Below are positions 1-64,000 of a DNA stretch of 64,000 nucleotides, one piece after another; position 1 is the stretch's first letter, and each line of letters opens with the position of its first letter. This DNA comes from an uncultured Acidimicrobiia bacterium. GTDB lineage: Bacteria; Actinomycetota; Acidimicrobiia; Spongiisociales; UBA11373. Location of the stretch: assembly GCA_963796115.1 (NCBI GenBank), contig CAWCKE010000005.1, forward strand, positions 564,505-628,504, read 5' to 3'. Under the pieces are notes generated by a model. The model was not told the DNA's origin. It worked only from the letters and a program-made list of their open reading frames with translations, and ran no database searches. The position numbers were made by a program, and so were the translations under genes.

Positions 1-705
1 AAGGAGAGCTCGGCGCCCATGTGCATGAAGAAGAAGGCCGAGATCAGGCGCGATGAGCAGCGCGTGGCGCTGCAGGGCGCTGCGGATGCCCACCTCCGGC
101 TGATCGACGGGCGGGCTCTCCGGGCTGGGCTGCCGGGCCAGCCACACGGCCACCGGGAGCATCAGGGCGGCGTAGAGCCAGTAGGTGTTGGTCGCGCTGT
201 CGGTGGCGGCGGCGAACCCGTTCATGACCAGGGGGCCGATGAAAGCGCCGATCCCGAAGGAGAGGTGCAGGGCGTTCATGTAGGGCGGGACCTCGGGGCC
301 GTACAGCCACACCATCAGGGTGTTGCCGCCGACGTCCATGATCCCCAGGGCCAGCCCGATGAGCGCGAACACGACGATGAGCAGCCACAGCTCCGTCAGC
401 CAGGGGATGGTGACCGTCACCAGGGCCATGGCCAGCAGGGAGACGGCCAGGACGCGGCCGCCGGCGAGGCGGCCGTAGAGCCGGCCGCCCACGATGGACC
501 CGCCGATGTAGCCCAGGGACATGACGACGATGAGGAAGCTGACCGCCCCGGTCGAGGAGCCGCTCTGCTCCTCCAGGTCGTTCATGCACGGCCCGATCGA
601 AGTGAGCATCAGGCCGAGCAGCAGGTAGGCGGCGTAGTACGACGCAGCGATGGCGAGCTTGCGTGCCTTGGGCAGTAGAGACGTGGCGGTCCCGCCTGCG
701 GTCAT
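1..705 (-). CDS. MFS transporter; 5' part is in the window and the 3' end runs off the left edge
   Basis: ATG at 705-703. My translation reads MTAGGTATSLLPKARKLAIAASYYAAYLLLGLMLTSIGPCMNDL...LGYIGGSIVGGRLYGR..., with serial hydrophobic helices. It is absent from the ORF track because it has no stop in the window. The motif FFFMHMGAELS lies in the neighbouring frame near 50-60, so a frame slip is likely there. Confidence 0.75.
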   Translation of the reverse strand, partial: MTAGGTATSLLPKARKLAIAASYYAAYLLLGLMLTSIGPCMNDLEEQSGSSTGAVSFLIVVMSLGYIGGSIVGGRLYGRLAGGRVLAVSLLAMALVTVTIPWLTELWLLIVVFALIGLALGIMDVGGNTLMVWLYGPEVPPYMNALHLSFGIGAFIGPLVMNGFAAATDSATNTYWLYAALMLPVAVWLARQPSPESPPVDQPEVGIRSALQRHALLIAPDLGLLLHAHGRRALL

Positions 706-754
706 GTCGGTGTGCTCCTGTGCTGTCCCGCCCCCGGCGGGGTCGGCCTGTTCT

Positions 755-1619
755 CTACGGCCGGCGGCCCGCCGTCAGCTTCTCGTAGAGGGAGGACACG
801 TTCTCCCGCTGGATGTGCTCCATCATGTGGCCCTGGCCGACATCCACCGGGAAGCGGTCGGCGAAGCTGATCCGGGCTATGCACTCCTCCTTGCTCCAGC
901 CCCGGGCGATGCCCAGGGCGACGGTGGTGACCCACTCCATGAGAAAGGCCTTCTGGACGGCGAGGTAGGCCTTGTCGGTCACCGGGCCGTGCCCGGGGAT
1001 GACGTGGTCGACGTCGAGGAGGGCGATCCTGTCGAGGGACGCCAGCCACTGGTCCACGCTCGACACGTAGAGCCACGTCTGGCAGTTGCAGAAGACCGTG
1101 TCGCCGGTGAACACCGCCCGCTCCTCGGGGACGTGCACGGCGATCTGGCCGACTGTGTGCCCCGGCGTGTAGAGGAGCTCGAAGGTGTGGCCCCCAACCT
1201 TGAGGGTGAGGTCCTCGGTGAAGGTGATGGCCGGCCGGTTGGGGTCGCGGTAGTAGGTCTCCTCGTCGGGGAAGATGGCCTCGCCCTCGGGGTCGTCGGT
1301 GGGGAGGGCTTCCTTGGCGTACCAGTAGGGGCTGGGGACCTGGCTGGCGAGCATGAAGTTGCGTTCCACCTCGATGTGGGCCACCACCGGCCCGGCTCCC
1401 CGGAAGTAGTAGTTCCCGAAGATGTGGTCGACGTGGTGCTCGGTGTTGATCACGTAGCGGACCGGCCCGTGCGCCTCGGCCTGCCCGGCGCATCTCCACC
1501 GCCTTGGTGGGCAGCTGGGGCGTGTCGATCACCACCACCCCGTCGGAGGTCACCACGAAGCTGGGGTTGCACCCCCGGTAGGTGGTGTCGGTGAATGCGT
1601 TGGCCGTCACCTGCTGCAC
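755..1619 (-). CDS. MBL-fold metallo-hydrolase; one frameshift near 1481-1488 as assembled
   Basis: HHVDH (HxHxDH) motif in ORF 755..1453. The N-terminus VQQVTANAFTDTTYRGCNPSFVVTSDGVVVIDTPQLPTKAVEM lies in the frame of ORF 702..2303. GTG start at 1619, preceded by GGGAG. Confidence 0.8.
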
Positions 1620-1693
1620 GGTCGCCCGCTCCCTTCTGCGGTGCTTGCCCGGTCCGCCGGTGGCCGCCCGTCCCGGTCCCGGCGGTGCATTGC

Positions 1694-2479
1694 TCACTGG
1701 GTGGCCGTCAACCCCCCGTCGATGGTCAGGATCTGCCCCGTGACGAACGCGGATGCGCTGGAGCAGAAGAACAGCACTGCCCCCAGGAGGTCGTCGGGGG
1801 TGCCCACCCGGCCCAGGGGGATGCGCGACACGACGCCCTCCTTGAACTTGGGGTCGTCGAGCAGCATGGCCACCTGCGGGGTGTCGACGAAGGTGGGGGA
1901 GATGGCGTTGACCGTGATGCCGTAGGGCGCCCACTCGGTCGCCATCTGGCGGGTGAGCGAGCTGATCGCCCCCTTGGCGGCCACGTAGGCCGAGTAGCCG
2001 GCGTTGATGCCGAGCTGGGCCCGGACCGAGGAGATGTTCAGCACCCGGCCCCCGTTCCCGGCGGCGATCATCGCTCGGGCCGCCGCCTGGGTGGGGAGGA
2101 GGTTGGCCCGCACGTTCAGTTCGAAGATCCAGTCCCAGGCGTCGCGGGGGTAGTCCTGGACGGGGAAGAGGACCTTGCCGGCCCCGCCGCCGATGGCGTT
2201 GATGATGATGTCGAGGTGCCCGAGGCCGGCCAGGGTCTCGGCGACGGCCCGGTCGGCGTCTTCCTCCTTGGTCATGTCGCCGGCGACCACCAGGGAGCGG
2301 CAACCCTCGTCGCGCACCCTCTGGGCGGCCGGCTCACCCAGTTCCCGCGTCCGCTCCACGACGGCCACGTCGGCCCCGGCGCTCGCCAGGCCGCAGGCCA
2401 GGGCCGAGCCGATGCCCCCGCCGCCCCCGGGGATGAGGGCGACTCTGCCGTCGAGGCGGAACCTGTCCAGGCTGCTCAT
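1694..2479 (-). CDS. SDR family oxidoreductase (gluconate-5-dehydrogenase-like)
   Basis: Intact 261-aa ORF. Glycine-rich dinucleotide motif IPGGGGGIGSA, a NAIG motif, and the catalytic YSAYVAAK (YxxxK). Confidence 0.9.
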   Translation of the reverse strand: MSSLDRFRLDGRVALIPGGGGGIGSALACGLASAGADVAVVERTRELGEPAAQRVRDEGCRSLVVAGDMTKEEDADRAVAETLAGLGHLDIIINAIGGGAGKVLFPVQDYPRDAWDWIFELNVRANLLPTQAAARAMIAAGNGGRVLNISSVRAQLGINAGYSAYVAAKGAISSLTRQMATEWAPYGITVNAISPTFVDTPQVAMLLDDPKFKEGVVSRIPLGRVGTPDDLLGAVLFFCSSASAFVTGQILTIDGGLTATQ

Positions 2480-2555
2480 GCTCGCTCCTTCTCGAGGCTG
2501 CGGTCGGCGCTTCGCCGTTGGGCCGGGTGGCCGGGCGCGAGATCGGTGTTGGCCC

Positions 2556-3507
2556 TCATGCCACCCGAGCCCGCACGAACGCTTCGATCGCTTCGGCCGT
2601 CTTGGCGGCCGAGAGCCCGTACTTCTCCAGCAATGCTTCGTCGGGGCCCGATTCCCCGAAGATGTCGGCCAGGCCGTGCCGCTTCACCGGCACCGGGTGG
2701 CGGTCGGAGAGTACCTCGGCCACCGCCCCGCCGAGTCCGCCGATGATGGTGTGCTCCTCGGTGGTGACCACGAAGCCGGTGGCCCGGGCCGCCTCCACGA
2801 TGCCCTCCTGGTCGATGGGCTTCAGGGTGGGCACGTGCACCAGGTGGACGTCGATGCCCCCGGCCGGCGAGGATCTCCGCGGCCTGGTAGGCGCGCACGG
2901 TGTGGGTCCCGGTGGAGAACACGGTGACGTCACTGCCGGGACGGACCACGGTGGAGCGCCCCAGCTCGAACCGGTAGGTGTCGTCGAACAGGAGGCCGGA
3001 GGACTCGCGGCTCAGGCGGAGGTACGTCGGGCGGGGGTCGTTCACGATGGCCTTGATGGCTTGCCGGGCCTCGACTTCGTCGGCCGGGGCCACCACCACC
3101 ATGTTGGCCATCGTCCGCATGATGGCCAGGTCGTCGAAGATCAGGTGGGTCTTGCCCGTCATGCTGGCCAGCAGGCCGGCGTAGCCGCCGGCGATCTTCA
3201 CCGGCAGCTTGGGCTGCGCGATGAGCACCCGGATGGAGTCGAGGGCGCGGGCTACGGCGAAACAGGCGAAGGTGGAGACGAAGGGGATGTACCCCACCGT
3301 CGCCATGCCGGCTGCCGCTCCCAGCAAGTTCTGTTCGGCGATGCCCATCTGGAAGAAGCGCTCGGGGTGAGCGTTCTCGAAGATGTCGGCGCGGGTGGAG
3401 CTGCCCAGGTCGGCGTCGAGGACGACGATGCGGGGGTCGCTGTTGCCCAACTCCGCCACCGTCTCCCCGAAGACGACTCGCAGTGCCTTTCCGGGAGCGA
3501 GGGTCAC
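2556..3507 (-). CDS. Transketolase, C-terminal (pyrimidine-binding) subunit; one frameshift at the C5 run 2857-2861
   Basis: VTLAPGKALRVVFGETVAELG...FFQMGIAEQNLLGAAAGMA in one frame continues as GIDVHLVHVPTLKPIDQEGIVEAA...GGLGGAVAEVL in ORF 2556..2933. The GTG start overlaps the upstream stop (GTGA). Confidence 0.85.
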
Positions 3508-4394
3508 GACGCACCTCCCTGCACCGCCGTCTCCGCCTCGCCCAGCTCGGCCAGCGCGAGGGCGAGCTCCTCTTTGTTGGGCACGCGAGCGTGCCACAGG
3601 TAGTTGTTCTCCATGAAGGAAACGCCCTTGCCCTTGACGGTGTGGGCGATGACGGCCGCCGGCCCTCCCTTGTAGTCGCGGGCCGCCTCGACCGTGGCGA
3701 GGATGTCGGCCATGTCGTGGCCGTCCATCTCCAGCACGTGCCAGCCGAAGGCCGCCCAGCGGTCGGCCAGCTGGCTCCCGGTGTAGGAGGGCTGGCGCTT
3801 GCCGGGTGTCTCCGACCGCCAGCCGAACTGCTGCAGCCGGTTGTGGTCCACGATGGCTACCAGGTTGTCCAGGGCGTGGCGCTGGGCGGCGTGCGCGCCC
3901 TCCCAGACGATGCCTTCGTTGCATTCGCCGTCGCCGAGCATCGCGTAGGTCGTGCAGGTCTTGCCGGCGAGACGGGTGCCGAGGGCGATGCCGATGGCCC
4001 CCGAGAAGCCGAGGCCGAGCGAGCCCGAGGACATGTCCACGCCGGGGGTGATCGCCATGTCGGGGTGGCCCTGCAGGCGGGAGTTGATCGCGTCGAAGGT
4101 CTTCAGCTCCTCGACGGGGAAGTAACCGCGCATGGCCAGTGCGGTATAGAGGGCGATGGAGCTGTGGCCCTTGGAGAGGACGAAGCGGTCCCGGTCGGGC
4201 CATTGGGGCTCCTCCGGGCGCACGTTCAACACCCGGAAGTAGAGGGCGGTGAGCATGTCGATGGCCGAGAGCGGGCCGCCGAGGTGGCCGCCATGCGCCC
4301 CGGCGATCGAGCGGACGATGTGCACCCGGGCCTGGCGGGCCAGTTCCTCGAGCTCGGCCACGGTCGGGCCGGCCCCTGGTGAGCCTGTCTTCAC
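3504..4394 (-). CDS. Transketolase, N-terminal (TPP-binding) subunit
   Basis: Intact 296-aa ORF with GHLGGPLS, SKGHSSIALY, and the GDGECNEG thiamine-diphosphate motif. It has a 4-nt overlap with the downstream subunit. Confidence 0.9.
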   Translation of the reverse strand: MKTGSPGAGPTVAELEELARQARVHIVRSIAGAHGGHLGGPLSAIDMLTALYFRVLNVRPEEPQWPDRDRFVLSKGHSSIALYTALAMRGYFPVEELKTFDAINSRLQGHPDMAITPGVDMSSGSLGLGFSGAIGIALGTRLAGKTCTTYAMLGDGECNEGIVWEGAHAAQRHALDNLVAIVDHNRLQQFGWRSETPGKRQPSYTGSQLADRWAAFGWHVLEMDGHDMADILATVEAARDYKGGPAAVIAHTVKGKGVSFMENNYLWHARVPNKEELALALAELGEAETAVQGGAS

Positions 4395-4425
4395 TTGCTG
4401 CCTCCTCGGCGCTGTGCCCTGGGTG

Positions 4426-4791
4426 TCACTCGACCTTCTTGTCCCACGAGCCGGGCACCACGGGCGGAGAGAAGGAGGTCACCAGCTCGAGCGGCCCGGG
4501 CCCGTAGGACACCGTGGCGTGGTGCTCGCCCACCGGGACGTAGACCGCCGTGCCCGGCTCCAGGGGCACGGACCCCTCGGGGGACACCAGGGCGCCGTGC
4601 CCGGACACGCAGAAGACGACCTCCTCCTGGGTGGGGTGGACGTGGCCTTCGGGGGCAGAACCGGGGGGGAAGACCGAGTAACCGACGGTGAGGTTGCGGG
4701 ACCCGGCGCTCTCCGGGCCTATGTAGAGAAGCCACTCGCGTCCGGGTAGGTGGTGTACCTGAACCTCGCTGCGCGTCACAGCCTTGAGCAT
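4426..4791 (-). CDS. Cupin domain protein
   Basis: 121 aa counted from the ATG at 4791. The core GHVHPTQEEVVFCVSGHG...VPVGEHH matches the two cupin His motifs. The upstream part of ORF 4426..5034 is Pro/Arg-rich and looks non-coding. Confidence 0.75.
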   Translation of the reverse strand: MLKAVTRSEVQVHHLPGREWLLYIGPESAGSRNLTVGYSVFPPGSAPEGHVHPTQEEVVFCVSGHGALVSPEGSVPLEPGTAVYVPVGEHHATVSYGPGPLELVTSFSPPVVPGSWDKKVE

Positions 4792-4954
4792 GCGTCTCCC
4801 ATCAGCCCGCGCCAGCGCGAGGGCCGGGCAATCATCGATTATCGAGCGCTGGCCACGATACGCCGCGGCGGCAGGACCGTCAACTGAAGCCAGGCCCCGG
4901 CTGTCCCCGGCGGCTTGGCGTCCCCGGGCGGCCAACTGATGCCCTCCGGCCGGG

Positions 4955-5482
4955 CTATTCCGTCGGCCGCCCCGGCGAGGCCGGTGGGGCCTCGGATGGG
5001 CGGTCCTGGGGGTTGGAGGGCGCCCAGCCGGCATCCGCGATGAGGCGGGTCATCTCGGTGATGGCGAACTCGATTTGGTGCAGGCAGGCCGTTCGCCAGA
5101 TGCCGCTCTGGATGAAGTCGTGATGCGCCCCGGGGTCGCGGAAGTCGTAACCGGTGAGTTCCCGGCAGTTGACGGAGCCGAACTCACGGGCAAAGGCGGC
5201 CAGCAGGCCCTCGACCAGGGCCCGGGCCTCCCGCTTGGCCTCGGCGTGATCGGCGAGGGAGCGCCCGGCCAGGCGCCCGGCGGCCAGCGCGGCGCCGGTG
5301 ATGGCCCCGCAGGTTGCCCCCGAATAGGCGATGCCCCCGTTGAGGGCCATGGCGGGGGACGAGTCCCCGGCGTCGGGCAGGCCCAACTGCTCTTGGAGGA
5401 CGATCAGGGTCACCTCGGCGCAGCCGTACGTGTTGGCATCGTCGAGGAACAACTCCCGGGCTCGGCTCAAGGCATCAATCAT
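4955..5482 (-). CDS. C_GCAxxG_C_C family (redox-active Cys) protein
   Basis: Intact 175-aa ORF with YGCAE, SGATCGAITGA (the C-GCAxxG signature) and downstream NCRE/ACLH cysteines. Confidence 0.75.
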   Translation of the reverse strand: MIDALSRARELFLDDANTYGCAEVTLIVLQEQLGLPDAGDSSPAMALNGGIAYSGATCGAITGAALAAGRLAGRSLADHAEAKREARALVEGLLAAFAREFGSVNCRELTGYDFRDPGAHHDFIQSGIWRTACLHQIEFAITEMTRLIADAGWAPSNPQDRPSEAPPASPGRPTE

Positions 5483-5494
5483 CGGCCGTCCCGG

Positions 5495-5797
5495 TCAGGT
5501 GGTGGCGAAGTAGTCGAACGTCAGCAGCTGCGCGACGTTCGGTCGCGAAAGGGCGATGAAGGCCTGGTGGTCGGGATGGGCCTGGTACCCGTCCCGGTCG
5601 GCCTCGGAAGCGAAGGAGACCACGAAGCAGTGGGTGAAGCCCCGGGAGAAGCCCTGGACACTCACGTCCGTGCCCCATTCGAAGGCGGCGACTTGAGGGA
5701 TCTTGGCCGGCAGGGCCCGGAAGGCATCCTCGATCTCCCGCACCTTGTCGGCCGGGACCTCCGGCTTCCAGCCGAACATCACCACGTGGCGCAGCAT
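5495..5797 (-). CDS. Dabb family stress-responsive alpha/beta-barrel protein
   Basis: Intact 100-aa ORF beginning MLRHVVMF, followed by HCFVVSFASEADRDGYQAHPDHQAF, which is typical of Dabb domains. Confidence 0.8.
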   Translation of the reverse strand: MLRHVVMFGWKPEVPADKVREIEDAFRALPAKIPQVAAFEWGTDVSVQGFSRGFTHCFVVSFASEADRDGYQAHPDHQAFIALSRPNVAQLLTFDYFATT

Positions 5798-5942
5798 CCC
5801 TACCTCTTCCGTCGAAGGTCACGCCAGAGTAGCGGACGACCCCCGGGCACCCGCCCGGCGGGCCCGCCTCCACGCAAAGGCCTTCTCCCGATAGCATCCG
5901 GGCGTCAAGCCGAGGTACTCCGCCCGAAAGGAAGCAGAAGCC

Positions 5943-6741
5943 ATGTGGCGACGCCTGATCCCCATCCTCCTCCTGGTGGCGCTGGTAGCCGTCGCCTGCG
6001 GCGACGACGAGTCCGTCTTCGACCAGGGAGGGGTGACCACAACCGCGTCTTCCATTGCCGGCGAGGAGACGACCACCACCGGCGCCCAGACGACGACGAC
6101 TGAGGCTGCCACCACACACCGAGGCCACCACCACCCTGGGGGGCGGAGAGCAGGCCATGGCCGACCAGATCGCCGCCGACCTGGTGGCCGAGGGCGGCGA
6201 CACGGGCCTTCCCCTCGACGAGGCGTCCGCCCAGTGCCTGGGCAGCCAGATCGTCGCCACCTTCGGCGTGGCCCGGCTGCAGGAGCTGGACGCGGCCGCC
6301 GGGGGCGAGGGAGATCTGGCGGCTGCGCTCGAGCAGATGACTCCGGAGGAACAGGCTGCGCTCATGGAGGTGATCCTCAATGGAGCCGGCGGGCAGGCGC
6401 CCTGCGTAGACGTGGAGGCGCTCATAGTGGACTCGCTGACGGAGAGCGGCCTCAGCGCCGGCAGCGCCGAGTGCGTGGCCGGGGCGTTCACCGAGGGAAC
6501 CGTCCTGCAGGACCTCCTGGGATCGATGGTGACGGGCGCGGACGGCGAAGGCGAGATGGACCCGGAGGTGATGACTCAGATGTTGACGGTCCTCATGACC
6601 TGCCTGACTCCGGAGGAGCTGGCCGAGATGGGCGAGCATCGACCTGGGCTCCTGAGAGCCGAGCGGTTCGGGTTCGATGGGGCGCCGGCCGGCGCCCCAT
6701 CGCCGATTCAGGTTCCTTGCTGGCGCAGTTCGCGCTGGTAG
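5943..6741 (+). CDS. Hypothetical lipoprotein; one +1 frame change near 6110-6120
   Basis: Signal peptide plus lipobox MWRRLIPILLLVALVAVAC|G, then a Thr-rich linker. It continues in the frame of ORF 6055..6741 as an acidic helical domain. RBS AAAGGAAG upstream. Confidence 0.6.
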
Positions 6742-6854
6742 GCCTTCCAGCCTGGGCACCACTTGGTGTGCCAGCGCCAGATCCGGGACATGAGCTTGTT
6801 GGGCTCGGCCTCGGCCTTGTGGCGCATCGGGCAATCGGCGCATTTGGACTGCAT
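6708..6854 (-). CDS. Small Cys-rich protein of unknown function (48 aa)
   Basis: MQSKCADCPMRHKAEAEPNKLMSRIWRWHTKWCPGWKAYQRELRQQGT. The CPM...RxWRWHxxWCPGWKxY pattern resembles a small protein family I recall from other bacteria. It overlaps the 3' end of the convergent lipoprotein gene by about 34 nt. Confidence 0.5.
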   Translation of the reverse strand: MQSKCADCPMRHKAEAEPNKLMSRIWRWHTKWCPGWKAYQRELRQQGT

Positions 6855-6946
6855 GGAGGGCAGGCTAGTTCGCCCGCGCGGTGCCCGCGCTTGCCGGGGA
6901 GAGCCCATCTGGCCATAGTGCAGCCGTTCGGGCAGAGGAGGAGAGC

Positions 6947-7368
6947 GTGCGGCAGAGACCGTGGGCGGCCGGGCTGGTGGCGGCAGTGATCCTGTTGGCG
7001 TTGGCGGGCTGCGGGGGCGACTCGAGCACTGCCACGGCCTCCATCGAGACCATCTCCGCGGCGGAGGCGGCCGACTTGCTCGCCGCCCCGCCGGACGGAC
7101 TGGTGGTGCTCGACGTCCGCACCCCGGACGAGTTCGCCGCGGGTCATCTGCCGGACGCCATCAACCTCGACTACCAGGCCGCGGGCTTCGCCGACGACCT
7201 GGGCGCTCTCGACCGGGAGGCGCCCTATCTCCTGTACTGCCGCAGTCGGGGAACCGATCCGCCCAGGCGCGGGAGATGATGCGCGGCCTTGGCTTCGTCG
7301 AGGTCTACGAGATCGACGGCGGCATCAACGCCTGGGCGGAGGCGGGCGGCGCCATCGTCGTCCCCTGA
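6947..7368 (+). CDS. Rhodanese-like sulfurtransferase lipoprotein; one frameshift near 7245-7255 at a G run
   Basis: GTG start preceded by GGAGGAG. Lipobox LLALAGC|GG. VLDVRTPDEFAAGHLPDAINLD plus the active-site loop YCRS / GNRSAQA is split across ORFs 6881..7279 and 6961..7368. Confidence 0.8.
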
Positions 7369-7388
7369 ACCGTCGTTACTCTGAGCCA

Positions 7389-8917
7389 GTGGCGACCACC
7401 TGCCTGATCGGCATCGACGCCGGCACGACGTCGGCGAGAGCGGCGGCGTTCGCCCCCGACGGGCGCCTTCTCGCCCTCGCCCGCCGACCCACTCCCACCG
7501 ACCGTCCCCGGCCGGACTGGGCGGAGCACGACGCCGATGCTCTCTGGTCGGCGGTCGCCGCGGCGTTGCGCGAGGTGAGCGAGGCTCTGCCGGCCGATGC
7601 CGAGGTGGCGGGAATCGCCCCGGCCACCGTGGGGGAGGCGGGCCTCCCGGTGGACCGGCACGGCCGGGCCCTGCGCCCGATCATCGCCTGGTTCGACGCC
7701 CGGGCCAGCGGCTACGCCCGGCGCTGGGAGGAGACCGTCGGCGCAGCCCGGGTGTACGCCGTAGCCGGCCAGACCCTGGACGGCCTCTTCGGCGCCAACA
7801 AGATCATGTGGGTGCGTGACCACGAGCCGGAGGTGTGGGCACGCACCGCCGCCTGGCTCTCCACCGAGGACTGGCTGCTCTGGCGGCTGACCGGGGAGGT
7901 GGCCACCGACTACTCGATGGCGGCGCGGACCATGCTGTTCGACCGTGACAGGGGCGAGTGGTCGGCCGAGTTGCTGGCTGCGGCCGATCTCGATGGCCGC
8001 CTCATGCCGCCCGTGCTTCCTTCCGGGTCGGTGCTCGCCGGGCTCTCCGCCGAAGCGGCGGCGGCCACCGGCCTTCCGGCCGGCACGCCGGTGGTGATGG
8101 GAGGCCACGACCATCTGTGCGCCGCCTTCGTGGCGCGGGGGGGAAGGCAGATCCCAATCGACTCCACCGGGACGGCCGAGGCGCTGGTCACCCCGGCGGC
8201 GTCGCCGCCCCCCGGGGACCCCGGCCTGGCTGCCCACGTCAACTGCTACCGGGACGTCGAGCCGGGAAGGGTCGCGCTCCTCTCCTCGGTGGCGTTCGCC
8301 GGCGGCCTGGTGGATTGGCTGCGCCGCCAGGTGTTCCGCATCGGTGAGGACGATCCCGACGCCTATGCACGGATGATGGACGAGGTGCGCCGGCCGGTGC
8401 GGCCCAACGGCTTGCTCTGCTTCCCGGAGTTCGGCCGGGGGGCCTCGCCCCGCTGGGACCCGGCCGGGGCGCGCGGCGCCTTCGTGGGGCTCACCCAGGG
8501 CCACGACCGTGGGGATCTTCTCCAGGCCGCCCTGGAGGCCACGTGCTTCTCGCTCCGGCACAACCTCGCCTGGGTGGAGGAGCACCTCGTCCGTTGCCGT
8601 GGAACGGGTGCGGGTCCTCGGCGGAGCGGTGCGCAACCCGGTCTGGGTGCAGATGAAGGCCGACCTGACCGGCCGGGAGATCGAGGTGATCGACCTGCCG
8701 GAGGCGGCCGCCCTGGGAGCGGCGGTGCTCGCCGGGGTAGGGGCGGGCGTCTATCCGACCCACGCCGCCGGGGCGGCCGCGGTGGCCGCCGTCCGGCACC
8801 GTGGTCCGGCCGGATCCCGGACGGCAGGAGGCCTACCGGCGGCTGTACGAGGTGTGGCTGCGTCTCCCCGATCTGGTGGGGCCCCTGGCCCGCGCCCTGG
8901 CCGCGGAGACCCGCTGA
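7389..8917 (+). CDS. FGGY-family carbohydrate kinase (xylulokinase-like); two +1 frame changes, near 8590 and near 8800
   Basis: N-terminus LIGIDAGTTSARAA. Mid-protein GGHDHLCAAF. C-terminal VRVLGGAVRNPVWVQMKADLTGREIEVIDLPEAAALGAAVLAG lies in ORF 8509's frame. The tail RPDPGRQEAYRRLYEVWLRL is in the third frame and ends at TGA 8915-8917. Confidence 0.8.
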
Positions 8918-8924
8918 GCGTGTC

Positions 8925-10433
8925 TCAGCCGGAGCGCTGTCGGTCGGTCTGCCGGTTGAGGTCGGCCAGTCGCTGCTGCAGCCTCCGGTCGGCGGCTCCC
9001 GGCTTCATCCGCCAGGTCCAGTTGCCCCCGAAGCGACCCCGGGGTGTTCATCCGTGCCTCCGACCCCAACCCCAGCAGGTCCTGCAGGGGCGCCACCGCC
9101 AGGAAGGCGCGGGAGTCCCAGGCCACGCGGATCAGGCCCCAGGCGATGCGGCGCCCGTCGCCGCCGACGGCGGCGCGCACCCGCCGGCGCTGCTCGGGGG
9201 GCAGCGACCGGTACCAGCCCACGGTGGTGTCGTTGTCGTGGGTGCCGGTGTAGACGACGCAGTTCTCCGGGTGGTACCCGGGCAGGAAGGGGTTCTCGGG
9301 GATCTCCGTCGTAGGCGAACTGCAGCACCTTCATGCCGGGGAGGCCGACCTCGGCCAGCAGGGCGGGAACCTCCGGGTGGAGCTCACCGAGGTCCTCGGC
9401 CACGATGGGCAGGCCGCCCAGGGCCTGCTCGGCACGGGCGGAAGAAGGCGGCCCCGGGCCCCGGCACCCAGCGCCCGACGGCGGCCGTGGGGGAGCCGGC
9501 GGGCACCTCCCAGTAGTCCACGAAGGCCCGGAAGTGGTCGATGCGCACCAGGTCGGTGAGTCCGAGCAGGGACCGCAGCCGGGAGATCCACCAGGCGTAG
9601 CCGTCGGCGGCGTGGCGGTCCCAGTCGTAGATGGGGTTGCCCCACAGCTGGCCGGTCTCGGTGAAGTAGTCGGGGGGCACCCCGGCCACGACCGTCGGGC
9701 TGCAGGTCGGCGTCGAGGCGTGAACAGGTCGGGGTGCGCCCAGACGTCGGCGCTGTCCCCGGCCACGTACATGGGGGCATCGCCCATGATGCCGCAGGCC
9801 CAGGCGGCGGGCCCGTGCCCGCAGCCGCTCCCACTGCTCGAAGAAGACGAACTGGCGGAACGCCTGTCGCTCCACCTCGGGGGACAGGGAGGCCCGGGCC
9901 TCGGCCGAGGGCGGCCGCGGCGACGGTGGCGCAGGGGCGCCGGCCACTCCGCCCAGGGCCCGCCGCCGTGGGCTTCCTTGAGGGCCATGAACAGGGCGTA
10001 GTCGTCGAGCCAGCCGGCGTGGGCCCGGCGGAAGGCGCGGTAGCGGGCGGCGGAGTCGCCGGGCGGGTCGGCCAGGAAGCGGTCGAAGGCCCGGTCGAGC
10101 AGGGCCAGCTTCCAGGGGATGACCTGGCCGAAGTCCACCCGGTCGCGCGGGGAAGTCGGGGCGCGTCGGCCAGGTCGGCGGCGCGAGGAGCCCGTCGGCC
10201 ACCAGCAGCTCGGGGCTCACCAGGTAGGGGTTGCCGGCGAAGGCGGAGAAGCAGAAGTAGGGGGAGTCGCCGTAGCCGGTGGGGCCGAGGGGGAGGATCT
10301 GCCAGAAGGTGCACCCGCTCCCGGCCAGCCAGTCGAGCCAGCGGTAGGCTTCGGGCCCCAGGTCGCCGATGCCGTAGGGGCCGGGGAGGCTGGTGGGGTG
10401 GAGGAGGATGCCGGAGCAGCGGGTGCGGGTCAT
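8925..10433 (-). pseudogene. malQ: 4-alpha-glucanotransferase (amylomaltase), broken into at least 6 frame segments as assembled
   Basis: Pieces found in three frames: MTRTRCSGILLHPTSLPGPYGIGDLGPEAYRWLDWL...; WKLALLDRAFDRF...WLDDYALFMALKE; MGDAPMYVAGDSADVW; GQLWGNPIYDW...VRIDHFRAF; LPIVAEDLGE...PGMKVLQFA; and GWYRSLPPEQ...APLQDLLGLGSEARMNTPG. Confidence 0.8.
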
Positions 10434-10445
10434 GGCGGGCGCATG

Positions 10446-11217
10446 CTACGGCCCGCGGGCGGCCTCGGCGGCCGAGCCGCACTTCCGGTCGCACCAGGGC
10501 GACGAGGCGGCGGTGGTGGGACCCGGGCCAGTAGACCCGCCCGCAAGCCGGGACAGCGCTGGAAGGTCGGCGTGCCGGGCGGCCACACCCGGGGGCACCC
10601 GGCCGGCGGCCTCCTCGGCGGTCGCCGGCCGCCAGGCGCTCGCCGCAGGCGCAGGCAGCGGGTGAACGGGCGAGCAGCGCCCGGCCAGGTCGAACTGGCG
10701 CACCACCTCGACGGCCTGGTCGCGGGGATCGGTGCTGCGCACCCGGTAGCCGCGGCGCACCACGCGGCGCTTGAGCAGGTCGAGGTCGCGGGTGAGCAGG
10801 ATGCGGTCCTCGGCGGCCGCCGCGCCGCGAGGGCGGCGTCGTCGGCCTGCGGCCGGTGGGCGGCGTCGAAGCCGAGCAGGCGCAGGTAGCGGGCGAGGCG
10901 CCCCAGGTGGCCGTCGAGGGCGAAGCGGGGCTCGGCGAGCAGGGGCAGGTGCACCGGCGAGACCGGCCGACACGTCGAGGCGGCGGAAGAGGGGGAAGGC
11001 GGCCACCCGGTCCCCGTCGGCGAGGAGCCGGTCGAATCCCGCCGGTTCGCCGTTCACCAGGAGCAGGTCGATCTCGGGGTGGGGCACTCCCAGGGACTCC
11101 AGGGCATCCTTGACGCTGCCGGGCACGCGGAAGGCGTAGGCGAAGGCGCGCTGGCGCCGGGGCAGCGGGCAGGAAGTCGTTGAGTTCGCCGTAGCAGCGG
11201 ATCTCGACGGTGGGCAT
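10446..11217 (-). pseudogene. Mut7-C ubiquitin-like + Mut7-C RNase (PIN-like) domain protein; several frameshifts as assembled
   Basis: MPTVEIRCYGELNDFLP...AFAYAFRVPGSVKDALESLGVPHPEIDLLLVNGEPAGF (ubiquitin-like part). RFALDGHLGRLARYLRLLGFDA...ILLTRDLDLLKRRVVRRGYRVRSTDPRDQAVEVVRQFDL (RNase part). C-terminal CPACGRVYWPGSHH zinc ribbon. The pieces are spread over three frames. Confidence 0.65.
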
Positions 11218-11299
11218 GGCGGCCCGATCGCGGGAGGGCAAACGGTAGCGGCGGAAGGCGACGCCTGGCATAGTCGGGGCGGAGCGAGCGAGGAGAGCC

Positions 11300-12361
11300 G
11301 TGCCCGTCCACAACTTCCGCCGGCCGCAGGGCCGCCTGGTCGAGATCGAGATCGCGCTCGGCCGCCCTGGAGGGGAACCTCCTGGGCGACCCGCACACGC
11401 CGGGTGGTGGCGGTCTACCTGCCGCCCGGCTACGACGACGAGCCGACCGGCGCTACCCGCTGTTCGTGGACCTGGTGGGCTTCACCGGCAGCGGCCTGGC
11501 CCACCTGAACTGGAAGGCCTTCGGGGAGTCGGTGCCCCAGCGCCTCGACCGCCTGGTCGACGAGGGGCGGATGGGCCCGGTGGTGGCCGCCTTCCCCGAC
11601 TGCTTCACCTCGCTGGGCGGCAACCAGTACATCGACTCGGCGGCGATGGGCCGCTGGGAGGCCTTCCTGATCGACGAGATGCTGCCCCGCCTCGAAGCCG
11701 GAGTTCCGCCTCCTCCCCGGCCGGGAGCACCGGGCCGTCTTCGGCAAGTCCTCGGGCGGCTACGGGGCCATCGTCCACGGCCTGCGCCGGGCCGAGGCCT
11801 GGGGGGCGGTGGCCTGCCACTCCGGCGACATGGCCTTCGACCTGTGCTACCGCGTCCCACTTCCCGCCAGCCGCCGCGCTTCCTGGCCGCCAAGGGCGGG
11901 GTCGCCGGGTTCCTCGAGGCGTTCGCCGCCGCTCCCAAGACCGACCGATGAGTGGCTCCACCACCTGGAGATGGTGGCCATGGCCGCCACCTACGACCCC
12001 GATCCGTCGGCGCCCAAGGGGATGCGCCTGCCGGTCGACCCGGAGACGGCGGAGATGGACGCCGGCCCGCTGGGCGGCCTGGCAGGCCCACGACCCGGTG
12101 GTGCTGGTGCGGCAGGAGCGGTGCCGGGCCAACCTGCGCTCGCTGCGGGGCCTGTACCTCGACTGCGGGAGCAACGACCAGTACCACCTGGTGCACGGGG
12201 CCCGGGCCTTCGCGCGGGCCCTGCGGGCGGCCGGCATCGCGCACCGCTTCGAGGAGTTCGACGACGACCACACCAACGTGGACTACCGCATGGACGTGTC
12301 GCTGCCCTTCCTGTACGAGGCGCTGATGGGGCCGGCGGCAGGTGAGGGGCGGGCAGGGTAG
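11300..12361 (+). pseudogene. Esterase-family alpha/beta hydrolase (enterochelin-esterase-like); several frameshifts as assembled
   Basis: VYLPPGYDD / YPLFVDLVGFTGSG...PDCFTSLGGNQYIDSAAMGRWEAFLIDEMLPRLEA, and the nucleophile elbow FGKSSGGYGA in another frame. C-terminus LYLDCGSNDQYHLVHGARAFARALRAAGIAHRFEEFDDDH. Confidence 0.65.
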
Positions 12362-12371
12362 GCTCGGCGCC

Positions 12372-12866
12372 GTGGACACCCTGTGGGCCGGGTGGCGCAG
12401 CGGCTACGTGCGCTCGGCCGACGAGCAGAACGAGGCGGGCTGCCTGTTCTGCCGCCTGCCCGGTGAGGACGACGCGACCGCCCTCATCCTGGAACGCGGC
12501 GCCCTGGCCTTCAGCGTCCTCAACCGCTTCCCCTACACCACCGGGCCACCTGATGGTGAGCCAGTACCGCCACGTGGCCGACCTCGGCCGACCTGACCGC
12601 CGCCGAGGTGGAGGAGGTGTGGCGCCTGCTGGCCCGGGCCCGCCGGGCGTGCGGGGAGGCGATGAAGCCCGACGGCTTCAACCTGGGCGCCAACCTGGGC
12701 CGGGTCGCCGGGGCCGGGGTGCCCGACCACCTGCACTTCCACCTGGTGCCCGCGCTGGGCGGGCGACACCAGTTTCGTGACCACGGTGGGGGAGACCCGG
12801 GTGATCCCCGAGGACCTGGCGGTGACCTGGGAAACGTTGCGCGGCGCCCTGGTCGGGACGGACTGA
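12372..12866 (+). pseudogene. HIT-superfamily nucleotidyl transferase/phosphorylase (Ap4A-phosphorylase / GalT-like); about 3 frameshifts as assembled
   Basis: WAGWRSGYV...CLFCRL...LILERGALAFSVLNRFPYTTG / HLMVS / [25 protein letters not shown] (HxHxH histidine triad) / [13 protein letters not shown], spread over three frames. Confidence 0.65.
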
Positions 12867-12958
12867 AGGCCGGCGTGGCCGGCGGGCGTGGGTCGTGAAG
12901 TGCGGCAACCGAGGTGTGTCGCCGGCCGGACCAGGGTGCGGCCGCCCGGGTTCCCGCC

Positions 12959-14065
12959 CTAGCCGGCCACCCCGAACTCGCAGCCGCGCACGATCTCGGC
13001 ATTGCAGTTGTCGAGCCGGCCGGCGCCGCCGAATGCCCGGTCGAAGCCGTCTTCAGCCAGGCCCGGGTTCCCTCCGCCCAGGAGCGTGTCCCTTCCCGCG
13101 CCGCCTTTGAGGATGTCGTCCCCGGCGTCACCGCAGATGACGTCGCTTCCGGCCAGGCCGAAGATCCGGTCGTTTCCCGCCAGCCCGTAGATCACATCGT
13201 CGTCTTCGGTGCCGACGATGGTCTCGGGGAGCGTTGTCCCGATGATGGTCGCGGTCCGAAACAGGCAAGTGGGGGTCGGCGTCAGCCGGAAGTTGATGCC
13301 TCTGAGGATGGCTTCGTCCTCGGGGACCTCGAAAGTGCCGGCGGCCGCCAGCAGGCGCGGGTCGGCCACCAGGTCGTTGGCGTACGCGGTGCCGCCGGAA
13401 GGGCCCAGGTACCACTTCCACAGGTGGGGCAGCACGTCCGGGCAGCGAGGTGCTTCGGGGTCCCAGCGGGCCACGGCGGCCATGGCGCCGGCCGGGACCA
13501 GGCCGGCCGAGGTCCAGTGCCCCATCTGGTCGACTCTCCCGACGGTGCCGATCGAGATGCCGTCGGCCTCGAAGATCTCGACGCCGTAGCAGCCCCCGGA
13601 GCCGTTGATGGCGCCTGCGGCGGGTGGGCCGGAGAGGAAGACCCCCTTCACCTGGGCACCCTGCAAGACGCCGAGGGCGGCATCGACGGTCAGAGTGGCG
13701 CCGGCGCGCAGCGTCACGGGCGTGGCGGCTCCGAAAGTGGGCTGGTCGTCGTGCCAGCGGTAGCGGAGCAGGTTGCCCGCCACGTCGAGGTATCGGAAGC
13801 GGAGCTTGTAGGTCCCGGCGGGAAGCTCGCTGAGCTGGTAGCGGCCCTCCGGGTCCGACGACAAGGCCTGGTAGCGGTGCCCCGTGACCGTGTCGAAAGC
13901 CTCGGCCGAGAGGTGCTGGAGCGCTGCGACGGGGAGAGGCAGGCCCGCCTCATCGGTGATGTTGCCCTGGATCGTCCCCCCGGCACACGGTGACCCGGCC
14001 GCCGCCGGGACGACCAGGGCGGCCGCCAGGGCCACAATCAGGGCCAGGATTGCGCTGCGCCGCAC
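12959..14065 (-). CDS. Secreted protein: carboxypeptidase-regulatory-like fold plus C-terminal RTX-type calcium-binding repeats
   Basis: Intact 368-aa ORF with signal peptide MRRSAILALIVALAAALVVPAAAG. GNITDEAGLPLP...GRYQLSELPAGTYKLRF. C-terminal GTEDDDVIYGLAGNDRIFGLAGSDVICGDAGDDILKGGAGRDTLLGG. Confidence 0.75.
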   Translation of the reverse strand: MRRSAILALIVALAAALVVPAAAGSPCAGGTIQGNITDEAGLPLPVAALQHLSAEAFDTVTGHRYQALSSDPEGRYQLSELPAGTYKLRFRYLDVAGNLLRYRWHDDQPTFGAATPVTLRAGATLTVDAALGVLQGAQVKGVFLSGPPAAGAINGSGGCYGVEIFEADGISIGTVGRVDQMGHWTSAGLVPAGAMAAVARWDPEAPRCPDVLPHLWKWYLGPSGGTAYANDLVADPRLLAAAGTFEVPEDEAILRGINFRLTPTPTCLFRTATIIGTTLPETIVGTEDDDVIYGLAGNDRIFGLAGSDVICGDAGDDILKGGAGRDTLLGGGNPGLAEDGFDRAFGGAGRLDNCNAEIVRGCEFGVAG

Positions 14066-14130
14066 TCATCCTCCTTGGGGTCCCCAACAGCCTAAACGAC
14101 GGCGGCCGGCATGCCCGGTGTGGGCGGCGA

Positions 14131-15789
14131 TCAGGGCAGAGGGGCTTCTGCCAGGACTCTGAGGCCGGCCTGCCCGCGGCTCCCCAGGTCCACCCGCAGC
14201 ACCCGGCGCCCTCGGCCGGCCAGCGCCCTGTAGTCGCCGTCGGCCTGGGCGGTCACCAGGCGCCCGAAGGTGTACCCGGTGCCCGGGACGGGCAGGTCGG
14301 GCTCGGCGTTCGTCCACCACCTGCAGGAACAGGCCGGTGTCGGGCCCTCCCTTGTGCAGCTGGCCGGTGGAGTGCAGGAAGCGCGGGCCGAAGCCCAGGG
14401 TGGTGGCGAGGTGCAGGCGGTCGCCGCACCGCCTAGCCGCAGGCCCTGCAGGGCCGCCTCGGCCTGCGGGGTAGGCGCGACGAAGGCCTGGACGGCCAGG
14501 TAGTCGCCGGGCCGGGCCTGCCTCCAGGAGGTCGGCCAGCGCGGCCGCCGAGCGCGGCCGTGTCGGCGGCGGCCACGGCGGGGATGGGCTCGCCACCGGC
14601 TTCGCCCGCCATGGCCCGGGTGGCGAGCGTCCTTGGCCAGCTGCACGTCGGGCTGGTCGAAGGGGTGGATGCCCAGGACGCTGCCGGCCATGGCCACGGC
14701 CACCTCGGCGCGGTACATCTCGGCGCCGAGGTCGGCGAGGTCGGCGAGGTCGGAGGCGCAGCACCGGGTGCCCGGCGGCCTCCAGGGCGTCCACCGCCGC
14801 CGCCTGGGCGTCGTCGTCGTCGCCGCCGGCGCGCCAGGTAGACGAAGCAGGCGGTCGTCGCCGTAGGCCTCCGGGGGCCCCGCCGGCTCGTCGGCCACCG
14901 GGACGATGCCCGTGCCGTCCTTGCCGGTGCTCTCGGCCACGAGTTGCTCGATCCAGGCGGGAAGGCGGCCAGCGACGGGGAGACCAGGAAGGTGGCCTTG
15001 TCCCGGCCCGCTCGAGCGAGCTCCCCCAGGACGGCGCCGAGCAGGAAGCCGGGGTTGTCGGCGGGAGGCCGGCGGCAGGCGTCGGCCATGGCGGCGCCGC
15101 CCGGTCGAGCAGGCCGGCGACGTCGGCCCCGATCAGGGCGGCCGGCACCAGGCCGAAGTGGCGACAGGGCCGAGAAGCGCCCGCCGACGTCCGGGGTGGC
15201 GGCGAACACCCGGCGGAAGCCCCGCTCCCGGGCCAGGTCGGCCAGCGGGGTGCCCGGGTCGGTGATGGCGGCGAAGTGGCGGCCGGGCGTGCGGGGTGGC
15301 CGCCGACGCTCGCGCCCAGCAGTGGTGGAGGAACGAGAGGGGCTCGATGGTGGTGCCCGACTTGCTGGAGACCAGGAAGAGGGTCGCCGCCGGGTCGACC
15401 TGCTCGTCCACCGCCCGCACCGCCCCCGGGTGGGTGCTGTCGAGGACGAGCAGCTCCGGGTAGCCCGGCCGGCTGCCGAAGGTGCGGGCGAAGACCTCGG
15501 GCGCCAGGCTCGAACCGCCCATGCCGAGCAGCACCACGCGGGTGATGCCGTCGGCGGCCACCTCGGCGGCGAAGGCGACCAGGGCGGGGACCTCGCTGCC
15601 GCATGGCCTCGGGCAGGGTGAGCCAGCCGAGGCGGTCGTCGATCTCCGGCACGGGCTCGGCGGTCCAGAGGGTGTGGTCCTTGGCCCAGAGGCGGGCGAC
15701 GGCGCCTCCTCCTGCCAGGACCGCAGGCGAGCGGCGACGGCGGGGGCGTGCCGGCCGAGGGAGAACCCTGGGGTAGCGGGGCCGCTCAT
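14131..15789 (-). pseudogene. pgi: Glucose-6-phosphate isomerase; at least 8 frame segments as assembled
   Basis: ATG at 15789 after AGGAG. Pieces: LWAKDHTLW / PEIDDRLGWLTLPE; VVLLGMGGSSLAPEVFARTFG...LFLVSSKSGTTIEPLS; DVGGRFSALS; AESTGKDGTGIVPV; GIHPFDQPDVQLAKD; YLAVQAFV; YTFGRLVTAQADGDYRAL. Confidence 0.75.
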
Positions 15790-15843
15790 CTGCTCCTGCC
15801 TCGAGGGGCCTGGCCGCGACGCTAGCGACGCGCGCGGGGCCAG

Positions 15844-16498
15844 TTGACAGGACGCGTTGGCATCGAACAGACTCCGGCGTACGACGAGAAGGGGGAGACT
15901 ATCGCCAGCCTCATCGACCTCGTGACTTCGAAGCTCGGCTCCGGTGGCCTGTCGGCCATCGCCGGCCAGCTGGGCATCGGCCAGGACAAGGCCCCCGGGC
16001 GCGGTGCAGACCGCCCTGAGCGTCCTCACCGGGCGCCGTGGCCAGGAACGCCGCCAAGCCCAAGGGCGCCGCCTCGCTGGACGCAGGCCCTGGCCAAGGA
16101 CCACGACGGCAGCATCCTCGACAAGGTGCGGGGACTTCCTCGGCAACGCCGCGGCCGGGCCCGGCGCCGCCATTCTCGGGCCACGTGCTCGGCCGCAAGC
16201 AGCCGGCGGTGGCGGCCGCCGTCGGCCAGGAGACCGGCCTGAGCAAGCAGCAGACGGGCAACCTGCTGACGACCCTGGCCCCGCTGCTCATGGGGGCCCT
16301 GGGCAAGACCAAGCAGGAGCAGGGCCTGGATGCCTCGGGCCTGGCCGGCATGCTGGCCGGGGAGTCCAAGCAGATCCAGCAGAGCGCCTCGGGCGGGCTG
16401 GGCAACCTGCTCGGCATGGTCGGCGGCGCCGTCGGGCCTCATGGGCCTGCTGGGCAAGGCCGCTGCCGTTCCTGAAGGGCCTGCTGGGCCGCAAGTAG
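15844..16498 (+). pseudogene. DUF937-like protein (Gly/Leu/Lys-rich); about 4 frameshifts, start uncertain
   Basis: ASLIDLVTSKLGSGGLSAIAGQLGIGQDKA / ALAKDHDGSILDKV / GHVLGRKQPAVAAAVGQETGLSKQQTGNLLTTLAPLLMGALGK...GGLGNLLGMVGG / FLKGLLGRK, spread over three frames. Confidence 0.55.
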
Positions 16499-16565
16499 CT
16501 GAGGGAGGAGACGGGGAACCGTCGGCCCGGCGGCCACACCGCCGGGCCCATCGGCTCGATGGGGA

Positions 16566-16988
16566 TCAGTCGGCGGAGTGCAGGGCCGCCTTGATGGCCT
16601 CGGCGGTGCGCAGGCGGTGCACCTCGTCCTCGTAGCCCAGGCGCGGCCAGAAGAAGCCGCGCAGGCCGTCGCGGCGGCGCCGGGGCAGGATGTGGACGTG
16701 CAGGTGGGGCACGCTCTGGCTGATGTGGTTGTTGACCGCGACGAATGAGCCGTCGGCTTCGACGGCCACCCGCACGGCCCGGCTGAGGCGGCGGGCGGCG
16801 TCGAAGAGAGGGCCGACCAGGTCGGGCGGCAGGTCGTCGAGGGACTCTACGTGGCGGCGGGGGACCAGCAGGATGTGGCCGGGGAACACGGGGCGCCGGT
16901 CGAGGAAGGCGACGGCCTCGGGCTCGTCGAGGACGACGTCGGCTGGCAGCCGTCCGGCGACGATTTCGCAGAACGTGCACGCGGTCAC
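16566..16988 (-). CDS. HIT family protein (histidine triad hydrolase)
   Basis: 140 aa from GTG 16988: VTACTFCEIVAG...FLDRRPVFPGHILLVPRRH...SVPHLHVHILPRR. The rest of ORF 16566..17171 upstream looks non-coding. Confidence 0.85.
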   Translation of the reverse strand: MTACTFCEIVAGRLPADVVLDEPEAVAFLDRRPVFPGHILLVPRRHVESLDDLPPDLVGPLFDAARRLSRAVRVAVEADGSFVAVNNHISQSVPHLHVHILPRRRRDGLRGFFWPRLGYEDEVHRLRTAEAIKAALHSAD

Positions 16989-17078
16989 GGGGCACGACGC
17001 TAGCCTATACAGAGCATTTCTGGGCTCGGGAAGCGACACTGACCGACGACCGGCCCCCATAGGAGGCCTCTGCCCACC

Positions 17079-18575
17079 ATGACCGGCCGCCCTCTCCGTC
17101 TTCTCAGTCGGCGCGCTGCTGCTGATCGGCGTGCTGGCCACCCCGGCGGTGGCCGCCGGGGAGGAGGCCATCCTCTGTCAGGGCGCGGCGGCCACGATCG
17201 TCGGCACCGAGGGGCCCGATGAGCTGGTGGGCACCGACGGCGCGCGACGTCATCGCCGCGTTGGGTGGCGACGACCGGATCGAGGGGCTGGGCGGGGACG
17301 ACCTGATCTGCGCCGGTCCCGGCGACGACGTGGCCTGGGGCGGTGCCGGGCGCGACCGGATCTTCGGCGAGGCCGGCAACGACTTCCTCTACGGCGACGG
17401 TGGTGCCGACTACCTGGTGGGCGCGGTCGGCGACGATGTCCTGGAAGGCGGGTTGGGGCGGGATCGAGCTCCTGGGCGGTGCGGGGAGCGACGAGCTGTG
17501 GGGCAGCTCGTGCACTCCGAACGACGGCATGGGCTACTTCTGCCGGACTGCCCCTTCGGCGGAGGCCGAGGACGAGGACGACTACGCCTGGCTGTTCGAC
17601 AGCACCCGGGTCCTGCAAGCGGGGTCCAGCGGCACCGACGTGAGCGCTCTGCAGAGGCTGCTCGTCGAGCTGGGGTTCGACCCCGGCGCGGCCGACGGGG
17701 CGTTCGGTGAGGAGACCGAGGCGGCGGTGAGCGCTTTCCAGACCGCCAACGACCTGGAGGCCGACGGGGTCGTGGGGTCGGGAACCCGGGCCGCCCTCGC
17801 TGAAGCCCTCGAGACCATATCGCCGACGCCGGAGGCTGGTGCCTCGACCGAGGCGGACTCCTCCAATTCGGGCCTGGGCACCCAGCCGCTGCGGCCGGGC
17901 ACGAGCGGGCAGGAGGTTGCCGCGCTGCAGCGCCTGCTGGCCGGGCTGGGGCTGGACCCCGGCCCCGTCGACGGGGTGTTCGGCGAGGCGACCGAGGCGG
18001 CCGTGCGTGCTTTCCAGACCGCGCACGACCTGGAGGCCGACGGGGTGGTAGGGACGCAGACCAGGGCGGCGCTGATCGCGGAGGCGGAAGCGGGTGAGAT
18101 TCTGACCGGCGGGCCCGGCTTCGACACCTGCAATTCCCCCGACGAGGGGACCGGGTGCGAGAGCACCCGCGGCCTGCGGCGGGGCGCTCCCTGGAATGTG
18201 GCGTCGGTCGAGGAGTGGCGCTCGGTGATCACCGAGGCCTTCCTGGAGCGGGGCCTGGGAGAGGAGATCGAGCATGCCATGGCGATCGTGGCCTGCGAGA
18301 GCCTCGGCGACCCGTTCATCACCACGCCCTCGATCCCCGGGGGCACCCACGTGGTCGGCCTCTTCCAGCACAAGGACATCTACTGGGAGCGCCGGGCGGC
18401 AGCTGCCGGCCTGCCCGGAGCCAGTGCCCTCGACCCGGTGGCCAACGCCCGGGTGGCCGCCTGGATGGTGGCGAACTCCATCGCCGCGCACTCGGACGAT
18501 CCCGACGTGGAACGGCCTGCCTGGGTCCACTGGGTGTGCGACGAGATCCTGGTGGAGCGGGGCCTATGGGAGTGA
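17079..18575 (+). CDS. Secreted RTX-repeat / 2x peptidoglycan-binding / lytic-transglycosylase-like fusion protein; three +1 frame changes in the first 400 nt
   Basis: AGGAGG 12 nt before the ATG. Signal peptide ...VGALLLIGVLATPAVAAG. RTX repeats ALGGDDRIEGLGGDDLICAGPGDDVAWGGAGRDRIFGEAGNDFLYGDGGADYL. Two LQRLL..LGFDPG..DG.FG..T..AV..FQ domains. C-terminal IVACESLGDP...GLFQH (E-S ... GLxQ motif). Confidence 0.75.
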
Positions 18576-18579
18576 CCAC

Positions 18580-19378
18580 CTGATCCGCCGCAGCCTGAGT
18601 CGGGCCTCCGCCGCCTGGGCGGCCCGCCAGCGTGTGTCCGGGGAGCCGCGGTCGGCCAACGGCGCGTCGTCGTTCCATCTGATCTGGGACCTGCCCGAAG
18701 TGCCGCTCCTCCAGGTGGAGGCCACCCTCGAGGTGGTGACCGCCCCGGCGGTGAAGCGCCTCTACTTCTGGGCTCTCCAGGCTTCCTTCGCCGCCGGCCC
18801 GCGCCTGCAGGGTGGGGCGCATCTCGGCTTGCAGTGGAATCCGCGCTACCCGGGCAGCACGGCGGTGAACTTCGGGGGCTACGGTCCGACGGCGCGGGGC
18901 ACCAGGGTGCTGCAGGGGTCGACCTCGGAGCTGCCGGGGCCCCGGCGTGATCCCAACACCCGGGAGTTCACCTGGCAGCTGGGCCACCGCTACCGGCTGT
19001 CGATCTTCCCGGCGCCCAGCGCCCCGGAGGGCATCCGCGCCTGGCGGGGCGGTGGTCGAGGATCGGGAAGAGGGCCGGCAGCAGCTGGTGCGCGACCTCT
19101 ACACCCGGGGCGAGTACCTGCACACCCCCATGGTGTGGACCGAGTCGTTCGCCCGCTGCGAGCATCCCACCGTGGTGGTGCGCTGGAGCGGCCTCCGGGC
19201 GGTGTCGGCCGCCGGCGAGGAGTTGCGGCCCCAGCACGTGCGGGTCAACTACCAGCCCCGGGCCGACGGGGGCTGTGACAACACGACGGTGAGTGCCGAC
19301 GAACTGGGCATCCTCCAGGTCACCGCCGAGCAGCGCGAGGTGCCCCAGGGCGCCTGGCTGCGCGTCCCCGGGGCCTGA
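18580..19378 (+). CDS. Hypothetical protein; one frameshift near 19050, start uncertain
   Basis: Protein-like translation: [39 protein letters not shown]...[20 protein letters not shown]...[17 protein letters not shown]. It continues in ORF 18947's frame as ...[28 protein letters not shown] recognise no family. Confidence 0.45.
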
Positions 19379-19401
19379 GGGCCCGTCTCGTCCCACAGAC
19401 A

Positions 19402-19433
19402 GTTGGGCCGGGGTACGCGTGCCCCGGCCCAAC
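19402..19433. terminator. GC-rich hairpin between convergent genes (candidate bidirectional terminator)
   Basis: The sequence gttgggccgggg-tacgcgtg-ccccggcccaac forms a perfect 12-bp stem. It lies between stop 19378 (+) and stop 19456 (-). There is no U-tract. Confidence 0.5.
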
Positions 19434-19455
19434 CCAGAGTGTGTCGATCGCCGGC

Positions 19456-20832
19456 TTACGGCCAGACGCCGCGCTGGTCCAGGGCGGTCCAGCAGCGCCC
19501 GACGGCGGTGACCATGGCGGCGATCCGCAGGTCGGGCGATGCCGAGTCGCGGGGCGCATCGGGCATCGCCTTGCGCCAGCGCTCCTGGTACTCGGGGAAG
19601 CTCGTCCTGCAGCCGGTGGTAGGTGTCGAGCACGCCCGTCGGTGGCCCGGCGCATCTTGGCCCGCAGGCGGTCGTGCACCACGTGCCTCGTCCCACTGCT
19701 CGTTGTCCAGGTTCTGCACCCATTCGAAGTAGGAGACGACCACCCCGCCGGCGTTGGCGAGGATGTCGGGGACCACCGGGATGCCCCTGGTCGGCCAGGA
19801 TGCGGTCGGCGCCCGGGGTGGTGGGCCCGTTGGCGCGCCTCGATGACCACCTTGGCCTTGACCCGGTCGACGTTCTCCAGGGTGATCTGGTTCTCCAGGG
19901 CGGCGGGGACCAGGATGTCGCACTCCTCTTCCAGAGGGCCCTTGACGTCGAGGGCTCGGTGCCGGGGGCGCCCAGGACGGAGCCGGTGCCTTGCGGAAGT
20001 GGGCGTCCACCTCGCTCCAGGTCGAGGCCGTTGGGGTCGGCGGCCCCGCCGCCGGATGTCGCTGACGGCGACGACGCGGGCGCCCATGTCGCGCAGGATG
20101 AAGGCGGTGTGGCGGCCCGACGTTGCCGAACCCCTGGATGGAGACGCGGCTGCCCTCGATGCCGCGTGAGCGCCGGGCACCTCACCCAGGGCCAGCAGGC
20201 GCTCGAGCACGTAGGCCGAGGCCCTGGGCGGTGGCGGTGCTGCGCCCGGGGATGCCGCCCAGGTCGAGGGGCTTGCCGGTGACCACCCCGAGGTTGATGG
20301 CGTGGGGATGCATCATCTGGTAGGTGTCGTAGACCCACGCCATGATCTGGGCGTCGGTGTTCATGTCGGGCGCGGGGATGTCGGTGTAGGGGCCGATGTC
20401 GTCGCCCAGGGCGGCGATGAAGCGCCGCGTGACCCGCCGCTTCTCGTTGGTGGACATCTTCGGCGGGTCGCACTCGACCCCGCCCTTGGCCCCGCCGAAG
20501 GGGATGTCGACCACCGCGCACTTCCAGGTCATCCAGGTGGCGAGGGCGCTCACCTCGTCCTCGTCCACGGTGGGGTAGAAGCGGATGCCGCCCTTGCCGG
20601 GGCCCGCGCGCCGTGTTGTGCAGGACCCGGTAGCCGTGGAAGACGTGGACGTGGCCGTCGTCCATGACGACCGGCAGGGTCAGCTTCACGACCCGCTCGG
20701 GCTCGAACAGCCACTCGGAGATGCCTTGCCAGCCGCTCGACGTCGTCGACGTAGGGGACGGCCTCGTCGAACTGGTGGCGGGCGATGTGATACGGGTTCA
20801 AGTCCTCAGCGGGTACTGCGGCTTCGGGTCAT
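19456..20832 (-). pseudogene. Glu/Leu/Phe/Val-family glutamate dehydrogenase, copy 1; at least 7 frame segments as assembled
   Basis: [19 protein letters not shown]; [21 protein letters not shown]; [35 protein letters not shown] (catalytic Lys box); [16 protein letters not shown]; VVAVSD; [14 protein letters not shown]; [21 protein letters not shown]. The ATG at 20832 follows GGGAG. Confidence 0.8.
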
Positions 20833-21081
20833 GGAGACTCCCTTCGGAGGCGTGACGGGATTGGGCGCTTCCCTGATCGGCCACTGAGGCTAGCCGATCA
20901 GAGAGGAGCGAACTGGCATGGAGATAGGCGGCGTTGCCCCCGGTGGGCGGCGCGGCGCCGGCCGTTGCGATCGGGAGGCCGGCGGCGCGGGTCGAGCCCG
21001 GCCCACCCGCCGAGGCCCCACGCCGACGAGCCGGAACCCTCGGGCCCCGGCCCGCGCGGCAGGTTGCGCGAAGACTCGGCG

Positions 21082-24616
<3,535 letters not shown>

Positions 24617-24662
24617 CCTCGGGAATCCGCAACCGGCCGCTGGTACCCTCAAGGGCCGGCGC

Positions 24663-24736
24663 GGGCGCTTAGCTCAGGTGGCTAGAGCGCTTCCCTTACA
24701 AGGAAGAGGTCGCAGGTTCGAGTCCTGCAGCGCCCA
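24663..24736 (+). tRNA. tRNA-Val (anticodon TAC)
   Basis: Hand-folded cloverleaf: acceptor GGGCGCT/AGCGCCC, D arm GCTC-AGGTGGCTA-GAGC, anticodon arm CTTCC-CTTACAA-GGAAG, variable AGGTC, T arm GCAGG-TTCGAGT-CCTGC, discriminator A. CCA is not encoded. Confidence 0.9.
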
Positions 24737-24737
24737 C
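24687..24737 (+). repeat. attL: the 3' 51 nt of tRNA-Val, identical to 38921-38971
   Basis: gcgcttcccttacaaggaagaggtcgcaggttcgagtcctgcagcgcccac matches the second copy 51/51. Flanking bases differ on both sides. Confidence 0.85.
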
Positions 24738-24738
24738 C

Positions 24739-24768
24739 GAGAAACCGCTTGTCGACAAGGGGTTTCTC
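24739..24768. other. 30-bp near-perfect palindrome immediately inside attL
   Basis: gagaaaccgcttgtc|gacaaggggtttctc has 14/15 complementary arms. It could be a tRNA terminator supplied by the island or a recombinase/accessory-factor binding site. Confidence 0.4.
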
Positions 24769-24804
24769 TCCGGTGGGGGAGCGGGATCAGCCCTGCGAGG
24801 CCGC

Positions 24805-25230
24805 TCAACCCCACGCCAACCCCACAGCCCGGCCGCTCATGACCTGGTCGAGGGCGTCGGCTGCGGCCTCGTCGAGGCCCTGGAGCAGATGCCCGTAGGT
24901 GTCCAGGGTGGTTCTGATCGAGGCGTGGCCGAGCCGCCCCTGGATCACCTTCGGGTGCTGGCCGGAGGCGATGAGCATGGCGGCGTGGCTGTGCCGAAGG
25001 TCGTGGAACCGGCAGGGTTCGCCTACCGAGGCCCGGACGGCCGGTGCCCAGTAGCGGTGCCGGAAGTTGGCGGCCCTGAGGGGACCTCCGTCGGCTGCCG
25101 GTGAAGACGAGGCCGTCCTTGCCGGGCGGGTAGGCCGCCAGGTGCCGGGCGAGTTCATCGACCAGGGCTTTGGGAACGGCTACCGCACGGACAGAGGCTT
25201 TCGTCTTGGGAGGCCCGTAGTGGACCCCCA
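24805..25230 (-). pseudogene. Tyrosine recombinase (phage integrase family), catalytic domain only
   Basis: PKTKASVRAVAVP (catalytic Arg box) ... FHDLRHSHAAMLIASG ... LGHASIRTTLDTYGHL (HxxR and catalytic Tyr). There is no N-terminal core-binding domain; the frame upstream reads into a TM/SH3-like module instead. One frameshift near 25070. Confidence 0.75.
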
Positions 25231-25536
25231 GTCCAAGGAACCCAACAGCGGCCAGGGTGACCAGAACGACGAGGAACGCTGTGACCGGATGACCCAGCCG
25301 CCCGGCGACAGCGAACGGCACCCAGCCCCGATGCCCCGACAGGCCCTCAGCCAGCACCCAGTACCCCGAGACCTCGACGGCCATGTAGGTGTTGCCCTTG
25401 CCCAGGAGGGCGATCTCCTGGTAGGTGTCGGGGTCCAGGACAGGCACCGACCGGGCGGCCCTGAACCGGAAAGGGGTCACTGGCACCCGACCGTTCGGAC
25501 CCCCGCCCTCAGGTGTCCACGGCGGCGGCACCGGCA

Positions 25537-26089
25537 TCACCGCTCCCCTTCCCCGTCCGGCCCGGGTTGGGCGGGCTGGAGCCGATCCTCGGCCACCCAG
25601 CCGGTCACGCCGTCGGCTGTGGCGACAAACACCTGCGTCCCGGTCCGCCGCACCTCGGCCACCACGGTCCCGCCCGCCATCGACCGGATGATCTCGCCGC
25701 CCATGCCGCTGCGCAGGTCCGCCCCCCGGCTCGGCGACAGACCAGAACGGACCGTCACCGTGGCCGTCGTAGCGCTCCAGGTCCCGGCCGCAGGCGGGGC
25801 AGCGCTCCCTTCCCCACCTGACCAACCGGCCGCAGGCGGGGCAGCGACGCCGCCCGACCCGACGCCCACTGCCCAAGACCACGGCCCACCACAGACCACC
25901 GAAGAGAACGAGCGGGGTCAGGATCAGCGGCAAGAGGATGACAGCACCCGACCCAGCAGTGTCCCGCTCGCTGAAAGCGTGCAGGGCGGGACTAAGGACG
26001 CAAGCCACGACGCCGGCGGCGGTGCACAACAGGGTCACCAGCAGAACGAGACCCGCAGCCCAGGGATGCTCCCGCCGCTCACCGCTCAT
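25537..26089 (-). CDS. Membrane protein with internal CPxCG zinc ribbon and C-terminal SH3-like module (array member A); one frameshift
   Basis: MSGERREHPWAAGLVLLVTLLCTAAGVVACV...LILTPLVLFGGLWWAVVLG...RCPACGRLVRWGRERCPACGRDL...WSVAEPG, then ADLRSGMGGEIIRSMAGGTVVAEVRRTGTQVFVATADGVTGWVAEDRL in ORF 25537's frame. Its start overlaps the end of member B. Confidence 0.55.
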
Positions 26090-26762
26090 CTGCACCCCCA
26101 TCACGGTCCGGCCTGGGTGCAGAAGGCTTCAGTTGATCCGCAGCCACCCAGCCGCTCAGTCCCTCGGCCGTGGCGACCAGGACCCGGCTGCCCGCCCGCC
26201 ACACCTCGGTCACTACCGTCCCTCCGCTCAGATACGCCCAGGGCTGGCCCCTCCACAGCCGCTGCTTCAGGTCGGCCCCCGGCTCCGCCACCGCCCAGGT
26301 CGGCCCGGTCCGCCCGGCGAGGCGACGCCGGAACCAGCCACCCTCGTGATCGATGCTGAGCCGCCAGGCGAACCAGAGGCCGCCCAGCACCACCAGGGAC
26401 AGACCCACCACCCAGGCGATGGCTTCACCTTGCGATGTCCAAGTCTCCGGGCGGCTGGAGTCATACGACAGGGTCGTCTCCACTGAGACCAGGAACCCGA
26501 CCGCCCCCACCAGGCCCACGGTGATCAGGACGACCAGCAGGGCAGCAACCGGGGAACCCCCCCGATCCCGCAGGAGCACGGCCGCCCCCAGACCCAGCAG
26601 GCTGGCGACCGGGAGGGCCACCTGGGCCGTCCTCCCCATCCAGGACGGGTACTGCCAGTTCAGGATGTCGGAGGACGGCAGTCCCAGCCACGCCACCCAG
26701 AGCAGGGCCGCCATCACGAACAGGATCACGGCCACCGGATGACCCCGCCGGGCCTTGCCCAT
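26079..26762 (-). CDS. Four-TM membrane protein with C-terminal SH3-like module (array member B); intact
   Basis: 227 aa from ATG 26762 (RBS GGAGGGGG). Four hydrophobic segments, then WAVAEPGADLKQRLWRGQPWAYLSGGTVVTEVWRAGSRVLVATAEGLSGWVAADQL, which is paralogous to the C-terminus of member A. Confidence 0.6.
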   Translation of the reverse strand: MGKARRGHPVAVILFVMAALLWVAWLGLPSSDILNWQYPSWMGRTAQVALPVASLLGLGAAVLLRDRGGSPVAALLVVLITVGLVGAVGFLVSVETTLSYDSSRPETWTSQGEAIAWVVGLSLVVLGGLWFAWRLSIDHEGGWFRRRLAGRTGPTWAVAEPGADLKQRLWRGQPWAYLSGGTVVTEVWRAGSRVLVATAEGLSGWVAADQLKPSAPRPDRDGGADER

Positions 26763-26781
26763 GAGCACCCCCTCCAACGCC

Positions 26782-26830
26782 GGAACGCTACGTCGCCCCC
26801 GGGCCTGGCCGGCCATCCGGCAACACCCGG
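26782..26830. repeat. Conserved upstream motif, copy 1 (5' of member B)
   Basis: ggaacgctacgtcgcccccgggcctggccggccatccggcaacacccgg is near-identical to copy 2. Confidence 0.6.
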
Positions 26831-26844
26831 ACCCGGTCACGGCT

Positions 26845-27300
26845 CTACCGCCAGACACTCTTGCGGCAGTTGGGGCATCGGATCGTCTCCCGGCTGATCG
26901 GCTGCCCGCAACGAGGGCATGGGATGGAAGCCTCCGGGGGAGGAGCGGCCCCAGGTGTGGGGTGGCTCGTCCCCGGTTCGACCTCCTCCCAGAGGTGGCC
27001 CACCTCTGCGAACAGCCCCGGTCCGGGTCGGCCACGCCTTCCCCGCACCGCACTGACCCACATTGCGGCCAGGACAATGTCGCCAATCACCCAAACGATG
27101 ACCGAGAACCCGATCAACGCGGCCTCCACGAGGCCCTGGTTCCCCCCCGTGCAGGTCATGTAGTTGCCGAACGGGCAGTCGATCGCCCGGTCGTAGGCGG
27201 CCCGCAGGTACAGGAACCACACCAGCATGGCGGTGTTGAAGGCCACCGCGACCAGCAGCCACGGTAGGGTCCCAGCCCGCCACTTGCGCACCACGCACAC
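26845..27300 (-). CDS. Membrane protein with C-terminal zinc ribbon (array member C); intact
   Basis: 151-aa ORF. TM segments LPWLLVAVAFNTAMLVWFLYL and ALIGFSVIVWVIGDIVLAAMWV. C-terminal CPRCGQPISRETIRCPNCRKSVW. Confidence 0.6.
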   Translation of the reverse strand: MCVVRKWRAGTLPWLLVAVAFNTAMLVWFLYLRAAYDRAIDCPFGNYMTCTGGNQGLVEAALIGFSVIVWVIGDIVLAAMWVSAVRGRRGRPGPGLFAEVGHLWEEVEPGTSHPTPGAAPPPEASIPCPRCGQPISRETIRCPNCRKSVWR

Positions 27301-27313
27301 CCCCTCTCATCCG

Positions 27314-27360
27314 GGAACGCTACGCCGCCCCCGGCTGCCCGGCCATCCGGCAACCCCCGG
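27314..27360. repeat. Conserved upstream motif, copy 2 (5' of member C)
   Basis: ggaacgctacgccgcccccggctgcccggccatccggcaacccccgg. Confidence 0.6.
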
Positions 27361-27388
27361 AGAGGGCCCCCTGCCTGGCGCCGCGGGC

Positions 27389-28650
27389 TCACCGTTCGCA
27401 CAGGTTCTTCCGGCAGTGGGGGCACCGGGTCATCTCCCGGTTGGTCGGGCTACCGCAGCGGGGGCGCCAGGGGAGCCGAGCCGAGCGGGACCCATCGGCG
27501 GGCCCAGCCGGAAGTCGACCTCGCCGATCCTACGCGGAGCCAGCCTGGACCCAGTGCGGGGAGGCAGTCGGGGCGGCGTCCGGGCGGCAGGGGCAAGCAT
27601 GACTGAGCGTTGCTCCACCCACCCGGTGTGACCGTCCGGGGTGGTGACCTTGGTCGGCACCCAGTACAGTCGATCCGCAGCCGGTTGGCCTCACGGGGCT
27701 GACGGGGACCGCAGCCCCTCTCGGCGGGCTGCGGTCGGGCCATACAGCGGCCGTCCACCGGATATTCCTCGTTCGCGTCGACCGCAGGCCCGACGAGGTG
27801 GCCACGCGCAGGCACGCCCGGCCGCGGCTGCAGCGGCCGATCCCGCGGGCGGCGAATCCCTCTGCCTCGGCCGCCCGGGCCATGGTCGCACTCGAAGTGA
27901 CCATCGGGGTGTGCCCGGTCGAGGAGGCCTGCATCAGCCGCGGTGGGCTGCTGCTCTCCACGCGCACGGCAGCGACCGCCCGCGACGAACAGATCGACGC
28001 CACGGGTCGGAATCGACGAACGCTGGTCGCCTCACCCGGCTCGACGGCGCCGGCCCAACCGTCGGCGGGCAGTCCGTGCTCCGCACGGTGCAGACCGTGA
28101 AGAGGCCGACAGCCGAGAAGCGATGAGCCCAGAAGATGAAGCCGACCACGTCCGCCAGCACGCCGACCCCACACCGCCCGGGAACGGCCGCTGGGCGACC
28201 GGATACCAGCGTCCACAGCCGCCGGCTCCACCCGCGACCAGCCAGGCTACCGGGCCGAGGACAACGAACGGCCGGAGGCCGACGTCCATCCGGCAGCACC
28301 AGCGACCCCGGCCTCTTCGACCCGGGGAGTTGGCAGGCGGGTGGGGGCGGCGGACACACCGCCGGCAGGGGGAACAGCCGGCGCGGGCGGCAGGGGCGGG
28401 CAGGTCCGCGCGCCGGTCTCCGGGCGGTGGAGGGGCCAGAGCCACCAGCAGGCCGCCGACGCGCTCGACGCCCGGCACGATCGCCGCCAGGGCCGCATCC
28501 CGACGGCTGACCGCCGAGGTCGGGTCCGCAGCGAGGGACCCATGGACGGCCAATTGGGCCATCAACCGGTCCGCAGGAGGCGACCATCCCGGGGACAAGG
28601 CGATGGATGGACGCCGTCGCCGGACTACCCGACGCTAACCGCCCTTCACG
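27389..28650 (-). pseudogene. Degraded array member(s) D: TM segments, SH3-like module and terminal zinc ribbon, scattered over three frames
   Basis: The 3' end reads ...YWVPTKVTTPDGHTGWVEQRSV... and RCGSPTNREMTRCPHCRKNLCER* (stop at 27389-27391), paralogous to the tail of member C. Upstream are the TM-like segments RPFVVLGPVAWLVAGG and ADVVGFIFWAHRFSAVGLFTV. I could not reconstruct a continuous frame. Confidence 0.35.
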
Positions 28651-28663
28651 ACCCGCTCCCACG

Positions 28664-28700
28664 GGAACGCTACGCCCCGCCGGAGCGCCCGGGCGGTCCC
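28664..28700. repeat. Conserved upstream motif, copy 3 (partial; 5' of member D region)
   Basis: ggaacgctacgccccgccggagcgcccgggcgg shares the GGAACGCTACGYC core with copies 1 and 2 and diverges afterwards. Confidence 0.45.
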
Positions 28701-28862
28701 AGCGGCCCCGATCTGCAGCCGAGGAGGCCAGTCCCGTCCTGGGCGACTACACGGGCCTGTGCGGGCTTCTGGTGACGCTTCTGCATCGGCAGGGGGCCTT
28801 GGAGCCGCATATAGATGACGCTATGCTACAAAGCGTCGCTAAGCGACATCTGGAGGACTCCG

Positions 28863-29509
28863 ATGCCATCCCGGCCCGCCATCACCACCAAGGGCTACCA
28901 CCGGGGCCGCACCCCGGCCAACAAGGGCCTGCAACGCTACCCGGCGGAGGTGCTCACCCCCGACGAGGTGCGGGCCTTGCTAGCCGCCTGCTCCAACCGT
29001 GCCCCCACCGGGGTGCGCAACAGGGCCCTGATCGCCGTCCTCTACCGGGGCGGGCTGCGGCTCGGGAAGCGCTGGCCGTCGATGCCCAAGGACCTGGACC
29101 CGGTCCAGGGGACGATCACCGTCCTGCACGGCAAGGGCGACCGGCGCGGACGGTGGGCTTCGACCCCGGAAGCGATGGCGCTGGTGCTGCGCTGGGCTGG
29201 ACCGGCGCAAGGCCCTCGGCATCGACGGCGGCGCAGGCTGTTCTGCACCTGGACGGCAGGCCGCTGAAGCCCTCCTATGTCCGCACCCTGCTGCCCCGGC
29301 TGGCCGCCAAGGCCGGGGTCGAGAAGCGGGTCCACCCGCACGGCTGCGCCATGCCCATGCCGCCGAGCTCATGTGGGAGGGGGTGCCGGTGCCGATCATC
29401 CAGCGGCAGCTCGGGGCACGCCAGCCTGGCGACGACGGACAGGTACTTGCGGTCGATAGCTCCGGCGGATGTGGTGGCGGTGATGCAGGCCCGTACCTGG
29501 CAGCCCTAG
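28863..29509 (+). CDS. Small tyrosine recombinase (XerC/D-like, about 215 aa); about 3 frameshifts as assembled
   Basis: MPSRPAITTKGYHRGRTPANKGLQRYPAEVLTPDEVRALLAAC...GVRNRALIAVLYRGGLRLG (Arg box) ...TITVLHGKGDRR... / RVHPHG.. / IIQRQLGHASLATTDRYL (catalytic Tyr). Pieces are in ORFs 28815..29267, 28607..29509 and a third frame. Confidence 0.75.
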
Positions 29510-29763
29510 GCGCAGAAACCGTCGGGGAGGGTAGCCGCGGAGGTCGGGGCGGGGATCCGCACGCCGCAGCAGACCAGCGAGGGATGACCGTGTGTTGCGA
29601 GAAGGCTACCGAGTGAGAGGGCCCGCCCACGACATGCCGGGGGGGGTGGCCCTGCCCATCGCGTCCGCCGACGCTGAGTCGTCGGGCCAGTCGAACCATC
29701 CCGCTGGCGGGTAGATCTCCCCGATCCAGCCCCACCCTTCAAGGGAGCGCAGCTAGCTCCGTG

Positions 29764-30822
29764 TCACCGCCCTGGAGGGCGTCGAACACTCGTCGGTCGT
29801 AATCGACTGTTCCCCGGAGCAACTGGCAGTAGGCGGAATTGGCTCCGGAGCAGGCGTCTCCGGGAGGGATGTCCTCCACGGTGTTCTCGGTGACATGCTG
29901 ACCGGGCACACCCGGCCGACCGAAGCACCTGGGTCGGCGTCAGTTCAGCGAGGAAGACCACTCCTTGCCTGCCTGTCCGGAAACGCTGCTCCCACTCCTC
30001 CCCGCAGCCATCAAACGGGACCTGCCGACCGGTGAGCGAGATGACCATCATCCCTGCGGTTGCCACCGGAGGGTCGACGGATGCGGCGTAACGCTGTCCG
30101 ACGACGAACTCCCCTTCGACAACCTCACTGCCCTCCTCAAGGACCGAGACCCGCACCTTCCAGAACCCGAGGTTCCACTCCCCCAAACGCGACCCCCTCC
30201 GACGGCACCTCCACGAGGGTCGGGGGCGCCAGCACCCGGACCGAAGATGAGGCCAATCCGTTCATACAGGCTGCCGTCATCGAAACGTACCTCGTGCTCG
30301 GCGGTGTGGCTGCCCGGTAGCGCCGCCTCGTGGCACCACTCCGCTGTGGTCTGCGAGAGGCCGAGCGTCGTCGAGGCAGTCGTCGTCGGTGGGAAGGTGC
30401 CGGTGGTCAGGTACGGCTCCCACTCCGCCCACCCCTCCTCAGCCCGGGCGATGATCGTCTCCACCTGATCCACCACCCCCGCCCCCTGCCAGCGGCCCAG
30501 CACCTCCCCCCCGAAGCGGGACAATCACCGTCGGCGTGCGGGTGATCGTCTCATCCGCCGGACGAACGAAGAACGGAATCTTCCCCGACCAGCACCTCCA
30601 GGGTCGTCTCCAGCGCCGGGGCACTGGGCGCAGCCCCCGCCAATGCAGGATGATCCCGTCCAGGGCGGAGGCGGGCACAGTCGTCGTGGTCGTCGTGCTG
30701 CTGGCCGTTGTCGTCCTCGTCGGGGCAGCCGTCGCGGACGGGGCCACGGTCGTGGTCTCCTCCGCTGCTTCCGTGCAGCCGACCACCACCACGGCCAGGA
30801 GCAGGATCAGGAGCAGGCGCAC
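29764..30822 (-). CDS. Hypothetical lipoprotein (island cargo); several frameshifts
   Basis: MRLLLILLLAVVVVGC|TEAAEETTTVAPS..., a Thr-rich linker, then RFGGEVLGRWQGAGVVDQVETIIARAEEGWAEWEPYLTTG...HEVRFDDGSLYERIGLIFGPG, then GEWNLGFWKVRVSVLEEGSEVVEGEFVVGQRY... in ORFs 30439.., 30048.. and 29764... Confidence 0.45.
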
Positions 30823-30844
30823 GGGGCGAACCTACCCCGCTCGT

Positions 30845-31279
30845 TCAGGACCGGCAGGAGGCGGGGGCGTGGGCCAGCGCCAAGCACACCTGCTCGATGA
30901 AACCGTCCAGGTCGTCGAGGACCGCCGGCCGGTCCACGGGTCCCCGTAGCACCCGGTGCTGGATATCGAAGAGGAACACGGTCGGGGCAGTGTCAACCTC
31001 CAGATCCCCGGCCTCCTCACTAGCCAGATCGACCTGGCGGAGCGGCAGATCGGAGCAGCGGCGGACGGCGGCCAGCACCTGGTCACACAACTCGCAGTCG
31101 GCTTCGACCACCACGCGTGAAGCACGCAGCGGGGCAGCCAGCGACCACTGGGTCAGATTCCAGACAAGGAACACCCACCCGTGGCCTTCCGGCAGCTCCA
31201 CATCCTCACCGGACATCTGGGCCAGCAGGGCCTCGTTGCATTCGGTCACGGACCCGTGGTAGCGCATGTAGTCCTGCAT
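30845..31279 (-). CDS. Hypothetical protein with a CxxC, glutaredoxin-like C-terminal half
   Basis: Intact 144-aa ORF. RVVVEADCELCDQVLAAV...PTVFLFD...RGPVDRPAVLDDLDGF resembles the glutaredoxin-like (DUF836-type) pattern. This is a weak call. Confidence 0.45.
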   Translation of the reverse strand: MQDYMRYHGSVTECNEALLAQMSGEDVELPEGHGWVFLVWNLTQWSLAAPLRASRVVVEADCELCDQVLAAVRRCSDLPLRQVDLASEEAGDLEVDTAPTVFLFDIQHRVLRGPVDRPAVLDDLDGFIEQVCLALAHAPASCRS

Positions 31280-31303
31280 TCCCTGCCTCGTCGCTCCTCC
31301 GTC

Positions 31304-31865
31304 TCATCGAGTCAGTGGCGTTATGCCACTCCTCTTCGGCGAGGGGGCAGGGAGCGTCGGGGCACGCAGACCAGGTGAAACGATTCGGCAGATCGATGGC
31401 GTACGCCCAGCCAGGCTCGACACCGTGATATGTGCAGCCCTCCACTCACCGCCGTGGAGCAGCACATCGATGTCCAGGTGCCGGAGAAGGCGCTGCCCCA
31501 CTCGCCCCCGGTGCTGCAGGAGGTGTGGGATGGGGAAAGGAGTCGCCGCCCAGGTACATCTCGCCAATCACCGGTTCACCCGTGGTCGGGTTGTCCCCGC
31601 AGAAGTACGCCGACACCATCCATGGCCACCCCGAACACCACCCGCTCCACGCCGGGATCTGACAGGCTTTGGCCAGACCACCGACAGTGACGGGTCGCTG
31701 TTCAATCTCACGGGACATGCCGCCCACATAGGCAAGATCGCCGTACCAGGACAGGCGCCTCCCCGACGGCGGCTCTGCAAAGGTCAGCAGGCCCAGGACC
31801 CCCTTGTTGCCCGCCCACAGGTAATTCGCCAGAGGGCGGACGCTGCCACCGACCCCGCCGGGCAC
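31304..31865 (-). CDS. Hypothetical protein (island cargo); frameshifted, boundaries uncertain
   Basis: Protein-like pieces: LANYLWAGNKGVLGLLTFAEPPSGRRLSWYGDLAYVGGMSREIEQRPVTVGGLAKACQIPAW...FCGDNPTTGEPVIGEMYLGGDSFP, then VEGCTYHGVEPGWAYAIDLPNRFTWSACPDAPCPLAEEEW. Confidence 0.35.
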
Positions 31866-31874
31866 GCCTCCGGA

Positions 31875-32117
31875 TTACACGCCGGTCCCAGCCCGCTCAC
31901 CGGCATCGGGTCCGCCGTGAACGGGTCCAAGAGAGTGGTCGTTGTTGTGGGCGAGATGGTCGTGGTGGTCGTGCTTGTCGTCGCACTGCTCGTCATCGTG
32001 GTCGTAGGTGCTGTTGTTGTCGTGGACGGAGGCAACGGTCGTGGTGGTCTCCGCCGCCTCCTGCGTGCAGCCCGCCGCCAGCAGCCCCAGCAGGATCACG
32101 GCTGCTGCCCGCCTCAT
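31875..32117 (-). CDS. Small lipoprotein with a His/Asp-rich tract; paralogous leader to the 30822 lipoprotein
   Basis: MRRAAAVILLGLLAAGC|TQEAAETTTTVASVHDNNSTYDHDDEQCDDKHDHHDHLAHNNDH.... The leader plus GCT(Q)EAAETTT matches the gene at 29764-30822. It may be the N-terminus of the 31304-31865 ORF if the TAA at 31875 is an assembly artefact. Confidence 0.45.
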   Translation of the reverse strand: MRRAAAVILLGLLAAGCTQEAAETTTTVASVHDNNSTYDHDDEQCDDKHDHHDHLAHNNDHSLGPVHGGPDAGERAGTGV

Positions 32118-32640
32118 CGCCACCTCCAGTGCCGACGCTACACCGGGCACCGGGGCCGTGGTCGAGGTGTGCCGGCCCGCACCTGGGCGGCGTGAGCGGG
32201 GCGCAGAGGTCGTTTCTTTCGTAATAGGGGTCTATATCTCTTCTTGTTAAGAAGAAAGGTCTCTGCCCCGGCGTGGGTGCCACCGCCACTGGTGACGGGC
32301 AGCCGCAATCGCAGAAGTCCCCCGGGAACCTGGCCGCCCGGACGGGTTCCTGTTCGCCGCAGCGGACGAGCTGGGGATGTCGCGCGGCGGTGCCGCTCAG
32401 GGGAGGGTGTGGAGGCCGTCCTCATCGCTGTACCAGACGGTGCCGTCGGGAGCGACATCGATCGCCCCGACCGCTTCCCTGCGATATGAGTGGCCTACTC
32501 GGTCCCGTCGAAGGAGGCCAGGTTGTCGCCAGCGACAAACCACGCCACCCCGTCTGAGCTCTCATCCCCTGACGGTTGGGTGTAGGGTCCGGCTGTGGGA
32601 CTTACCAGGGAGGCGGTCGGGCCCACTGAAGGGGGGAGTC

Positions 32641-35600
32641 ATGAAACGCGTGCTTGCACTGCTGTTGTTGGTTGTGCTGGGGTTCGGGCTGATGCCGGGG
32701 GTGGGCGTCCGCCGATGCTCCGGGTTCGATTTCTGGGAGGGTGGTGGAGGAGGGGACCGGGGGATCCTCTCGAGGGTGTCATCGTCGATGTGGGGTGGGG
32801 CGTCGGGACCGGCATCACCGGCCCCGACGGGCGGTACTCGGTCGGGGGATTGCCGGCGGGAAACCACACGGTGGACTTCTACCCCGCAGATGGCTTGCAC
32901 GGCTACCCCTTGGACATCTTCCATGTGGATACAACGTGGGTTGGGCTTGTGGCCGTCACCGCAGGGTTGGACACGTCGGGGATCGACGGGGTACTTCCGC
33001 TCGTGGTTGGATCTCGGGACGGTGGTCGACGAGGGGACCGGGGACCCTCTCGAGGGCATCTACGTTGTTTCCTGGTGTGGTGCCTACGGCGTCGGCGTCT
33101 TCTCGCAGGCCGACGGCGGATACTGGATCAGGGTTCCGGCCGGTGACTGCTCGGTTGGGTTCTACCCCCAAGGGCCAGGCGGGGGAACCCCGTCCCCGTA
33201 TGCGGGTGAGTGGTGGAACAATCGGCCGACCTCTGGTTCTGCGGATCTTGTGGCTGTCACCGCATGGGTGGAGACGTCGGGGATCGACGCGGCTCTTTCG
33301 TTCGCGGGTTCGATTTCGGGGACGGTGCGGGACGCCGACGGGAATCCCATCGAGGGCGTCGACGTAGGGGTTTGCGACAGCGGGTACTGGTGCCAAACGT
33401 GCTCACGGATGCCGGTGGGTACTACGAGGTCACGGGGTTGGAGGCGGGGGATTACAGGGTGAACTTCACTCCGGGTAGCCCGGCGTTCTTCTCCGAGTGG
33501 TGGGATGACAAGCCGGGCTTCGGTTCCGCGGAGCTTGTCGCCGTGGTTGGGGGCGCGAACACGGTGGTCGACGCGGTGTTGTCCTCTCCGGGTTCGATTT
33601 CGGGGAGGGTGGCCGACGAAGCGACCGGGGATCCTCTCGAGGGCATCTATGTCAAGGCCTTCTGTTGGGAGGATCCGCGTTGTGGCGACTCCGGGGCCGA
33701 GGGCTGGACGAATGTCAACGGCGAGTACTCGCTGGTAGGGCTTCCGGCCGGGAACTACCGGGTGGGGTTCGGCCCTCAAGGGCCGAATGGGACATCCCGT
33801 CCCCGTACATGGCTGAGGAGTGGGATGGGCTTGCGGCTGTCACCCCAGGGGTGAACACGTCGGGGATCGACGCAGCACTCTGGATCCCGGGTTCGATTTC
33901 GGGGACGGTGGTCGCGGAAGGGACCCTGCTGCCTGTTGCTGGTGTCTCGATGTCGGAGTGCTGGACAGCTCGTGCGGTCTGCGTACCTGGGGAGCGGGGA
34001 GACGGATGCGGATGGGAGGGTACGTGGTCGGGGGCCTGCCGGCGGGGACCTACAAGGTGGCGTTCTACCCCGATGGGCTTTCCCCGTTCGTAGACGGAGT
34101 GGTGGGATGACAAGCCGGACTGTGCTTCGGCGGATCCCGTTACGTGGTTGATCGGGTGTGGATACTGCCGGGGATCGCGCGTCGCTCGGGCGGGACTCCG
34201 ATGCTCCGGTGGTGTTCGTGCCTGATGATGTGACGGTGCAGGCGACCGGTCCGGCGGGGCGGTCGTGGAGTTCCCGAAGGCGGCGGCGTTCGACGGTCCG
34301 GGAGGGTGTGGGAGCACACTGAACTTCCAGTTCGGCGAGAACCGTCTGGTGCGGAACCCGGGTTCGTACAACGAGCACATCGAGTACCGCAGGGCGGTGG
34401 CCTATGCTATCGACAGGGACGCCATGGTCGAGGCGCTTCCCGGGGCGGCGCTCGCCTTGGACTCCTACGTTGAGGCGTACCTGCCGGACTGGTCGCAGGG
34501 CTCGTGGGCGCAGTACGACTACGACCCGGACATGGCCAGGTTCTGGCTGGGCGCAGCTGTGCGCCAAGGGGTGGATTGTGTGGCGAATCCGCCGAAGGCG
34601 GTGTTCACCACCTCAAACAACCCCGATCGGGTTGTCATGGCTGGGTTGTTGGCGCCGATGTTCGCCGATGTGGGGATCGGCTTCGAGGCCCAACTCGAGG
34701 ACTCCTCGCTGTTCTTCGGCGACACCATGTCCTTCGGCGAACTGGGACCTCGGCGAGTGGGCGTGGGTCGGGACCGTGGCGGATCTGCCGGGCCTGGTGT
34801 GGATCCACGACCTGTGGGATCCGGAAGCCCCTCCGCCGGACGGCCAGAACTACTACCGCTGGGGCACCCCGGAGGTGACCGGCCAGGACCCGGACGGCTA
34901 CAACCAGGGGCCGTCGTCGGTCATCGACGAGCACACCGCCCGCTTCGCGCAGATTGTCGACCTGATGCACGCCACGACGGATGAGGCGGAGCTGCGGCTG
35001 CTGGTCAACGAGGCGGAGAACATCCTCGCCGACCAGCTGGTGTTCATCCCGCTGTACGTCAGGGTTGATCCGAGAGTGGTGTCGGGGCCGACGTGCTGAT
35101 CCGGCGTCGGGATCGCTGTTCCCCGTCGGGGTGACCACGGTGACCTGCACCGCCACTGACCCTGCCGGCAACGAGGGTTCAGCCACCTTCACCGTGACCG
35201 TGACCCCTGACGGGCGAGGGGACCTGGTCGCAGGTCGCTGCAGGTGGCACGGTGTCGACGGACGGTTCCGGTGACGGCGCGACCCCGGAGATCCGGTGGA
35301 GACATCGATCACCACTCCGAACGCGGGGGCAGTGACCGTGGCGACGGGCCCGACCGGGGCGGACCCGACCGGGTACGCGCTGTTCGGCCAGGAGGTCACG
35401 ATCACCGCTCCGAGCGCCACCCCGGCGGAATCCGCTGGTGTTGGTGTTCCTGATCGATTCGTCGGTGGTGCCGGCTGGGGCGAGTGTCGGTGATGTGGTG
35501 GTGTTCCGTGACGGCGTGGCCGTGGCGGACTGCACCGGTGCACCGTCGGCGGTTCCAGATCCGTGTGTCCTCGCGGGCGGTCGCCGGTGATGACTTCAAG

Positions 35601-36426
35601 ATCACGGTGTTGACCTCGCACGCCTCCGCTCTGGGCGTTCGGGGTGCGCCAAGACACCACTCCGCCCGTCATCAGCCTGCTGGGCCCGCCGTCGGTGTTG
35701 CTGGCGGTGGGTAACCCGTATGTGGATGCGGGGGCGGCAGCCTTCGACCTCGTGGATGGTGATCTGACCGGCTCGTATTGTCAGGGTGAACCCGGTGAAC
35801 ACGGCGGTGCCGGGCACGTACCTGGTCACCTACAACGTCACCGACGCTGCGGGCAATAGTGCGGTGCAGGTGACCCGGAGGGTGGAGGTGGCCTACTTCT
35901 GTGGTGGTCTTAGGGCCACCATCTGGGGCACCCCGGGTGGCGACAGGCCTCGTCGGGACGGGCGGTGCGTCTGTGATCGTGGCCCTAGGTGGGCGGGACA
36001 CCATCTTCGGCCTGGGCGGCAACGACACCATCTGCGGCGGGCCGGGCAACGACACCATCAACGGCGGGGCCGGCGCCGACACCGTCGACTTCGGCGGGGC
36101 CCCCGGCGGGGTAAACGCCAGCCTGGCCGTCGGGATCGCCACGGGTGAAGGCTTCGACGTGCTGGTCGGCATCGAGAACATGATCGGGTCACCGTTCGGC
36201 GACACCCTCACCGGCAGCGGGGGGCAACATCCTGTGGGGTGGCGGCGGCAACGACTGGCTGTGGGGCCTCAACGGGGACGACACCCTCTACGGGGAGGCC
36301 GGCAACGACTGGCTGTGGGGCGGCGCCGGCCGGGACATCCTCAACGGCGGCCCCGGCACGGACCACCTCGACGGTGGTGCGGGCGCCGACACCTGCACGC
36401 TGGGGGAGGTCAACAGCAGCTGCTGA
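32641..36426 (+). pseudogene. Very large mosaic surface protein: signal peptide, about 5 carboxypeptidase-regulatory-like repeats, split HYR domain, DUF5011-like Ig domain, RTX repeats; many frameshifts as assembled
   Basis: The RBS GGGGGGAG is followed by the start MKRVLALLLLVVLGFGLMPG. A repeated unit occurs several times: GSISG.V.DE.TGDPLEG..V......G.Y.V.GLPAG.Y.V.F.P.......EWWD......A..V.V......GIDA.L. The HYR domain halves lie at about 34196-34300 and 35100-35200. A DUF5011-like Ig segment reads QDTTPPVISLLGPPSVLLAVGNPYVDAGAAAFDLVDGDLTG...VPGTYLVTYNVTDAAGNSAVQVTRRVEV. The RTX repeats read GGRDTIFGLGGNDTICGGPGNDTINGGAGADTV...GGGGNDWLWGLNGDDTLYGEAGNDWLWGGAGRDILNGGPGTDHLDGGAGADTC. The TGA stop is at 36424-36426. 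Confidence 0.65.
34300..35100 (+). other. Diverged fragment of a family-5 SBP (C-terminal lobe) embedded inside the HYR domain of the large surface protein
   Basis: WEH.LNFQFGENRLVRNPGSYNEHIEYRRAVAYAIDRDAMVEAL...YDYDPDMARFWL...GVDCVANPPKAVFTTSNNP...MFADVGIGFEAQLEDSSLFFGDT...WDLGEWAWVG...YYRWGTPEV...ARFAQIVDLMHATTDEAELRLLVNEAENILADQLVFIPLY aligns colinearly with residues from WEHLAFQFGENRL to IPLYQR of the 22745-24616 gene. By eye, nucleotide identity is roughly three quarters over the first 110 nt. Confidence 0.65.
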
Positions 36427-36710
36427 GGGCTCAGCGAGACGGCGATGTGGGCGGCCCGAACGAGGCCTCCAAGCCGTCGGTCCTGCGGGTGGCTTCGGGA
36501 CCAGACCTGCCGAACCGGTGCTGGTTGGAACCGAATGCTCGGTGGGAGCGGATCGGCTGGGTTCCAACTCAAGGGCTAGGTTCCTCGGGCCAGGTTCTCG
36601 TTGAGGCCCGGGCCGGACCCCCCCGACGGGTGTCAGCCCCGGCGAATCTCACCCTCTCTCCCAGGTGCTGTCGAGTGTCTGCACTGCCTGTGTCGGCTAG
36701 GTGGACAGCC

Positions 36711-36815
36711 GGTGAGACAGTGAGACGGATGAGACACCGGTTCCGGAACTTGGCCTAGGAGGCCGCTAGGGGCCGATTGCCGGGAGGGCCGTCTCGGCTG
36801 TCTCGCTGTCTCACC
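36711..36815. repeat. 105-bp inverted-repeat element with triplicated GAGAC/GTCTC motifs
   Basis: Left arm ggtGAGACagtGAGACggatGAGACacc (36711-36738). Right arm ccGTCTCggctGTCTCgctGTCTCacc (36789-36815). The terminal 10 nt are perfectly complementary. The centre contains the palindromes gttccggaac and cctagg. Confidence 0.6.
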
Positions 36816-36871
36816 CGTCCCCGGGGCTGGGCGGCGCCTAGGCTCCTCGCAAGGGATTCCAGGGGGTTGGG

Positions 36872-38602
36872 GTGAGCGAGCTGCGGTTCTGCCCGTCCTG
36901 CGGTGTGGAGTTGGTACCCGGGGCACGGTTCTGCGCCTCCTGCGGCCGCCAGTTGGTGGAGGAGGCCCCGGCCAAGGCCCGACGGGGTGGGCCGCCGATG
37001 TGGGTGTGGGGGCTGGTGGGGCTGGCGGCGGTGGCGGCTCTGGCGGTGGTGCTGGTGCTGGTGCTGGGCGGAAGGGGACGATGACGGGCCGTCGGACAGC
37101 GGGGTGACCACGACCTGGGCTGGCGATGAGGGGGCGGCTCATGCGGTGCTGGCTGACGGGACGGCGGTGGCCGGGCTGACGGCCGGGGAGGCCGGTCAGC
37201 GGCCCCGGCGGAGGGGCTGGACGCGGCGGTGGCGGTGGGTGACTTCTACCTGTTTGAGGCGCCCACGACGGGGGGGCCGGTGACGGTGGTGGTGCCGTTC
37301 GACCCCGGCCTGGTGCTCCGGACGAGTCGGGGGAGGAGCCGGTGGTGTTCGCCGCCTACTGCGACGAGACGGAGGGCGGTGGGTGCCGATGGTGGGGGAG
37401 GTGGACTGGGCGGCGGGGACGGTCACGGTGGAGACGGATCACCTGTCCTGGTGGGAGGAGTGGACCTGGGACTGGGGGAGCTGGGCCAGCAGATCGCTGA
37501 CGGCATCCGGGAGTACTTGCAGGGGGTGGGTCTGCCGGTGCCGGAGCAGCCCGTCTGCGAGGAGGAACCTCCTGCCGGGGTGGAGGTGCTGGTGGTTGAG
37601 AGGTCGCTGGTGGCGGCCTGCCCGGAGGCGGCCGGGGATCAGGTTCGGGTGAAGGTGGCGAACCAGCGGGGCTACGGGGTGCTGCTCGACCTGCCTGACG
37701 GGGTGGTGGAGGAGGATTCGGCCCCGGGGTCGATGCGTTCTCGGCTGTACACCTGGGTGGCCTCCAAGCTGGACCCGGGTGTCGTCTATGTGCCGCCGGT
37801 GGGGACCACCTCCCTGCTGGTTGACATGGCCGGGCGGAGCGAGGTGACGGTGGGGGTGGAGCCGTCGGAGGCGACCCTGGTGGCCGACTTCCTGTGGACC
37901 CTGTGCCGGACCACCAACGGGGTGTGCGCCGCCATCGGTGAGGGGGAGGCAGTGGCAGACTGCATGCTCAGCGCGGTGCAGCGGGGCGGGGCGGAGGCCG
38001 ACTTCCAGGGGCTGATGGCGGCGGCCGGAGACTGCACCTCTTCCGTGCTCCCCGGAGGCCGACTGGTGTTCGCCGTGGCCAGCGCCGCCAGCGCCTGGGT
38101 GGGGGTCTACGAGTACCTCGGTGACTGGATCACCGGCATGACGCACAGCCTGACGGTCACCTATGAACCGTTCCCCCCCGGTGCCCAGGACGACATCCCA
38201 TCAGTTCCGCTGGAGGACCCTCCCGACAAGCTGAGCGTCGGGGGGCTGTCGGCGCTGAGCAGTCTTGAGGAGAACTTGGCACTGCTCGCCGACTGGCCCT
38301 ACGAGGTCATCAGGGAGACTCAAGGCTTGGGCGAGTGGAACGACGTCTATGTGTGGGACTTCGGCGGGACGGCGAGCGTGACCATCTATGGAGGAGTGGT
38401 CTCTGCCTGGTGCTCGAAGGTGGCCGAGTGCCGTTCGCCGAGATGGACCAGCCGACCGGCGAGAAGCTCAAACGCTTCGACGAGCGGCTCGAGCGGGAAG
38501 CTCGGGTACGAGTACCCGAAGAAGACGATCGCCTTCCTCGCCCCCAGCGCCGAGGCGGCGAGCTTGGCGCAGTCGGTGACCGCCGAACGGTGCTGCGGGT
38601 AG
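36872..38602 (+). CDS. Zinc-ribbon / single-TM protein with a large extracytoplasmic domain; about 3 frameshifts, 3' end uncertain
   Basis: MSELRFCPSCGVELVPGARFCASCGRQL, then the TM segment MWVWGLVGLAAVAALAVVLVLVLGG, then ...AVGDFYLFEAPTTGGPVTVVVPFDPGL... and the long ORF 37229..38602. The last 200 nt or so are antisense to the better-supported 38386-38895 gene and are probably not coding. Confidence 0.5.
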
Positions 38603-38895
38603 GGGAGAGGATGTGGGTGGGCAGGTTGTCGTTGGGCTTGTTGTTGTCGCCCATCATGCGGATCATCTTCACCTCGACCGCCCAGTCCCAGCTCGGCGGG
38701 GTGCCGAGGCACAGGTCGCACTTCTGGCGGCTCCCGTCGGCGTAGGGGACACCGAGCTGGTGAGCGGCGTAGCGCTCCGGCCAGGCGGCGACCAGCTCAT
38801 CCATCACCGAGGGAGACGGTGAGCGGCTCAGTGTGCGGTCCCAGGCCCGGCTGGTAGGGGCCGTGCTGGGGGCGTCGGGCGTCGGCCAGTTCCAT
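38386..38895 (-). CDS. PD-(D/E)xK nuclease-like hypothetical protein at the attR edge; about 2 frameshifts
   Basis: ...DELVAAWPERYAAHQLGVPYADGSRQKCDLCLG....WDWAVEVKMIRMMGDNNKPNDNLPTHILSPYPQHRSAVTDCAKLAAS..GARKAIVFFGYSYPSFPLEPLVEAFELLAGRLV. A D...E-V-K arrangement, with GC-rich third codon positions throughout. The frame stays open upstream into the attR repeat. Confidence 0.5.
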
Positions 38896-38920
38896 GCCGC
38901 GAGCGAAGTCGGCGGCGATC

Positions 38921-38971
38921 GCGCTTCCCTTACAAGGAAGAGGTCGCAGGTTCGAGTCCTGCAGCGCCCAC
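38921..38971 (+). repeat. attR: orphan copy of the 3' 51 nt of tRNA-Val
   Basis: 51/51 identity to 24687-24737. It lacks the 5' half of the tRNA. Confidence 0.85.
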
Positions 38972-39310
38972 TCTCAGGATCCCGTGTCCCTCAAGGGGAT
39001 TCTCTTAGCGGCTGGGGAGTGGGGTCACCGGAAGAGCACGCGACCAGGGCACAACCGGAGGACAGGAGCACTGTCCCGCCGATTGTCCAGGCACCGATGT
39101 CCACGGTCCATCACCTGCCAATGAATATCGGCTGTCGGGGGCTGGCGGCCTGAGCGTTGACTGGCCCTACTGACAGGGAGAGCCCGTGGCCCGACACCGT
39201 GAACCGAGGGCCACGATTCTCAGAGCTGATCCGCGACGTGCTGACCCGGCACGGCGGGAAACGGTGGAGTAGGTTGTTCGCAAGCGACGGGGGTAGCGAA
39301 GGGAGGGGTC

Positions 39311-40143
39311 ATGAGACGCCTAGTTGTGCTGCTGGCAGTGATGGGGATGGGGCTGCTGCCGGGAATCGCGTCGGCTGGGTCCCACACCTACCAGTCGGGG
39401 CCTATCGCCGTGCCGATCCCGGATCTCAGCACGGTCTTCCACGACATAGTCGTTCCCGATCGTGGGCACATCAGCGACCTCAACGTGTCGGTGACGCTCA
39501 ATCACACCTTTGTCTACGACCTAATCGTGATGGTCACCCATGTCGACACGGGCACGCAAGTGATCCTCGCCAACCACGACTGTGGCTCCGAAGACAACAT
39601 GTCCGCACGGTCTTCGACGATTCGGCCACGGCTGCGGTGGGAACCATCTGTCCCATCTTTGGCACCTTCCGGCCGGATACCCCGTTGAGTGGGTTCAACG
39701 GCGAGGCGATGGGTGGCACATGGCGCCTGACTGTGCAGGATGCGGTAGGAATCGACTCGGGTACCCTGACCGGCTGGAGTCTGGCCTTCGAGGCCGGCAT
39801 CGGGAGGAAGACCTGCTTGGGCGAGGCGGCGACGATGGTCGGGACCAATGAGGCGGACATCCTGATCGGCACGGCCGGCCCGGACGTGATAATCGGGGCG
39901 GGCGGTGACGATGTCATCCGAGGACTCGGTGGCGACGACGTGATCTGCGGCGGGTACGGCAACGACCGGCTGCTGGGGGGTGGCGGGGACGACCGCATGC
40001 TGGGTGGCGACGGGTCGGACACTCTCTTCGGTAGATGGGGAGACGACTGGCTGGGCGGCGGCAGCGGCGCCGACGTGGCCAATGGCGGGGGAGGTACCGA
40101 CCGCTGCGTGGCCGAAGCCGAAACCGCCTGCGAAACCTCCTAA
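39311..40143 (+). CDS. Secreted proprotein-convertase P-domain + RTX-repeat protein; one frameshift near 39600
   Basis: Signal peptide MRRLVVLLAVMGMGLLPGIASAG. P-domain ISDLNVSVTLNHTFVYDLIVMVTHVDTGTQVILANHDCGSEDN / FDDSA...GTFRPDTPLSGFNGEAMGGTWRLTVQDAVGIDSGTLTGWSLAFEA. RTX repeats GTAGPDVIIGAGGDDVIRGLGGDDVICGGYGNDRLLGGGGDDRMLGGDGSDTLFG. Confidence 0.75.
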
Positions 40144-40241
40144 CTCCGAGCGACAATGAGGTGCCCCGCACCAGACCGGTGCGGGGCACCCTCGATCATC
40201 GGCTAGGCAGTAGTTCCGGGTCTACTGGGCGAGCTGGTGGT

Positions 40242-41031
40242 CTAGCCCCGCTCCTCGGCGAGGGTGTCCAGGCGCCCTGCCGGCTCCTTGGTCGGCTCGG
40301 AGGCCGCCTCCAGCAGGTCCCCGAAGGTTTCCGGGTCGGGTTTGCGGCCCTTGGCCCTGTCGGCCCTGGTCCGAGCCCTGTCGGTGTCGATGGCCGCCTT
40401 GACCTGCTCCTCGGGCGGCTTGTCAATCTCCGGGGGGCCAGATCTCCGGGTCGATCCACCCCGGCGAGGGCGGCTTCATCACGTCGGGCAGCTTCGGCTT
40501 GGGATTCCCCAGGGCCACCCATAAGCCGATGCCGTGCCGGGTCAGCTCCTCCTCGATGGTTGCCCGCTGAATCCCCGAGAGGTTGGTCCAAGCAGCCCCC
40601 GAGCCGGGTGAATACATGACGAACCGATCCTTGTTGGCCCACTCAGCCCGGCGCTGGTCTTCAAGCTCCTTCCGCTTGCGGGCCGACACTCCGAGGAACG
40701 GTTCACTGCCGGTGACCGCCAGGTGCTGCCCGGCGTCCCAGCGGCGTGCGTCCAGGGTGGCGCAGACCTCCTGGCCGTCGGGACGCACCGTGATGAAGCC
40801 CCAGCGGGGGGTCATCTCGGACCCGTCCGGCTCTTCCCAGGCCTCGGTCAGGAGGGCTGTGCCTCGAGTCGCCTCCAGCTTGAAGATGCGCCTGCGACCC
40901 CGGTCGAAGGTGGCCACTGCCGTGTAGGCGACATCGGATCCCAGGAGCCGGTGGATCAGGCTCAGGAACTCCACGCCCTGAGGGCTGACCCCGATTGAGT
41001 CGAGCGTCGGATGCTTGCGGGTCGGTTTCAC
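40242..41031 (-). CDS. Hypothetical protein with a charged C-terminal tail; one frameshift near 40440
   Basis: VKPTRKHPTLDSIGVSPQGVEFLSLIHRLLGSDVAYTAVATFDRGRRRIFKLEATRGTALL...RWGFITVRPDGQEV...NKDRFVMYSPGSGAAWTNLSGIQRATIEEELTRHGIGLWVALGNPKPKLPDV..., then EIDKPPEEQVKAAIDTDRARTRADRAKGRKPDPETFGDLLEAA. I recognise no family. Confidence 0.45.
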
Positions 41032-41338
41032 CAAGCACGCTCTCCCCGTCCCCCCGACCCTACACCCGGGCCCCGGGGTTGGCAGCCCCGCAGCGGCCTT
41101 CAGGCGGCCCTTGGCACAAGCCCGAGCGCGGCTCGGCCGACGAGAGGTCGCCCGTTCGACCGCCGTGGGGCTTTGGGACCCCGTGCGGAGGTCCCACCGC
41201 ATGCCCGCCGGGGCTGCGGGCGCCCGGCGGCGAGGTCGGTGGCCGCTTTCGGCGCTGAGCCGCAGGCCACCCGCCGCGGCGGTCGGCGTAGCGTGAACGG
41301 CACGGTGCCCGGCCCGGGCGCCCGGAGCGGGAGGTGCG

Positions 41339-41899
41339 GTGATGGCACGGACCAGGACGGTGTGGACGGCGCTGGTCGTGGCGCTGTTGGCGGCGATGGT
41401 GCTGAGCCTGCCGGGCGAGGGCGGCCAGGCGGTAGCGGTGGAGCCACGGCTGGCCACGGGCAAGGTCATGATCCCGGCGGCGGCGTTCAGCCCGGCGCAG
41501 TCGTTCCCCTCGGTGGCGGGGTGGAACTACTTGAACAGCGGGGACAGGCTCGACCCGGTGGGCTACGGGGGCGTCTTCGTGGCTCCCGTCGACTTCCCGA
41601 GGCCGCTGGTGAGCGTCACCGGGATCACCCTCTACGCCTGGGACAGCGACCCCACGGGGGCCGTCTCAGTCGCCCTGTACCGGTCCACTCCGGCGCAGGG
41701 AGACGACGCCACCGTGCGCCAGGCACGGGTCGAGACCGTCGACAGTGCGGCCGATCCGCAGGTGGTGTCCACCCAGTACCGCATCTATGCCGCCGCGGTG
41801 AGCAGGGGCATTCACTCGTCGTACCTCTGGCTGACCCTGCCCAGCGAGGGCATCCTGTACGGCGTGCAGATCACCTACACCTACCAGACCGGTGGCTGA
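41339..41899 (+). CDS. Secreted hypothetical protein; intact
   Basis: 186-aa ORF with signal-like N-terminus TVWTALVVALLAAMVLSLPGEGGQAVA and a beta-rich body. I recognise no motif. Confidence 0.55.
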   Translation: MMARTRTVWTALVVALLAAMVLSLPGEGGQAVAVEPRLATGKVMIPAAAFSPAQSFPSVAGWNYLNSGDRLDPVGYGGVFVAPVDFPRPLVSVTGITLYAWDSDPTGAVSVALYRSTPAQGDDATVRQARVETVDSAADPQVVSTQYRIYAAAVSRGIHSSYLWLTLPSEGILYGVQITYTYQTGG

Positions 41900-42030
41900 C
41901 TCCGGGGGCGCCGTCCATGCCTCGCCCTGCACCGAACCGGCGAGCCGGGCCCGTCGATTCGTGAGGTGAAAGATCGCTTCCGCTAGTAGCGCAGACCTCC
42001 ATATCGTGTCGTCCAGCAAAGGAGACACGC

Positions 42031-42393
42031 ATGGACAAGGCTGAACGCAAGAGTTTCGGGAAGCCGGACGAGGTCCGGGAGTTCCCCAAGGGCCGGTTGG
42101 AACTGGTCCAGATAGGCGGGGCGACCGTCGGTCATGTCGTGTTCGAGCCGGGCTGGCGTTGGTCGACGTCGCTTCAGCCGATCGTCAAGACCAAGAGCTG
42201 CCAGGCCGCCCACTTCCAGTATCACCTGTCCGGCATCCTCGGGGTCCGCATGGACGACGGGACCGAGCTCGAGTACCGGGCGGGGGATGTCTCGTTCATC
42301 CCGCCGGGCCACGATGGCTGGGTGATAGGAGACGAGCCGGTGGTCGTAGTCGACTTCCAGGGCATGCTCGACTACGCCACACAGGCGAAGTAG
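42031..42393 (+). CDS. Cupin domain protein; intact
   Basis: 120-aa ORF with GHVVFEPGWRWS...HFQYHLSGILGVRMDDGTELEYRAGDVSFIPPGHDGW. Confidence 0.75.
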   Translation: MDKAERKSFGKPDEVREFPKGRLELVQIGGATVGHVVFEPGWRWSTSLQPIVKTKSCQAAHFQYHLSGILGVRMDDGTELEYRAGDVSFIPPGHDGWVIGDEPVVVVDFQGMLDYATQAK

Positions 42394-42535
42394 CGCACCG
42401 AACTGAAGACGGATTCGGAGGGCGCCGGGATGGAAGTCCGGCGCCCTCCTGCCTTTACGCAGCACCGAAGAGGCCAGTGGCCCGCGCAGCCTGCGGGGGT
42501 GAGGCGTACGCTTTAATGAGGAGCGTGGCGGTTCG

Positions 42536-43524
42536 ATGTCGAGCGGGAGGCGAGTCATGCGAGTCCGTGTAGTCCTCGTGCTGGCGGTGTTATTGGCGGT
42601 GGCAGCCCTGCCGGCTGCGGCGGGGTCGGCGACGGTGATGTGCCTTGGCCTGGAGGCGACCCGGGTGGGCACTGCCGGGGGGGAGACGATCAACGGGACG
42701 GCCGGGGTGGATGTGATCGTCGGTTTGGGCGGCAACGATGTGATCAACGGCTTGGGGGGGAACGACCGGATCTGCGGTGGCCTGGGTAACGACACGATCA
42801 GCGGCGGGCCGGGCAACGATCAGGTGCAGGGGAATGGGGGCAATGACACGATCTCGGGTGGTCTCGGGGCCGACATTCTCAAGGGTGGGGCGGGGGCCGA
42901 CACGATCACCGGCAATGCCGGGAACGACAAGCTGTTCGGGGAGGCGGGGGACGACAACCTGGACGGGAACCTGGGCACCGACACGGTGAGCGGTGGGCTG
43001 GGCACCGACACCTGTTACGGGGAGGGCAAGGCCGACCTGCGAGCTGCCGGCGCCGCCGGCGGACCTGGACTTCTCCTCGGGCAACGTTCACCTGGCGATC
43101 CCATCGGGCTTCTTGGTGAGGCCCGTGAGCAGCGTCATCAACGTGGGCGGTTCCGGGGTCATCGCCGATCTCAATGTCGAGGTCGAGATCGACCCACACG
43201 TATGTGGGTGACCTCAAGGTGACCCTCACCCATGTCGACACCGGCACCGCGGTCACCATCATCGACCAGCCGGGCCGTCCGGCTTCGACCTTCGGCTGCT
43301 CATCGAACAACATCGACGCCACCCTCGATGACGAGGCCTCGGCCCCTGTGGAAGACCAGTGCCGTACCACCTACCCGGCCATCTCCGGTTCGGTCAGGCC
43401 CAACAACCCGCTGAGCGCCTTCGACGGTGAGGACCTCGGCGGCACCTGGCGCTTGACCGTGAGCGATCACGCCACACAGGATTCCGGCTTCCTGGAGTCG
43501 TGGTCGCTGCACTTCCAGGCGTAG
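42536..43524 (+). CDS. Secreted RTX-repeat + proprotein-convertase P-domain protein (reverse domain order to 39311); about 2 frameshifts
   Basis: Signal peptide VVLVLAVLLAVAALPAAAGSA. RTX repeats GTAGVDVIVGLGGNDVINGLGGNDRICGGLGNDTISGGPGNDQVQGNGGNDTISGGLGADILKGGAGADTITGNAGNDKLFGEAGDDNLDG. P-domain IADLNVEVEIDHTYVGDLKVTLTHVDTGTAVTIIDQPG...SGSVRPNNPLSAFDGEDLGGTWRLTVSDHATQDSGFLESWSLHFQA. Confidence 0.75.
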
Positions 43525-43556
43525 ACGTCGGCAGGACGGGTGTGAGGGGGTCGGCC

Positions 43557-44048
43557 CTAGCCCGCCGCTGCCCGCAGGGTGAACGCCGAGCCCTCCCCGG
43601 CGTACGACACGACCTCGATGTAGTACACGCCGGCCTCGGGATCGGTGATCTCCACATGCTCGTCCCCGGTGCCGAACTGGTTCGACAGCCAGTCGTAGGT
43701 CTCGCCCGCTGCGGTCTTGGAATCCCTGGACGGACTCGATGGAACCGAGCCCCACGTACAGGTCGAGGTCGGCCGAGAGGCCGGTCAGGTCGATGGTCAC
43801 CCGGTCGGTGCCCGGCGGCACTCCGACGCAGTAGTAGGTGGCGGTCGCCGGGTAGGGCTGGCTGGTGGCCTCCAATGCCGACTCGACGGCCGTGCCGAGG
43901 CCGATGGCCACCGCCGGCGCATCACAGGTGATGCTCTCCGCCCCGGCGGCCGTCGTGGGCGAGGAGGAGTCGTCGCCGCACGCGGCGGTCAGCAGGAGCA
44001 CGCCGAGAACGATGAGAAACAGGATGCGCGGGGCCGCGACGATGCCAT
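43557..44048 (-). CDS. Lipoprotein with a pre-peptidase C-terminal (PPC)-like domain; 1-2 frameshifts
   Basis: ...ILFLIVLGVLLLTAAC|GDD lipobox. YYCVGVPPGTDRVTIDLTGLSADLDLYVGLGS then ...GDEHVEITDPEAGVYYIEVVSYAGEGSAFTLRAA (the typical PPC ending) lies in another frame. Confidence 0.55.
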
Positions 44049-44154
44049 GGCGCCACCTTTGCGTCGAGTGCTCCGCGGCAGGCTAAGACCCTCGCCGGCA
44101 CCAGGCAATACGTCGTGGACGGGGAGGGACTGGCGGCCCGGGGCCCCGGCGCCG

Positions 44155-45490
44155 CTAGGCGTCCGGTTCTCCCAGGGCGGCGATCAGCCGGGCCCGGCGG
44201 CGCCGGTACTCGGGGGTCTTGAGCGCCGCCGCCAGGTCCCACGACTCGGCCGACCGCCTGTTGGTCGGGGTTCATGGGCCGCAGGGCCCGCCGGATCGAG
44301 GCGACGGCCTCGTCGCGGCGATGGGCGGGGAGGAGGTCGGCGGCCGGGGGGTACCAGCGCTCCATCCAGCGCACCCGCAGCTGGTCGCCCCGCACCCGGC
44401 GGCGGAGCAGGCGCAGCAGCTGATGGCCACCGTCGTAGTGGCGGGTCGCGTAGGCCAGGACGTTCTCGTGCTTCATCCACGGCTTGCGCATCTGGGCCGT
44501 GCCTCGGGGATGGCCAGCAGGCGGTCCGCCAGGGAGTCGTCGATGCCGGTCGCGGCGACGGCGGCCGCGAGCAGGGTCTTGCGGAAGCACTTGTAGCAGT
44601 TGAGACAGGGCTCGCCGGGGCGGCCGCGGTTGCACGACTGGGCCACGCCGGCGAATTCCGAGGCAGACACGAGGCGGGTGGTCCCCACCTCGGAGATGCC
44701 GGCGGTCACCTGGTGCAGCGGCACTCCGACCGCATCGAACAGGACGCTGTACTGGCGGTAGTGGTCTCGTTGGGCGTAGTCGGCGAAGCGGGTCCGGCCC
44801 ACGCTGTAGGCGGACTCCATCACGGTGCCGAAGGCGATGGAGTCGTAGCGCCGCAGGTCGGCCAGCAGCAGGGCCGGCACCGCGTTGGCGATGTCCACCG
44901 GGAACCCGAACGGCCGCCGCAGGAACTCCAGGTCGGTGGGCACCACCTGGGTGGCTCGCCCCAGGCGGCCCACTGCCTCCACCGCCGCCAGCGCGGCTTC
45001 GGAGCGGAACCTGGAATGGGAGCGGCGCCGGCCGAGCGAGAGCACGTGCCCGGCCCGCCCGGCCCAGGCCAGCGAGGGCGGGACGACCCTGAGCAGATGA
45101 ACCGGCTCCGCCTCGGGCGGCAGCAGCGCCAGGGCCGCCGTCGAGTCCACGCCTCCGCTGTAGGCCAGGGCCGGCGTGCCTTGCGCCGGGAATGGGCCGA
45201 GGGTCGAGGGCCGGGTCGACGGGGCCGGCGGTCACCCGGATCGCCGCGGCCAGGGGGGCGCTGATCCCGACGGGGAAGAGCACCTGCCGGCCCACGAACG
45301 GCCTTATCGCCAGCAAGGCGGCCGTCGCCAGGAGGTCGGGATGGGTGCGGTCGGCGTCCCATTCGGGCGGCATGTCCAGCGCGCAGTGGTGCCGGAACAT
45401 GCGCACACGCCCATCCTGCAGCACGTCCCCGGGCTCGGGGTGGAAGGAGAACACGAGCTGTCGGCGGTGCTGCCGCCACCACACCCTCAC
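44155..45490 (-). pseudogene. PP-loop (SGGxDS) ATP-pyrophosphatase-like protein with an unrecognised N-terminal domain and a Cys cluster; several frameshifts
   Basis: LAYSGGVDSTAALALL PP-loop motif, ...SCNRGRPGEPCLNCYKCFRK cysteine cluster (QueC-like spacing), an N-terminal 100 aa or so (RVWWRQHRRQLVFSFHPEPGDVLQDGRVRMFRHHCALDMPPEW...), and a C-terminal helical tail. Confidence 0.55.
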
Positions 45491-45654
45491 CCGATCCTCG
45501 GTCCCGGCATGGCCGGAAGCCTATTCGGCCGGCTTTCGCTCGGCTGAGGCCGTGGCGGCCGGGAGGCCTCAGCCGGCCGCCGGCGGGGCGCAGGAGGGCG
45601 CCGATTCACCCGCTCTTCCCGGCGGCCGCGTAACCTGAGCACCGGGAGGTGGCC

Positions 45655-46802
45655 ATGAAGGCGAGAGGGCGGGCCGTTCTGGCGGCGGGGTTGATGCTGG
45701 TGGTGGCTGCCTGCGGTGATGACGACACCGCCGCTCGCCTGGCCGAAGCGGAGCAGCAGATCGCCGAGCTCGAGCAGCAGCTGTTCGCGGCGACGTCGAC
45801 GACCACTCTGGCCGGGGAGACCGAGCAGCACCACCGGCGGCACCACCAGCAGCGTCACCGCGACGACGGTGCTCCCCGGGGCCTACGTCGTGGCTGAAGC
45901 CGACAACTGCGTGATCGGCGTCGCTCAGGGCGACGAGGTCAACGTGCGCTCCGGCCCCGGTTCCGACCAGGACCTCATCGGCACCCTGGCGCACGATGCC
46001 GTCGGAGTGCACACCACCGGCTGGGCCGCGGCCGACGACGATGGTGACGAGTGGCGGCAGATCGTCCACGACGATGCCACCGCCTGGGTGTTCGCCGCGT
46101 TCCTGATCCCCTGCACCGTCGGCTCCCCAACCGGCTACTGCGTCAACGAGGCGGGCTGCACCGACACGCCCAACGTGCGCACGGGGCTGGGTACGGGCTT
46201 CGACATCATCGGCACGCTGGCGGCCGACGCGGTGGGGATCCAGGGGACCGGGGCCACCGCCTTCGACGATCGCGACCGGCCCTGGGTGCAGATCAGCCAC
46301 GAGGGAGGGGCGGGATGGGTGGCCGGTTGGCTGCTCATCTCCGAGCCTTGCAGCCCGGCCGAATGCCCGCCGCCGCCGCTGCCGTGGACCATCACCGTGG
46401 ACGCGGCCGGTCCCATCGAACTCGGCATGCCGGTCACCGACCTGGGGACGGCCACCCGCCTCTCGTGGGACTTCGAGGAACCCTGCGCCGCCGGCTGCCT
46501 CACGGGGACGGCGGCCGGGCTCGACGGATACATCATCTCCCACGACGGGACCACGGTGGACGAGGTCGACTTCGACGGCGACGTGGTCACCGAAGACGGC
46601 ATGCGCCCCGGCGACACGCTGGCCACCGTGCAGGACGATCTACGGGGCGCGGGTGCTGGACATCGGCGACGATGGGTTCGGCGGCACCGCGGTGTGGATC
46701 GACGCCGACGGCGACGACGACGCGGACATGATCGCCCTCCTGGACGACGGGGAGGTGCAGACCATCAGGCTGCCGGCGGTGCTGTCGGAGGGCTGCTGCT
46801 AG
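45655..46802 (+). CDS. Lipoprotein with two SH3b-like domains; about 2 frameshifts
   Basis: MKARGRAVLAAGLMLVVAAC|GDD lipobox and a coiled linker. Two copies of the pattern V..G..VNVRSGPG.D...IGTLA.DAVG....G........W.QI.H.....WV.A..L. C-terminal domain ends ...LSEGCC*. Confidence 0.6.
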
Positions 46803-46859
46803 CGGCTGAGGCCCGGGGCTCAGGCGAGCCGCGCTGGGGGTCACCCGCCCTGCTCGCCT

Positions 46860-47582
46860 CAGCAGCCGGTTCCTCTTGAGCCACCTGGGCCGGCGCCACT
46901 TGAGCACCGGGTCGGCGCGGTTGTCCTCCCAGTGGTCGTCGCGCTTGTAGGCCCAGAACTCGAAGGGGTTGTCGTAGTAGGCGGCCGTCTCCACCAGGCG
47001 GAAGAGGCCGGGCTTGCCCCGTCTGACGACCCAGGTGGCCAGCCCGGCCACCAGGCCCGAGGACGAACCAGGCGACGTAGACGGCCTGGTACAGCGGCCC
47101 GAAGGTCCGGCTCTGCCAGATGTGGAGCCCCTCGTGGCGGTCGAGGAGCCGTTGGCGGTCGGCCGGGATGCCCCTGCCGGTGGAGGCGTTGCTCACCACG
47201 TTGCCGAGGGTGAAGGTGAATCCCCGCCGCAGCGTGGCGCCCCCGGTCGAAGACGTGACGGTTGCGGCGGCGGCTCTGGTCGACCCGGTAGACCGGGCGC
47301 GGGCTGGGCCAGGTTCACCAGGTGGAGGGCGCTCCCGAGGGTGGTTCCCAGCAGGCCCCAGGTGGAGTCGGCCACGAAGGCGAGCCATCCCGTCGCGCTC
47401 CGCCAGTCGTACACCTGCCGCCCACCGCCCAGGGCGCCGTTGATGCCGGCCGAGACGCCGGTGGCGATGGACAGGGGCACCCCTCCCGAGCAGTCCCACG
47501 GCGCCGCCCAGCGCCGCCCCGCCGGCGGTGGTGAGGATCGTCTCGAAGGCCCTGGCGGCGGCAGGGCCATCGGGCGGCTCAT
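46860..47582 (-). CDS. Hypothetical membrane protein; frameshifted, 3' end uncertain
   Basis: ATG at 47582. ETILTTAGGAALGGAVGLLG / VPLSIATGVSAGINGALGGGRQVYDWRSATGWLAFVADSTWGLLGTTLGSALHLVNL / FTFTLGNVVSNASTG...HEGLHIWQSRTFGPLYQAVYVAWFVLG / LATWVVRRGKPGLFRLVETAAYYDNPFEFWAYKRD. Confidence 0.4.
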
Positions 47583-47635
47583 CGCGGCCCGACAGTACCC
47601 CGGTGCGCGGCTCGTGCTGCGCTCGACCGGGTCGA

Positions 47636-48324
47636 TCAGCGCGGCTGCCGGGCCTCCGCGGCCGCCCGGGCGCGGCGGGCGGCCCGGCGCGCCGCCCGCA
47701 GGGGCTCGGGGGTGCGGGGACGCCGGGTCGCGGCCAGCACGACCTCCACCGCCAGGGCGGGGTCGGTGCCCCAGGCGGCGTGCACCGCCAGCGGGCGAGC
47801 CCCGGTCCGGGTGCGCAGCCAGTAGCCGACCAGGTGCCCCGTCGAGGAGCAGGGGAGAGGCGGCCCCCCGTTCGGCGGCAGGCCAGTCCCCGGCGGCCAG
47901 CAGAGGGCGATGGGTCACTCCGACCGTGGGCAGCCCCAGCGCCGCTCCCAGGTGCAGGGCCAGGCCGGCCCGCCGTGGGTGGTCGCGCCCCGTGCCGTCC
48001 ACCAGCAGCACGGCCGGCGGGTAGGGGAGGGCGCGCACCGCGGCCTCCAGCAGCGCCCCTTCCCGCAGGGCCAGCAGGCCGGGCAAGTAGGGCCCGCCGG
48101 CCGAGCCCGGAGACGGCCACGGTGGACTGCGTCCGTCCCCGCCTGGTGAGGGCGGCCGCCGCCCACGCCGGGTCGCCGGCGGCACCGGAGCCGGTGCCTC
48201 CCCGGGCGAAGCAGACGTAGCAGGCGCCGATGGGGGCGGTGGGGTCGAAGGAGAAGCCGGGGCCGGGCGCCGCCGCCAGCGAGTCCTGGAGAGCGATCAG
48301 CGCGTCGGTGTCGTCCGGCCACAT
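47636..48324 (-). pseudogene. nfi: Endonuclease V; about 4 frameshifts as assembled
   Basis: [18 protein letters not shown]...ACYVCFARG; GGPYLPGLLALREGALLEAAVRALPYPPAVLLVDGTGRDHPRRAGLALHLGAALGLPTVGVTHRPL (the DG.G..HPR..G.A.H.G...PT.GV core); ...YWLRTRTGARPLAVHAAWGTD in another frame. Confidence 0.7.
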
Positions 48325-48340
48325 GACCTAAGCATGCCCG

Positions 48341-49393
48341 CTACAGGCGGTCGGTGAAGCCCCAATCGGCGGCGATGGCCTCGAGCACGAACCCGCTGAG
48401 CCGGTAGGCGCCGTTCCAGGAGAAGTGGGCACCGTCGTCCATGCGCATGTCGAGCAGGTCGCCCGAGTCGGTGCGCAGGTAGGTGGAGTACTCGCCGTTC
48501 TCGTCCTTGAACAGGTCGAAGATGTCCACGTAGACCACGCCGGGCCGCTCCGCCGCTTCCTCCTCGTAGACCCGGTTGAAGCCGATGACCCGCTGGGTGA
48601 AGCGGTCGTCGCGCATGATGGGCAGGCCCACCCAGTACACCCGGGTGGTGCCGGTGAGCAGCACGTCCATGGCCTCGCCCACCAGCCCGTGGTACACCTC
48701 GAGCCACTCCGGGGTGTCGGGCTGCAGCTCCCTGCCCTGCCAGGTGAGGGGCTGCCCGTCGTTGCCGCCGAACATGACCACCACTGCGTCGGGCTGCACC
48801 TCGGGCAGGCGCTGGGTGATGTGGGCCGGCCAGTCGAAGTAGTCCGAGCGCACCAGGCCGGAGATGAAGCGGAAGTCCACCTCGGTCTGCATCACGCCCG
48901 GTCTCGGCGGCGTCGTTCTCCAGGGCCGGCCCGAACAGCTCCACGAAGGAGTCGCCGATGATCCACAGCTTCATGGGCTCGGCGGCGGTGATCTCCCGCA
49001 GGTCGGCCGGGGCGGCGGTGGTCGTGGTGCTGCCGTCGTCGGGGATGGTCGTCGTGGTGGCGGAGGGGTCCCAGCCTTCCGGGTGGATGACCGTCGGGTC
49101 GGCGGTCCGCCGGCTCCTCGTCGGCTCGGGGGCGTGTAGCGGCCCAGCGCCCGGTCGACCAACTGGCGGGGGCGGTCGAGGAGGAGCACGCCGCTGATGT
49201 CGGCCAGCGGGTCCATGATCCCCACGGCCACCGTGCGGGTGGCGCCCAGGGGCTGGCGCTCGGCCGTGCGCAGCAGCGAGGCGGCGTTCAGGAAGGTGGC
49301 CAGGCCGAGGAAGATCAGTCCGGTCACCAGCACGTGGCCCGCCGCCGAGGTCCGGCGGCCGTCGATGGTGGTGGGCTTGCGTGGCTGGGTCAT
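48341..49393 (-). CDS. SGNH/GDSL-like (DUF459-type) membrane-anchored hydrolase/acyltransferase partner; about 2 frameshifts
   Basis: N-terminal [21 protein letters not shown] block [14 protein letters not shown] 48341..48895 carries [11 protein letters not shown] and MDDGAHFS (catalytic Asp/His region). Its ATG shares 1 nt with the MBOAT stop (TGATG). Confidence 0.7.
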
Positions 49394-50823
49394 CAGAACT
49401 GGAAGTAGATGAAGGCGGCGACGCCCTCGGGCCCGAGGGCGTCGATGAGCATGAGGGTGAAGGCGAGCAGTCACGCCCTGCAGCACGGGGCGCAGGCGGC
49501 TGAAGAGGGCCAGGCCGCGCTCCATGGCCGGGCGGGGCACGTACTGGGCGCCGATGCCGATGGCGATGGCCACCAGCACCGCCGGGGTGATCAGCGTGGT
49601 GGCGCCTCCCCAGCCGGTGAAGAGCCGGCCGAGCAACTCGAAGGCGGAGTCCAGCGAGTCGGCCCGGAAGAACACCCAGGCCAGGCAGACCAGGTGGAAG
49701 GTCCCCAGCCGCTTGAGCGGCGCGCAGCCACCAGGTGTCGGGCCAAGGGGCGATGCCCAGGGCGCGCCGCCGGTCGACGACGGCTCGCTCGGCGGCCAGC
49801 CAGACCCCGTGCAAGCCGCCCCAGACCACGAAGCGCCAGGCCGCCCCGTGCCACAGGCCGCCCAGCAGCATGGTGAGCATGAGGTTCACGTAGGTGCGCA
49901 GCCGAGCCGCGCTGGTTGCCGCCGAGCGGGATGTACAGGTAGTCGCGCAGCCAACGCGACAGGGTCATGTGCCAGCGCCGCCAGAAGTCGGTGATGCTCA
50001 GCGAGGTGTAGGGCGAGTTGAAGTTCTCGGGGAAGCGGAAGCCGAGGAGCAGGGCCAGGCCGATCGCCATGTCGGAGTAGGCGCTGAAGTCGGCGTAGAT
50101 CTGCACGGCGTAGGCGTAGATGGCGAACAGCGCCTCCGGCCCGGAGTGCAGACCCGGGGAGCCGAACACCTGGTCCACGATGTGGCCGGCGAGGAAGTCG
50201 GCGATGACGATCTTCTTGGCCAGGCCGATGAAGATGAGGTAGAAGGCCCGGCTCGAGTCGAGGTGGCGGGGGTCGCGGGGCGGGTGCAGCTGGGGGAGGA
50301 ACTCGCTGCCCCGCACGATGGGCCCCGCCACCAGGTGGGGGAAGAACGACAGGTACACCGCGAAGTCGAGCCAGCGGGCCGGGCGGATCAGCCCCCGGAA
50401 GACGTCGATGACGTACGACATCGCCTGGAAGGTGAAGAAGGAGATGCCGATCGGGAGCACGACCTCGAGCAGCGGCACGCTGGGGTGGAGGCCGACCGAC
50501 TCGAGGACGGAGGCGACCGAGGTGATCAGGAAGCCGTAGTACTTGAAGAAGGCGATGACCCCGAGGTCGGCCACCAGGGCTCCGACCAGGAACCCGCGCC
50601 GGGCTCGGGGGGTGCGGGCGGCACGGATGCGCACTGCGCAGAACTGGTTGACGACGGTGGCCCCGGCCAGGAGGAACGTGAAGCGCCAGTCCCAGAACCC
50701 GTAGAAGAAGTAGCTCGCCGCCAGGATGAACCAGCGCCAGGGCCGGGGGTGCTGCATGAGCAGCCAGTTCCCCAGGAAGACCACCACGAAGAAGATGGCG
50801 AACTGGACGGTCGGGAAGAGCAT
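49393..50823 (-). CDS. MBOAT-family membrane O-acyltransferase (AlgI/PatA/DltB-like); about 3 frameshifts in the 3' third
   Basis: [20 protein letters not shown]...[19 protein letters not shown]...[12 protein letters not shown]...[24 protein letters not shown], then [12 protein letters not shown] (conserved His) and ...VFFRADSL in other frames. Confidence 0.8.
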
Positions 50824-50926
50824 GGCTCCTCGGGGCGGCGGGCTGGTCCGGCGCCGGAACGATACCAAGGGGTCCAGGCGGGGTTGGCCCTCCGCGCCGC
50901 GGCGGGTGGCGCCCTCTCCCCGCCGC

Positions 50927-50946
50927 GGGGGGGGCGGGGGGGGGGG
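50927..50946. repeat. Homopolymeric tract G8-C-G11 (poly-C on the MBOAT coding strand), about 105-125 nt upstream of the MBOAT start
   Basis: Read directly from the sequence: cgc-gggggggg-c-ggggggggggg-ttc. It lies in the 145-bp gap between TetR stop 50969 and MBOAT start 50823. Confidence 0.9.
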
Positions 50947-50968
50947 TTCTGCCGCCTCAGTAGGGCCT

Positions 50969-51598
50969 TCAGTGCGAAGCGGAGCGGGGAGACCGTGGGG
51001 CCCTCAGTCCGCTGGGGCCCACGACCAGCATGCCGTTGAGCAGCACGTCCACGATGGTGCGGTACACCTCGACGGGAGAAAGGCCCTGGTCCTGCACGGT
51101 GTGGTAGTCCAGGAACCCGGTGACCACCTTCCAGAACAGCATCTCCACCACCGAGCGCCTCAACCCGGGGCGGATGCGGCCCTGGGCCTCGGCGCCGGAG
51201 TACAGACGGTCGAACAGGGCGGCGATGGCCCGGCGCTCCCGCTCGACGACCTCGGCGTGCACCTCCGGGTAGGCCCGCTGCAGCTCGGCCTGGGCCGCCT
51301 GCAGGCCGGCCGGCAAGGCGGTCACCAGCTCGCCGATGTGGGCCAGGAAGGCGTCCACGTCGGGGTGCGGTTCCTCTGCCCGGTTGGCCACCAGCGCGTC
51401 GAGCTCGTCGGCCAGGTGCAGGAAGGCTGCCCGCACCAGGGTCTCCCGGTCACCGAAGTGCCGGTAGACGGTGACCCGGGTGACTCCGGCGGCCTGCGCC
51501 ACCTCGTCCATGGATACCCGGCGGATCCCCCGGGCCGCGAGCAGTTCGCGGGCGGCCAGCAGGATGCGCTGACGGGTGGTTCGCTCAATTCCGGTCAT
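50969..51598 (-). CDS. TetR/AcrR family transcriptional regulator; intact
   Basis: 209-aa ORF with helix-turn-helix RILLAARELLAARGIRRVSMDEVAQAAGVTRVTVYRHFGDRETL. It is divergent from the MMPL gene. Confidence 0.9.
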   Translation of the reverse strand: MTGIERTTRQRILLAARELLAARGIRRVSMDEVAQAAGVTRVTVYRHFGDRETLVRAAFLHLADELDALVANRAEEPHPDVDAFLAHIGELVTALPAGLQAAQAELQRAYPEVHAEVVERERRAIAALFDRLYSGAEAQGRIRPGLRRSVVEMLFWKVVTGFLDYHTVQDQGLSPVEVYRTIVDVLLNGMLVVGPSGLRAPRSPRSASH

Positions 51599-51602
51599 CT
51601 GA

Positions 51603-51626
51603 TACGATCGTAACGAGAGCTGTTAC
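51603..51626. promoter_or_regulatory. Candidate TetR operator in the TetR/MMPL divergent region
   Basis: Perfect 10-bp palindrome tacgatcgta (51603-51612), overlapping the inverted repeat gtaac-N7-gttac (51610-51626). Confidence 0.3.
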
Positions 51627-51707
51627 ATCTGTCCATCGATCCCGGAAGGGTCCTCCCGGCCCGCCGGAGCGGTCGGACAGACCGACATCGAGGCTGCGCA
51701 GGGAGAC

Positions 51708-54646
51708 ATGTTCGAACGACTCGGGCGCTTCGTGATCCGGTTCCGCTTCTTGTTCCTGGTCGGCTGGCTGGCGGCCGCCGCTGGCCTGTTGGCTGTTCGC
51801 TCCCTCCCTGGAGGATGTCGGGACCTCCGACGAGACGGCCTTCCTGCCCGACGAGAGCGAATCCCGCGAGGCCAGCGTCGCTGCTGGCCGAGGCCTTCCC
51901 CTCCGACTCCGCCCCGGGGCAGGCCACCCTGGTCTTCAGCCGTCCTGGCGGCCTGACCGATGCCGACCGGGCCTACATCGCCTCCCTTCCCGAGCTCCTG
52001 GCCGCGGCCCGGTCTCCCCGAGGAGCTGCGCGGCACGGTGGACTGCGTGGTCACCGCCGAGAGCAACCCGGAGCTGGCTCCCTGGCTGCAGGAGCGAGGA
52101 CGGGGTGGCGGAGATCGCCCAGGTCAACCTGTCCGTGGGCGGCTTCGAGGAGACCGCCGGGGCGGCAGTCGACGCCCTGCGCGAGGTCCTGGCCGGGAGC
52201 ATGCCCGAGGGGCTGCAGGGCAACGTCACCGGTGATGCGGGCATCGCCGCCGACTACCTGGACGCGGTCATGGCGTCCACCGATCGCACCACTGTGGTGA
52301 CGGTGATCCTGGTGCTGGTCATCCTGCTCCTCATGTACCGGGCCCCGCTGGCGGCCCTGGCCCCGCTGCTCACCATCGGGGTGGCCTGGGTGGTGGCTCG
52401 CGGCGTGCTGGGGTGGCTGGCCCAGGCGGGCTGGCAGGTCACCTCGACCCTCGACACGTTCATGGTGGTGCTCATCTTCGGGGTGGGCACCGACTACTCG
52501 ATCTTCCTGATCTCCCGGGTGCGGGAGGAGCTGGCGCACGACGAGTGGGCCGGGGCGACCCGGCGGGCGGTGGGGCGCATCGGCGGGGTGATCACCGCCA
52601 GCGCCGCCACGGTGGTGGTGGGCCTCTCGTCGATGGCCATCGCCCGGTTCGGGTTCGTCCGCACCATCGGCCCCGCTCTGGCGGTGGCGATCGTGATCAC
52701 CCTGCTCGCCGGCCTGACCCTCACCCCGGCCTACCTGGGCCTGTTCGGCCGCTTCCTCTTCTGGCCGTTCCACCGGCGGATCCGGCTCCGCGACGCCCGG
52801 CGGGGCCCCTTCGCCGGGCTGGCCCGGCTGATCACCCGCCGCCCGGCGGCGGTGACCACCGTGCTGGTGATGCTGCTGGCCATCCCGGCGCTGGCCATGC
52901 CCATGCTGCGTGTCCGACTTCAACCAGCTGCAGGAGCTCCCTGCCTCGGCCGACGGCGCGCCTCGGCTACGTGGCGGTGACGCGAGCACTTCGACGAGGG
53001 CCAGCTGTCGCCCACCACCGTTCTCATCGAGGCGCCCGGCCGGGACCTCTCCTCGCCCGAGTCGCTGGCCCTGCTGCTGCACACCCACGAGCTGCTGGCC
53101 GCGGTGCCCGGGGTGGGGAGCGTGAGCAGCCTCGTCTCGCCCGCCGGCGATGGGACCGTGCCCGACGGCTTCCGGCCCTCGATGCAGCTCGCGGCGATGG
53201 CCGAACAGCTGGTGCCTGAGGGCACCGACCAGATGGCGGCCCTTCAGCAGCTGCTGGAGGGGGACACCGAGGCCGGCATCGCCCGGGCCGCCGCCTACAT
53301 AGGTGCGCTCGGCGAGGCCTTCCCCAGCCTGGCCGAGGTCCCGGAGTACCAGGCCTCCCTCGACGACCTCGACACCTTCGGCGGGTCGGTGGCCCTGCTG
53401 CGCACCGCCCTGCGAGTGAGCACCCAGCTCGACTATGTCGGCGGCCAGGTGTCCTCGGCGGCCGGCGCCGAAGACCCCGCCTCGCAGCTGGCCCTGCTCG
53501 AGGGCTACCTGGGCGAACTGGCCGCCGCCTACCCCGAAGTCGAGGGCAGCGACGCCTTCCGCGATGCCGAGGCCACTATCGGCGCCCTCGCCCAGTACGG
53601 GATCAACGCCCAACTGACGGAACGGCTGGCCGCCTCGCTCGAGTCGCTGAGCGGGGAGTTCGCCGACCGGCCGGACGCCTACCTGATCAGCACCATGATG
53701 TCGTCCTCCACCCAGGGCCAGGCGCTGCAGCAGATGCTGGAGCAGCCGCTCTCCCGGCTGCCCGGCGAGATCACCGCGCCTGGCCGCCGAGTTCCAGACG
53801 CTGCCCGACCTCTTCCTGCCCGTGGGCCTCTCCACCGACGGCGATGACGAGGTGGCCGAGCTGCTCGGCTCCTACCTGTCGGCGGACGGCGAGGTCACCC
53901 AGCTTCGGGTGGTCCTCTGCCGAGGATCCCTACAGCAACGAGGGCATCGAGGCGATCCCCGACCTGCGCCGGGCCCTCGACGGGGAGGAGGCCGGCTACG
54001 GATCCGAGGCCGCATCCTCACCGGGGGCCTCACCGCGGCCTACGCCGACATCCAACAGACGATCGGTGAGGACTTCTGGCGGGTCGCCGCCATCACCGTG
54101 GCCGGGCATCCTGGTGGTTCTCATCGTGCTGCTCCGGGCCGTCGTGGCCCCCATCTACCTCGTGGCCACGGTGCTGCTCTCCTGGATGGCGAGCATGGGG
54201 CTGGCGGCGCTGCTCTTCCAGGGGATCCTCGGGCACTCCGGGGTCAGCTACTTCCTGTCGCTGATCGTCTTCGTGCTGCTCGTCGCCCTGGGCTCGGACT
54301 ACAACATCTTCCTGATGAGCCGGGTGCGCGAGGAGAGCGATCGCGTCGGCGTGCACGACGGCATCCGGATCGCCTCCGCCCGCACCGGCTCGGTGATCAC
54401 CTCGGCCGGGGTCATCCTGGCCGGCACCTTCGCCGCCATGGCCGTGGCCCCGCTGCGCATGCTGCTGCAGATCGGGGTGACGGTGGCTCTGGGGGTACTG
54501 ATCGACACCTTCATCGTGCGCAGCATGCTGGTCCCGGCGATCACCGCCCTGTGCGGCAAGTGGGCGTGGTGGCCCTGGCATCGGCGGCGGCTGCGGGCAT
54601 CCGAGGCGGCCGTCGCCGCGGGTCGAGGGCGAGCCGCCGGGCGACT
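51708..54646 (+). CDS. MMPL/RND-superfamily membrane transporter; about 6 frameshifts as assembled, exact stop uncertain
   Basis: MFERLGRFVIRFRFLFLVGWLAAAAGLLA. First TM bundle ...VVTVILVLVILLLMYRAPLAALAPLLTIGVAWVVARG...VLIFGVGTDYSIFLISRVREE. Periplasmic domain. Second bundle ...VVLIVLLRAVVAPIYLVATVLLSWMASMG...LGSDYNIFLMSRVREE...LIDTFIVRSMLVPAITALCGKWAWWP. Confidence 0.8.
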
Positions 54647-55649
54647 AGCCCAGAAGCTCGTCGAACAGCGCCCAGGCGGGGCCGTCCAGCGGAGGGACGA
54701 GCCGCGGCCCGGCGTTGCCCAGGGCCACGACGGCGCGGCGCCGGGGGACGTCGATGGCGAGGAAGCTGGAGCCGCCGTAGGTGCCGCCGTTGTGCCAGCA
54801 GGTCTCGGTGACGCAGCTGTGGCGGTCGCGGTTGCGCAGCATCCAGCCCAGGCCCATCGCGACCGGGTGGCCCTTGCGGTGGAAAGGCCGCCGTGCCAGG
54901 TCGAGCGCCTCGCCCAGCGTGCCGGACGGCGGGTCGAGGCAGGCGCGGGCGAAGGTGAGCAGGTCGGCCGCCGTGGAGCGCAGGGCGCCCGCCCCCTCGA
55001 GGGCGCCGAAGGTCCACGGGGGCGTCGGCTTGCCCTTGCGGAAGCCGGGGACGGGGGTGCTGCCTTCGCCGCAGGCGCCGACGGCGGTCGCTCCCAGGCC
55101 GAGGGGGCCCAGCAGGCGCTCCTCGACCAGGGTGCTGTACGGGTGGCCGGCGGCCCGGCCGAGCAGGTGCCCGAGCAAGCCCATCCCGAAGTTGGAGTAA
55201 TGCGGGCGGGGCCGGCGGGGGCGAACCGTCCTGGGGCCCAGGCAGGCGAAGACCTGCTCCTCGGTGAGCGAGGCGTAGGGGTCGTCGCTGCCTCTGATCC
55301 GGCGGAGGATGGCCCAGGGGATGCGGGGAAGGCCGGCGGTGTGGGTCGCCAGGTGGGTGAGGGTGGGCTGGCGGTCGGGGGCGGGCAGCCGGGCGGCCAC
55401 CGGGCCGGGGAGGTGTCGTCCGATGGGATCGTCGAGGCCGACCTCTCCCCGGATCGACATCTCGGCGAGCAGCAGCCCGGTGAAGACCTTGGTGATCGAA
55501 CCGATCTCCCAGCACAGGGCGGCCGGGTCGGGCTCGCCCTGCACCGAGCCGAGGGCGGTCACCTGAGCCCGGTCGTCGGAGAGCACCCCGACCACGATGG
55601 CCGGCACCTTGCCGAGGGCGCGGGGGAAGTGGCGATGCACGGCATCCAT
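54645..55649 (-). CDS. Serine hydrolase, beta-lactamase (class C / DD-peptidase) family; intact
   Basis: 334 aa from ATG 55649. Active site SITK (SxxK) in WEIGSITKVFTG, YSNFG (YxN), and a late HNGGTYG region. The longer ORF 54645..56588 upstream of this ATG is repeat DNA plus the GNAT gene. Confidence 0.85.
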   Translation of the reverse strand: MDAVHRHFPRALGKVPAIVVGVLSDDRAQVTALGSVQGEPDPAALCWEIGSITKVFTGLLLAEMSIRGEVGLDDPIGRHLPGPVAARLPAPDRQPTLTHLATHTAGLPRIPWAILRRIRGSDDPYASLTEEQVFACLGPRTVRPRRPRPHYSNFGMGLLGHLLGRAAGHPYSTLVEERLLGPLGLGATAVGACGEGSTPVPGFRKGKPTPPWTFGALEGAGALRSTAADLLTFARACLDPPSGTLGEALDLARRPFHRKGHPVAMGLGWMLRNRDRHSCVTETCWHNGGTYGGSSFLAIDVPRRRAVVALGNAGPRLVPPLDGPAWALFDELLG

Positions 55650-55699
55650 ATGGGGAGACAAGATAGGCGCGGCGCGGTGGGGGAGGACGGGCGAGGTCT

Positions 55700-56085
55700 C
55701 CTCCGCGGGCGGCGGAGGGGGGAGACGGGGTGCTCCCTCTCGGCCCCGGGCCATCTCCCCGCTGGGGCGGGGGAAGTGGAGACGGCGGACTGCCTCCCCC
55801 CGGCGCGCGTCGGGGGCAGCGCCTCCCGCTGTGGCGGGCCGCGGAGGGGGCGAGACGCGTGTCTTCCCCCTGCTGGGCCTCGGCTCCTGCGCGCCTCGCC
55901 CATCTCCCCCGCTGGGGCGGGGGAGAGAGGGAGCATTGCCTCCGCAGGCCAGCGGGGGAGGGGACACGTGTCCCCCTCGCGCCCTCGGCCCTCCCCGCGC
56001 GGTGCATGGGGCGGGGGGCGAGGGAGCCCGCGCCTCGCGCCGCAGGCGCGGCGCGCTGGGGGAGGCACGCGTGTTCCCGCCTCGC
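55700..56085. repeat. Cluster of about 4 degenerate tandem units (about 105-130 bp), each with GC-rich palindromic hairpins
   Basis: Hairpin cores are at 55714-55739 (ggaggggggagacggggtgctccctc), 55843-55870 (ggagggggcgagacgcgtgtcttccccc), 55954-55977 (gggggaggggacacgtgtccccctc) and 56058-56083 (gggggaggcacgcgtgttcccgcctc). The 23-24-mer catctcccc(c)gctggggcggggga occurs at 55752 and 55901, with a degenerate copy at 55991-56018. Confidence 0.7.
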
Positions 56086-56089
56086 TGCC

Positions 56090-56588
56090 TCAGCCTCCGG
56101 GAGACTCCACGCGCCGCTCGTACAGCACCAACTCGAACCCGGCCGAGGTGGGGAGGCGGCCGACCTCGACGAAGCCCAGGGCCTCGTAGAAGGCGCGGGT
56201 GCGGCGGTTCCAGACCGGGGTGTCCAGGGTCCAGCGGCGGGCCTGCGGGTACGCGTCGTCCGAGCAGCGCCACCACCCGGCGGCCGATGCCCCGGCGGTG
56301 CCAGGGCGGGTCGAGGAAGAGTCCGGGCAAGGTCGCAGTCGCCGGTTCCTTTGTCCACGACGATGGCGCCGCCCGCCAGTTGGCGCGTCGACGACCACCG
56401 CGTGGTACTCGGCCCCAGCCCATGGCTTCCCGCTGCCAGTCCGGGGAGCTCGTAGCCGGGGGCCCGCCCGGACCGGGCGCGCCGTCGGCGAGGTCGCTGT
56501 CGAAGGCACGCGTCGAGGCGGCGGCCAGCGCCTGCCGGCTCTCCTCGGGCCGGGCCCGGCGGAGGACGACCTCCGGCTCCCGGCTCAT
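56090..56588 (-). pseudogene. GNAT family N-acetyltransferase; about 4 frameshifts as assembled
   Basis: [32 protein letters not shown].., ..AIVVDKGTGDCDLARLFLDPPWHRRGIGRRVV (Q/RxxGxG/A acetyl-CoA loop) and ..NRRTRAFYEALGFVEVGRL..FELVLYER. The ATG overlaps the GMC stop (ATGA). Confidence 0.65.
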
Positions 56589-58274
56589 CGGCGCAGCGCC
56601 GCCGGGGCGCCGTCGGGCACCGCCGGGCGACGCGGCGGCACCGGGGCCACCGGCCGGTAGGGCTCACCCGGCGCGGGCCGCGGGTCGGGGTCGCCCAGGT
56701 TGGGCCACATCGAGGCCGCCCGTTCGGCCAGGGCGGCGATGGAGAGTGAGGGGTTCGCCCCCAGGTTGGCGCTGATCGCCGCCCCGTCGGTCACGTAGAG
56801 GCCGGGGTGGCCGTACACGCGGTGGTAGGGGTCGATCACCCCGGTCTCCGGGCCGGCGCCGATGGCGGCGCCGCCGAGGATGTGGGCGGTCATCGGGATG
56901 CCGAGGAAGCGACTCGTTGAGGCTGGCGGCGGCGACCCCGCTCATGGCCTCGGCCGCCGCCCGGGCGGCCTCGTGGCCGACCGGCAGCCAGGTGGGGTTG
57001 GGCTGCCCGTGGCCCTGCTCCGATGCCACCCGGGTGCCGAAGGGCCCCTTCTTGGTGAACAGGCGCAGGCTGTTGTCGATGCTCTGCATGACCAGGAGGA
57101 TCACCGAGCGCTCCGACCAGTGGCCGCACCGACAGCGAGCGGCAGAAGTCGATGGGGTGGCGCAGCGCCGTCGCCACGAAGCGCAGCGGCTGGGGGAGGC
57201 GCCCTTCGCCCTTCACCAGGATCGAGGCGATCAGCCCCATGAAGTTGCTCCCCGCCGGGTAGCGGCACCGGTTCGATGCGGGTGTCGGGGCGGGGGTGGA
57301 TCATCGAGGAGATCGCCACCCCCTTCGAGTAGTCCACCTCGCGGTCCTTTGCGCCACGGCGCCGAGCAGCGACTCGGAGTTGGTGCGCATCAGGTAGCCG
57401 AGGCGGGGGGAGAGGCGGGGCAGCCGCCCTGCCGCCTGCAGGCGCAGCAGCAGCCGGATGGTGCGCAGCGCCCCGGCGGCGAAGACCACCTGCCGGGCGG
57501 TGAAGGTGCGCCGCCGCTTGCGGATCCAGGCCCCGGGGCGCTCGGTGGTCACCCGGTAGCCGTCGCCGGTCTCCTCGACGTCCACCGCCTCGTGCTCGGG
57601 GAAGACCCGCGCCCCCAGCGACTCGGCCAGGTACAGGTAGTTGCGGTCGAGGGTGTTCTTGGCCTCGTAGCGGCAGCCCACCATGCACCCGCCGCACTGG
57701 CGGCAGCCCACGCACTCGGGCCCGGCCCCGCCGAAGTAGGGGTCGGGCACCCGCTTCTCCGCCTCGCCCAGGAACAGGCCGACGGTGGTGGGGGCGTGGG
57801 TGTGCTCGACCCCGAAGTGGCGGGCGACGGCGGCGAGCACGCCGTCGGCCGGGCTGTCGGCGGGGGCCTCGGCCCTGCCCAGCATGCGAAGCGCCTGGTC
57901 GTAGTGGGGCGCCAACTCCTGCTTCCAGTCGGTGATGTGGCCCCACTGCGGGTCGGTGAAGAAGGCGTCGTGCGGCTCGAGGAGGACCGCGGCGTACACC
58001 AGGGAGCCGCCCCCCACCCCGGCGCCGGAGAGGATGAGCGCCTGGCGGAGAGGGTCGATGCGCTGGATGCCGCGCAGCCCCAGCGCCGGCATCCACAGGA
58101 ACCGTCGCAGGTTCCAGTTGCGGCGGGCGTAGTCGTCGGGCCCGAAGCGTCGTCCCCGCCTCGAGGACCCCGACCCGGTAGCCCTTCTCCGCCAGGCGGA
58201 GGGCGGTGACGCTGCCGCCGAACCCGCTGCCGATGATCAGAACGTCGAAGTCCTCAGGCTGTCTTGCTGGCCAT
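56585..58274 (-). pseudogene. GMC-family FAD oxidoreductase (cholesterol-oxidase-like); about 6 frameshifts as assembled
   Basis: [33 protein letters not shown] (FAD fold); ORF 57301..58092 ([14 protein letters not shown]...[23 protein letters not shown]); [16 protein letters not shown]; C-terminal HILGGAAIG...[40 protein letters not shown]. Confidence 0.75.
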
Positions 58275-58361
58275 GTCCCTCCCGGCTCGGCGCGCACTCT
58301 ATTGCCCCCGGGGGCCGGGCGTGACGGCGGAGGTCCCGCCCGCCCGCCCGGGGCGTTGTGA

Positions 58362-60296
<1,935 letters not shown>

Positions 60297-60304
60297 GGCG
60301 CTCC

Positions 60305-60731
60305 TCAGGATGTCTCGCTTGCGGGTTGCGCCGGCCGCCGCAGCCGCTGCCAGAGGGCCGCCGCCGCGGCCCCGGCAGCGCCCCGCCCGCCGACCAGGCG
60401 AGCGGCACTACGCGGCGCCAGACCTCGAAGGTGAACGGCTCGGGCAGGCCGAAGCGGTCGGCCAGCGAAGCCCACAGGAGGCCGCCGATGATGCCGCCGG
60501 CGATCAACCCGGGCCAGGCCGAGCGCACCGGCCGACGCAGCAACAGGGCCACCAGCAGCGCGGCCACCACGCCGAAGGCGGCCAACACGGCCAGCCAGGC
60601 GGCCGAGCGGCCGAGGAACTCGAGCACCAAGCGCAGGGGCAGCCACACGAGCGCGACGGTAGCGGCCCGACGAGCGGGGCCGGGGCCGTCGGGACGGTGG
60701 CGGCGGCCGCCCCAACGGTGAGTGCACCCAT
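60305..60731 (-). CDS. Hypothetical small membrane protein; 1-2 frameshifts
   Basis: MGALTVGAAAATVPTAPAPLVGP.. then VALVWLPLRLVLEFLGRSAAWLAVLAAFGVVAALLVALLL...WPGLIAGGIIGGLLWASLADRFG. Confidence 0.45.
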
Positions 60732-60809
60732 CCGCGCCCGGTAGGCTGCGTCGGGCGGCGCACCGGGGACCGGCGCCCCGCCGCCGGCACGACCGCGGGA
60801 AAGGCGGCA

Positions 60810-61523
60810 ATGGAGGAGTTCCGCAGCCTGGAGGACCTGCTCGACCTGCAGGTGGTCGATCTCGACATCGACCGCCTCTTGCATCGCCGCCAGTCCATGG
60901 AGGAGTTGGCCCTGTACCGGCAGGCCCACGAGCAGGTGATCGCGCTGGATGCCAGCCTGGCCGAGTCGGAGGGGCGCCTGCGCGGGCTCGAACTGGCGGG
61001 CGACAAGGCGCAGGGAGAGCTCGACCTGTCCGAGCAGAAGCTGCATCGGGAGGAGCGGCGCCTGTATGCCGGGGGGCTGAGCGCCCGCGAGGCCGAGGCC
61101 ATGCGGCTCGAGGTGGAGATGCTGCGGCGGCACATCTCCGAGCGCGAGGACCACATCCTGGAACTCATCGAGAGCCGGGAGCAGGCGGAAGCCGAGGTGG
61201 GTGGCTTGCGCGAGGAGCGGGCGGCTGCCCAGGCGGAGAAGGACCGGCTGGACTCGATCATCCGGGCCGAGTGGCAGGTCATCGACGCCGGCATCGCCCG
61301 GGCCGAGGCTCGCAAGCGCGACATCGTCCCGCTGATCTCGCCCGATCTGCTGGCCCTGTACGAGGAGTTGCGTCCGCACAAGGAGGGGGTGGCGGTGGGC
61401 CGCCTGGCCGAGGGCGTCTGCGGCGGGTGCCACCTGCGGCTCTCCGCTGCCGAGCGGGTCGAGGTGCTCCGGGAGTTCCCGCCCCGCTGCATGCACTGCC
61501 GGCGGATCCTGGTGCCCCAGTGA
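60810..61523 (+). CDS. Coiled-coil zinc-ribbon protein (COG1579 / DUF164-type); intact
   Basis: 237-aa ORF with a long heptad-rich region and a C-terminal CGGCHLRLSAAE...RCMHCRRIL C4 ribbon. Confidence 0.8.
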   Translation: MEEFRSLEDLLDLQVVDLDIDRLLHRRQSMEELALYRQAHEQVIALDASLAESEGRLRGLELAGDKAQGELDLSEQKLHREERRLYAGGLSAREAEAMRLEVEMLRRHISEREDHILELIESREQAEAEVGGLREERAAAQAEKDRLDSIIRAEWQVIDAGIARAEARKRDIVPLISPDLLALYEELRPHKEGVAVGRLAEGVCGGCHLRLSAAERVEVLREFPPRCMHCRRILVPQ

Positions 61524-61928
61524 GCGGCGAGCGCCACGTGCTCCACTGCGACGGGGCGGCCCGGGGCAACCCGGGCCCGGCCGCCATCGGGGCGGTGCTC
61601 TTCGCCCCGGGCCGGCTGGAGCCGGTGGTGGCGATCTCGGAGGCCATCGGCCGGGCCACCAACAACGAGGCCGAGTACCGGGCGCTGATCGCCGGCCTGC
61701 AGGCGGCGCTGGAGGCGGGGGTGACCCGCCTGCTGGTGCGCCTCGACAGCGAGTTGCTGGTGTACCAGATGGACGGCACCTACCGGGTGAAGGCCCCCGG
61801 CCTGCAAGCCGCTGGCCAAGGAGGCGGCCGGGCTGGTGAGGCGCTTCGCCTCCGTCGTGTTCGAACAGGTGCCGCGGGAGCGCAACACCATCGCCGACGA
61901 ACTGGCCAACGCCGCGCTCGACGGCTGA
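61520..61928 (+). CDS. rnhA: RNase H family protein (RNase HI-like); one +1 frame change near 61800
   Basis: The GTG overlaps the upstream TGA (GTGA). HCDGAARGNPGPAAIGAVL...ATNNEAEYRALIAGLQAALEAGV..LLVRLDSELLVYQM (the D-E-D residues), then RERNTIADELANAAL in the next frame. Confidence 0.75.
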
Positions 61929-61938
61929 GAGGGCGGGC

Positions 61939-62758
61939 TCAGCCGGTCTGCGGCGACGGGACCTCCGCCTCGGGCAGCTCCCGATGGTGCCGCCGGGTGC
62001 GCCACAGCATGCGCAGCGCCATCAGCACCAGGAACGAGGCGAACAGCATCCGCAGCAGCGGGGCGTCGAGGGCCAGGGCGAGGCGGGCGCCCAGCCAGCC
62101 GCCGGCCAGGCCCCCGGCCCCGAGGAGCATGGCGAGGCGCCAGTCCACCTGGCCCCGCCGGCTGTGGGCGAGGGTGGCCACCAGCGCCGTGGGCACGATC
62201 ACCGCCAGCGAGGTGCCCTGGGCCAGGTGCTGCTCGAAGCCGTAGAGGGTGACCAGGGCCGGCACGAAGACGATGCCGCCGCCCACCCCCAGCACCCCCC
62301 CGAGGACGCCGGCGCCGAAGCCCGACGACCACGAAGCCGATCACACCGCCCCAGGAGGCGTCGATCGACGCCGTGCCGGTGGCCGCCGCCCCGGGCGTAT
62401 CGCCCTCCAGGAACATGCGCACCGCCGAGGCCAGGGCCAGGGCCACGAAGCCGCCGGCCAGCCAGACCTCCGGGATGCGGGCGAAGATGCGGGCCCCGAG
62501 GTAGGCGCCGCCGATGGAGCCGAGGAGCAGGAAGCCGCCGGTGTCCCAGTCGATGCGGTCGGCGATGGCCAGCGGCACCACCGCCGCGCTCGCCGAGGCG
62601 ATCATCGCCGCCAGCGAGGTGGCGTGGGCCCGGTGCTGGGGGATGGCCAGGAAGAGCACCATGCCGGGCACCATCACCAGGCCGCCGCCGATGCCGAAGA
62701 GGCCGCCGAGGGTCCCGGCCGCGGCGCCGAGCAGGCAGGCGGTGACGATCCGCTTCAC
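61939..62758 (-). CDS. TauE/SafE-family sulfite/anion exporter; one frameshift near 62320
   Basis: VKRIVTACLLGAAAGTLGGLFGIGGGLVMVPGMVLFL...H.A.ATSL and a second half-repeat GVLGVGGGIVFVPALVTLYG...AQGTSLAVIVP (duplicated GxGGG motif). Confidence 0.8.
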
Positions 62759-62769
62759 GAGCCGAAATG

Positions 62770-63804
62770 CTACGGCCCGGGCGGGGCGATCCGGCGCAGG
62801 CGGGGGAGGACCGCCTCGCCGAGCAGGGCGATGGTCTCCTCCTGGTGGAGCGAGGTGATCTGCACGACGACGATGTCGGCCCCTATCTCCTCGATGAGCG
62901 GGCGGTAGGCGGCCGTCATCTCGTCGGGCCCGGCCACGATGGGGTAGCGGCCGAGCACCTCGGCGCGGGGGAGGGCGTCGGCCCGGCGGCGCAGGTCCTC
63001 CGGGTCCACCGCCTCCAGGCGGCCGGGCGCTCGCAGCCCCCGCCAGGGGAGCAGCGCCTGCCAGGCCTCCTCCTCGTCGGCGGCGTGCACCGTCCACCGG
63101 GTGGCCATGACCGGCAGGGCAGGCCGCCCGGCGGCGGCCGCCGCCGCTCGGGCCGGCTCGACCACCTTGGCCAGCGACTCGGACCGGGTCCTTGACGCTG
63201 GTGATGAGCCCGTCGGCCATCTGCCCGGCGAGGGTGGCCGACTGCGGGCCCGGCGGCGGCCAGCCGGATCGGCACCTTGCCCAGCGGCGGGCTGTAGAGG
63301 CGGGCCCGGTCGGTGCGGTAGTAGCGGCCGGAGTAGCTGAGCTTCTCACCGTCGAGGAGGGGGCGCATGATCTCCAGGGCTTCGCGCATGCGCTGCGGCA
63401 CGCTCTCGGTAGGGGGGGAAGGGAGTTCCGAGGGGCCCCTCGTTCAGGTTCTCCCCGGTGCCCACCCCCAGCTCGAACCGCCCGCCGGAGAGGCGGTCGA
63501 TGGTGGCGGCCGCCTGTGCCACCACTGCCGGGTGGAAGCGGAACAGGGGGGTCACCACCCCGGTGGCGAGGCGCAGGCGCTCGGTGGCGCGGGCGATGGC
63601 CCCCAGGGTGGCGAGGGCGAAGCCGCCGGCGCCGGCGTCGTCCACCCAGGGGTGGAAGTGCTCGGACACCATCACGCCGTCGAACCCGGCCGCCTCGGCG
63701 GCGACGGCGTGGGCGACCAGCGTTTCCGGCTGCCACTGCTCGTGGCCGCAGAAGTAGTAGAAGGCGGTCACCGCGTTCCCCTGGCCGTTGCTCGGCGCCC
63801 ACAT
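62770..63804 (-). pseudogene. LLM-class (luciferase-like) F420-dependent oxidoreductase; about 3 frameshifts as assembled
   Basis: FCGHEQWQPETLVAHAVAAEAAGFDGVMVSEHFHPW...RFELGVGTGENLNE; REALEIMRPLLDGEKLSYSGRYYRTDRARLYSPP; GRYPIVAGPDEMTAAYRPLIEEIGADIVVVQI. The pieces are in ORFs 63346.., 62916.. and 62770... Confidence 0.75.
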
Positions 63805-63902
63805 GATCGCGTATCCCCGCGCCCATCCGGATCGGGGTGAAACCCGCGGGCCCTCTGAAGGGTCGAACCGGGTGCAGGGAAACCGAGAGGGAAGGAGCCT
63901 GC

Positions 63903-64000
63903 ATGAGCAACTGGCAGAAGTACCTCGCCGAGGCGTTCGGCACCTTTGTGCTGGCCGGCATCGGCTGCGGCGTGCTGATCGGCTCGGGAGGCGACGCCCT
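63903..64000 (+). CDS. MIP/aquaporin-family channel, N-terminus only (runs off the right edge)
   Basis: AGGAG 6 nt before the ATG. MSNWQKYLAEAFGTFVLAGIGCGVLIG matches the first TM helix of AqpZ/GlpF-type channels. Confidence 0.6.
   Translation, partial: MSNWQKYLAEAFGTFVLAGIGCGVLIGSGGDA

Follow-up and report, generated by a model that had tools for sequence, protein, structure and literature searches.

The single tRNA gene that ARAGORN found in the 64-kb window (the whole stretch of DNA analysed here, 64,000 nucleotides) is a tRNA-Val(TAC), scored by Rfam as a full-length tRNA at 72 bits and without a single difference from its counterpart in L072, a strain that lacks the island. Its 3' part recurs downstream as a direct repeat (Table 1), with 51/51 identity in direct orientation and 0 nt of extension on each side, the 100-nt flanks of the two copies being ~30% identical, which is background. 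The repeated block starts 10 nt ahead of the anticodon, spans the anticodon stem-loop, variable loop, T arm and 3' acceptor strand, and ends one base beyond the discriminator. No other exact direct repeat in the window is as long, the next being 31 and 28 nt and lying within a tandem duplication. When at most 3 mismatches were allowed, a 32-nt part of the block occurred at the two repeat sites only, and none of 100 shuffles matched. Independently, Rfam recognized a partial tRNA at 38902-38962 (40 bits, model positions 9-63 of 71). The tRNA 3' end does not occur a third time in the window, and a candidate decayed third att at 41143-41159 (15/17 nt) was rejected, its score being 24 against a background maximum of 27. 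The 51-mer had no match among viral contigs; all 8 of its 8 metagenome matches were complete tRNAs, and the attR junction appeared in no other dataset. Hairpins resembling the one directly 3' of the tRNA were also seen 3' of attR and 3' of the L061 tRNA.

Table 1. Features at the tRNA-Val locus, in window coordinates
Feature	Position	Strand	Evidence
tRNA-Val(TAC), intact, presumably the regenerated target	24663..24738	+	ARAGORN; Rfam RF00005; identity to L072
attL identity block, 51 nt, inside 3' part of tRNA	24687..24737	+	51/51 against 38921-38971
Terminator-like hairpin directly 3' of tRNA, probably element-derived	24739..24768	+	20-nt arms, 95% complementary
Tyrosine integrase remnant	24805..25225	-	PF00589; tblastn with L061 integrase; indel mapping against L061, L065
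Three tandem paralogous small membrane proteins, zinc ribbon and/or SH3-like C-terminus	25226..27306	-	Repeat D5; weak Pfam matches; translations
Second tyrosine recombinase, Xer-like, short, unrelated to the first, frameshift-broken	28815..29509	+	PF00589; NCBIfam
Small ORFs without family	30439..32150	-	Pfam low-complexity matches only, or none
Secreted protein, CarboxypepD_reg / SdrD-B-like repeat units	32377..34110	+	Repeats D2, D6, D9; PF13620, PF17210
SBP_bac_5 ABC-transporter binding protein (SBP) fragment	34319..35081	+	tblastn with flanking SBP
Bacterial surface Ig-like + RTX calcium-binding repeats, frameshifted fragment	35786..36758	+	PF16403, PF00353 in two overlapping frames; 27-nt repeats D1
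Gene of rare zinc-ribbon / TM / central-domain / SH3 family	36878..38602	+	P0128 mapping
Frameshifted ORF at island right end, reading away from attR	38386..38807	-	ORFs in two frames
attR, displaced tRNA-Val 3' fragment	38921..38971	+	51/51 identity; Rfam partial tRNA
Segment outside the repeats, absent from island-free strain	38972..40407	+	L072 comparison
Right-hand backbone, first sequence in common with island-free strain	40408..41305	-	96.2% nt identity to L072

Beside attL, an ORF at 24805-25179 (-) matches positions 101-168 of the 172 of the PF00589 profile (E 1.9e-11), with its stop codon 68 nt from the repeat end. By tblastn, the intact integrase of the relative L061 aligned to the window over residues 273-368 (92%) and, in a second frame, over residues 230-273 (86%), with nothing upstream of residue 230. 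The remnant is a 139-codon stump equivalent to residues 230-368 of a 368-aa integrase; gone with the N-terminal 229 residues are the first catalytic Arg and both the SAM-like and the central domain. A +1 insertion at 25093 was mapped against L061 and L065. Two PF00589 matches between the repeats exceed the Pfam cutoff (44.5 and 32.5 bits), and neither gene is intact. The second recombinase is divided between two frames (profile positions 2-84 and 100-167), shows sub-threshold Xer-type NCBIfam matches, and gave only generic matches to plasmids at 30-40% identity.

Intact 368-aa integrases occupy the identical position and orientation in L061 (JGI Ga0316622_100003819) and in L065 and L070 (both ENA ERZ27266254). 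These proteins possess SAM-like, central and catalytic domains and match phrog_1; over 93% of its length, that of L061 shares 33-34% identity with integrases of Gordonia and Mycobacterium phages. Behind the L061-type integrase lie a 557-aa primase/helicase-like protein (phrog_19930, phrog_10537), an HTH_17 excisionase-like protein and an XRE repressor, the L061 module being intact and ~3.8 kb long; none of these three L061 proteins had a tblastn match in the window. A search for an attR of the L061 element yielded none within 4.9 kb, and nothing longer than 11 nt. The surviving part of the window integrase shares 89-91% nt and 86-92% aa identity with the three intact copies. Against L061 its nucleotide identity is 89.3%, and that of the flanking SBP gene 88.6%; such equal divergence would fit an old, vertically inherited integrase and is awkward to reconcile with a perfect 51-nt attR. 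Further, more divergent integrase copies or remnants in L058, L059 and L073 indicate that tRNA-Val(TAC) is a recurrent integration hotspot in this clade. An earlier note on this DNA had described a perfect 51-bp repeat with unrelated flanks, read it as the attL/attR signature of integration into a tRNA 3' end, and placed a tyrosine-recombinase remnant 68 nt from attL; all three points are borne out by the data above.

The extent of the island was investigated by comparison with other strains. L072 (~97% identical; its SBP gene 97.3% identical to that of the window) and also L064 lack the region 24738-40407. In L072 homology stops exactly at 24737, and 227 unrelated nt separate the tRNA-Val from sequence that matches the window from 40408 onward; hence the left junction is exact, and the strain-variable block runs over 24738-40407, 1.4 kb beyond attR. 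The 227-nt spacer has no match to the flanks of the window att sites and no coding potential. The 1.4-kb overshoot includes a gene for a secreted P-domain + RTX protein (39311-40143; PF01483, PF00353) with one frameshift, and no mobility gene was found in it among ORFs or by Pfam. The backbone that follows carries a hypothetical gene (40426-41031), to which P0140 is 95% identical at the protein level; in L073 an integrase remnant adjoins the 3' end of this gene. Homology to the window resumes at 41185 in L068, 41284 in L061 and ~41397 in L069, to the left of which lie, respectively, a zf-dskA_traR gene, the integrase element and an IS rve transposase. The contigs of three further relatives end inside tRNA-Val. 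A scan of GTDB genomes with the SBP gave 56 loci, none with tRNA-Val beside the SBP homologue and mostly with tRNA-Leu or tRNA-Ser; the closest (L001) ends inside the tRNA. The break at 40408, the resumption at 41185-41284 and a compositional anomaly reaching ~44 kb together indicate that, contrary to the earlier note, the direct repeats do not delimit the accessory region. The empty site that the note had suggested looking for in relatives is partly borne out, by the exact left break and by the missing region in L072 and L064, but the precise form, tRNA-Val followed by 38972 onward, was not found among the relatives compared. The k-mer contrast that it had suggested looking for is present, with tetranucleotide distances to the rest of the window of 0.30-0.35 at 30-38 kb versus 0.13-0.19 elsewhere, but spills over the right-hand repeat.

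The same note had regarded almost all of the cargo as being without recognizable function, and the island as the place most likely to hold new biology. Several known families were nevertheless recovered between the repeats, in part by running Pfam on ~45 individual ORFs, namely SBP_bac_5, CarboxypepD_reg, Ig-like, RTX and zinc-ribbon/SH3 proteins and the second integrase; as these are host-type and mostly truncated or frameshifted, they argue against the island as the likeliest source of novelty. The tandem membrane-protein ORFs lie at 25226-26104 (frameshifted and fused to the integrase remnant), 26079-27086 and 26845-27300, and share the direct repeat D5 (25545-25674 / 26096-26225, 74%). Their Zn_ribbon_3/DZR matches are weak, all under the curated cutoffs, their TM and SH3-like features were read from the translations, and they have no family match in PHROG, PADLOC or NCBIfam. 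Two Thr-rich lipoprotein-like ORFs (30439-30822 and 31875-32150) and a 144-aa ORF (30845-31279) follow. The units of the CarboxypepD_reg protein measure ~290-300 nt and are spread over three reading frames. The SBP fragment is a paralogue of the flanking gene 22745-24616, retaining residues 334-588 of 623 in two frames at 57% and 56% aa identity, with a +1 frameshift at ~34738 mapped against L002 and L003. The rare zinc-ribbon gene is distributed among three frames, and its C-terminal SH3 part is missing: residues 6-37, 109-229 and 229-461 of P0128 (772 aa) map in different frames to 36878-36973, 37104-37475 and 37472-38185, and the longest intact ORF (37460-38602) encodes 380 aa. For this family, 1.84 billion cluster representatives yielded only 13 relatives at E<=1e-3. 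The ORF reading away from attR had no match in Pfam, NCBIfam, PADLOC or PHROGs, even as a joined translation; a PD-(D/E)XK nuclease was considered for it and dismissed, the D...EVK motif having been read by eye and finding no library support. PADLOC gave no defence-system match among 6 island ORFs and one flank ORF, and megablast of the island against plasmids returned no match of any kind. The SBP, RTX and SH3-family cargo paralogues resemble neighbouring chromosomal genes rather than typical mobile-element cargo.

The quality of the sequence itself bears on these readings. Elsewhere in the window a glutamate dehydrogenase (GDH) gene is present as a 1.62-kb tandem duplication with single-base insertions throughout both copies. 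Six relatives carry one copy, called as an intact 453-aa gene in L065, L066 and L067. Single-base insertions make up by far the larger share of the ~45 indels in the GDH region. The frameshifts for which relatives permitted mapping (25093, 34738, 17243, 17465 and 19050) are +1 insertions without exception, and +1 insertions also occur in flanking genes. Because many such insertions also lie outside the island, part of the gene breakage within it may be assembly error. The coding regions beside both junctions are clean in comparison with 96-97% identical relatives, and many neighbouring genes are free of indels.

The most satisfactory explanation, which we consider likely, is that a mobile element with a phage-type tyrosine integrase once recombined into the 3' half of tRNA-Val(TAC) and has since decayed. 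The attP of the element would have recombined with the tRNA by a crossover of the anticodon-loop type, so that the new 3' half, now attL, was supplied by the element and the tRNA therefore stayed intact, while the original 3' half would have been moved 14.2 kb downstream to become attR. Such a displaced fragment is the principle by which tDNA islands are mapped (PMC4383910). The integrase probably lost its first 229 codons and was fused to a membrane-protein gene, and the excisionase, repressor and replication genes of the intact relative would also have been lost. What is left of the interior is a mosaic of surface and membrane genes, host-like in family and truncated or frameshifted, along with a second broken recombinase, and the island is no longer able to excise by itself. 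It lies within a larger strain-variable zone 3' of tRNA-Val that extends to at least 40.4 kb, and probably to ~41.2-44 kb.

This larger zone raises the possibility, which we think rather unlikely, that the true accessory segment extends from 24738 to ~40.4-41.2 kb or beyond as a composite of at least two elements, accreted or arrayed in tandem. In that case 38921-38971 would be an internal att, with a newer island on one side and, on the other, the stump of an older island whose attR has decayed. The absence of 24738-40407 from L072, the differing left neighbours of the sequence shared with L068, L061 and L069, the L073 remnant abutting the 40426-41031 gene, the anomalous composition to ~44 kb and the two unrelated integrase fragments between the repeats would all suit such a history, and tandem arrays are known to occur at tDNAs (PMC4383910). 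Yet the window has no third tRNA 3' end, the match at 41143-41159 is no better than background, 38972-40407 is devoid of a mobility gene, and the difference right of attR could be an independent indel. It is very improbable that the two repeats and the sequence between or beyond them are not contiguous in any one genome, the contig being chimeric or mis-joined where co-occurring strains have the tRNA sequence in common. Such an error might be suspected from the insertion-riddled GDH duplication, single-copy in six relatives, from the +1 insertions in flanking genes, from the breaking of short-read contigs of three relatives in tRNA-Val, and from the failure of the attR junction to appear elsewhere, all metagenome matches being complete tRNAs. 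A mis-join, however, could switch only within the 51 nt, and therefore the left part of attR must exist in a real genome; this part, in which non-tRNA DNA runs into a tRNA 3' half, is already a junction of the att type. Moreover, the integrase adjoins the tRNA in other, independent assemblies, and the junction-proximal coding regions are clean.

Sequencing errors could alternatively account for the frameshifts alone, leaving an immobile island with intact, strain-specific surface and membrane proteins. The uniform +1 insertions and the dominance of single-base insertions among the GDH indels are atypical of natural decay, and repeat-rich genes are the hardest to polish; nonetheless we judge this improbable, as the truncations are structural (an integrase without 229 residues, an SBP fragment without residues 1-333 and 589-623, a P0128-like gene without its SH3 part) and many neighbouring genes are indel-free. 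There is a slim chance that most frameshifts are such errors and that the island is live, serving as a strain-specific cassette for the cell surface; it would then mark a locus of surface variation in uncultured Acidimicrobiia, on which phages or grazers may have acted. Its products would be three tandem zinc-ribbon/TM/SH3-like membrane proteins, a large secreted protein with CarboxypepD_reg, Ig-like and RTX parts, and a very rare zinc-ribbon-TM-central-domain protein; one of the membrane proteins would form an in-frame fusion with the C-terminal half of an integrase.

Returning to integration followed by decay, the island is an ordinary decayed, immobile tDNA island at a hotspot, with its mobility genes and most of its cargo genes broken. 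Acidimicrobiia are a largely uncultured actinobacterial class in which few mobile elements have been described, and the locus provides a mapped example of tRNA-targeted integration and later island decay in this group. Beyond this hotspot and decay example the biology is textbook, with no sign of a new system in the cargo. The intact 3.8-kb integrase module of the relatives is experimentally testable, and the insertion-type errors or lesions in the window call for resequencing ahead of gene-level inferences from it.

Among the closest known systems is the mini-element of L061, L065 and L070, which shares the tRNA, the 68-nt spacing and the integrase orientation; the window, in contrast, keeps the C-terminus of the integrase only, together with 13.7 kb of unrelated sequence. 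The L061 integrase has the three-domain layout of actinobacteriophage integrases such as those of Gordonia phage Schmidt and Mycobacterium phage Shaobing, and integrases of this kind, whether from phages or from other elements, often insert at the 3' ends of tRNA genes. A prophage identity was rejected: no virion, packaging or lysis genes were found in the window ORFs scanned (PHROG on the main ORFs, matching integrase families only; Pfam on ~35 individual ORFs). Actinomycete integrative and conjugative elements (AICEs), such as pSAM2, integrate into tRNA 3' ends and carry int-xis-rep genes; the actinobacterial host, the integration site and the int-xis-rep module of the intact relative are reminiscent of them, whereas an FtsK/SpoIIIE-type transfer gene and an AICE-type Rep were absent from all ORFs scanned. 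With respect to excision, the window island has neither an intact integrase nor an excisionase, regulator or replication module. It departs from the tDNA islands catalogued by Islander (Hudson, Lau & Williams 2015, PMC4383910) in having a 139-codon integrase stump with no excisionase or regulator left, and also in the 1.4-kb overshoot of the strain-variable block past attR. It resembles them in several features: an intact tRNA at one end, a directly oriented 3' fragment at the other, a PF00589 match inside next to the tRNA, a typical length of 14.2 kb, and an identity block beginning in the anticodon stem-loop, which corresponds to the 'A' (anticodon-centred) class among the sublocations of Williams 2002 (cited in PMC4383910).

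tRNA-Val(TAC), the window's only tRNA gene, is complete. A second copy of its final 51 nt (24687-24737) lies at 38921-38971, identical at 51/51 positions and with no further matching base on either side. The 100-nt flanks of the two copies show only background similarity (about 30% identity), and no other exact direct repeat in the 64 kb is as long. A 32-nt sub-pattern, with up to 3 mismatches allowed, was found in the window only at the two repeat sites, and in 0 of 100 shuffles. Rfam independently calls a partial tRNA at the second copy. From its start 10 nt ahead of the anticodon to its end, one base past the discriminator, the repeat takes in the anticodon stem-loop, variable loop, T arm and 3' acceptor strand. 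The repeat with its unrelated flanks is thus exactly as an earlier note, made from the sequence alone, had described it. Clean excision would join the tRNA end to TCTCAGGATCCC (attB), and the excised circle would carry the attP junction ...GGCGGCGATC + 51-mer + CGAGAAACCGC. The 51-mer is matched in 8 JGI metagenome contigs, always within a complete tRNA-Val. Contigs L057 and L060 have, some 135 nt beyond tRNA-Val, a direct second copy of its last 23 nt with 40 nt or more of the flank that follows the gene. This copy may be a scar left by T-loop-type integration and excision, or may have arisen by local duplication.

The recombinase remnant that the earlier note placed beside attL, the repeat copy within the intact tRNA gene, is confirmed by a relative, L061 (JGI Ga0316622_100003819). 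In this contig an intact 368-aa integrase, with SAM-like, central and catalytic domains, lies on the opposite strand 68 nt after tRNA-Val, the position of the window's stump. In tblastn its residues 273-368 match the window at 92% and residues 230-273 at 86% in another frame, and no match was found for the residues upstream of 230. Against both L061 and L065, the switch of frame is due to a +1 insertion at 25093; L065 and L070 are two ENA contigs whose sequence overlaps that of L061. Next behind the L061 integrase is a 557-aa protein matching the phage primase/helicase families phrog_19930 and phrog_10537, and a 74-aa HTH_17 excisionase-like protein and a 101-aa XRE repressor are also encoded there; no counterparts of these three genes were found in the window. 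The missing integrase N-terminus and missing accompanying genes therefore indicate an integration-excision module cut down to a 139-codon stump, which is joined to a membrane-protein gene at 25225/25226. In L061 the four genes form a compact module of about 3.8 kb adjoining tRNA-Val (stored coordinates 1127-4811; L070 1-3580), with no attR detectable within the 4.9 kb of sequence. The module may represent a satellite-like integrative element of small size in Acidimicrobiia.

With the gene at 40426-41031 as query, L072 (ENA ERZ27256988, 3241 nt) was found. Its first 2120 nt align to window 22623-24737 at 95.9% (97.3% over the coding region of the flanking SBP_bac_5 gene, 100% over tRNA-Val). 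After the tRNA come 227 nt with no match in the window and no coding potential, and then 894 nt that match 40408-41305 at 96.2%. L064 has the same post-tRNA sequence. The alignment blocks therefore describe a strain about 97% identical that lacks 24738-40407, and the scenario in which no relative shows an empty site falls away. The left break coincides exactly with the last base of the 51-nt repeat, but the right break is at 40408 and not at 38972, so that the empty site is as predicted on one side only. Also missing are the 1436 nt (38972-40407) that lie rightward of attR, the displaced repeat copy, and the repeats cannot be upheld as the boundaries of the island.

The 3' side of tRNA-Val is occupied differently in different relatives: by the intact integrase module in L061 and L065, by an integrase 65% identical in L059, by a 41-aa, far more divergent integrase stump and then an unrelated gene in L058, and by nothing recognisable in L072 and L064. 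In L073 a 45-aa integrase stump abuts the 3' end of the 40426-41031 homologue. The contigs L001, L066 and L067 (GTDB, NCBI, Logan) end inside tRNA-Val; they are three independent short-read assemblies of close relatives, with ends 22-26 nt into the 51-nt region, which suggests a repeat or strain heterogeneity at the site in those populations too. From about 24 to 44 kb, tetranucleotide distance to the remainder of the window is elevated, with a peak of 0.30-0.35 at 30-38 kb and 0.13-0.19 elsewhere, and G+C is 0.68 in both 29.6-38.9 kb and 38.97-43.6 kb (0.72-0.73 outside). The compositional anomaly continues past attR to about 44 kb. Together with the varied right-side breakpoints listed in the table, this extended anomaly makes the att-bounded segment part of a longer plastic region. 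As judged from these sequence comparisons, the 3' side of tRNA-Val is a hotspot of integration set within a wider zone of variability. Most of the data also fit a composite or tandem arrangement whose true extent lies beyond attR; such an arrangement does not exclude integration at tRNA-Val.

Just past the island, the order of the secreted-protein and cupin genes (41297-42393) is reversed in L061 (reverse-complement coordinates 9822-10912), and one 54-nt leader (41284-41337) precedes whichever comes first in either sequence; the swap is a local rearrangement. Two genes outside the repeats encode secreted RTX-repeat proteins, and one of these proteins has a proprotein-convertase P-domain.

Features of the tRNA-Val region, in window coordinates, and the points at which homology to related contigs resumes
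Feature	Coordinates	Strand	Remarks
tRNA-Val(TAC)	24663-24738	+	Rfam 72 bits, full model
Integrase stump ORF	24805-25179	-	PF00589 match, positions 101-168 of 172
Three paralogous small membrane proteins, first frameshifted	25.2-27.3 kb	-	weak zinc-ribbon matches, SH3-like C-termini
About 1.5 kb without clear coding signal	27.3-28.8 kb
Second tyrosine recombinase, Xer-like	28815-29509		frameshift-broken
Thr-rich lipoprotein-like small ORFs and one family-less 144-aa ORF	30.4-32.2 kb
Secreted protein, CarboxypepD_reg / SdrD-B-like units of about 290-300 nt	32.4-34.1 kb		across three frames
SBP_bac_5 gene fragment	34319-35081		residues 334-588 of 623, one +1 frameshift at about 34738; 57% identical to flanking SBP
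Ig-like and RTX fragment	35786-36758
Rare-family gene (P0128-like)	36878-38602
Frameshifted ORF	38386-38807	-	0 matches in any library
Partial tRNA	38902-38962		Rfam 40 bits, model positions 9-63 of 71
Secreted P-domain and RTX gene	39311-40143		within 38972-40407; frameshift near 39640
RTX gene	42536-43222		conserved in the 96%-identical L068
Homology to L072	from 40408		to left: 227 unrelated nt, then tRNA-Val
Homology to L068 (96% identical)	from 41185		to left: zf-dskA_traR gene
Homology to L061, L070	from 41284		to left: integrase element
Homology to L069	from about 41397		to left: IS rve transposase

For the rare-family gene, a search of 1.84 billion cluster representatives yielded just 13 relatives at E<=1e-3, all being matches to its central domain (~300 aa). 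Its best full-length relative, the 772-aa protein P0128, is built of a zinc ribbon, TM, the central domain and SH3, and aligns to the window in three separate frames. Its SH3 part is matched by the right-flank gene 45878-46366 and not within the island. The P0128-type family is represented in the window by the broken island copy and by an SH3-part paralogue in the right flank (45695-46879). Among the island ORFs scanned, none was a phage structural, conjugation, replication or defence gene. By this inventory the cargo is largely made up of broken copies of families (SBP, RTX, SH3-type) also encoded nearby on the host chromosome. Where cargo of unrecognised function and new biology had been anticipated, we find SBP, CarboxypepD_reg, Ig-like, RTX and SH3-type families, mostly as broken copies.

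How far this breakage is natural depends on the quality of the sequence. The window has a G+C of about 72%, and every relative of the flanking SBP_bac_5 gene (22745-24616) comes from metagenome-assembled Acidimicrobiia or Actinomycetota. Against relatives with 83-97% nucleotide identity, the window has single-base insertions at 17243, 17465 and 19050, in genes that are intact in the relatives. The inserted bases are all C against the 95%-identical L064, lie outside homopolymer runs, and spread one conserved flanking gene over three reading frames and another over two. Between 19.4 and 22.4 kb there are about 45 more indels against L064, mostly single-base insertions with almost no deletions. 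The glutamate dehydrogenase (ELFV) gene is a 1.62-kb tandem duplication (18968-22944) with copies about 86% alike; it is single-copy in six relatives, and gene calls for three of the six give an intact 453-aa gene. This stretch looks unpolished or misassembled rather than naturally decayed. No frameshifting indels against 96-97% identical relatives were found in the SBP gene, the 40426-41031 gene, or the secreted-protein and cupin genes (41.3-42.4 kb). Natural decay does not usually give more insertions than deletions, and therefore some of the window's frameshifts may be assembly errors; we accordingly weighted structural truncations and gave single frameshifts little weight. The DUF6395 gene (43925-45490, - strand) also lies in two reading frames, split near 44480, with Pfam positions 3-86 and 88-168 in separate ORFs.

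That the cargo is intact and its frameshifts are sequencing errors is thus possible for single frameshifts, but such errors do not explain the truncations. An assembly chimera formed at the shared tRNA sequence is improbable: some real genome must have the att-type junction that forms the left half of attR, and the adjacency of integrase and tRNA is confirmed independently. The best-supported reading is integration by a tyrosine integrase at the 3' half of tRNA-Val. The element's attP would have recombined with this half, regenerating the tRNA (attL) and moving the original 3' half away (attR), the principle described for tDNA islands (PMC4383910). The identity block starts at the anticodon stem-loop, which places it in the 'anticodon-centred' class of that study, and the crossover probably lay in the anticodon loop. 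Later deletions would have taken the integrase N-terminus and the remaining mobility module, and the interior would have decayed or been rearranged. The integrase stump is 89.3% identical in nucleotides to the L061 gene, and the flanking SBP gene is 88.6% identical to its L061 counterpart; this equal divergence suggests a long residence, in tension with the still-perfect attR. The latter could reflect a newer integration by a circulating element of the same family, gene conversion from the tRNA, or chance.

The earlier note's call of an island therefore stands in its structure, but neither in its boundary nor in its promise of new biology. Tyrosine integrases of Gordonia and Mycobacterium phages share 33-34% identity with the L061-type integrase family. 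As a still-mobile element, prophage, AICE or defence island the window feature fails every test for each. With tDNA islands it shares an intact tRNA gene and a directly oriented 3' fragment, whereas the integrase is represented only by two broken PF00589 matches; it is a tDNA island, a well-known kind of element, in a poorly studied lineage.
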